Assembly (NCBI RefSeq): GCF_009914755.1
Contig: NC_060940.1
DNA: 64,000 bases
Source of the DNA: the human T2T-CHM13v2.0 reference genome, Homo sapiens
Strand: one strand, 5' to 3'
Shown here in pieces: positions 1 through 64,000 of this stretch. The position numbers and the translations under genes are program-made. How positions within the stretch are numbered: the first letter of the stretch is position 1; each line of letters starts with the position of its first letter. A model generated the notes under the pieces. That model saw only the letters and a list, made by a program, of their open reading frames with translations, did no database searches and was not told the origin of the DNA.

Positions 1-669
1 ATGCGGCAGCCAGAGGACCCCGGACCAGCCCTCACCTTGGGCAGGATTTGTGGGGCGGGTGCGTGGTGGGAACTTGGATGGAGGCTTGAGGGGCCCGTGG
101 GCGGGGTGGGCTGCGCGCAGACATCCCCTTACAACCCGAATTTCCATCTGGTCCAGCCCTCTCGTCTTGTAGGTGAGGAAACCAAAGGCCTGAGGGAGAA
201 CTGACTTGCCAGGAACCTCTCTTAAAGAGAATTAACAAAGTGTGGTTATTAAAGGAGAACTGAGTTGGGAGTCAGACCTGGGAGCCCACACCCTTGGTTG
301 AGACATTATACCACCTTGAGTCTGGCCTGTTGACTGAGGGTGAGCCACTCCATCCTCGTCTGATTGTGGGGTCTTGACCTCAAGGGGTTTCCTGCAGGAA
401 GAAGCAGATGGGTTTGCTTTCCTAGCTCTGTCCAGTACCTTAGGGACCCTGAGGACTGGAGAGATTCTTGGAGAGCTATCTAGTGTATGTCATGGGTGGG
501 CCTTTTTTGAAGGTCAGTCTGCCCAGTGGACTGGCTCAGCCCGAATGAACTCTCTTGAATCTTTGGAGTTGTCTGTGTACTTTTAAGGGCTTCTCATCCT
601 TGCACCAAAAGATCCCCTGGAAATTAGGTGGGAAAACCTTAACTTTCATGGGGACTTTTTCATGCACAT

Positions 670-950
670 GGCCAGGTGTGGTGGCTCACAACTGTTATCC
701 TGTCCTGGATCCCTTGAGTCAAGGAGTTTGAGACCAACCTGGACAATATAGTGAGACCATGTCTCTACAAAAAATAAAATGTTAGCCAGGAGTGGTTGTG
801 CACATCTGTAGTCCCAGCTACTACTGTGGCTAAGGTGGGCGGAGCACTTGAGCCTGCACTGAGCTGTGATCTCACCAGTGTACTGCAGCCTGGGCCACTG
901 AGCAAGACCTTGACTCAAAAAAAAAATAAATAAATAAATAAAACAAAAAA
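670..950 (+). mobile_element. Degenerate Alu (AluJ-like) with internal left-arm deletion
   Basis: GGCCAGGTGTGGTGGCTCAC start, GAGTTTGAGACCAACCTGG, A-rich linker, right arm ending GCAAGACCTTGACTC plus A-tail. Confidence 0.85.
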
Positions 951-1060
951 TATTCTTGAAGATTTTGCATTCTGTCCCACTATCCATTGGTTTTCATGTC
1001 AAGATAATGTCAGAAATTCTTTACAATTGCTTCCAGAAGGAGTAGCCTTTTGATCTAGTG

Positions 1061-1257
1061 CACAGGTGTCCAGTCTTTTGGCTTCTCAGGGCCACATTGG
1101 AAGAAGAATTCTCCTGGGCCACACATAAAATACACTATTGCTAACAACAGCTGATGAGCTTATAAAAAAAAAAAAAAGGTTTGTGCATAATTTTCATGAT
1201 ACCCACCACCACAGATAGGCAGAAAAGTCCTTTTAGTCAAAGGGTTGGACACGGCTG
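1061..1257 (+). mobile_element. MER30-family hAT-Charlie non-autonomous DNA transposon
   Basis: Resembles MER30 consensus (GGTGTCCAGTCTTTTGGCTTC..GGGCCACATTGGAAGAAGAA..GGGTTGGACA); imperfect TIRs; 8-bp TSD ATCTAGTG (1053-1060) / ATCTAATG (1258-1265). Confidence 0.85.
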
Positions 1258-1622
1258 ATCTAATGTCTTGTCATCTGTTTTGGCTTTCTCCCTGATTCCA
1301 GAATGCAGGTAGAGATGTAGAGAGGTGCTCTCAGGACAGCTGTTGAGATAAAAAAATTCGTTGTCATTTATTCCCAAGCACAGCTGTTTGTCATTTGCAT
1401 TAAAAAAGTCTCCATTTAAACTGCTGTCACATATAAAACCTGTTTATATAAGTCTGTATTTTTCTGTTGTCATGGCATTTGTGGGTAGTAGTGTGTTTTA
1501 ACTGAGCAAACTGTCCTTCAAATAATGAAGCCGAAGTCAGCCTACCTGCTTGCCATGTTTCTTCCCCTTCCATTTTTCTAACTTCAGGATAATTGTAAGA
1601 ATGAATTAAGATTTGTGTTTAA

Positions 1623-1770
1623 GGCCAGGCACAGTGTCTCAGGCCTGTAGTCTTAGCACTTTGGGAGGGGGAGACGGATGTATCGCTTGAGTTCAGGAGT
1701 TGAAGACCAGCCTGGGCAACATACTAAGACTCCGTTTTGTACAATTAAATTAAAATTTAAAAAAAGAAGA
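1623..1770 (+). mobile_element. Alu monomer (FLAM-like)
   Basis: Single left-arm-type monomer GGCCAGGCACAGTG...CCAGCCTGGGCAACATA followed by an A-rich tail, with no right arm. Confidence 0.8.
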
Positions 1771-2644
1771 GGAAAAGACTTGTGTTTCAAATTTAAAAAA
1801 AGGTGGGGGAAGTGTAATGCAAAATGTGGACTATGCCAGCTATGATTAGGAAAAATAATTTTTCCTACAGCATTATCTGTAGACTTGTATTAGCAGCATA
1901 CTGGTCATAAGTGTTTTGCTTTCCTCAAATATGATGAGGTAAGGTACTTTAAAGTGTGGTGGGGCTTTCTTCCACGTGGCTCCTGGAGGTGTTCAGTCCC
2001 AATTTAGCCAATTAATTTGGGTTTAGTTTTGATATGGATAAGGGAGACGAGCTTCATTCATGGTGCACACACAGTTTTGCCAATAAGGAAAAAATAAAGC
2101 AACCTGAATGTTCCTACTCATTAGATGCTATCTGGAGAGCTCCTACCTCACCCCTGCCAAGGCTCGGGCCCTTAAAAAGACTCAATGCAGCCTTTCTGTA
2201 TCTCATACTGTATTCTGCAAGATGCTCCTGTGAAAGAAAGTTGTGCTGCATCAGCCATCTCCCTCCTGAAGATCCCTGCGGATGAGGATTTGCGTTTTAA
2301 AGGTTCTGAGAACTCCTGCAACAACAGTTCTCAAACTTATTTGTCCAGGGGAATATTTTCTTCCACTGAACATAGCTGGGGAGACACGGCCTTAAGCCTT
2401 GAGCAGAGAAAGAGACAAGAAACAGTTGCCTCACTTACAACCAAGTGTTGTGTTTATGTTTTAGGTTTTTATGAAACTGAGGTGCTGTTTGAAGTTCTAA
2501 ATGAAATTGGGTGGTTGAAGAGAGGCTGGTATCCCTGTAGACTTAGCCAGCCATGTGAGGTTGCCTTTTGTTGAAGGAGGTGTTTTACAAAGGGAAATAG
2601 GGTGTCTCCTGGGCATCACATTAGCACTTAAATGCATGTATCAC

Positions 2645-3050
2645 TGAAATGAAATGAAATGATGAAATGAAATGAAATGATGAAATGAAATGATAAATTG
2701 ATGAAATGAAATGATGATATGAAATGAAATGGTGAAATGTTGAAATGAAATGATGACATGAAATTAAATGATGAAATGATGAGATGAAATGAAATGATGA
2801 AATGATGCAATGAAATGATGCAATGATGAAATGGAATGATGAAATGAAATGATGAAATGAAATGATGAAATGAAATGAGGAAATGAAATGATGAAATGAA
2901 ATGATGGAGTGAAATGATGAAATGAAATGATGAAATGAAATGAAAAGATGAAATGATGAAATGAAGAAATGGGATGAAATGATGAAATGAAATGAAAGGA
3001 TGAAATGAAGTGAAATGATGAAATGATGAAATGATGAAATAATGAAATGA
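2645..3050. repeat. (GAAAT)/(GAAATGAT) simple satellite, copy A, truncated by L1
   Basis: Continuous GAAAT pentamers interspersed with GAT triplets; ends abruptly at the L1 5' end. Confidence 0.95.
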
Positions 3051-4077
3051 GGGGTGGAGTCAAGATGGCCGAACAAGAACAGCTCTGGTCTACAGCTCCC
3101 AGCGTGAGCGACTCAGAAGACAGGTGATTTCTGCATTTCCATCTGAGGTACCGTGTTCATCTCACTAGGGAGTGCCCAACAGTGGGTGCAGGACAGTGGG
3201 TGCAGCGCACCGTGTGCAAGCTGAAGCATGGCGAGGCATTGCCTCACTCGGGAAGTGCAAAGGGTCAGGGAGTTCTCTTTCCTAGTCAAAGAAAGGGGTG
3301 ACAGACGGCACCTGGAAAATCAGGTCACTCTCACCCTAATACTGTGTTTTTTCAATGGGCTTGGAAAACAGCACACCAGGAGATTGTGTCCCGCACCTGG
3401 CTCAGAGGGTCCTACACCCACAAAGTCTCGCAGATTGCTAGCACAGCAGTCTGAGATCAAACTGCAAGGCGGCAGTGAGGCTGGGGGAAGGGTGCCCACC
3501 ATTGCCCAGGCTTGGTTAGGTAAACAAAGCAGCCAGGCAGCTGGAACTGGGTGGAGCCCACCACAGCTCCAGGAGTCCTGCCTGCCTCTGTAGGCTCCAC
3601 CTCTGGGGGCAGGGCACAGACAAACAAAAAGTCAGCAGAAACCTCTGCAGACTTAAATGTCCCTGTCTGACAGCTTTGAAGAGAGTAGTGGTTCTCCCAG
3701 CACGCAGCTAGAGATCTGAGAACGGGCAGACTGCCTCCTAAAGTGGGTCACTGACCCCCGAGCAGCCTAACTGGGAGGCACCCCTCAGTAGGGACAGACT
3801 GACACCTCACTCGGCCGGGTAGTCCTCTGAGACCAAACTTCCAGAGGAACGATCAGACAGCTGAGTTTGTGGTTCACGAAAATCCGCTGTTATGCAGCCA
3901 CCACTGCTGATACCCAGGCAAACAGGGTCTGGAGTGGACCTCTAGGAAACTCCAACAGATCTGCAGCTGAGGGTCCTGTCTTTTAGAAGGAAAACTAACA
4001 AACAGAAGGACACCCACACCAAAAGCCCATCTGTACATCACCATCATCAAAGACCAAAAGTTGATAAAACCACAAAG

Positions 4078-5093
4078 ACAGGGAGAAAACAGAGCAGAAA
4101 AACTGGAAACTCTAAAAAGCAGAGCACGTCTCCTTCTCCAAAGGAACGCAGTTCCTCACCAGCAATGGAACAAAGCTGGACGGAGAATGACTTTGACGAG
4201 TTGAGAGAAGAAGGCTTCAGATGATCAAACTACTCCGAGCTACAGGAGGAAATTCAAACCAATAGCAAAGAAGTTATAAACTTTGAAAAACGATTAGATG
4301 AATGTATAACTGGAATAATCAATGCAGAGAAGTGCTTAAAGGAGCTGATGGAGCTGAAAGCCAAGGCTCAAGAACTACATGAAGAATGCAGAAGCCTCAG
4401 GAGTGGATGCAATCAACAGGAAGAAAGAGTACCAGTGATGGAAGATGAAATGAATGAAATGAAGCAAGAAGGGAAGTTTAGAGAAAAAAGAATAAAAAGA
4501 AATGAACAAAGCCTCCAAGAAATATGGGACTATGTGAAAAGACCAAATCTACGTCTCATTGGTGTACCTGAAAGTGACGGGGATAATGGAACCAAGTTGG
4601 AAAACACTCTGCACGACGTTATCCAGGAGAACTTCCCCAATCTAGCAAGGCAGGCCAACATTCAGATTCAGGAAATACAGAGAACGCCACAAAGATACTC
4701 CTCAAGAAGAGCAACTCCAAGACACATAATTGTCAGATTCACCAAAGTTGAAATGAAGGAAAAAATGTTAAGGGCAGCCAGAGAGAAAGGTCGGGTTACC
4801 CACAAAGGGAAGCCCATCAGACTAACAGCTGATCTCTCGGCAGAAACTCTACAAGCCAGAAGAGAGTGGGGGTCAATATTCAACATTCTTAAAGAAAAGA
4901 ATTTTCAACCCAGAATTTCATATCCAGCCAAATTAAGCTTCATAAGTGAAGGAGAAATAAAATACTTTACAGAAAAACAATGCTGAGAGATTTTGTCACC
5001 ACCAGGCCTGCCCTAAAAGAGCTCCTGAAGGAAGCACTAAACATGGAAAGGAACAACCAGTAACAGCCACTGCAAAAACATGCCAAATTGTAA
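4078..5093 (+). pseudogene. L1 ORF1p remnant
   Basis: Start ATG reads ACA (4078-4080); in-frame TGA at 4222-4224; ORF 4348..4986 (WDYVKRPNLRLIGVPE, YPAKLSF) then a frameshift; native TAA at 5091-5093. Confidence 0.92.
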
Positions 5094-5156
5094 AGACCAT
5101 CGAGGCTAGGAAGAAACTGCATCAACTAACGAGCAAAATAACCAGCAAACATCATA

Positions 5157-8860
<3,704 letters not shown>

Positions 8861-9189
8861 ACCATGAGAACACGTGGACACAGGAAGGGGAACATCACAC
8901 ACCGGGGACTTTTATGGGGTTGGGGGAGGGGAGAGGGATAGCATTAGGTGATGTACCTAATGCTAAATGACACATGGACACAGGAATGGGAACATCACAC
9001 ACTGGAGAATGTTGTGGAGTGGGGGGAGGGGGGAAGGGATTGCTTTAGGAGATATACCTAATGCTAAATGACGAGTTAATGGGTGCAACACACCTACATA
9101 GCACATGAATACTTATGTTACAAACCTGCATATTGTGCACATGTATCCTAAAACTTAAAGAATAATAATAAAATAAAATAAAAAAAAAC

Positions 9190-11400
9190 AAAATATACAC
9201 TAATACAGATTAATGAACTAAAAAAAAAGTAGAGAAAGGTCATTTAAAAATATAAAGGATACAGTAATAATCTAACACGTTGAAATCTAAGAGAGAGAAA
9301 ACAGCTGGTCTGAACAGCATTTTAAGTGGCAATGTTAGAGGTTTTATCAAAATCGACCAATAATGTTCAACCACAGGTTCAGGAGGCTTTGCAAACCAAA
9401 GGAAAACACACACAGAGGACACACCGAGAAACATAGTGGGACAATTTCTAAAAAGTAAAAGAAAAATGTAAGGAGCACTTGATAAAAAAATTGGGCTAAC
9501 TACAAACAGAAAGAGTTGACTGATAACCTTCTCAAATGAAACAATGAAAGCCAACAAGTGAGGTATTGATATCTTTCAAGTCCTGAAATAAAATAAGTGC
9601 CGACCTAGAACTGTCTACTTGGTGGACATATCCATCAAAGGCAAAGATACAATAAAGAATTTCTCCCAAGCAGACCCACAGGAAAGGAAATACTAAAGAT
9701 TATTCTTCAGGTAGAAGAGCCATGATCCCTGATGAAAGTTTGCAGTTAGAAGAACGATTTTTTTTAATGAAAGAAATAAACATAGAGAGAAATTTAATTG
9801 GATATCAGCTGTATAACAGAATGCTATCTCATAAAGTTTAAAATGTATCTTCCATACAACAGCAGAAGCATATAAGTTGTGAGTTGGATAAATTAATTTT
9901 AAAATATTGTCAAGTCTTTTTTTTGCAAATAGACAAGTGTACCAATTATATTAGGCCCTGAAGTCAAGAATGCACGTTGTAATAAACCAGTTAAAACATA
10001 ATCAGACCAGATTTTTTTAAATGGACTCTCTTAAAGTTTTTATAATTTATATTTATATTTCACATATGTTGAAAGTAAATAATGGAAAAGCATGCAATGC
10101 GAATATTAACCAAAATATAGCTTTCGTTGTACTTATATTCACATTTAAAAAGTTGGACACAGTTAACTCTCAGTGATTTTTTTTACACAATGGAGGCAAG
10201 CTGTGCAGTTATAACTAGTATTATATTATGCTCTTGGCCTGATTAGAGAAGGGAAAGGGGCGATCATACCAGACAACGGCAGAATGAAGCAACAAGGAGT
10301 AGAGTTACAGAACATGATGCTGTAACTGGTTACACTTTTAGAGTTAAAGATAGTAAACTGGACAAAATATATGAAACTTTTTTTGAAGTACTGAACATCA
10401 GGCAGCACAGGACTGTGCTCTGCAAGAGAAGAGAAGGAGCCAGAATGGGTCCTGCTTTATTCCCAGGTTCTCCGTGACAGCAGTAGAGAGGAATCCCAGA
10501 GAGAGCAGACATTGTCATTGCACTGAGGAACCAGATAAAAATCAAAAAAGTTTGAGCAGCTGGAATGTGTAGTAGAAGAGAAAGTTTACAGAAAAAGGAA
10601 CCAAGAATAAGCCTAAGGTTTCTCCCAAGTCCCTAAGCGAAATGTAAAGACATGTTAGTTCTGACCAGCCAGAGAAGGGAATCCCCTCTGTATATCCAGG
10701 GTATTCAGTAAAGACCACTGGAGGTTCATGCCCTAGTGACAGTGCTCATTTAGCTCCAAATTACAGATGGCTCTAGACTAACTCAACAAAGTTTAAAGAG
10801 AAGATTTAAAACAACAACAGAAAAATAATCATCCTGAAGTTACTGAACTGCCTGCCACAACATTGTTCAAAGGTAGCCAATAAAATCTAGATATTCAATA
10901 GCATAACATCAAAATACCCCCCAAAAAAACTCTGACATGCAAAGAAGCCGGAAGATATATATTATTAAGATATATGTTAACAGTATAAAAATAAGTCATT
11001 TATAAATGACAGAGAAGAAGGAATTTTCAAGGTCCTTAAAGTAAATATATTTTATAAATACATATAGATAAATACATATATATGTCAAATTACTTAAATG
11101 GAAATTGAACATAGGAGAAAATAGAAGTTATAAAATGAAAAATGTGACATGTATAGATGAAAAATAAATATTTGAAATAAAAATTCCACGATATAGAATA
11201 AGTAATGGATTTTACCCTAACATCAGAAAATTTATAGAAAAAAATAGAAGCTTTACAAACTAAAGGACAAAGGGTAAACTAAAATAAGAAAGCCAGAATC
11301 TCACTGATACGTGAGACAATATGCAGCAGTGTAACATACATGTAATTAATATCTCAAAAAGGATGGGTGGGGCAATTATACTTGAATAAAGAATGGTACA
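9190..11400 (+). mobile_element. Ancient L1M-type fragments (ORF1/ORF2-start-like, highly diverged)
   Basis: A-rich purine-skewed sequence with degraded L1 motifs (e.g. CAATGAAAGCCAACAAG..ATATCTTTCAAGTCCTGAAA, CCTAGAACTG); subfamily and boundaries uncertain. Confidence 0.5.
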
Positions 11401-11439
11401 CTCATTCCTGAGGGCACCGAGGAGGGAGGATAGCTTGAG

Positions 11440-11576
11440 ATTCCTAAGGGAGGGTATTATCCATTCATGAAGGTCCATCCCCATGACCCAACACCTCCCA
11501 GTAAGCCCCACCTGCAACATTGGGGATCAAATTTTAACATGAGATTTGGAAGGGGCAAGCATTCAAACCATAGCAA
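11440..11576 (-). mobile_element. MST-type MaLR LTR fragment
   Basis: CCCATGACCCAACACCTCCC..GGGGATCAAATTTTAACATGAGATTTGGAAGGGGC..CAAACCATAGCA, a typical MaLR LTR terminus. Confidence 0.7.
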
Positions 11577-13004
11577 GAGTTAAATTTCCTTTTAAAAAAA
11601 GTCACTGATATGATTCCATTTCACCATAGATAAAAAGTAGTATTTCAGCCTACCATTGAGTGTACTTATAGGTCACCAAAAGGGCACTCTGTCTCGGAAA
11701 TACAGATTTGCCTAGAGGTATCCTATTGCAGTCAAAGAAACAGCAATGAGGGATAGAAAAGGTTAGTGATGGAGACACCAACCTTGCATTTTACAACAAA
11801 CAATGTAAAAACGTTACGGATTGGTTCTGCTAACTTACTACAGTTTACATTCCTCTCAGGTGGGAGAATTGTTGAGTTTTTTCTTAAGATAGAAAAGCAA
11901 TTCAGATAATCTGAAATCTCCACAAGAAGGATAAGAAGAACAGCAGAAACTATTCTAGGCAGGAAGTCAATCCTTTCAACTGTCTGTGCTCCATAGAAAC
12001 CATTGTCTGCACTGGGAGTCATATGAGGTACAGACAACAGCCAGACCTCTGATCCTCTCATTAGTGATTTCAGAAGAAATTACCAGTCAACTGAGTAATT
12101 CACTGAGTAAAGTAAACATTTGGCACTGAAAGAGATTAGACTGATAACTATTTGTATCACCATGTTCATGAAGCTGGAATATTTTCCATTACTGGTATCA
12201 CATCCGAATGGAAGTTGTTAAAAGGTCTCTCATCTTGTAAGATGGATATGAAAGAACATTTTCTGAGAAATGAAATTATTAACACACCTACGAGCTGGAT
12301 GGAAGAGAAAAATAGAATTATCAGCTTGAGTTCTTCTTCTTGATAAGACAACTTACTAAAAACATAAAGAGAAAAATACAAGTTTAAAATAATTAACCAG
12401 AAGAAGACAACTCTAGATTTTTTAAATTGCTGATAAGATTTTAATTTGCTCCAAGTTGAAAATAACTATGTTGCTTGTGTTTTAAGGCACATAATGAGCA
12501 ATTATATCACACATGATAGATTCAGCATTAAAATATTATCCGTTAACAGCTGGAACTCATAAAAGCATAGCACAATGTGAAGATGGAATTTGCTAAAATA
12601 AACCATCTGCTGAAAACTACTATTCTGCAAATTTAAAAATAAAGTTTAAATTTTTTTGTCTTATTTAATAGGTCTGTGAAAAAAATGTAATATTTGAAAA
12701 GTAGATGCTACCTTAATTAGTTCTTTATGTTAGACAGCTGGTTACAGTAATGCACAGTAAGGTGCTACATAGATATATTGCTAAATTTTCTGCATATACC
12801 ATGCATTTAGTTTAAATTATTTGAAATTTTATAGTTAAAGTAACAAATGTATATTTAAATGTTTTGACACAAATTGCAAATATACCTTTAAAAAGCGTCT
12901 TACACACTACATATTATTTGTCACATATATATTTGTCTTTTCTCTATAGGAAAGTTTAAATTTTTCCCTTGAAGCTTTAATTATATGAGTCTATAAAACA
13001 AACT

Positions 13005-13880
<876 letters not shown>

Positions 13881-14849
13881 TCCATATGTACAATAAATAT
13901 TATTGTGATTTTTAATCTTTAGTCTCTGTGAAGAAAACACAGGTGTGATCTCTAGTGTAGCTGAACATCACGTTTATTTGACAATATTGCACTTGTGTGT
14001 GGGTGTATGTGTGTGTAGCTACTCTTTACCTTTGTTCTCACTTAATGATTAGATATTAACAATTAATTCAGTAAAATGTATGTTTTGCAGTATTTCTCCA
14101 TGTTATTATGCTTTCAATTAGTTTAATCATGACCCTATAATGTGTACATTTTAACCTTTTACTATAGGTCTCAATCTTACTTTGGTTCCTGTATTTGAAT
14201 TTATGCTAATAAAGTCCTACAGCTAAAAAGGATTATATAAACATCTACATTTTTACTAGTATTCTGGTGTCATTTTAAATTATGTAATTAAACCAAATTT
14301 TAATTTGGATTATTGTTATCTGAGTTCAGGATCTAAATTTTTAATTTTCTTATAAATATTACATAATTATTTCTGAACCATATATTGACTAATCTGCCCT
14401 TTATATGATGTGCATTATAGGAGCTTGGGATTGATTCATTTGCAAAGATGAATGCTTGAGAAGTAGATATTTAATCATAACATTTCAAAATCTACTGGAT
14501 AACCTAGAATTGAGAAATAGCCTATAGGTTGAAAAACTCCTGTAGTGAAGAAAGAAAATAACTAATATACATTGATAATATAAATATTATAAGTATTTTA
14601 TTATCACCCTGAAATTTGATAATACAAACATGTAATATCTACATATCATCCATATATCAGGTCATAAAAAATCAATACATTCTTCAAAAATTTAGCATAA
14701 CAGAATGTACTCTCTCTCCTTGATGGAATTAAGTTACAAATAAAAGTAAAACTAAGTAGATAAGTAGATGGAAGCAGATGTTTAAAAACAAAGAAAAATA
14801 TTTGTTTTGGATAACATAAAAACTCAATTGACAATTCCAATATTTCAAG

Positions 14850-15045
14850 AGGTTTGGCTGTCAACTGGGGGAGAGTTTTCCCCAGGAGACATTTGTCAAT
14901 GTCTAGGGTTATTTTGGAGGTGTCAAGACTAGTGGAGGTGTGAAATTTAGAGGTCAAACGAAACACCTAGCATTGCTAGGGCAGCCTCCCACAACAAAGA
15001 ATCCTCCGGTCCTAAAGGTAAGTTGCACCAAGGTTGAGAAACCAT
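14850..15045 (+). mobile_element. MER20-like hAT DNA transposon relic
   Basis: CCCAGGAGACATTTGTCAATGTCT..CCCACAACAAAGAAT..CCAAGGTTGAGAAACC matches the recalled MER20 consensus. Confidence 0.75.
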
Positions 15046-15159
15046 AATCTTTAAAGTAAACACTATGTAGCCATTCCAAGTGCTCAGGAAAACACATCAA
15101 TGCTCTCGTAGGGAAAAGTGCAAACATTTTAATTGCTGTACATGGTGACACAAATCCAT

Positions 15160-15615
15160 GTTGTTAATCTAAGTGGAAGAGGCTGAAGCACAAAACGTAA
15201 TTCAAAGAGTTTACTTGAGCCACAATGAGGACAGCTGCCTGGAAGAAACAGATCCAAGTATCCTTGGATATGAACTCCCTTTGGAGCTTTCCAACAAGCA
15301 GTTTCTTAAAGGCAAAAAAGGGACAACAAGTGGGATGACGCAAATAGGTTTGTCACAAATTCTCATTGTCTTATGGAAATAACATTTATTAGTGACTGGC
15401 TATACACTGTTACACTATTATTGGGTGTGGATTATAGTGTCTGGTGTGGCATTATTGGTTAATTTATAGCTACTGTGGCAACAGCAAGCAGCCTAGATGA
15501 ACACACAGCTCAAAGAGGAGCAGAACAGAACTGCTGTCTCATTTGAATATCTCTCTGGGCCTGATTATTTAAAAGGACTTGCATTTCTCACATGAAAGTT
15601 ATTTTCTTTTCTCAA
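15160..15615 (-). mobile_element. ERV1-type LTR relic (MER4-group-like)
   Basis: TGTT..AAAGAGTTTACTTGAGCCA..GAGGACAGCTGCC..TATTTTCTTTTCTCA architecture; subfamily not assignable. Confidence 0.45.
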
Positions 15616-15789
15616 TGTCAATAAATGACAATAAATAGACATAAAACACATCTTTTCGAGGATGAAGTAAATGGAATAAAAAACAAAACCCAAGCTGAGC
15701 AGAAATCATAGAGGGAAGAAAAGGTTATAAATATATGGATTTTTCAAAATGATTTTAAGCTATTAGGAATCAGTTAAATGTTGCGGGAT

Positions 15790-16348
15790 TTTGTCTGGGT
15801 ATGGGCTAAAAGAGAATGTCCCTTTTGCCTTCTGAAGTTTCCCTGAAAATCACTAATAGGAGGCAGATAAATAGTAGAAAAGGCATACAAGTTTCTGCAA
15901 TGTGTGTACACTGGAGCCCTTAGAATGAAGACCCAGACACACGATGTGTGCAGAAGCTTATCTACCACATGAAGTTTACAGAAAGAACGGGGTCTTGGAT
16001 CACGGGGGGGGGAAAAAAAGAAAGGTTATGTGAGAAAAGGACCCTGGCTAGCAGCAGTGGACTTATTACGTAGGTGAAACCTCACTGGGAGCAGTCCTCA
16101 GAGAGACGAGACAGAAAATGTTTCTTTCAGACCTTTGGAGACCTCAGACTCTCAGTTAACCTTTCCTAGATCCAGACAAGGGGGCAGACTTCAGAGAAAG
16201 CCTGGCTGCCTCAAGGCAGATTCTCTACCGATGCAAATCTCCTCAAGACAGCTTTGCAGCTATGTTTACATTTCCAGCCCTTCTGAATAGCCATTTTGAA
16301 ATATATCAAGGAAATATATTTTGGGGTAAAATATATTAGTTTCCTTCA
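15790..16348 (-). mobile_element. ERV1 MER4-group LTR (MER34/MER39-like)
   Basis: CAGATTCTCTACCGATGCAAATCTCC..GCCATTTTGAAATATATCAAGGAAATATATTTTGGGGTAAAATATATTAGTTTCCTTCA. Confidence 0.6.
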
Positions 16349-16379
16349 TACAGGTATAAAACGTACAGGAATAATTTTT

Positions 16380-17910
16380 GTCAATGTCTACTACAAATCC
16401 AATATAGCTGTTATTATAAAACCCACCAGATATTGAAGAAAAAATATGTAGAGTACATCACTTACAAATATTGATACTAAAATGCCAAATAAAAATAATA
16501 TCCAACAATATTTGAAACAGTAAGACAAGAAATTGGCAAAAAAAAAAAAACAAATATCCACCTTGGGGATGAAAGTGTGATTCCAAATTTGGTAATCCAA
16601 TAATATTAATAATCATATTGATTAGCCCAAATAAAAAATAAATAGAGGATTCTCAGTACATGCTAAAGTATATTTGTTAAAAGGTAATATTCATGTCTTT
16701 AAAGATTTTAAATGCTATAAAGAGTCTGATATTCTATATGCAAACATGTGTATGTCCATTAGAAGAAGAGAGGCCTGATTTTAATGTTACTACATAGAGA
16801 TAGAGAAGTGGATAGATTAATTTGCATATGCATAGAGAAAGCATAAAATAGAAATTTACTACCATACTTAAAGGAATTTAAATTCAACAATAAAATAATT
16901 CAAAGGTAAAATTTTAAATATTTTTCACAGGTACATTAATATTAGATAATATTTATAATAATTGTGAAAATATTCAATGCTAAAATAAGATAGAATGTCT
17001 AAACCTCAGTATTAAAACTAGTATAAATATTTGCTTGTTTATACAAGGAAAATTCAAGCTCGACCTAAAATTATATAGGAAATAAAAGAAAAATTTTAAG
17101 GGAGCTCTTTAATAACACAAACATATATATATACACACACATATAACATGTATATATGTTATATGGGATAGATATAGATTTAACATATTATATCTATATT
17201 TGTATCTATCTGTAACTACAGCTGTATGTATGTACATTTCTATATATTTACTCAGTGATATAAATATAGACTGGAAGAAATATAAAGGCACATATGATTC
17301 TTGGATAAAAAGGATTTAGTATCATAAAGACAAATTCTTTCCAAATTCACCTATGAATTCACAATATACAGTTTCATTTGTATAATTTAAACTTTTTAAA
17401 TAAATTCCAAGATTCATTTAAAGGAATATACATGTATACCAGCCGTAAAGAAAGAAGCAAGAGTGCACTAAACTAACTTGCTATTAAAATACATTTTTAA
17501 ACTTAGTAATTAAAACTGAGCAGTACTGATTTGGAGTACTGGAATTTAGGTATATGGGATCTCAAAAGCATAGAGCTCAAAGGAGAACCCTGTATGCACG
17601 AGAGCTTAGGATGTGCTTTAGAAGGAATTACCAAACCACAGGCAAAGTTACTTTAGTGTCTCAGTCTTACTAGGTTTGAAAAGCCAGAGAAAAGACTCAA
17701 GGCCACCATATAAGAGCAAAACAAAAGGACAGGGAGAGAATGTGAAGATACTGAAACATTTTACATAAAGTTGTATAAAACATACTTTAAAGAAAATGTA
17801 AAGTTTAGGATATACATCAAAATTAGCAGAACCACTAAATAAATAAATAGGCATTGTAAAATAGCAAGAGAAAATTTAAATGGATTTCTAAAAAATATTG
17901 ACAACAATGA
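16380..17910 (+). mobile_element. Ancient L1M ORF2-region fragments
   Basis: Degraded L1 ORF2 motifs (ACAAATATTGATACTAAAAT..AAATAAAAT, ATGATTCTTGGATAAAAAGGATTTAGTATCATAAAG); boundaries approximate. Confidence 0.5.
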
Positions 17911-18269
17911 TTTTTAAAATATGTTTAAGAAATTCCGTATTTCACAGGGCAGCCTTTCACAACACAGATATGTTAAGACATAAAGGTCCTTCTGTTTTGA
18001 ATTTACTAGTGTTTTTAGGGTTACAAATTCTTCTACCCTTGTCTTTTGTCTGATGGTGCAAAAAATTTTCATGAGCATGTAATTCTGAATGCCTGATGGA
18101 TTGACATATATAATATGCTGCTAGTATTAAAATATGTGACGGAAAACACATCCAATCTTCTCACTGTTTACATAAATTCTAGGTTTCTCCTATTTACCTC
18201 AAGCACGTATGGAGCGACTTCTTACCTTTTAATATTGCCATGGCATTCACATTGAACGTAAGTTGAACT

Positions 18270-19400
18270 CTCTCATATGGTAGCTGGGTTCAGATTCCCT
18301 TGACAATTTCCAGTTCTAACCCTCACTGTTCTTCAGTGTGGCTGGCCCAGATATTGACCCTACACAGTTGCCTCCTCCTGGTGACTACCCGCTATGGAAC
18401 CGTTGGATACAACCTACATGAATCACCCCACAGACCTCACAGCCCACATGGATGGTCCCCACACGCCAGAGTGACCTGCTCAGTTGCAGCGGGAGCCAAG
18501 AAATGTGCCTGCTGGTACTCACCCCACCGACTAGAGCCCCGTGGAAAGCTTATTTGGGTAATGTTCTGGGCCAAATAAAGGCTGGAGTCCCACAGACCCC
18601 TTTTCTCTCTCTTGCTCACCACTCATCTTCCCCATTTTGTTCAGCCCTATGAGGTGTGCTACTGTATTAGACCATTTTCCCACCACCGGTAAAGACATGC
18701 CCAAGACTAGGTAATTTCCAGAAGAAAGAGGTTTAATAGATGCACAGTTCCACATGGGTGGGTAGGCCTCACAGTCATGGCACAAGGTGAAAGGCACGTC
18801 TCACATGGCAGCAGACAAGACAAGAGAGCTTGTGCAGGGAAACTCCCCTTTATAAAACCATCAGATCATGTGAGACTTATTCACTATCAGAAGAACAGCA
18901 TGGGAAGGACCTGCCCCCATGATTCAATTACCTCCCACCTGTTCCCTCCCACAACATGTGGGAATTCAAGATGAGATTTGGCTGGGGACACAGCTAAACC
19001 CTCTTCTCAGCTACCCTCTTCTCAGCTACCCTCTTCTCTCTGGATCTGTGAGTAATAAACCTACTTCTGTGATTTCCCATGTTTGGTTCTGTGGCCTCCA
19101 TGTGTCTGAGCTGACCTACACTGGAACCTAACTCTCTTCCTGGCCAGGGTCTCTCAGAGTGGCTCTTGTCAGAAATACACAGGACACAGGTCAGGCAACA
19201 GTGACCAGGAAACTCCTAGTCTCAACAGATGTTCTGGGAGAGGGAGGCCTGGTCTTGGGATGCACACCTGGCCACTGCTGGGCTAAGGAAGTGTCCTGTG
19301 AAAGGCACATGTTAAGCATCCACAACCCACTGCCTAGAACCCCAGAAAGGCAGGGCTCCAATTGACAGTCACTCTCCAGAGACAAACCTCAAGCCCTAAC
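18270..19400 (+). mobile_element. ERVL-type LTR (MER74/MER54-like) interrupted by THE1
   Basis: AGTAATAAACCTACTTCTG, GGACACAGGTCAG, AAGTGTCCTGTGAAAGGCACA motifs recalled from the MER74 group. Confidence 0.5.
18663..19000 (-). mobile_element. THE1 (B/C-like) MaLR solo LTR
   Basis: TGTATTAG..AAAGAGGTTTAAT..CAGTTCCACATGG..AAACCATCAGATC..CATGATTCAATTACCTCCCAC..GAGATTTGGCTGGGGACACAG. Confidence 0.9.
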
Positions 19401-20592
19401 TGGAGGAAAATAAAACAATGTAAAAATTTGAATTTATCTTACTATTTCAATGATCCAGTAAGGCATTCTATGCCTGTACACCACATATTTTCTTCGTTTG
19501 TGGATATATTTTAGATAGAATTTTATGTCTGGCTTTCACTTTAGCCTGGTCCTTACCTCAAGCATAAGGTAAAGATTTTCCATGTGTTCTTTTCTGGTAC
19601 TACTACCTGCCAGTGTGGGGTCATGTCCTAGTCTATCTTGAGGGAACCCCCCTATTCATTATTGTCAGAGTGAGACTGTTAAGTCTTAATTTCCCTGGAC
19701 AACTTCACTGCATGACTTTTAATATGATTTTTAAATATACCCTTTACTGGACAATAAATTATATACATATCTGAGTAAGAGATATGATCAGGAAGAGGCA
19801 TTGCCTTATTGAGCTTTTCTGTTTGGTGAACTGTCATATGTTCTCCTCACCCACCAGTCACCTCTAAACCGTATTGTTCCAAGACAACAAACAACTCGAG
19901 TGTGTATCTTTCACCACTAGATTTGTCTTTGCTCCATAAAGCTTAATGCTTAATAGGGTTTCTGTTAGCATTTTCTCTATTTATTTTCCCATAAAATATC
20001 ACAGGCCTTCTTAATATGGAATTATGGGTGATTTCATTCAATCTGCATCATATCAAGTTGAGGTTCATGTTGATGGAAAGTAAAACATACGTTTAAATTA
20101 TCAGTAATGATGTTTTCCCCTCCTTTTTAGCACATGTGCCTGTGATACAAGCACATTGTAATACAATTGTAGTCTCATGCTTTGATCATTCCTAAGATGA
20201 AAATAACATTTTTAGATAAAATATCTGAGTTTTATGAGGCCTTTAGTATGTGATGTGATAGACTATCAGAAGACCATACTTTTTTCTAGTTTTCCATGGA
20301 ATTCTAACATTGTTTCATCTTTACTCCTACCAGAGTAATTTTCCAAAATAGATATCTTGTCATTCTTCCTGTTGTTATCAGTAAATAAGTGAAACAAAAA
20401 CTAGATTTTATAATTTATCTAGAACAAGAAAGTAGAATTGAATCTATAATCATTAAGGAGACTAACCAGTCAATTACACAGATAGGCATTTTACATTTTG
20501 AAGGTTATATGGACCCATTGTCAGATATATAATTATTTATGTCTGCATGGACATCACCTGTGCATATTTATGTAGCAATCAATGAGAGCTGA

Positions 20593-20909
<317 letters not shown>

Positions 20910-21889
20910 GGAAGCTGATTTTTAAAATACTGAGATCATATAGATGACAGCACCTGAAAAATAGACAACACCAAGCTTTATGTTAAAAGGTGTGAGGTTA
21001 TCAATATTGTTGTGGCTATTGGGGAGGAAAGCATTAGTAAAGCCAGTGAGTTAAAACTGTTGCTTTAAACTTTGGCTTTAATTTAACAATTGTTCTCTGG
21101 GGTGACAGTATGTATGTAACCATGCTATGCCCATTCACAGATGCACTAGAGGGAAGAATTTCTCAAAGACATCTGTTCTAAGATTGAAATTAAACCATAC
21201 TGGGTTTGAAAAGAGAAAGTCCAGGAATTACCAAATATTTTAGATATCAGATAAAAGAGAATGCCAGGTATGCGATGATAATCAGCAATGCTTGTTCACA
21301 CAATACATCAAATCAGTATTTGAATGAGCTTTTGAATTACAAGGGCAAATGGATCAAGTCTTGACTCTTTGGTAGATAAATCTTATTAGGCTGAGATGTG
21401 TTTTCCCCTGTTTTTCCACAAGGAGATTACAAATTTGCAAACCTCAGCTGCTCTCATTTTATGCTGTCACCAAGCCAAAAGCTGAAGTTCATCAATCATT
21501 GTGTCTAAGTGTTCACTAGTTATATACCATTTTGTAGTTTAAGCTATCTTTCTAACTTCCTAAATCATCACCTTCATTTGATCTTTTTTCCACTATTATC
21601 ACTTCTTTATTGACCATATAAAGAATATACATAAGTTCTTATTTTGTTATTGTTCATTTTAGTCTAATTTCATCAAAATATCATAATCTTTTAATTTCAT
21701 TTTAATTTCAAAGATTAAATCAAACCTACATAGAAATGAGTGTAAGATTTTCATTTGCGTTATTTTGGCATGAATTTGCTATCCTCCCTCATGCACATAG
21801 AGATCATTTCCATATACGTGATTTCAAACATCCAAGTGCAGTATTAAAAACAGTTGTAAATTATGGTTCTCATTTTCATGATACAATTA

Positions 21890-22700
<811 letters not shown>

Positions 22701-22787
22701 AGACATAATCTATTTACCTGCAGATTAAAGTTTTCTTTATTTTTCTGCCTCCCTCTCTTAATTTTTTTAGATAATATGAATTGTAGT

Positions 22788-23351
22788 AAAGAGAAAGAAA
22801 GAAAAAAGAGGAAGGAAAGAAGGAAGGAAGGAAAGACAGAAGAAAGAAAAGAAGGAGGAAATGAGAGAAGGAAGGAAGGGAGGGAGGGAGGGAGGGAGAA
22901 AGGGAGGAAGCGAGACAAAAGAAAGCAAGAACACAAGAAAGAAAGAAAGAAAAAGAAAGAAAGAAAGGAGGAAGGGAGGAAGGAAAGGAGGAAGAGAGAA
23001 ATATAAAAGGGAGGAAGGTGAAGAAACAAAGAAAATAAAGAGGAGAAGGAAGGAAGGAAGGAAAAAGGAGGAAAGGAAGGGAGGGAGGAAGGAAGAAAAG
23101 GAGGGAGGGAGGAAGGGAGAAAAAAAGGAAAGAAAGCAAGAAAGTGAGAAAGAAAAGAATAAGAGAAAAGAAGGGAGGGAGAAAGGAAGGGAGGGAGGAG
23201 GAAAGGAAGAATAAGAGGAAAGGAAGAAGGAAGGCAGGAGAAAAAAGAAAGAAAAGAAAGGAAAAATAAAAGAAAGAGGAAAAGAAGAAAGGAAGGAAGA
23301 AGGCAAGGGAAGGGAAGAGAAGAGAAAGGAAGATGGAAAGAAGGAAGGAAG
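22788..23351. repeat. ~560-bp purine-rich (GAAA/GGAA/GGGA) low-complexity tract
   Basis: Almost exclusively A/G on the + strand. Confidence 0.95.
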
Positions 23352-23369
23352 ACCGCAAGTATTAGAAAT

Positions 23370-25394
<2,025 letters not shown>

Positions 25395-25669
25395 CTCCAT
25401 TATTTTTTCCTCTTTTCTTTTTGGGATTTCAATTATAACTAGGGTAGGTAATTTCATCTCAGGCTTATGCAGGTACTTTTTCTCAGGGTCTCAGGAATGT
25501 AGCCTTCTCACACTTCTGTTCTTTTCCTGGCTGTGTTGGTGAGCTCAGTGATATTCCTCCTTCACCTTCAAGAGCAGTTTTGTTTTGTTTTTCCTGTTTT
25601 CATACTCCCAGCATCAGGTGTATTCTAAGTGTGGCAGTTTTTGTTGCCTTCCCCTACATATTAAGTGGA

Positions 25670-25952
25670 ATATCTTGCTCTATTTGGACTCTTAGAACAA
25701 AGCAACATAAACTGGGTGACTAAAAAACAACAGATATTTCTTTTTTCAAACTTCTTGAGGCTGTAAGATCTCAGGTCAAGATGCTCACAAATTCAGTGTT
25801 GATGAGAGCCCATTTCATGGTTCATAGATGGTGCCTTCTTTCCATGTCCTCACATAGTGGAAGGCACACAAGAACTCCATTGAGCTTCTTTTATAAAGAC
25901 ACTCATCCCATTCATAAGGGCTCGGCCCCCAAGACCTGGTCACCTCCCAAGT
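25670..25952 (-). mobile_element. MLT1A-like MaLR LTR fragment
   Basis: CATAAACTGGGTGACTAAAAAACAACAGA..GGTTCATAGATGGTGCCTTCT..TTTTATAAAGACACTCATCCCATTCATAAGGGCTC. Confidence 0.7.
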
Positions 25953-27436
25953 GTTCTGCTCTCCCTGATCCGTATCATATACAGACTCTCTTGGATTCCT
26001 TACCAGTTGCTTGAGTGATCACAGTGGGTTTGTGGGGAAAAAGTTTTCAAGATGATGGATCTTTCCCAACTTCTGCAGCTGTCAGCGGTCTCCCAATCTC
26101 ACCAGTCCCACTTTGTCTTTAGGAATTTATTGATTATTCCAGCTTTACTTGTCATAGTGGTGTTTATTTGCATCTGTCCTATATAAGTGCATCTGTCCTC
26201 TTTCTCCTTGCAGGTGCTTGTTTTCCCTCACATTTTGACTCACTTCTTGGCAAGCCTGGTTGCTATAAAAATAACGTCATGACTTTGAAGTTAGTTTGGT
26301 TCTTTCATTGTTGTAAGGTTAGGAGCCCTATTCCATCCCAGCTCTCCAAAACCGAGAATTTTTGGGGGGTTGAAACTTTAGGCTTTCTCTTTGAATTGTA
26401 GTTTTATCTTATTTCAGTTACAATTTGCATTTTCATAATGATTAACGAGACTAAGCTTTTTTTGTGTAGTTGACAGTACCTTTGGATTTTTTTCCCAAAT
26501 CCCTTTTCAATTCTTTTCTTTATGGTTTTAGAAAATGTAGTTTACATAATTGCAGCTTGATTTTTTACTCAGTTAATGGCATGCTGAATGGAGAGAAAAA
26601 ATATTAACTATATTTCCCCTTTTAATTACTGTGCTTTTTTCTTTTTAAGGAAATATTTCATTATGTTAAATTTTAGTGTTATTCTACTTAGCTATTCCTT
26701 AAATATTATAGTATTTTGGATTTCACATATAAATTTGTAACACATCTTGAGTTTATTATGTATAGGGTAAGGCTATTTTCTCTTTTTTGTTTTTTAAGGT
26801 AAAAATCACATAGTATAAAATTAATAACCATTTTAAAGCATACAACGCTGTTGCTTTTAGTATATTCACAACGTTCCAGGACAATTTCATGATATCTGTT
26901 CTAAAAACCCATTATGCATAAAGTTTTTACACTCTATTCTGCTTCTCTGAGCCCTAATGACGACTGATCTGATTTATACCCCAATTGATTTGTTAATTCC
27001 TGATGTTTCATGTGAATAAAGTCAAGTAATATTTGTCCTTTTGTGCACTTAACATAATGCTTTCAAATTTCACCCATATTATACCATGTATACGTACTTC
27101 ATTCTTTGTTACAGCTGAAACTTGGGTGTCCATTTGTGAGTCAACAAGCATATGGATTGTTTCCACTTTTTGACTGTATGAGTATTACTGCTGTAAATAT
27201 TCATGCACATGTTTATTTTTTGAGCACCTACGTTTTGTAAGATTAACAGCTGACTTAACAGAAACAATGGAAGGCAAGAGGTAGTAGAATAATATATTCA
27301 AAATATGCAAAGGAAAAAAAACTGTCAGCTGCCAATTCCTTATCCAGCTATTAGTTTTCAAAAATGAAGATAACACAAAGATTTACCCAGATAAACAGAA
27401 ATATTAACTGAAATTGTTGCTGGCAGACCTACCATA

Positions 27437-27475
<39 letters not shown>

Positions 27476-27638
27476 ATCAAAATAAATTCCTAAGGCTAAA
27501 AGCAAGTTAAACAAGACAGTCATTTGAATACACATTTTTTAAAAAGCACTGGTATAGATAATATTAACGTGATAAAAGACAGTAGAAATACATATTTTCT
27601 CTTTATCATAAATTGTTTATAAAATAAATGTGTATAAT

Positions 27639-28062
<424 letters not shown>

Positions 28063-28752
28063 CTAGATGGTAAAGTAATAATTACTAAAATGTATTGTTG
28101 GCTTTGTAACTTTAATAGATGTAATGTGTAAAGTGATCATACTTTAAAATGGAGGAAATAAAAGAGATTTGTATAAGAGTGATATTTCTCTGTATTACTA
28201 AAATTTCTCTAGTATAAGTTGGAAGATGATTTGAATAATTAATTTTCCATATACCTATATGGTAAACTTACAACAACAACAAAAATCCTCAAAAATATAT
28301 AGTAAAATAATTCATTAGTAATCTAAAGTTCCCTATTTTAGAAAATATTCATTCATTGCAAAATAAAACAATAAAGAAAAATATTTGAGATATATACAAA
28401 ACAAACGGTAAAATGGCAGACATAAATAGAATTATACCAATTATAATCTTTTTTTCCAATTATAATCTTAAATGTGAGCAGATTAAAATCCAATCAAGAG
28501 GCAGAGATTGTCAGACTGGATTAAAACAAGTGATCCCAATATATGCTGAGATGCAAGGACACTAATGGATTGAAAGTAAAAAGATGACAAAAAATATCAT
28601 GCAAAGAGCAATCATAAGAACACTGAACTGATTATACTCATAACACACAATATAGACTGTTAAAAATGTGAATAGGATTTTAAAAATTTATATTGTAGTA
28701 ATACGGGGGTCAACGCTTTAGGAAGACATAGCTATTACAATCATGTATGCAC

Positions 28753-29179
28753 TGGTATGAGCTAAATTGTTTCCTCTATATAGATGCTGAAATCCTAACC
28801 ACTGAATATGACCTCATTAGGAAACAGGTTCTTTGCAGGTGATCAAGTTAAGATAAAATCAGATAAGCCTGAATTCAATATGACTGATGTCCTTATAAAA
28901 AGAAGAAATTTTAGTAGAGGGAGACATACACACAGGGAGAGTACAATGTGATTATGAGGGCAGAGATTAGCCAAGGAATGCCAAAGACTGCCACTAAACC
29001 ACCAGAAGCTAGAAACAAGGCATAGAACAGACTTTCTCTCATAGCCCTTGAAGGGACCATCCCTGCTGACACCTCAATCTCAGACTTTTAGCTTCCAGGA
29101 CTATAAGACTATAAATTTATGTTGTTCAAGGCACCCAGTTTGTGTTACTTGGTTATGGCAGCCCTAGAAAACTAATACA
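28753..29179 (+). mobile_element. MLT1B/C-like MaLR solo LTR
   Basis: GCCAAGGAATGCC..CCACCAGAAGCTAG..CCCTGCTGACACCT..GTTATGGCAGCCCTAGAAAACTAATACA. Confidence 0.85.
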
Positions 29180-29887
29180 TGAACTAATAACAAAGCATAA
29201 TAACATGAAGCAAAAATTGGCAAAAGAGGAGCATCAGCAAAATGGCAATGGGGACAGCTGCAATCTTTCATTTCCCCACATAAACATCACACAACTAAGA
29301 GAAACTGTCCGAATAAACTTTGCCAAAACTCTGGAAAATGGTCAAAAGATTATAACAGCCAAGCGAAAGCAGATTCGAGAAAAAGACAACTGGAAAACTT
29401 TATGACATTTTTAACTTGCCTTTGCCCCAGCAAATTGGCAGTTTTGAAGTGTCAGAAGCCCACGTTCCCAGTGAGGAACCCTGGTCCATTGTCCAAAGGA
29501 ACAAGAGAAGATCTTACCCAAAAATTATTATGTGTCTGTTCTGACTGGTCTGGGGGATACCTAAAGGACTAATGAAAGGCTTTTCTTTTTCTGTGTTGCT
29601 AGAATACAGAACAGATAAGGAATGGACATTATTAAGAAACTCTGCAAGGAGACCTAACAAACCACAGATGCTTAGGGCAAAAATTAGAGTTTACACATAT
29701 AGTAGATCACCTTCAGCACAGGAAGAAAAGTTGGAGAAGAGTATTTGAAAAACTAAGACATTCAGTCATTCACATACATGGGAGAGTCTAGAAAGTCACA
29801 TGTATGCATAGGTTAAGCCGCTTGCTGACAAATGTCATAAGAAGACCCTACACTTTTACCTTGGCTGATCCCTCCCCTCAGAGCAAG

Positions 29888-29961
29888 CTCTGTGCAAGAG
29901 TGAACTTGAACTTCACTCAGTGCAAGAGTGAACTTGAACTTCACTCAGTGCAAGAGTGAAC
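29888..29961. repeat. 28-bp tandem repeat, ~2.6 copies
   Basis: CTCAGTGCAAGAGTGAACTTGAACTTCA units starting at 29888, 29916 and 29944. Confidence 0.9.
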
Positions 29962-30816
29962 ACACACTTTGTGCCAGCTTTAAAGAACCCAGCACAAAGC
30001 CAGTCTGCATGGCCTAGAGAAATATTTTGCTGGATAAGGATTATTTGTTTTTCTTTTTGTTTTTCTTGTATTTGCCTGTTTGCTTAGTTCCTGACATACA
30101 AGAAAATCACTGTCAAAACATTAGCTTAACGTTTGTTAAGGAAACAAAAAGACTTCAGTGACCACACCTTATAAAGCAAACAGTTTTGTAAATCACTTTG
30201 GAAAATTTCACTAAAAATAAAAACCTTAACAATATAATAAGTAAATAAAATTTAAAACCACAAAACATTAGTGTGTTTGTAGGGGGTGGAGTCTGATTTA
30301 CAGAGCAACCACATAGTAATTATAATTATTATAATGTCCAGTTTTCAAAAAAAGGTACAAGGCATACAAAGAATGGGAAAGTGTGGCTCATTCAAAGGAA
30401 CAAAATAAATTGACAGAAAATATCCCTAAGGAAACCCAGACATCAAACTTACTAGATGAAGACTTTAAGACACCTCTCTTAATTATACTCAAATGTCAAA
30501 AGGAAAACATAAACAAATAAATCAAGGAATCAGAAAAAATATTAAAAAGTAAGAATATCAACAAAGAGATAACAGAAATTCTGGAGTGGAAAACTACAAT
30601 GATAAAAATTTAAAAATCACCAGAGGGATTTAAGAGTATATTTGCACACACAGAAGTCATGAGCTTGAAGATAAGAAAATGGAAAATACTGACTGTGAGA
30701 AACAGAAAGAATAAAAAATAAAAAATGAGCAGAGACTAAGGAATCTGTGGGACATCATCAAATAGACCAACATTCATATTCTAGAAGGATAAATTTTGTT
30801 GTTAAAAACTTTACCA

Positions 30817-30962
30817 TTCTTTCTTTTCACCTTTCTTTCTTCCTCCCTCCCCCTCCTCTTCCTTTTTACTTTTCTTCCTCTTCCTTTCTCTTCTTCTTTC
30901 TCTCCTTCATTATCCCTTTCGCTCTGTTTCTCTTTCTCCCTTTCTCTTTTTTCTTTTCTTTT
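30817..30962. repeat. CT-rich low-complexity tract
   Basis: Almost pure C/T on the + strand. Confidence 0.9.
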
Positions 30963-31859
30963 AATTTTCTCAATTACTAAGAGATGTTTAAATACCCTTG
31001 CCATGTGAATTGATATTGTTATTTCTCCCTTTAGTTCTCTTTTGAGATTTATAATCACTCTAAGTAAAGAGATAACCCAAACATAAGCCTCACAAACAGG
31101 CTTCCATACCATTCTAAATTTGGTGCTGTAATTCTTCATCGCTGTATTAACTTTCTGATGCTTTTAAGGATGTTTTATAACAAATTGTTTAGTTTTTTCC
31201 AATGGAATGTTTATTCTGAATTATCTAATTCATATTGTAAGTATAGAGGGAGTTTAATATAAAATTATTAAACTAATATTTGTGAAAGAATGTATTTGTG
31301 CATTTAACAAATATGTTAATCCTCAAACTGTTATTGGGCAGCTGAGCATACAGCAATAAAAATAACATAATTTTTATGTGTACCATATTTATGGAATACA
31401 TTACTGGAACCAATAAATAATTTAATAACATGGTAAAGAACAGAAATTGTATACACTATAGAGCATAGTAATGGAATAATGAGTGATTAAAGTTATTAAT
31501 ATTAGGTAGAAAATGAAGGGTATCTTTGAGAGCAGAACTCAAGGAAGCAAGCAATTCGTCTTATGAGGAAAGAGTTACCTGTGGATAAAGGAGAAACTGA
31601 AAAATTTACAAGTCAAGATTTTTTGAGCAAAAACAAAAATATGACTATTAGTCACCAATCCAGTACAGTGAAAAAAAAGTTGAAGAGATATCTTGGAAGT
31701 AAACCATGTTGTGGAAGAGCATGTAGGGTTTTGATAATCATGGGATTATTCTGAATTAATTTTAAATGCGATAGGAATATATGAGATAATTTCACCAGAG
31801 AATAACATGATTGTGTTTGCATTTCAAAGGGGTGTATCTGGTGCACTCTGTAGAATAAA

Positions 31860-32110
31860 TAGGTTATGTGAGCAAATAAATTGGGAGGCTATTGTAATCC
31901 AGAGAAAAAAGGTAGTGACTTAGGTGAAAATGTTGTGAGTATGAGTGGTATTAGTGGTGAGAAGTCGTTAGGCCGTGGATGTATTTCGTAGGACTGGCCA
32001 AGAGAACTGCAGCTAAATTGGAGGGTAGGGAGTGAAATGGAGAACTCAAAGATGACTCTCAGCACTGGAAGGTGACAGCTGTCACTGAAGCATGCTGATG
32101 CCTCTTATTA
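31860..32110 (-). mobile_element. L2 fragment
   Basis: GGGAGGCTATTG..GGTGAGAAGT..AACTCAAAGATGACTCTCAG, typical of antisense L2. Confidence 0.6.
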
Positions 32111-34478
32111 AGAGAGTTACTTGGGAATGGCAAGATCAAAACTTCTCACTTTCAAATTTATGAAAAATATTGTTTTCAGAACGAATGACTTTGGGATCAG
32201 AAAGCCATCGTTCTAATTGATGGTTCCACGACTACACAGGCTCACACTCCCAAGAGCAAAAGTAAATCATCACAAATGTGTTTCCTGATAATTCTAGAGA
32301 ATGGAGAATTACTGTAACATCTTTCTGATTTTAGGAGAGGTAGCACTTCCCTTTTTAGCCTAAATGCTATTTTTTTTAAAAGGTCAGCCAGGAGACTCCA
32401 TTGTAATTTTCAAATGTGTGTAACATAAATTCTCATATGAAATACCACTATGCTTAAATTAGTCAAAACATTTTCCCCATCTACATCTCTATTTTTTCTT
32501 TGCAATCATTTTCACAAAAGTGACTGCATAGACCCTAAAAGGGGAAAATCTAGGGTAGGTTATCTTAGCTAGTTAGTTTTGAAGACAGGATCTAGAGATT
32601 ATTTAATATGAATTAGGTCACCCAAAATGAAGTGTTTACTGAAAACAGCTTGGATCAGCCCAGTTTTCTACCACTGAACCATGCATTTGTTTTCAAAAAC
32701 ACAACAACTCTGGGGAATATTGGCTGCTTCCAACTGTGTTGAAGATGTTAAAGAAAAGAGCATAAAATTAAAAATGATCATCTGAGGCCTTTATAGTCTC
32801 TGCTCAAGAGACTAGAGTCTTCCATTCTTAACGAAACAGCCAAATATCTTAATAACTGGGCAAAATCTAAATGTCAGAGAGATAATTTTATCTTGAAGAT
32901 TGTTAAATTATAAAGGTGATTCACTACCTTGCCACGTCTCTGCATCAAAAATTAGATCTTTGTTTAGGAATCAATGGTACTCTGCAACTTGGAAATAGGA
33001 AGATTTTAGAAGACTCAAACATTGACTATCTTGTGTGCAAAAAAAAAAGATGTATTGAGATAAGACAAGTCTTTCCTTGCAAGGATACCTCTAATGCTCA
33101 TACACCACCTCCCCTAACGTTAATATAGCTTCCAGATCACTAACCAGTGTCAGAGAGCAGCCTATGCAACTATGAATTCAAAAGATGTCGAACACAGGGT
33201 CAAGCCTAGAATAAGAAGTCTTAGCGAATTAAGTATGCTTTTTCCCCCAAATTCATATTAACAAAAACTTGGATATCTCAGAGAATGCATTCTAAGTTCA
33301 CTCAACCTAGGAGGGAGAAACATAATTTTAAATTAAGAGCTGAAGCAGTCTTGTACTAACAAAAAGCAAGGAAAATGAAATATCACACCACAGGAGGGAT
33401 TTCACAAATTAGTGTCAACATCAAAACCTTAAAATAGGCAAGGAAAATGCAGATTCACAATTAACTCTTCTACTTCTTTTGTTCAGAGAAGAGATGGTTC
33501 TGAGAGAATGACAGTGAATTGACCCCAGCTGGTTTAGTTGGTGCTTTCAATTGCTGCTTCTGATAAACTCCTTTAGCTAGAATAAATTGATGAGGATTTT
33601 GGCATGTGGTATTAGAGATGGTTATTAATTTTTTCCTCTTATTTGCATTGTTTAATGTAGTAAATACTAGCTGTACATGGCTACTTAAATTCAAATTAAT
33701 TACAATGAAATATACTTAAATATTGAATTTTTTAGTCACTGTTGGTTCATTATTGAATATCTTCAGTTAAGATTTCCCATCTGAAGACACTAAGAGGTGG
33801 CTTAGTTAACTGGTCATCCACAAATATTGAAGCTGTTGTTAACTCCTGATACATTCTCTGCAAATAGAATATTCATGAGCCTCCTCCTGAAACCAGCAGC
33901 CTAGGGATAATTTTATAAATTGGATACAAGTTGGAAATCTATACTCTTTAAGTTTTTGAAATATTAGCTTCCCAGGGAAGAAAATCAAATTCATAAGATA
34001 TGTTAGGACAATTTAACTCAAGATGTTCAAAACTGAAATGACATATTCTACAGTATGTGATAAAACCACCACCTGACAACTTAAAGCAAAACAGGGATTG
34101 ATCTTAAAGACCTGCCTTTTCGTCATCCCCCAGCCAATCAGTTTTCAAATCTTGCATTTTATTTTGAAAGGTCCTTATCCCCCTAGTCTCTTGTTTCTAG
34201 ACTTGGCACATATTTAAGTTTGTTACCTCTATCTACTGACTTTCCTCTCTTCAAACAGTATCTATGCCTGCCAAATGTGAACATACAAAAAACAAATCAG
34301 AACGCACCATTCTGATTTAAACTGCTTATTAGTTAATACCCTCCAGATAACATCTGGGTTCTTAGCTGCACTGAGTCAAGCCTACTTACATCTTTTTTTT
34401 GTCTTTGGCTGCACTTTTCCTATCACATCACACTACAGCAATGCCAAGCTGTGCGGGCCTTCTACCCCATTTCCACTA

Positions 34479-35355
34479 TTTTGCCCCCGCTGCCGCGGCT
34501 TTTTGCTTCCGCCGCCGCGGCTTTTTGCCCGCGACTCCGCGGCTTTTTGCCGCCGCCTCCGCGGCTTTTCCCCCGCGACTCCGCGGCTTTTTGCCGCCGC
34601 CTCCGCGGCTTTTTCCCCCCTCTGCCGCGGCTTTTTGTGGTTTTTTGCCCCTGCTCCCGCTGATTTTTCCCCCGCTGCCGGGGCTTTTTGCATCTTTTTG
34701 CCCCCCGCTGCTGTGGCTTTTTGCCACCGTGGCTTTTTGCCGCCGCGGCTTTTTGCCCCAGCCTTTGCTGCTTTTTGATATCGCGGCTTTTTGTCCCCTA
34801 AGCCACGGCTTTTTGCTCTCGCTGCCGCGGCTTTTTGAGGCTTTTTGCCCCCGCCGCCACAGTTTTTGCATCTTTTTTCCCCCGCCGCCGCGGCTTTTTG
34901 CCCCCGCCGCCACGGATTTTGCCGCCGCGGCTTTTTGCCACCGTTGCTTTTTGCCCCCGCCGCCGCGGCTTCTTCCCCGCCGCCGCGGCTTTTTGCGGCT
35001 TTTTCCCCCGCTGGCCCGGCTTTTTGCGTCTTTTTGCCCCCGCTGCCGCTGCTTTTTGCGGCTTTTTGCCCTCGCCGCTACGGCTTTTTGCCATCGCGGC
35101 TTTTTGCCCTCGCTGCTGCAGCTTTTTGCGGCTCTTTGCCCCCGCCGCCGCGGTTTTTTGCATCTTTTTTCCCACGCCTTGGCGGCTTTTTGCCCCCGCC
35201 GGCCGGCTTTTTGCCCCCGCCGATGCGGCTTTTTGCCCCCGCCGGCTGGCTTTTTGCCTCCGCCGGCCCGGCTTTTTGCCCCCACCGCCACTGCTTTTTG
35301 TGCCCACTGACGGGGCTTTATTCCACCGCGGCTTTTTGCCCCAGCCGCCGCGGCT
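34479..35355. repeat. GC/CpG-rich tandem repeat (GCCGCCGCGGCTTTTTGCCCCC)n; reverse strand CAAAAAGCCGCGG
   Basis: ~22-bp unit with ~10-11-bp subunits; dozens of GCGGCTTTTT cores; resembles the CAAAAAGCGGG-type repeats reported at pericentromeric duplication junctions. Confidence 0.92.
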
Positions 35356-35505
35356 CTGAGGGCGGGAAGGGCAGACTCGGCTGCCAGCTCTACTGGCGTC
35401 CTGGCAATGGTAGAGCTGAGGGGCACTCCTGGTCCAGCTCTCCCGGCTCGGGGCTTCCTTGCCTAGGCGCCCGAGCCCCGGGCTCCCTACCTTGGCCGCT
35501 GAGGC

Positions 35506-35735
35506 CTGCATAGAGCGGCGCTGTGCGCGGAGCGATGGGAGAGAAGAAGTAGGGCAGTGGCGGGGGTGATACGAAGGCCTCGGAGGGTGGCGCAGGGGCC
35601 GCGGCCAGCTGGGCGCTGCAGCAGTGGGGGCAGCTCCAAAAGCTCATCGGCATCTCCATTGGCAGCCTGCACAGGCTGTGCACCAAGTGCACTGTGTCCA
35701 ACGACCTCACCCAGCAGGAGATACAGACCCTGGAG
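35506..35735 (+). pseudogene. KSR1: Unprocessed KSR1 exon-1 pseudogene fragment (N-terminal CA1/CC-SAM region)
   Basis: 35535-35735 translates [66 protein letters not shown]; recalled KSR1 reads [67 protein letters not shown]. Upstream LHRAALCA matches MDRAALRA. Match ends at a donor-like GAG|ATAAG. Confidence 0.93.
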
Positions 35736-35875
35736 ATAAGGGGTTTGGGGACCTGGGCTGGGCTCTAGGAGCGGCCCAGACACCACCCTCAGGGCCCCAG
35801 TTCACTCCTGGCCGAGTTGCATCCTTGAGCCCGCGTCACACCCTTGGAGACTTTCCCTCCCTCCTGCACTCGCTG

Positions 35876-38524
35876 ATGCGGCAGCTGGAGGACCCGGGAC
35901 CAGCCCTCACCTTGGGCAGGATTTGTGGGGCGGGTGCATGGTGGGAACTGGGATGGAGGCTCCAGGGTCCTGTGGAGGGGTTTGGCTGCGCGTGGACATC
36001 CCCTTACCCCCAGAATTTCCATCTGGTCCAGCCCTCTCATCTTGTAGGTGAGGAAACTGAAGGCCTGAGTGAGAACTGACTTGCCAGGAACCGCTGTTAA
36101 GGAGAATTAACAAAGTGTGGTTATTAAAGGAGAACTGAGTTGGGAGTCAGACCTGGAGGCCCGCACCCTTGGTTAAGACATTATACGACTTTGAGTCTGG
36201 CCTGTTGACTGAGGCTGAGCCACTCCATCCTCGTCTGATTGTGGGGGTCTTAACCTCAAGGGGTTTCCTGCAGGAAGAAGCAGATGGGTTTGCTTTCCTA
36301 GCTCTGTCCAGTACCTTAGGGACCCTGAGGACTGAAGAGATTCTTGGAGAGCCATCTGGTGTATGTCATGGGTGGGCCTTTTTTGAAGGTCAGTCTGCCC
36401 AGTGGGCTGGCTCAGCCTGAATGAACTCTCTTGAATCTTTGGAGTTGTCTGTGTACTTTTAAGGGCTTCTCATCCTTGCACCAAAAGATCCCCTGGAAAT
36501 TAGTTGAGAAAACCTTAACTTTCATGGGGCCTTGTGTTTGTCTTAAAAGTTCATGCACATGGCCAGGTGTGGTGGCTCACACCTGTTACCCTGTCCTGGA
36601 TCCCTTGAGTCAAGGAGTTTGAGACCAACCTGGACAACATAATGAGACCACGTCTCTATGAAAAATAAAATATTATCCAGAGGTGGTTGTGCGCATCTGT
36701 AGTCCCAGCTACGACTGTGGCTGAGGTGGGCGGAGCACTTGAGCCTGCACTGAGCTGTGATCTCACCAGTGTACTCCAGCCTGGGCCACTGAGCAAGAAC
36801 TTGACTCAAAAAAAAAACAAAAAAAACAAAAAAAACAAAAATATTCTTGAAGATTTTGCATTCTGTCCCACTATCCATTGGTTTTCATGTCAAGATAATG
36901 TCAGAAATTCTTTACAATTGCTTCCAGAAGGAGTAGCCTTTTGATCTAGTGCACAGGTGTCCAGTCTTTTGGCTTCTCAGGGCCACATTGGAAGAAGAAT
37001 GCTCCTGGGCCACACAAAAAGTTCCCTAATGCTAACAACAGCTGATGAGCTTAAAAAAAAGGTTTATGCATAATTTTCATGATACCCACCACCACAGATA
37101 GGCGGAAAAGTCCTTTTAGTCAAAGGGTTGGACACGGCTGATCTAGTGTCTTGTCATCCGTTTTGGCTTTCTCCCTGATTCCAGAATGCAGGTAGAGATG
37201 TAGAGACATGCTCTCAGGACAGCTATTGAGATAAAAAAATTCGTTGTCATTTATTCCCAAGCACAGCTGTTTGTCATCTGCATTGAAAAACTCTCCATTC
37301 AAACTGCTGTCACATATAAAACCTATTTATGTAAGTCTGTATTTTTCTGTTTTCTTGGCCTTTGTGGGCAGTAGTGTGTTTTAACCGAGCAAACTGTCCT
37401 TCAAATAATGAAGCCGAAGTCAGCCTACCTGCTTGCCATGTTTCTTCCCCTTTCATTTTTCTAACCTCAGGATAATTGTAAGAATGAATTAAGATTTGTG
37501 TTTAAGGCCGGGCACAGTGTCTCAGGCCTGTAATCTCAGCACTCTGGGAGGCAGAGACGGATGTATCGCTTGAGCTCAGGAGTTCAAGACCAGCCTGGGC
37601 AACATATTGAGACTCTGTCTTGTATAATTAAATTAAAATTTAAAAAAAAAAAGAGGAAAAGACCTGTGTTTCAAATTTAAGAAAAGGGGGGAAGCGTAAT
37701 GCAAAATGCGGACTATGCCAGCTATGATTGGGAAAAATAATTTTTCCTACAGCATTATCTGTAGACTTGTATTAGCAGCATACTGGTCATAAGCGTTTTG
37801 CTTTCCTCAAATATGATGAGGTAAGCTACTTTAATGTGTGGTGGGGCTTTCTTCCACGTGGCTCCTGGAGGTGTTCAGTCCCAATTTAGCCAAATAATTA
37901 GGGTTTAGTTTTGATATGTATAAGGGAGACGAGCTTCATTCATGGTGCACACACAGTTTTGCCAGTAAGGATAAAAAAAAGCAACCTGAATGTTTCCACT
38001 CATTAGATGCTATCTGGAGAGCTCCTACCCCACCCCCACCAAGGCCTGGGCCCTTAAAAAGGCTCAGTGCAGCCTTTCTGTATCTCATACTGTATTCTGC
38101 AAGATGCTCCTGTGAAAGAAAGTTGTGCTGCATCAGCCATCTCCCTCCTGAAGATCCCTGCGGATGAGGATTGGTGTTTTGAAGGTTCTGAGAAGACTGC
38201 AACAACAGTTCTCAAATTTATTTGTTCAGGGGATCTTTTCTTCCACTGAAAGTATTTGGGGAGACATGGCCTTAAGCCTTGAGCAGAGAAAGAGACAAGA
38301 AACTGTTGCCTCACTTACAACCAAGTGTTGTGTTTATGTTTTAGGTTTTTATGAAACTGAGGTGCTGTTTGAGGTTCTAAATGAAATTGGGTGGTTGAAG
38401 AGAGGCTGGTATCCCTGTAGACTTAGCCAGCCATGAGAGGTTGCTTTTTGTTGAAGGAGGTGTTTTACAAAGGGAAATAGGGTGTCTCCTGGGCATCGCA
38501 TTAGCACTTAAATACATGTATCAC
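35876..38524 (+). repeat. Segmental duplication copy B (presumed KSR1 intron 1), paralog of 1-2644
   Basis: Direct colinearity with window 1-2644; includes Alu 36561-36840, MER30 36952-37140 (perfect TSD ATCTAGTG) and FLAM 37506-37650. Confidence 0.95.
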
Positions 38525-39835
38525 TGAAATGTAATGAAATTATGAAAAGACGAAATGAAATGAAATGATGAAATGAAATGATGAAATGATGAAACGACTG
38601 ATGAAATGAAGAAATGAAATGATGAAATGGTGAAATGAAATGAAATGATGAAATGAAGTGAAATGATGAAATGAAATGGTAAAATGAAGAAATGATGTGA
38701 AATGATGAAGTGAAATAATGAAATGATGAAATGATGAAATGAGGAAATGAAATGATGAATTGATGAAATGAAATGAATGACGAGATGAAAAGATGAAATG
38801 AAATGAAATAATGAAATGAGGAGATGAAAAGTTGAATTGATGAGATGAAATGAAGTCATGAGGTGAAATGATGAGATGAAATGAAATCATGAGATGAAAT
38901 GATGAAATGATGAGATGAAGTGAAATGATGAAATGAAATGATGAGATGAAGTGAAATGAAATAAGGAAATGAAAGGATGAAATGATGAGATGAAATGAAA
39001 TGATGAAATGGAATGATGAAATGAAATGATGAAATGATGAAATGGTGAAATGAAATGAGGAAATGAAATGAAATGATGAAATGAAATGATGAAGTAAAAT
39101 GATGAAATGAAATGATGAAATGATAAAATGAAATGAAAAGTTCAAATGATAAAATGAAAAAATGATATGAAATGATGAAATGAAATCAAATGATGAAATG
39201 AAGTGAAATGATTAAATGATGAAATAATGAAATGAAATGAAATGATGAAATGATGGCGATGAAATGAAATGATCAAATGAAATGACGAGATAAAAGATGA
39301 AATGAAATGAAATGATGAAATGAATGATGAGATTAAAAGATGAAATGAAATGAGATGAAATGAAATCATGAGATGAAATGAAATCATGAGATGAAATAAT
39401 GAAAAGATGAGATGAAGTGAAATGATGAAATGAAATGATGAAATGATGAAATGCAAACGATGAGATGAAATGATGAGGTGAAATGATGAAATGATTAAAT
39501 GAAAAGATGAAATGATGAAATGATATAAAATGATGAAATGAAGTCAAATGAAATGATGAAACGAGATGATGAAATGATGAAATAAATGAAATGAAATGAT
39601 GAATTGATGAAAGGAAATGACGAGATGAAAAGATGAAATGAAATGATGAGAGGAAGTGAAATGATGAGATGAAGTGAAATGATGAAATGAAATGTTGAGA
39701 TGAAATGATGTAACGGAATGATGAAATGAAGTGATGAGATGAAATGATGAGATGAAATGAAATGATGAAATGAAAAGATGAAATGAAATGAAATGATGAA
39801 ATGAGGAAATGAAATGAAATGATGAAATAGATGAA
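38525..39835. repeat. (GAAAT)/(GAAATGAT) simple satellite, copy B (~1.3 kb)
   Basis: Same pentamer+triplet composition and same left junction (TATCACTGAAAT) as 2645-3050. Confidence 0.95.
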
Positions 39836-39928
39836 CCAAAAATACTTATTCATTTTTTTCTTGGCATCCTTCTAAGAGTATTTTAGTGAGGTTAATTTCT
39901 AAAAACAAATTGCTATTCAATGGCTATA

Positions 39929-40303
39929 CAAATGGCCTTTGCACCACAGGGGTTTGAACTGTGCAGGTCCACTTAGCAAAACCAACAATTCTACATCCTT
40001 CTCCACACCCTGCCCATGAAAAGGATGAGGATGAAGACCTGTTTTATCATCTACTTCCATTTAATAACTAGTAAATATATTTTCCTTCTGATTTTCTTTT
40101 TCTTTTCTCTGGCATGTTTGTTAAGAATACAGTATATAAGACATATAACATATTAAATATGGGTTAATTGAGTGTTTGTGTTATTTGTAAGGCTTACAGT
40201 AGGCTATTAGTAGTTAAGTTTTGGGGGTGTCAAAGTTATAGTGAATTTTCTACTGTGCAGTGGGGCCAGCACCCCAACCTCCATGTTGCTTAAGGGTCAA
40301 CTG
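39929..40303 (+). mobile_element. Tigger2a/MER28-like TcMar DNA transposon
   Basis: TA|CAAATGGCCTTTG..GGGTTTGAACTGTGCAGGTCCACTTA..GGATGAGGATGAAGACC..AGGCTATTAGTAGTTAAGTTTTGGGGG..AAGGGTCAACTG|TA; TA TSD and TIR. Confidence 0.85.
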
Positions 40304-42132
40304 TACATGTTATTTCCTTTCCTGTAAGAGAAAAATGAGGAGAAGTTCTTTTCTCCAATAAGTGTATTCAAAATGTAGCAGACCTGAAATGTGTTGGCGC
40401 CACCATTTTGCGTCTCACTTTGAAAACTCATTATTAAAAATCGTACTAAAGCCTACCTTACTTTTCCAACCTTAGAAAAAATGTTACAAAGAAAAGGGGT
40501 GAAACCATGCTAGTTTGCACTGAAATTTGAAATTATCTTTTAAAAATATATTTTTACTTTAATTACTTCCAAAATAGAGATCAGTTGCAAACAAATGGCA
40601 GGTCACTCTAATCCACCCTATGACTGCACCTAGATTCATGAGGAATTGTGCCATCTAGAAAGGGCAGAGAAGAGGAATGGAGTGCTCTGCATCTTGAAAT
40701 ATAAACATGCACATAGCCAAGTGCTTTGATTCTCTTATCACTGTGTACTTAATGCTAGGAAGAGGGCATGTTTGTGTATTTTTATGCTAATTATTATCCA
40801 AGTTGTTAATGATTTAGGCTTTCAGAACCATATAAAGATTTTTTTCTTTCAGATATAAACTATCTTGCATTGTTCTTCTGATCATATGAGGGATAAATTT
40901 GCCTAAATATTCTTCAGACCATAATATGATGTCCATATAAATGCCAGTAGCAAGAGTAGAATCAACCACAACTGCCTTTGTAATTATGTAAGGCATGTGT
41001 GCCTATAAGTAATTGGCATTTTATATAATCAAGAATCTTTGATATACTAATCTCTCAACTATTTGAAACATGGCTCACATATATTAATTTTATATGCAAA
41101 TATGTATATAACATCACTGTATATGAAACTAAATTTTGGACTTTAGAACAGCTTCTTAGAATCTTGACTTAAATGTCCACAGTAATATTTGACTTAAAAA
41201 AATTTAGCACACTGTCACTATGATGAAAAAAATACTATAAAATTATTTAAAAAATTTTTCCACCCTAACATTTAGAACATTCTCACATTTGTGGTTAAAA
41301 CCTATTGTGATTGTTCTTAGAATTTAGATAAAAAATGTTCCAGAAAGTTTGAAGAGAAGCACTTTAGTCAATTTTTATTTGTTCAAGCATGAAGAAATGG
41401 AATTTCATTGACATTTTAAAAACTATTCAGATTCCCTCTTTGAATTGAAGTGTTTCAAAGATATCTTATTTTAAAATACCACAATAGGAATAGAATATGA
41501 AGGGCTGGTTATGAGTAATATGATACACTTTTATGAGAGGATGAGATTACAATAACAATACCTCCTCTCATAGAATAGCCAGCAAGTCTCCACTAAATAA
41601 GAGTGCCTTGATTTTATAGATGTTTAATCATGGATACTGAGCAAATGTGAACCATTGATAGACACAGGAGTTTATTAAGGAATTATGTAATATCTTTCAA
41701 GTATTTAGAATAGTGTTCAAATTAAGCCTGAATCCCCACGATTTTCAGAGTTGATGATGCCTAATAAACTCAACCCCTTGTATGCCAAAATTGGCTTAAG
41801 GCCCACCCGTTACCCAAGCTACACTTCAAGTATCAAAGTTCAAAAATGTAATTTTAAATATGCAAGAGTTTGAGGAATTCGCTACTCACACTTTCTTGAA
41901 CAGTCTATCCAAGTGCATCAAGCAAGATGTGAGTAAAGAAATTTTGACCAAAGGATTGATAGTAATGTTGAATACATTTAATAGTAGATCTAAGATTAAA
42001 AGGTGAGAGTGAGGGTGAGAAGAATGTATGAATGCTTTGTGTTCTGACAAAGAGAATGTAGCACCCATGTCCTACCTGCTTGGTTGCATTGCCAGTGCCC
42101 ACAGTAGGCTATTTTATCCAGGTTTTTAGTTT

Positions 42133-42165
<33 letters not shown>

Positions 42166-42451
42166 CAGGAGAGTTAGTCCAAGACCAATAACTCCATAAC
42201 TGGTAGAATTGGAAGACGTTAATAGTGCTTAACATTTTGTACATAGCTTTATAACAGTTTTCTTTTTCTTTTTTTCTGAGAGATTCTTTTCAATATACCC
42301 CATCATGGTTGAACTCAAAGTCATTGCTTATTTAAAATCTACAACTGCTGACGTTTTGTAACCTTCGCATTCCAGGTAATTGGTTTTTTGTGCGTTTTCT
42401 GTATTTTTCTTCATCACTCTACCTAGATATTTGTTAGATTTAATATTTTAA

Positions 42452-42839
<388 letters not shown>

Positions 42840-44010
42840 ATTTCATTCTTTATGTTTATTTTACTGGTTTTATCTCTCTCTCTCTCTCACTGTTTCTCTC
42901 CTTCTCACATTCACTTTGCAGTTGTCAAATAGCCCAGGTGATGTTACAGATTTACTCCTTATAAAAGGAGGCATTACACATTACACATGCATCTTAGTGG
43001 CCTTACAAAAGTGTTTGGTTCATTTGTATTGACTTTAAAATATTTCAATATTCATTAAAATAGCTTCGAACCAATATTATTAGACCTACGTTTCTAGCTT
43101 TCTTTTTTGTATTGTTATCTACCTTCATTGCTGTTTAAGAAATATATTCTGTGTCACGTTATTTCCGTGAAAATTGTTTGAATTTGTGGTATGGTCTAGA
43201 AAATGTTAATTTTTGTAAGTATTCTGTATGAACATGAAAATAACATGAATTATAATATTCATGTTTCTTATATAACATTTGCCCTTTTTAAAATCCACTA
43301 GCTTTTTTTAAAACTTACTCTTTTAATTTTTTCTTTTATGTATTACTGAAAGATGTGTTTGAAATGTCTATAATGATTTGAGAGCTTATTCATTTCTACT
43401 TACTTTCTGATATTTTTGCTTTATATAATTTGACTCTCTCTCTAAATACGTGTGTGCGTGTGTGTGAGAGAGTGTGTGGTGTGTGTGCATATATGTATAT
43501 ATGTATCAGGCTAATGCACATTTAAGTCATCACATCTTCTTAATAACTTAAAACTTTTGTCACACTGGTTAGACTAACTTATTTTAATAAATGTTTCTAA
43601 CTTACATTCTATTTTGTCTATATAGCAAGTTTTAAAAAATATTCATGTAGTATGTTTGTATGTATATCATATATACGCAGTATCTGTATTGTTTGAACTT
43701 CAAAGTTTCTGTAAATTTATATATTAGTTGCCTCTCTTGTAATTATGATAGAGATTTTTTTTTAATTTTGCCAATCTTTGTATTTTAACAAAAACATTGT
43801 CTACTTAGGTTTAAGTTAATCTTTGATCATTTATACTTAATTCGTTTTATTAATTTGTTGCATATATATATATATATATATATAATGTCTCATTTCTCCT
43901 ATCAGTTTCTGTCTTCTTGTTTTTAAATTATGACTTTTATTTTTATTGTTTTCAAAAATAACAACAGAGAAATGCATAATGTCCAGTGAATTTATTAAAA
44001 TTCCAAAGTC

Positions 44011-44312
<302 letters not shown>

Positions 44313-46375
44313 AGAGTTGCAACGTCATACTCACCTTTCTGCTGTTGTCAGACAATTAAGGGGTCTTTGAATACTTCAGCCCTAATAATTTGCTTCCTAA
44401 CATACATATTGCAGTGCTTATCTAATTTTAAATATCTTTTTGTTTCAACACCTAATTTTTTCTTTAGATCTGTCTGTATGTTTACAATATATTTTGCTCT
44501 GTGTTCATACTTTGATTTCAGAACTTTAACTTTTCTGAAGCATGTTTTCAGAGTTTCTTTTTAGTTTCTTTAGTGGAATTCTGCTGGAGGCGTTTTGTTT
44601 TTTGTCTCTAAATATGTTATTTAGCCATAGGTTGATGAATATTTTTCTTGGTTTTGAATTTCAGAATGGCATTATTATTCTTAACAAACAAATAATATTG
44701 TTTATTTTACCTTTCATTCTTTCAGATTTCAATTTGATTAAAAGTAATTTGATTTTTCTAGTGCTAATTGAGATACTTTTCCCTTCCTGATTGTTTACTA
44801 TTTCTCTAGGAGATAGGTAGGTGTAGGTTTATCTCCATTGTAGCTTGCTTAGCATGCATGGAATTTTTGAATATGCAGATTAGTGTCTTACAAAAGTCTA
44901 GAGAACTTTCAGCCAAAATACCATCACATATTGTCCCTTCCCAGTTCCCTTCTTCTATGAGAACACTCACTAAACACATGCTACACTTTCTCACTGTATG
45001 TTCCATGTCTCTTCATGATTCTGTCTACATTGTGCCTTTATTTAAATTTTCTGTAATGCATTCTGAAATATTTATGAACTCTCACCATGGCCATGTCTAA
45101 TCTGATGAGTTCATTTTTGAGTTTTTAATTTAAAATACTATATTTTTATACAAACTACTTTTCAAATTTGCTACATCAATTTTTTAGTCTCCTAAAATAT
45201 ATTCTCTTTATTTTAAAATTTTTTAAAGCAAATGTGCTTTATAATCTAACAGTGATATTTCTACTAATGAACCTTTGTGGATCTGTTTGTACTCTTTTTC
45301 TGCTTTCCTTTCAAATGGTGGAATATCATTTCCTTGCGTACTTAGATGCCTTTGAATGACAAATATTTATTTTTCTCTGAAAATTATTTTTGTGCACTTT
45401 TGTGTATTAGTAAGAAGAAAACTTTCCAGAGAGAATTTGAATTTTTTTATGAGTCTACTAAAGGCACCACCATTCTGGGACCTCATTATGTTAATTCTTG
45501 GCCTAAAGGTGTTTGGACGTATGTTCGGACTGCATATCTAAACTATTTTTAAATTAATTGCTGTAAATCATTAATGATTGGGTTTCTTCAAATCTGTTCA
45601 ATCTCAAGACATTTTTATTTGCCATTTCCAGGGAATGTGAAATGGGATTAATTTACCTCTGATTCTTCTTTATACTGAGGATAGAAATTTTGGTCCTAGC
45701 TTTAGGGAGGAGCTCCTGTGTGATGCCTTATCTTGGGAAAAACTATGTTTTTCTTTACTGTCCTATGTGATGTATGACAGTAGGAATCTGCACTCATTCA
45801 TTTTGGTACATGTCCATAGGGCAAAATCAGTTTCGGTGTTTAGGTATATTTTGTCTGCTCGCTGCGTTCCCATGGTTTTGATATTATATTTTACTATTTT
45901 TTGTGAACATATCAATGCTTCAATTTTTTTCCAGTAATATAATCAACTATATTATGAGAAAGAAAAATTTTGATAAAACACAAATTTCATGTTTTCCTAC
46001 TCTAATTGACTTTTACATAAAAATACAGGTAAAGTTTATTTGTGCTTTTTTGATATTTCTGTTTTGCTATTCTCTGTTTGTCTATGTCTTCTCCACATAG
46101 ACACAATTAGGGAATTTTGTACACTCTTGTGAGAACAGCTTTGATATTAACAAAATGTATTTCTCGAACTCCTAGGTATAAAACTCAAGTATCTACAATT
46201 TAAATTCTTTTTCGCTCACTTCTATTATGTTTCCAGTCTCAGTAGAAATCTTTGCCCAACCAGGAATTCAAGCATTATTCTAATACTTCTCACACAACAC
46301 AGATACAGATTAAATTTTCTAGATCTTCCTAAATACTATCATTTTTCACTACTTGAATCTTAACTGTTAAGTTCA

Positions 46376-49300
46376 AGGCTGGGTGACAGAGTGAGATATT
46401 CTCGAAACAAAAAAAAAATGGAATGGAATGCAGTGGAATGGAATGGAATGGAATGGAGTGGACTCGAGTGAAGGGATTGGAGTGAAGTGGAGTGGAGTGG
46501 AATGGAGATGAATGGAATGTGATGGAATGGAATGAAGTGGAGTGGAGTGGGGTGGACTGGAGTGTAGTGGAAAGGAGCGGAAAGGAATGGGACGGAGTGG
46601 AATGGAGTGGAATGGAGGTCAGTGGAGTGCAGAGGAGGGGAATGGAGTGGAATGGAATTGGATGTAATGGAATGTAGTGGAGTGCAGTGGAGTGGAACAG
46701 AGTGGAATGGAATGGAATTGCATGGAACGGAATGGAATGGAATGCAATGGAATGCAATGGAATGCAATGGAATAGAATGCAATGCAAAGGAAATTTGACA
46801 TGTAATGTGAGCTGAGATTGGGCCACTGCACTCCAGCCTGGGTGACACAGTGATATCCTGTTGAAAGAAAGGAAAGAAATGCAATGGAGTGAAATGGAAT
46901 GGAATGGAATGGAATGGGATATAGTGGAATGGAGAGGAATAGGGTGGAGTGGAGTGGAGTGGAGTGGAATGGAGTTTAGTGGAGTGGAGTGGAATGGAAT
47001 GGGGTGGAGTGGAGTGGAGTGGAATGGAGTAGAGTGGACTGTAGTGGAGTGGAGTGGAAAGGAATGGAATGGAATGGAATTAAATGGAGAAAAGAAATGT
47101 GTGCTGAGATTCTGCCACTGCGCTATAGCCTGTGTGACAGAGGGAGATCCTGTCGAAAGAAAGGAGTGGAATGGAAGGGATTGGAATGGAATGGATTGGA
47201 GTGGAGTGGAGTGGAATTGAGTGGAGTGGAGTGGAGTGGAATGGAATGGAATGGTGAAATGAAATGTGAGCTGAGATTGTGCCACTGAACACCAGCCTGG
47301 GTGACAGAGTGAGTTCCTGTCAAAAGAAAGGAATGGAATGGAATGGAGTGTAATGGAAAGGGATGGAGTGGAGTGGAGCGGAAAGGAGTGGAATGGAATG
47401 GGATGGAATGGAAAGGAGTGGAGTAGACTGGAATGGAGTGGAGTGGAGTGGAATGGATTGGAGTGGAGTGGAGTGGATTGGAATGGAATGGAATGGAATG
47501 GAATGGAATGGAATGGAATGGTGAAATGAAATGTGAGCTGAGGTTGTGCCACTGTGCTACAAGCTGGGTGACAGAGTGAGATATTCTCGAAAGAAAGAAA
47601 TGGAATGGAATGCAGTGGAATGGAATGGAATGGACTGGAATGGACTGGAGTGAAGTGGAGTGGGGTGAAGTGGAGTGGAGTGGAATGGAGAGGGATGGAA
47701 TGGGATGGAATGAAGTGGAGTGGAGTGGGGTGGAGTGGAGTTCAGTGGAGTGGAGAGGAGTGGAATGGAGTGGAATGGAATAGGATGTAATGGAATATAC
47801 TGGAGTGGAGTGGAGTGGAGTGGAAAGGAGTGGAATTGAATGTAAAGGAATGGAATGGAATGGAATGGAATGCAATGGAACGCAATGGAATAGAATGTAA
47901 TGCAATGGAAAGTTGACATGTAATGTGAGCTGAGAATGTGCCACTGCACTCCAGCCTCAGTGACACAGTGATATCCTGTTGAAAGAAAGGAATGGAATGC
48001 AATGGAGTGAAATGGAATGGAATGGAATGGAGTGGAGTGGAGTGGAGTAGAATGGAGTAGAATGGAATGGGATGGAGTGGAATGGAATGGAGTGGAGTGG
48101 AGTGGAGTGAAACAGACTGGAATGGAAGGGGATGGAATGGAATGTAGTGGAATGGTGAAAAGAAATGTGAGCTGAGATTGTGCCACTGCACTCCAGCCTT
48201 TGTGACAGAGTGTGATCCTGTGGAAAAAAAGAAATGGAATGGAATGGAGTGGAATGGAATGGAATGGAGTGAAGTGGAGTGGAGTGGACTGGAGTGGAGT
48301 GGAGTGGAATGGAGGGGAGTGGAATGGAGTGGAGTGGAATGGAGTGGAATGGAATGCAGTGGAGTGGAGTGGAGTGGAATGGAATGGAGCATAGTGGAAT
48401 GGAGTGGAATGGAATGCAGTGGAGTGGAGTGGAATGGAATGGAGTGGAATGGAATGGAATGGAGAGGAATGGAGTAGAGTGGAGTGGAATGAAGTGGAGT
48501 GGATTGGAGTGGAGTGGAATGGAATGGAGTGGAATGGAGTGGAGTGGAATAGACTGGAGTGGAGCGGAATGGAATGGAATGGAATGGAATGGAATGGAAT
48601 GGAATGGAATGGAATGGAATGCAATGGAATGGAATGGAATGGAATGGAATGGAATTGAGAAAAGAAATGTGTGCTGAGGTTGTGCCACTGCACTACAACC
48701 TGTGTGACAGAGGGAGATCCTGTCAAAGAAAGGAGTGGAATGGAAGGGATTGGAATGAAATGGAATGGAATGGATTGGAGTTGAGTGGAGTGGGATTGAG
48801 TGGAGTGGAGTGGAGTGCAGTGGAATGGAATGGAATGGTGAAAGGAAATGTGAGCTGAGATTGTGCCACTGCACACGAGCCTGGATGACAGAGTGAGATC
48901 CTGTCCAAAGAAAGGAATGGAATGGAATGGAATGGAGTGGAGTCGAGAGGAATGGAGTGGAATGGAATGGGATGGAATGGAAAGGAGTGGAGTGGAGAGG
49001 AATGGAGTGGAGCAGAGTGGAGTGGAATGAAGTGGAATGGAATGGGATGGAATGGAAAGGAGTGGAGTGGACTGGAATGGAGTGGAGTGGAGTGGAATGG
49101 AATGGAATGGAATGGTGAAATGAAATGTGAGCTGAGATTGTGCCACTGTGCTCCAGGCTGGGTGACAGAGTGAGATACTCTCAAAAGAAAGGAATGGAAT
49201 GGAATGCAGTGGAATGGAATGGAATGGAATGGAATGAAATGGAGTGGACTGGAGTGGAGTGGAGTGGAATGGAGAGGAATGGACTGGGATGGAATGGAAT

Positions 49301-52300
49301 GGAATGAAGTGGAGTGGAGTGGGGTGGACTGGAGTGCAGTGGAAAGGAGCGGAAAGGAATGGGACAGAGTGAAATGGAGTGGAGTGGAGGTCAGTGGAGT
49401 GCAGAGGAGGGGAATGGTGTGGAATGGAATCGGATGTAATGGAATGTAGTGGAGTGGAGTGGAGCAGAGAGGAATGGAATGGAATTGAATTAAATGGAAT
49501 GGAACGGAATAGAATGGAATGCAATGGAATGCAATAGAATAGAATGCAATGCAAACGAAAGTTGACATGTAATATGAGATGAGATTGTGCGACTGCACTC
49601 CAGCCTGGGAGACATAGTGATATCCTGTCGAAAGAAAGGAATGGAATGCAATGGAGTGAAATGGAATGGAATGGAATGGGACATAGTGGAATAGAGTGGA
49701 ATGGAATGGAGTGGAGTGGAGTGGAATGGAATGGAATGGAGAAAAGAAATGTGTGCTGAGATTGTGCCACTGTGCTACAACCTGTGTGAAAGAGGGAAAT
49801 CCTGTCGAAAGAAAGGAGTGGAATTGAAGGGATTCGAATGGAATGAAATGGAATGGATTGGAGTGGAGTGGAGTGGGATTGAGTGGAGTGGAGTGGAGTG
49901 CAGTGGAATGGAATGGAATGGTGAAAGGAAATGTGAGCTGAGATTGTGCCACTGCACACCAGCCTGGGAGACAGAGTGAGATCCTGTGAAAAAAAAGGGA
50001 TGGAATGGAATGAATTTAGAAGGGAATGTAATGGAGTGGAGTGGAATGGAGTGGAGTGGAGTGGAAAGGAGTGGAATGGAGTGGGATGGAATGGAAAAGA
50101 GTGGAATGGATTGGAGGGGAGTGGAGTGGAATGAATTGGAGTGGAGTGGAGTGGAGAGGAGTGGAATGAAATGGAATGGAATGGAATGGTGAAATGAAAT
50201 GTGAGCTGAGATTGTGCCACTGCACTCCAGGCTGGGTGACAGAGTCATATAATCTCGAAAGAAAGGAATGGAATGGAATGCAGTGGAATGGAATGGAATG
50301 GAGTGGACTGGAGTGGAGTGAAGTGGGGTGGAGTGGAATGGACAGGAATGGAATGGGAAGGAATGAAGCGGAGTGGCATGGGGTGGAGTGGAGTGCAGTG
50401 GAATGGAGCGGAATGCAATGGGATGGAGTGGAACGGAGTGGAGTGGAATGCAGTGGAGTGGAGAGGAGTGGAATGGAGTGGAATGGAATCGGATGTAATG
50501 GAATATAGTGGAGTGGAGTTGAGTGGAGTGGAATGGAGTGGAATAGAATGGAATTGAATGGAGTGGAATGGAATGGAATGGAAAGGAATGCAATGGAATG
50601 CAATGGAATAGAATGCAATGCAATGGAAAGTTGACATGTAATGTGAGCTGAGATTGTGCCACTGAACTTCAGCGTGGGTGACACAGTGATATCCTGTCGA
50701 AAGAAAGGAATGGAATGCAATGGGGTGAAATGGAATGGAATGGAGTGGAGTGGAGTGGAGTGGAGTGGAGTGGAGTGAAGTGGAATGGAGTCAAATGGAA
50801 TGGGATGGAGTGGAATGGAATGGAGTGGAGTGGAGTCTAGTGGAGTGAAATAGAGTGGAATGGAATGGGATGGAATGGAATGCAATGAAATGGTGAAAAG
50901 AAATGTGAGCAGAGATTGTGCCTCTGTACTCCAGCCTTTGTGACAGAGTGAGATCCTGTGGAAAGAAAGGAATGGAATGGAATGGAGTGGAATGTAATGG
51001 AATGGAGTGGAATGTAATGGAATGGAGTGGAATGGAATCGAGTGGAGTGGAGTGGAGAGGGGTGGAGTGGAATTGAGTGGAGTGGAATAGAGTGGAGTGG
51101 AGTGGAATGGAGTGGAATGGAATGGAGTGGAGTGGAATGGAGTGGAATGGAATGGAGTGGAATGGAATGGAGTGGAGTGGAATGGAGTGGAGTGAAATGG
51201 AGTGGAGTGGCGTGGAATGGAATGGAGTGGAGTGGAATGGAATGGAGTGGAATGGTGTAGAATGGAGTGGAGTGGAATGGAAAGGGGTGGAGTGGAGGGG
51301 AGTGGAGTGGAACGGAGTGGAGTTGAGTGGAGTGGAGTGGACTGGAATGGAATGGAGTTGAGTGGAATGGAATGGATTGGAATGGAGTGGAGTGGAGTGG
51401 AGTGGAGTGGAGTGGAGTGGAGTGGAGTGGAATGGAATGAAATGGAATGGAATGGAATGGAAGTGAAGGAATGGAATCGAATGGCATCAAATGGAATTGA
51501 ATGGAATGCGGGGAAGTGGAGTGGAGTGGAATCGAGTGGAATGGAATGGGGTGGAATGGAATTGAATGGAGTGGATTGGAGTGGAGTGGAATGTAGTGGA
51601 GTGGAATGGAATGGGAAGGAAGGGAATTGAACGGAGTGGAGGGGAGTGGAGTGGAGTGGAATGGAATGCAATAGAATGGAATTGTGAAATGAAATGTGAG
51701 CTGAGATTGTGAACTGCACTCCAGCCAGGGTAACAGAGTTAGATCCTGTTGAAAGAAAGGAAGAGAATTGAATGGATTTAGAATGGAGGGTAATGGAATG
51801 GACTTAGATTGGAATGTAATAGAAAGGATTGGAGTGGAGTGGAGTGGAATGGACTGGAATGGAATGGAGTGGAGTGGAATGGAATGGAATGGAGTGCAAT
51901 GGAGTGGAGTGGAATGGAATGGAATGTACTGCAGTGGAGTGGAATGTAGTGGAGTGGAGTGGAATGGAATGGAGTCGAATGGATGGAATGGAGTGGAATG
52001 GAGTGGAGTGGAGTAGAGTGGAATGGAGTGGAGTGGAATGGAGTGGAGTGGAATGGAGTGGAGTGGAGTGGAATGGAGTGGAATGGAATGGAGTGGAATG
52101 GAATGGAATAGAATGGAATGGAATGGAATGGAATCCAATGGAATGGAATGGAATCAAATGGAATGGAATAGAATGGCATCGAAGGGAATTGAATGGAATG
52201 CGGTGAAGTGGAGTGGAGTGGAATGGAGTGGAATGGAATGGAGTGGAGTAGAGTGGAATGGAGTGGAGTGGAATGGAGTGGAGTGGAATGGAATGGAATG

Positions 52301-55074
52301 CAATGGAATGGAATCCAATGGAATGGAATGGAATCAAATGGAATGGAATAGAATGGCATCGAAGGGAATTGAATGGAATGCGGTGAAGTGGAGTGGAGTG
52401 GAATGGAGTGGAATGGAATGGAATGCAATGGAATGGAATCCAATGGAATGGAATGGAATCAAATGGAATGGAATAGAATGGCATCGAAGGGAATCGAATG
52501 GAATGCGGTGAAGTGGAGTGGAGTGGAATGGAGTGGAATGGAATGGGGTGGAATGGAATTGAAAGGAGTGGAGTGGAGTGTAATGGAGTGGAGTGGAGTG
52601 TAATGGAGTGGAGTGGAGTGGAATGGAATGAGAAGGAATGGAATTGAACAGAGTGGAGTGGAGTATAGTGGAATGGAATGCAATGGAATGGAATGGTGAA
52701 AGGAAATGTGAGCTGAGATTGTGCACTGCACTGCAACCTGGTTTACAGAGTGAGATCCTGTCAAAAGAAAGGAAAGGAATGGGATGGATTTAGAATGGAG
52801 TGTAATAGAATGGAATGGAGTGGAGTGGAGTGGAATGGAATGGAATGGAATGGTGAAATGAAATGTGAGCTGAGATTGTGCACTGCATTCCAGCCTGGGT
52901 CAGAGAGTGAGATCCTGTAGAAAGAAAGGAATGGAAAGAAATGGAATGGAATGGAACACAGTGGAATGGAGTGGAGTGTAATGGAGTGGAGTGGAGTGAA
53001 GTGGAATGCAAAGGAATGAAGTGGAGTGGAGTGGAATGGAGTGGAGTGGAGTGGAATGGAGTGGAGTGCAATGGAATGGAATGGAACGGAATCAAAGGGA
53101 ATGGAATCAAATGGAATCGAATGGAATCGAATGAAATGGAATGGAACAAAAGGGAATGGAATGCGGTGAATTGGAGTGGAATGGAGTGGAATGGAATGGG
53201 GTGGAATGAAATTGAATGGAGTGGAGTGGAGTGGAATGGAGTGGAGTGGAATGGAATGGGAAGGAATGGAATTGAACGGATTGGAGTGCAGTGGAGTGGA
53301 GTGGAATGGAATGGAATGGAATGGAATGGTGAAATGAAATGTGAGCTGAAATTGTGCACTACACTCCAGCCTGGGTGACAGAGTGAGATGCTGTCGAAAG
53401 AAAGGAATGGAATGGAATGGAATCAAATGGAATGGAATCAAATGGAATCGAATGGAGTGGAATGGAATGAAGTGGAGTGGAGTGGAGTGGAATGGAATGC
53501 AATGGAATGGAACGGTGAAATGAACTGAGAGCTGAGATTATGCACTGCACTCCAGCCTCAGTGAGAGAGTGAGATCCTGTCAAAAGAAAGGAATGGAATG
53601 GAATGGATTTAGAATGGAGTGTTATGTAATGGAATAGAATGGACTGGAAAGGAGTGGAGTGATATGGAATGGAGTTGAGTGGAGTAGAGTGGACTGGAGT
53701 GGAGTGGAGTGGAATGGAATGGAATGGAATGGAATGGAATGGAATGGAATGGAATGAAATGGAGTGGAGTGGAGTAGAATGGAGTGAAGTGGAGGGCAGT
53801 GGAGGGGAGTGGAGTGGAATGGAATGCAATGGAATGGAATGGAATGGAATGGAATGCAATGGAATGGAATGGAATGGAATGGAATCACATGGAATTGAAA
53901 GAAATAGAAGGGAGTTGAACAGAATCGAATGGAATCGAATCAAATGGAATCGAATGGCATCAAATGGAATCGAATGGAATGTGGTGAAGTGGATTGGAGT
54001 GGAGTGGAATGGAATGGGGTGGAATGGAACTGAATGGAGTAGAATGGCATGGAGAGAAATGGAGTGTAATGGAGTGGAATGGGAAGGAATGGAATCAAAC
54101 TGAGTGGATTGGAGTGAAGTGGGGTGGAATGGAATGCAATGGAATGGAATGGTGAAATGAAATGTGAGCTGAGATTGTGTACTGCACTCCAGCCTGGGTG
54201 ACAGTGAGATCCTGTTGAAAGAAAACAATGGAATGGAATGGATTTAGAATGGAATGTAATGGAATGGAGTGGAGTGGAGTGGTGTGGAGTGGAGTGGAGT
54301 GGAATGGAGTGGTATGGATTGTTATGGAATGGAATGGAATGGAGGTGAGTGGAGTGGAGTGGGGTGGAGTGGAGTGGAATGGAATGGAATGGGATGGAAT
54401 GGAATGGAGTGGAGTGGAGTGGAAAGGTGTAGAATGGAATGGAATGGAATGGAGTGGAGTGGAGTTGGGTGAAGTGGAGTGGAATGGAATGGAGTGGAGT
54501 GGAATGGAATGGAGTGGAGTGGAATGAAATGTAGTGGAGTGGAATGGAATGGAGTGGAATGGAGTGGAATGGAGTGGGTGGGAGTGGTATGGAGTGGAAT
54601 GGAATGGAGTGGAGTGGAGTGGAATGGAGTGGGTGGGAGTGGTATGGAGTGGAATGAAATGGAATGGAGTGGAGTGGACAAGAATGGAGTGGAGCGGAGT
54701 GCAGGGAGTGTAGTGGAATGGAGTGTAGTGGAATGGAGTGGAGAGGAATGGAGTGGAGTGGAGTGGAATGGAGTGGAGAGGAATGGAGTGAAGTGGAAAG
54801 GAGAGGAGTGGAATGGAGTGGAATGGAATGGAGTGGAATGGCATGGAGTGTAGTGGAATGGAGTGGAATGGAGTGGAGTGGAGTGGAATGGAATGGAGTG
54901 GAGTGGAATGGAATGGATTGGAATGTAGTGTAGTGGAGTGGAGTGGAGTGGATTGAAGTGGAGTGGAGTGGAGTGGAATGGAGTGGAGTGGAGTGGAATG
55001 GAGTGGAGTGGAGTGGAATGGAATGGAATGAAATGGAGAAAAGAAATGTGTGCTGAGATTGTTCCACGACGCAC
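46376..55074 (+). repeat. Satellite III-type (GGAAT/GGAGT)n array with regularly interspersed Alu 3'-end fragments
   Basis: Mixed GGAAT/GGAGT pentamers; ~23 copies of GTGAGCTGAGATTGTGCCACTGCACTCCAGCCTGGGTGACAGAGTGAGATCCTGTC followed by GAAAGAAA, all co-oriented. Confidence 0.95.
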
Positions 55075-58000
55075 AATGGAATCGAATGGAACCATCGAAT
55101 GGAATCAAAAAGAATCATCATTGAATGGAATCGAATGGAATCATCATCGAATGGAATGCAATGGAATGGAATGGAATGGAATGGAATGGAATGGAATGGA
55201 ACGGGAGCTGAGATTGTGCCACTGCACTCCGGGCTGGGTGACAGAGTGAGATACTTTTGAAAGAAAGGAATATAATGGAATGCAGTGGAATGGAATGGAG
55301 TGGACTGGAATGGAGTGTAGTGGAGTGAAGTGGCATGGAGTGGAATGGAGAGGAATGGAATGGGATGGAATGGAATGGAATGAAGTGGAGTGGAGTGGGG
55401 TGGGGTGGATTGCAGTGGAAAGGAGTGGAATGGAATGGGATGGAATGGAAAGGAATGGAGTGGAGTGCAATGGAGTGGAGAGGAGTGAAAAGGAGTGGAA
55501 TGGAATCGGATGTAATGGAATGTAGTGGAGTGGAGTGGAACGCAGTGAAATGGAATGGAATTGAATGGAATGGAATGGAATGGAATGGAATGGAATGGAA
55601 TAGAATAGAATGAAATGCAATGAAAATTTTACATGTAATGTGAGCTGAGATTGTGCCACTACACTCCAGCCTGGGTGACACAGTGATATCCTGTCGAAAG
55701 AAAGGAATGGTATGCAATGGAGTGAAATGGAATGGAATGGAGTGGAGTGGAGTGGAGTGGAATGGAATGAAATGGAATGGAATCGAATCGAATAGCATAG
55801 AATGGAATCAAATGGATTGGAATCGAATGGAATCAAATCAAATGGAATCGAATGGAATCGAATGGCATGGAATGGAATGGAATGGAATGGGAGCTGAGAT
55901 TATGCCACTGTGCTCCAGGCTGGGTGACAGAGTGAGATACTCTTGAAATAAAGGAATGGAATGGAATGCATTGGAATGGAATGCATTGGAATGGAATGGA
56001 ATGGAATGGAGTGGACTGGAGTGAAGTGGAGTGGAGTGAAGTGGAGTGGAGTGGAGAGGAGTGGAATGTAGTGGAATGGAACTGGATTAAATGGAATGGA
56101 ATGGAATGGACTCGAATGGAATGGACTCGAATGGAATGGAAGGGACTTGAATGGAATCATCATCGAACGGACTCGAATAGAATCATCATCGAATGGACTC
56201 GAATGGAATCATCATCGAATGGACTCGAATGGAATCATCACCGAATGGACTCAAATGGAATCATCTTCAAATGGAACCGAATGGAATCATCATCAAATGG
56301 AATTGAATGGAATCATCAAATGGAGTTGAATGGAATCATCATCGAATGGAATAGAATGGAATCATCATCGAACGGAGTTGAATGGAGTCATCATTGAACG
56401 GAATCGAATGGAATCATCATTGAATGGAATCAAAAGGAATCATCATCGAATGGAATGGAATGGAGTCATCTAATGGAATCGAATGGAATCATCATCAAAT
56501 GGAATCGAATGGAATCATTGAATGGAATCGAAGGGAGTCATCAAATGAAATTGAATGGAATCATAGAATGGAATTGAATCGAATGGAATCGCATGGAATC
56601 AAATGGAATGGAATTGAATGGGAGCTGAGACTGTGTCACTGAGTTCCAGGCTGGGTGACAGAGTGAGATACACTCGAAAGAAAGGAATGAAATTGAATTC
56701 AGTTGAATGGAATGAAATGGAATGGAGTGGACTGGAGTGGAGTGGAGTGGAGTGAAGTGTAGTGGAGTGCAATAGAGAGGAATGGAATGGGATGGAATGA
56801 AATGAAATGAAGTGGAGTGGAGTGGGGTGGAGTGCAGTGCAGTGGAATGGAGTGGAATTTAATGAGATGGAATGGAAAGGAGTGTAGTGGACTGCAGTGG
56901 AGTGGAGAGGAGTGGAATGGAGTGGCATGGAATCGGATGTAATGGGATGTAGTGGAGTGGAGTGGAGTGGAAAGGAACACAGTGGAATGGAATGGAATGG
57001 AATGGAATGGAAAGGAATGGAATTGAATGCAATGCAATGCAATGCAATGGAATAGAATGCAATGCAATGGAAAGTTGACATGTAATGTGAGCTGAGATTG
57101 TGCCACTGCACTCCAGCCTGGGTGACACAGTGATATCCTGTCGAAAGAAAGGAATGGAATGCAATGGAGTGAAATGGAATGGAATGGAATGGAGTGGAGT
57201 GGAGTGGAGTGGAGTGGAATGGAATGGAATGGAATGGAATGGAATGGAATGGAATGGAATGGAATGGAATTGAAATGAATCGAATCAAATCGAACAGAAT
57301 GGAATCAAATCAAATGGAATTGCATGGAATGGAAAGGAATGGAATGGGAGCTGAGATTGTGCCACTGCACTCCAGCCTGGGTGACAGAGTGAGAAACTCT
57401 CGAAAGAAAGTAATGGAATGGAATGGAGTGGAATGGAATGGAACGGAATGGAGTGAACCTGAGTGGAGTGGAGTGGAGTGGAGTGGAGTGGAATGGAGTG
57501 GAATGGAATCGGATGTTATGGAAAGTAGTGGAATGGAATGGAATAGAATGGACTGGAATGGACTGGAATGGAATGGAATCGAATGGAATGGACTCGAATG
57601 GATTGGAATGGACTCGAATGGAATGAAATGGACACGAATGGAATCATCCTCGAATAGACTCAAATGGAAGCATCATCAAATGGACTCGAATGGAATCATC
57701 ATCAAATGTACACCAAAGAAATCATCATCGAATGAACTCGAATGGAAGTGTCATCAAATGGACTCAAATGGAATCATCATCGAATGGATTCGAATGGAAT
57801 AATCATCGAATGGACTCGAATTGAATTGTGATCACATGGACTCAAATGGAATCATCATTGAATGGACTCGAATAGAATCGTGCTAGAATGGAGTCGAAAG
57901 GAATCGTCATCGAATAGAATTGAATGGAATCATCGTTGAATGGACTCGAATGGATTCATCATTGAATGGACTCCAATGGAATCGTCATCAAATGGAATCA

Positions 58001-61000
58001 AATGGAATCGTCTTTGTATGGAATTGAATGGAATCATCATCAAATGGAATTGAATGGAATCATCATTGAATGGAATCGAATGGAATCATTATAAAATGTA
58101 ATCGATTGGAATCATCATCAAATGGAATCGAAAGGAATCATCGAATGGAATCGAATGGAATCATCGAATGGAATCTAATGGAACAATCATCAAATGGAAT
58201 CGAATGGAATCATCGAATGGAATCAAAAGGAATCAGCGAATGGAATTGAATGGAATCATTATCAAATGCAATCAAATGGAATCATCATTGAATGGAATTG
58301 AACAGAATCATCAAGTGGAACCGAATGGAATCATTGAAGGGAATCGAATGGAATCATGATTGAATGGAATCGAATGGAATTATAGAATGAAATTGAATGG
58401 AATCATTGAATGGAATCGAAGGCAATCATTGATGGACTCGAATGGATTCATCAACGAATGGACATGAATGGAATCATCATCAAATGGACTCGAATGGAGT
58501 CATCATCTAATGGAATCGAATAGAATCAACATCGAATGGACTCCAATGGAACCATCGAAAGGAATCGAATGGAATCATCGAATTTAATCAAAGGGAATCA
58601 TTATCAAATGCAGTCGAATGGAATCATCATCAAAGGGAATCGAATGGAATCATCGAATGGAATCATCGAATGGAATCATCATCGAATGGAATCGAATGGA
58701 ATCATCAAATGGAATCGAATGGAATCGTCAAATGGAATTGAATGGAATCATCATCGAATGGAATCATCAAATGGAATCGAATGGAATCATCATCAAATGG
58801 AATCGAATGGAATTATTGAATGGAATCGAATGGAATCATTGAATGGAATTGAAAGCAATCATTGAATGGACTCTAATGGAATCATCATCGAATGGACATG
58901 AAAGGAATCATCATCAAATGGACTCGAATGGAATCATCATTGAATGGACTCGAATGGAATCCTTATCAAATGGACTCTAATGGAGTCATCATCGAATGGA
59001 ATCGAATGGAATCAACATCAAATGGTCTCGAATGTAATCATCGAATGGAATCGAATGGAATCATCAAATTTAATCGAACAGAATGATTATCAAATGCAAT
59101 CGAATGGAGCCATCATCGAATGGACTTGAATGGAGTCATCATCGAATGGAATCTAATGGAAACAACATTGAATGGACTCGAATGGAATCATCGAATGGAA
59201 TCAAATGGAATCATCAAATTTAATCGAATGGAATCATTATCGAATGCAATCGAATGGAACCATCATCGAATAGACTCGAATGGAATCATCATCGAATGGA
59301 CTCGAATGGAATCATCGTCAAATGGACTCGGATGGAATCATCTTCGAATGGACTCGAATGGAGTCATCATCAAATGGACTCGAATGGAGTCATCATGGAA
59401 TGGACTCGAATGGAATCATCATCAAATGGACTCGAATGGAATCATCATCGAATGGACTCAAATGGAGTCATCGTGGAATGGACTTGAATGGAGTCATCAT
59501 CGAATGAACTCGAATGGAATCAACATTGAATGGACTCGAATGGAATCATCGAATGGAATCGAATGGAATCATCAAATTTAATCGAATGGAATCATTATCG
59601 AATGCAATCGAATGGAACCATCATCGAATGGAATCGAATGGATCATCGAATGGAATCGAATGGAATCATCGAATGGAATGGAATGGAATGGAATCATCAT
59701 CGAATGGAATCAAATGGAATTATCAAATGGAATCGAATGGAATCTTCAAATGGAATTGAATGGAATCATCATCAAAAGGAATCGAATGGAATCATTGAAT
59801 GGAATTGAATGGAATCGAATGTAATTATTGAATGGAATCGAATGGAATCATTGATTGGAATACACTGCAATCATTGAACGGACTCGAATGGAATCATCAT
59901 GGAATGGACATGAATGGAATCATCATCGAATGGACTTGAATGGAATCATCATCGAATGGAATCGAGTGGAATCATCATCCAATGGACTCGAATGGAATCA
60001 TCATCGAATGGACCTGAATAGAATAATCATCGAATGGACTCGGATGGAATCGTCATCCAATGGACTCGAATGGAATCATCATCGAATGGACTCGAATGGA
60101 ATCATCATCAAATGGACTCGAATGGAGTCATCATTGAATGGAATCGAGTGGAATCATCATCCAATGGACTCGAATGGAATCATCATCGAATGGACCTGAA
60201 TAGAATAATCATCGAATGGACTCAGATGGAATCGTCATCCAATGGACTCGAATGGAATCATCATCGAATGGAATCGAATGGAATCATCGAATGGACTCGA
60301 ATGGAATCATCATCGAATGGACTCGAATGGAATCATCATCAAATGGACTCGAATGGAGTCATCATTGAATGGAATCGAGTGGAATCATCATCCAATGGAC
60401 TCGAATGGAATCATCATCGAATGGGCTCGAATAGAATCATCATCAAATGGCTCGAATGGAATCGTCATCCAATGAACTCGAATGGAATAATCATCGAATG
60501 GAATCGAATGGAGTCATCATCGAATGGACCCAAAAGGAATCATCATGGAATGGACTCAAATGGAATCATCATCAAATGGACTCGAATGGAATCATCATCG
60601 AATGGACTCAAATGGAGTCATCATGGAATGGACTTGAATGGAGTCATCATCGAATGAACTCGAATGGAATTATCATTGAAGGAAAACGAATAGAGTCATC
60701 ATCGCATGGAATCGAATGGAATCATCATTGAATGGACTCAAATGGAGTCATCATCGAATGTACTCGAATGGAGTCATCATCAAAAGGACACAAATGGAAT
60801 CATCACCGAATGGACTCGAATGGAATCATCATTGAATGGAATAAAATGGAATCATCATCGAAAGGAATCGAATGGAATCATCATCGAATGGAATCGAATG
60901 GAATCCTCGAATGGAATCGACTAGAATGGAATCCAATGGCATCGAATAGAATCGAATGGAATGGGAGCTGAGATTCTGCCACTGCGCTGCAGTCTGGGTG

Positions 61001-64000
61001 ACAGACTGAGATACTCTCGAAAGAAGGGAATGGAATGGAAAGCAGTGGAAAGGAATGGAATGGAATGGAGTGGACTGGAGTGGATTGGAGTGAAGTGCAA
61101 AGCAGTGGAATGGAATGGGATGGAATGGAATAGAATGAAGTGGAGTGGAGTGGGGTGGATTGGAGTGCAGTGGAATGGAGCAGAATGGAATGGGATGGAA
61201 TGGAAAGGAGTGGATTGGAGTGCAGTAGATTGGAGAGGAGTGGAATGGATTTGAATGGAATCGGTGTAATGAAATGTAGTGGAGTGGAGTGGAACAGAGT
61301 GGAATGGAATGGAATGGAATAGAATTAAATGGAATGGAACGGAATGGAATTGAATGGAATGGAATGGAATGGAATGGAATGGAATGGAATGGAATGGAAT
61401 GAAATGGAATGCAATTGAATGTCATGGAATAGAATGCAATGCAATGGAAAGTTGACATGTAGTCTGAGCTGAGATGGTGCCAGTGTACTCCAGCCTGGGT
61501 GACACAGTGATATCCTGTCGAAAGAAAGGAATGGTATGCAATGGAGTGAAATGGAATGGAATGGAGTGGAGTGGAGTGGAGTGGAATGGAATGAAATGGA
61601 ATGGAATCGAATCGAATAGCATAGAATGGAATCAAATGGATTGGAATCGAATGGAATCAAATCAAATGGAATCGAATGGAATCGAATGGCATGGAATGGA
61701 ATGGAATGGAATGGGAGCTGAGATTATGCCACTGTGCTCCAGGCTGGGTGACAGAGTGAGATACTCTTGAAATAAAGGAATGGAATGGAATGCATTGGAA
61801 TGGAATGCATTGGAATGGAATGGAATGGAATGGAGTGGACTGGAGTGAAGTGGAGTGGAGTGAAGTGGAGTGGAGTGGAGAGGAGTGGAATGTAGTGGAA
61901 TGGAACTGGATTAAATGGAATGGAATGGAATGGACTCGAATGGAATGGACTCGAATGGAATGGAAGGGACTTGAATGGAATCATCATCGAACGGACTCGA
62001 ATAGAATCATCATCGAATGGACTCGAATGGAATCATCATCGAATGGACTCGAATGGAATCATCACCGAATGGACTCAAATGGAATCATCTTCAAATGGAA
62101 CCGAATGGAATCATCATCAAATGGAATTGAATGGAATCATCAAATGGAGTTGAATGGAATCATCATCGAATGGAATAGAATGGAATCATCATCGAACGGA
62201 GTTGAATGGAGTCATCATTGAACGGAATCGAATGGAATCATCATTGAATGGAATCAAAAGGAATCATCATCGAATGGAATGGAATGGAGTCATCATCTAA
62301 TGGAATCGAATGGAATCATCATCAAATGGAATCGAATGGAATCATTGAATGGAATCGAAGGGAGTCATCAAATGAAATTGAATGGAATCATAGAATGGAA
62401 TTGAATCGAATGGAATCGCATGGAATCAAATGGAATGGAATTGAATGGGAGCTGAGACTGTGTCACTGAGTTCCAGGCTGGGTGACAGAGTGAGATACAC
62501 TCGAAAGAAAGGAATGAAATTGAATTCAGTTGAATGGAATGAAATGGAATGGAGTGGACTGGAGTGGAGTGGAGTGGAGTGAAGTGTAGTGGAGTGCAAT
62601 AGAGAGGAATGGAATGGGATGGAATGAAATGAAATGAAGTGGAGTGGAGTGGGGTGGAGTGCAGTGCAGTGGAATGGAGTGGAATTTAATGAGATGGAAT
62701 GGAAAGGAGTGTAGTGGACTGCAGTGGAGTGGAGAGGAGTGGAATGGAGTGGCATGGAATCGGATGTAATGGGATGTAGTGGAGTGGAGTGGAGTGGAAA
62801 GGAACACAGTGGAATGGAATGGAATGGAATGGAATGGAAAGGAATGGAATTGAATGCAATGCAATGCAATGCAATGGAATAGAATGCAATGCAATGGAAA
62901 GTTGACATGTAATGTGAGCTGAGATTGTGCCACTGCACTCCAGCCTGGGTGACACAGTGATATCCTGTCGAAAGAAAGGAATGGAATGCAATGGAGTGAA
63001 ATGGAATGGAATGGAATGGAGTGGAGTGGAGTGGAGTGGAATGGAATGGAATGGAATGGAATGGAATGGAATGGAATGGAATGGAATGGAATGGAATGGA
63101 ATTGAAATGAATCGAATCAAATCGAACAGAATGGAATCAAATCAAATGGAATTGCATGGAATGGAAAGGAATGGAATGGGAGCTGAGATTGTGCCACTGC
63201 ACTCCAGCCTGGGTGACAGAGTGAGAAACTCTCGAAAGAAAGTAATGGAATGGAATGGAGTGGAATGGAATGGAACGGAATGGAGTGAACCTGAGTGGAG
63301 TGGAGTGGAGTGGAGTGGAGTGGAATGGAGTGGAATGGAATCGGATGTTATGGAAAGTAGTGGAATGGAATGGAATAGAATGGACTGGAATGGACTGGAA
63401 TGGAATGGAATCGAATGGAATGGACTCGAATGGATTGGAATGGACTCGAATGGAATGAAATGGACACGAATGGAATCATCCTCGAATAGACTCAAATGGA
63501 AGCATCATCAAATGGACTCGAATGGAATCATCATCAAATGTACACCAAAGAAATCATCATCGAATGAACTCGAATGGAAGTGTCATCAAATGGACTCAAA
63601 TGGAATCATCATCGAATGGATTCGAATGGAATAATCATCGAATGGACTCGAATTGAATTGTGATCACATGGACTCAAATGGAATCATCATTGAATGGACT
63701 CGAATAGAATCGTGCTAGAATGGAGTCGAAAGGAATCGTCATCGAATAGAATTGAATGGAATCATCGTTGAATGGACTCGAATGGATTCATCATCGAATG
63801 GACTCCAATGGAATCGTCATCAAATGGAATCAAATGGAATCGTCTTTGTATGGAATTGAATGGAATCATCATCAAATGGAATTGAATGGAATCATCATTG
63901 AATGGAATCGAATGGAATCATTATAAAATGTAATCGATTGGAATCATCATCAAATGGAATCGAAAGGAATCATCGAATGGAATTGAATGGAATCATCATC
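55075..64000 (+). repeat. Hybrid satellite: HSat2-like (GGAATCATCATCGAAT / GGACTCGAAT) blocks alternating with Alu-bearing GGAAT/GGAGT units; ~5.83-kb higher-order repeat
   Basis: HSat2-type 23/26-bp units at ~55075-55150, 56150-56620, 57600-60960, 61975-62445 and 63430-64000; 55663-58150 is near-identical to 61487-63980. Confidence 0.93.

What the first reader, a model, noticed from the sequence alone, without database searches (positions are those of the whole stretch)
55663..63980. Very young ~5.83-kb repeat mixing HSat2-like and Alu-satIII units, with its boundary inside an Alu fragment
Seen: 55663 onward matches 61487 onward at offset 5824, shifting to 5827 (one extra CAT) and then 5832 (one extra pentamer), with very few substitutions. 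Immediately upstream the copies differ (GATTGTGCCACTAC vs GATGGTGCCAGTGT), so identity begins mid-Alu at ACTCCAGCCTGGG. Inference: unequal exchange used the complex Alu island as the homology register. One unit holds six Alu fragments and two HSat2-like blocks, fusing two normally separately classified satellite families in one repeat.
Basis: partly seen in the sequence, partly recalled or inferred. Interest (0 to 1): 0.7.

Follow-up and report, generated by a model that had tools for sequence, protein, structure and literature searches.

The report
Young 2.5-kb copy inside old satellite
A 2.5-kb piece of satellite DNA near the centre of human chromosome 16 occurs exactly twice, 5.8 kb apart and almost letter-perfect, likely from one ordinary copying event and not as a 5.8-kb tandem repeat; the mix of two satellite types and Alu scraps inside it is far more diverged, likely much older, and also forms a small array on chromosome 7.

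Summary
The near-identical match is real, but it is not a 5.83-kb repeat. It covers only 55663-58151 vs 61487-63983 (2,497 columns, 2 substitutions, 2 slippage indels) and ends 17 bp before the window edge. No 5.8-kb periodicity continues in the next 80 kb. Private variants occur exactly twice genome-wide.

The left edge does fall in an Alu 3'-end island. But both flanks are generic paralogues (88% and 85%), so one case cannot show that the Alu was the register. Best reading: one non-crossover copy event (conversion/SDSA, 0.55). Main rival: unequal crossover followed by deletion (0.3). Direction is unresolved.

The duplication did not create the HSat2/Alu-HSat3 fusion. That fusion is an older module (island, GGAGT spacer, island, island, HSat2 block), 87-95% identical between copies. 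It also fills a 12-kb array at chr7:57.73 Mb, with one-sided junctions at chr7:66.7 Mb and chr17. The event is ordinary; the module is mildly interesting and possibly a relic of HSat2's origin.

The parts
55663..58151 (+). Copy 1 (A) of the young duplicate, 2,489 bp: 3' part of an A-type Alu island, B' island, HSat2 block, a full B-A-B' module, and the first ~590 bp of the next HSat2-like stretch
61487..63983 (+). Copy 2 (A') of the young duplicate, 2,497 bp. Differs by a 3-bp slip, a pentamer slip/swap and one CpG transition (57963 T / 63795 C); a second CpG difference (58152/63984) marks the edge
58152..61486 (+). Single-copy spacer X (3,335 bp): rest of the HSat2 block, B island at 60965, GGAGT-rich spacer, 5' part of the A island at 61466; not duplicated
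55642..55709 (+). A-type Alu 3'-end island holding the left breakpoint interval of copy 1 (last mismatch 55662; first shared private variant 55710)
61466..61533 (+). A-type Alu 3'-end island holding the left breakpoint interval of copy 2
55205..55662 (+). Upstream flank of copy 1 (B island plus GGAGT spacer), 87.8% identical in register to 60965-61486, no closer than other module pairs
55891..55950 (+). B'-type Alu island (twin at 61715)
56156..56564 (+). HSat2-like block (twin at 61980-62391)
56622..57410 (+). Full B (56622) - A (57089) - B' (57348) Alu-island HSat3 triplet (twin at 62449, 62916, 63180)
57643..60881 (+). HSat2-like block, 3.2 kb, period 26, carrying HSat2B marker 24-mers; the right breakpoint of copy 1 lies inside it
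63475..64000 (+). Start of a 10.2-kb HSat2-like block that runs to extended position 73638; the right breakpoint of copy 2 lies inside it
46377..55074 (+). Older Alu-island HSat3 (GGAAT/GGAGT) part of the host array, without HSat2 blocks; it begins and ends at truncated islands

Best explanation
A 2.5-kb stretch of an old composite satellite is present twice (A-X-A', 5.8 kb apart, 99.9% alike at aligned bases), likely because one break was repaired by copying from a paralogous module 5.8 kb away without crossover (gene conversion / synthesis-dependent strand annealing). Shown: the two copies, their ends, copy number two, paralogous flanks on both sides, and the wider composite module (B island - GGAGT spacer - A island - B' island - HSat2 block). 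Inferred: strand invasion began in the A-type Alu island, where paralogues are most alike. Synthesis ran through one and a half modules and rejoined the recipient inside HSat2 by generic satellite homology, likely adding about one module (~1.45 kb) net. Inferred age: within roughly the last 2 million years, with a point estimate of a few hundred thousand; it could be younger if the donor was the homologue. Which copy is the donor is not resolved. No function is proposed; it is likely neutral satellite turnover.
For: Sharp two-sided tract: 2 substitution columns and 8 gap columns in 2,497, against 87.8% upstream and 84.9% downstream. Tract-private motifs occur exactly twice in the genome, so there is no third copy or outside donor (2 exact matches; 2 exact, plus 2 at two mismatches elsewhere on chr16). 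No further periodicity. Both ends join like to like (A island to A island, HSat2 to HSat2). The differences are of natural types: CpG transitions and microsatellite slips. The length fits reported putative conversion tracts (mean 6.26 kb; PMC10172114, passages), and conversion-like mutation is reported inside chrY HSat3/HSat1B arrays (PMC12240836, passages).
Against: The same product arises from a full 5,824-bp tandem duplication followed by a deletion, and one haplotype cannot tell the two apart. PMC10172114 makes a like caveat for deletion plus duplicative transposition, and found few events among duplications over 10% diverged (325 in 66.1 Mb), which is the divergence class here. The right flank is no closer than random HSat2 (score 338 vs 334 +/- 32; 20 of 43 background windows as high), so there is no in-register homology at that end. 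No unconverted haplotype, ape orthologue or reads were available. Donor direction was not resolved.
Confidence: 0.55

Rival explanations
1. Two steps: unequal crossover between the A islands at 55642 and 61466 made a full 5,824-bp tandem duplication, and a later deletion between HSat2 blocks removed the rest of the second unit.
For: The left junction is exactly what an in-register unequal crossover between those two islands would leave. HSat2 blocks vary in length from 230 bp to 10 kb among modules, so deletions within them are common.
Against: It needs two independent events within a time that left only 1-2 point changes. No remnant of the second spacer is seen downstream.
Confidence: 0.3
2. 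Replication template switching (fork stalling or break-induced replication) jumped back 5.8 kb at the island, copied 2.5 kb and switched forward again on short HSat2 matches, without a recombination-type repair.
For: The right junction has only generic, short homology (14 further matching bases after 58152/63984).
Against: There are no inserted, inverted or templated extra bases at either junction. The left junction is in register within extended homology.
Confidence: 0.1
3. Assembly artefact: a false duplication, or a collapsed longer array.
For: Near-identity of the copies; reads were not available. The assembly paper reports coverage anomalies over HSat2/HSat3, which it ascribes to sequencing bias (passages).
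Against: The copies differ at three internal places with mutation-like changes, and all four flanks are distinct. The 8.3-kb span is short for an assembly built from HiFi reads and checked with 120x ultra-long reads, with flagged issues over 0.3% of bases; that HiFi reads run 15-20 kb is recalled.
Confidence: 0.04
4. One reading: a very young 5.83-kb tandem unit that fuses two satellite families.
For: Within the window the match runs to 17 bp from the edge, so it looks open-ended.
Against: The match ends at 63983, the spacer is single-copy and no periodicity follows. The fusion pre-exists on chr7 and chr17.
Confidence: 0.01

Closest known systems
Interlocus (non-allelic) gene conversion in human duplications (Vollger et al. 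2023, PMC10172114; passages read)
   Same: A kilobase-scale tract nearly identical to a paralogous site, with sharp return to older divergence at both ends.
   Different: Here it lies inside a satellite array at 10-15% background divergence, probably changes length by about one module, and is inferred from one haplotype without an unconverted allele.
HSat3 with transposon fragments in the repeat unit (Altemose et al., bioRxiv 10.1101/2021.07.12.452052, citing Bandyopadhyay 2001; passages read)
   Same: GGAAT/GGAGT pentamer arrays that carry an Alu fragment as part of the unit; the island has 97 near-exact matches on 11 chromosomes.
   Different: The passages I read do not describe a unit that also encloses an HSat2 block between islands; the preprint's supplements were closed.
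HSat2 (subfamily B; Altemose et al. 2014, PMC4022460; passages read)
   Same: Period-26 units with ATCATC; exact HSat2B marker 24-mers in the spacer (2) and the downstream block (4).
   Different: Occurs as 0.2-10 kb blocks between Alu islands, not as a homogeneous large array; no marker 24-mer inside the duplicated tract.
Interleaving of ACTCC (GGAGT) repeats with the HSat2 ancestral repeat in reads (PMC11305138; passages read)
   Same: Reports that HSat2Anc, ACTCC and the AATGG2-AGTGG 15-mer form interleaved higher-order structures.
   Different: Read-level and without loci or Alu islands; this window and chr7:57.73 Mb are concrete places where such mixing occurs.
Composite satellites (Hoyt et al., bioRxiv 10.1101/2021.07.12.451456; passages read) and HSat1B (Alu fragment plus AT-rich unit)
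   Same: A unit made of three or more repeat types including a transposon piece, arranged in tandem.
   Different: Small (4 modules here, 8 HSat2 blocks on chr7), old and not homogenised; I could not see whether it is among the 19 annotated composites.

Membership tests
5.8-kb nested tandem repeat / higher-order repeat | At least two complete head-to-tail copies of the unit | tested here: not met
   Only 2.49 kb of the 5.83-kb interval is repeated
5.8-kb nested tandem repeat / higher-order repeat | Periodicity continuing along the array | tested here: not met
   None to extended position 144000; tract-private motifs occur twice genome-wide
Interlocus gene conversion tract | Near-identical tract bounded by older paralogous sequence on both sides | tested here: met
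   99.9% inside; 87.8% left (in register) and 84.9% right (generic HSat2)
Interlocus gene conversion tract | One-way transfer shown against an unconverted haplotype or outgroup | not testable with these tools
   Only one human assembly is held; paralogue comparisons gave no direction
Interlocus gene conversion tract | Single event without crossover (no tandem intermediate) | not testable with these tools
   Needs other haplotypes
HSat2 | 23/26-bp units derived from CATTC with ATCATC insertions | tested here: met
   Tandem Repeats Finder period 26 at 56090-56614, 57627-60962 and 63459-64000
HSat2B subfamily | Assignment by the published k-mer classifier | tested here: inconclusive
   Only single marker 24-mers were counted: 2B exact 2 in the spacer, 4 downstream, 0 in the tract; 2A2 near-matches also occur; the 2A1, 3A5 and 3A6 markers were not tested
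HSat3 with Alu fragment | GGAAT/GGAGT pentamer matrix | tested here: met
HSat3 with Alu fragment | Island derived from Alu | tested here: met
   The first 34 island bases match the 3' end of the window's full Alu near 27869 at 33 of 34; no subfamily call made
HSat3 with Alu fragment | Named HSat3 subfamily | tested here: inconclusive
   Of 9 HSat3 markers counted, only 3A4 matched (1 exact in 46.4-55.0 kb)
Composite satellite (Hoyt definition) | Repeating unit of three or more repeat types, in tandem | tested here: met
   Alu fragment + HSat3 + HSat2 block, tandem on chr16 and at chr7:57.73 Mb
Composite satellite (Hoyt definition) | Listed among the annotated CHM13 composites or cenSat intervals | not testable with these tools
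   Preprint supplements closed; journal versions not held

The most novel reading that the evidence does not exclude
The composite module is a fossil of the birth of HSat2. The 23/26-bp HSat2 unit arose once by mutation of the GGAAT run that follows the B'-type Alu island in an Alu-bearing HSat3 array. It was first amplified as whole modules (the 12-kb chr7:57.73 Mb array and this chr16 array), and only later expanded free of its islands into the kilobase and megabase HSat2 arrays. The young copy here shows that the module still spreads by island-anchored exchange.
Probability: 0.15. Interest if true: 0.6.

Novelty: new member of a known kind. Interest (0 to 1): 0.22.

Why it matters
The young copy alone matters little. 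It is one more conversion-like event in pericentromeric satellite, useful at most as a possible presence/absence marker and as a cleanly bounded example of exchange between satellite modules 10-15% diverged. The older module matters more. If HSat2 began inside Alu-bearing HSat3, then the origin of a 28.7-Mb satellite family (size) becomes datable by the Alu fragment and testable in ape assemblies.

Tried and rejected
1) A 5.83-kb tandem unit: rejected.
2) An older, specific 5.76-kb duplication behind the upstream similarity: rejected. The two upstream flanks (87.8%) are among the least alike of 36 module pairs (range 87.4-95.3%).
3) In-register homology at the right end: not found (20 of 43 background windows score as high).
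4) Donor direction: tried by rare 13-mer diagonals, segment identity, an island tree and derived variants. The signals conflict or rest on recurrent CpG changes. GGACTC density is a weak hint that the left copy is native (15 per kb in the tract vs 12 in the rest of its block and 3 downstream), but block starts may simply be rich in it.
5) Alu islands as a breakpoint hotspot: not shown. The array's left edge (46377) and the junction at 55074 also cut an island, but the chr16 right edge, both chr7:57.73 edges, the chr7:66.7 edge, two chr17 edges, the strand switch and the tract's right end do not.
6) A flank paralogue carrying the ancestral array: none. In 10 of 39 paralogues fetched the flank continues as unique DNA, and only chr7:66.7 Mb reaches satellite within 9.4 kb.
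7) The DNA similarity search of the own genome scored only 3 of 21,487 candidates and missed the true second copy, so it says nothing on copy number.
8) Literature: two searches returned 0 papers (origin-of-HSat2 phrases; satellite 3 / truncated Alu / 16p11). Three wanted papers were not held. The scan's earlier findings were not available.
Full report
1. The observation. The window holds a GGAAT-type satellite from 46377 to its end. Self-comparison gives three strong offsets, 5824, 5827 and 5832. Alignment shows identity starting at 55663/61487, with 11 mismatches in the 61 bases before it. The core 55663-58151 vs 61487-63983 has 2,497 columns, 2 substitution columns and 8 gap columns. The differences are a 3-bp slip at 56465; a pentamer change (5 GGAGT + 11 GGAAT vs 4 + 13, which accounts for one substitution column); and one CpG transition at 57963/63795. 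A second CpG difference at 58152/63984 is followed by 14 matching bases, and then the match ends. Exact runs of 808, 748, 748 and 188 bp stand against a next best of 135 bp in the 43-kb array.

2. It is not a 5.83-kb unit. I fetched the next 80 kb. No 5.8-kb offset recurs out to extended position 144000. Matches at that lag are confined to 4 of 44 one-kb bins. A 40-base motif private to the tract's left end has 2 exact matches in the genome. A 38-base motif near its right end has 2 exact matches, plus 2 at two mismatches elsewhere on chr16. The structure is A (2.49 kb) - X (3.33 kb, single copy) - A'. The match ends 17 bp before the window edge, which is why it looked open-ended.

3. The host array. 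In extended coordinates it runs: Alu-island HSat3 on the + strand (46.4-55.0 kb), mosaic (55.0-63.5), HSat2-like (63.5-73.6), a strand switch near 73.67 kb, HSat2-like on the - strand, Alu-island HSat3 on the - strand to about 89.6 kb, then sequence with a 171-bp period. The islands are the last 55 or so bases of an Alu with its tail; 33 of the first 34 bases match a full Alu in the window. One island type has 97 matches at up to one mismatch on 11 contigs (3, 4, 7, 9, 13-16, 21, 22 and C24, which I take to be Y), and the reversed control has 0. So Alu-bearing HSat3 is widespread. The T2T centromere preprint states that HSat3 often includes ancient transposon fragments in its units.

4. The fusion is old. 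The mosaic is built of a module: B island, about 420 bp of GGAGT-rich spacer, A island, B' island about 250 bp later, then an HSat2 block. Of 23 matches to the B-type motif, 11 lie at chr7:57.73 Mb, 1 at chr7:66.7 Mb, 4 in this array and 7 elsewhere. The chr7:57.73 Mb site is a 12-kb array of the same module with 8 HSat2 blocks of 230-814 bp. Of 19 HSat2 block rows found in the loci examined (chr16, chr7 twice, chr17 twice), 18 start 198-485 bp after a B-type island, and the 19th is a split of one chr17 block. Two of the chr16 rows are the young twins, and a short block at 55075, too small to be listed, follows a truncated island directly. B-to-A segments are 87.4-95.3% identical over 36 pairs, and chr16 modules are no closer to each other than to chr7 modules. 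A tree of 71 islands (93 columns, poorly resolved; islands with indels were missed by the pattern) needs 14 changes of the chr16 label, at least 5 of them forced by supported branches. An exact HSat2-to-island junction pattern gives 8 matches, 7 at chr7:57.73 Mb and 1 here. An exact spacer-to-HSat2 pattern gives 2, both on chr17. These exact patterns undercount. The young event therefore copied an existing composite; it did not fuse the families.

5. Breakpoints. Left: the last mismatch is 55662 and the first shared private variant is 55710. The bases between equal the module majority, so the switch lies somewhere in that interval. With prior divergence of 5-18% it lies at or before 55697, inside the Alu-derived part, with posterior 0.92-0.999. 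Upstream, homology continues in register at 87.8%, which is generic for modules. Islands are 5-6% of the interval and 21% of the in-register stretch, so one hit is not evidence of targeting. Two other junctions in the array cut islands (46377, 55074) and eight examined junctions do not. Right: inside HSat2, with flanks no closer than random HSat2 windows.

6. Mechanism. Best reading (0.55, inferred): a single non-crossover repair that invaded at the A island of a module 5.8 kb away, copied 2.5 kb and rejoined within HSat2. Rival (0.3): unequal crossover at the two A islands giving a full tandem, later trimmed by a deletion. Both give the same sequence, so one haplotype cannot separate them. 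Template switching 0.1; artefact 0.04. Against my reading: reported putative conversions are rare among duplications over 10% diverged, and the right end has no in-register homology. Direction could not be fixed.

7. Age. With one substitution and rates of 1.2e-8 (non-CpG) and 1.1e-7 (CpG) per base per generation and 29 years per generation, the estimate is about 340 thousand years (95% 9 thousand to 1.9 million); with two substitutions it is about 690 thousand (83 thousand to 2.5 million). The CpG rate and the generation time are recalled. A pedigree study gives 1.17e-8 genome-wide and up to 4.94e-8 in centromeres, which would shorten this. 'Young' is fair; 'very young' is not shown.

8. Literature. 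I ran nine searches. I read passages only, never whole texts, of bioRxiv 10.1101/2021.07.12.452052, 10.64898/2025.12.22.696095 (12), PMC11622622, PMC4022460, PMC11305138, PMC11526998, PMC13684623, PMC10172114, 10.1101/2021.05.26.445798 (49), 10.1101/2021.07.12.451456 (55), PMC7767330 and PMC12240836. None of those passages describes this duplication or an island-bounded HSat2 module. Alu-bearing HSat3, GGAAT/GGAGT satellite III, and read-level interleaving of GGAGT repeats with the HSat2 repeat are all in print. The journal version of the centromere paper, the 2022 review of human satellites and the 2007 primate satellite III paper were not held, and preprint supplements were closed. The published satellite annotation tracks may already mark these intervals as alternating HSat2 and HSat3, so absence from print is not established.

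9. The bold reading. HSat2 blocks begin at the same place in the module at four loci on three chromosomes, and the run from spacer into block grades through GGACT and GAATC variants. This fits HSat2 having arisen there. It equally fits one old recombination of existing HSat2 into an HSat3 module followed by amplification. The large HSat2 arrays were not examined. Probability 0.15; interest if true 0.6.

10. Verdict. A real but ordinary two-copy local duplication, misread as a tandem unit because it ends at the window edge, inside an old composite satellite that deserves a short follow-up. New member of a known kind; interest 0.22.

Noticed in passing
L029+L030 = chr7:57,729,500-57,741,700: A 12-kb array made wholly of the Alu-island/HSat3/HSat2 module (8 HSat2 blocks), flanked by unique DNA; it holds an older internal duplication at offset 5,503 of about 90-96% identity.
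   Followed up: partly
window 56674-57191: The RefSeq enhancer listed here lies wholly within a 748-bp stretch identical in both copies. If it was called from uniquely mapped short reads on an older reference, that reference may lack the second copy, hinting at polymorphism. Inference only; two further listed elements were not shown.
   Followed up: no
window 46377: The array's left edge joins a widely duplicated flank (39 paralogues listed at 91-94%) directly to the middle of an Alu island; in the 10 paralogues fetched the flank continues as unique DNA.
   Followed up: partly
window 55050-55150: An island truncated at about +25 and joined directly to a short HSat2-like stretch, unlike the other blocks.
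   Followed up: partly
L011-L013, extended position about 73,670: Strand switch inside HSat2: both halves of the array run from Alu-HSat3 into HSat2 and meet at the switch; two B-type islands lie inside the minus-strand HSat2.
   Followed up: partly
L024 (chr7:66.71 Mb); L001, L002 (chr17:22.29 and 22.40 Mb): Unique DNA, then a short Alu-island HSat3 stretch, then HSat2; at chr7:66.7 Mb a full-length Alu with intact CpGs is inserted in the spacer.
   Followed up: partly
chr1:128.595-128.604 Mb; chr10:42.52 and 43.04 Mb: Island matches whose surroundings were not fetched; candidates for further island-to-HSat2 junctions (70 of 170 matches were not listed).
   Followed up: no
chr22:5,966,000-6,005,400: Island matches recur at about 12.6-kb spacing four times, suggesting a true young tandem of Alu-island satellite.
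   Followed up: no
window 1-3050 and 35876-38959: Direct duplication at 91.5% identity, each copy ending in an ATGAA-type array (2645-3040, 38529-39835).
   Followed up: no
window 7745-8971 and 23994-25222: Paired segments, one inverted (556 bp, 95.7%) and one direct (675 bp, 92.7%).
   Followed up: no
window 34479-35355: GC-rich 22-bp tandem repeat tract.
   Followed up: no
window 59954-60470 and 52122-52530: Smaller recent local duplications inside the array (offsets 182 and 231; 125, 180 and 305) with exact runs of 88-135 bp.
   Followed up: no
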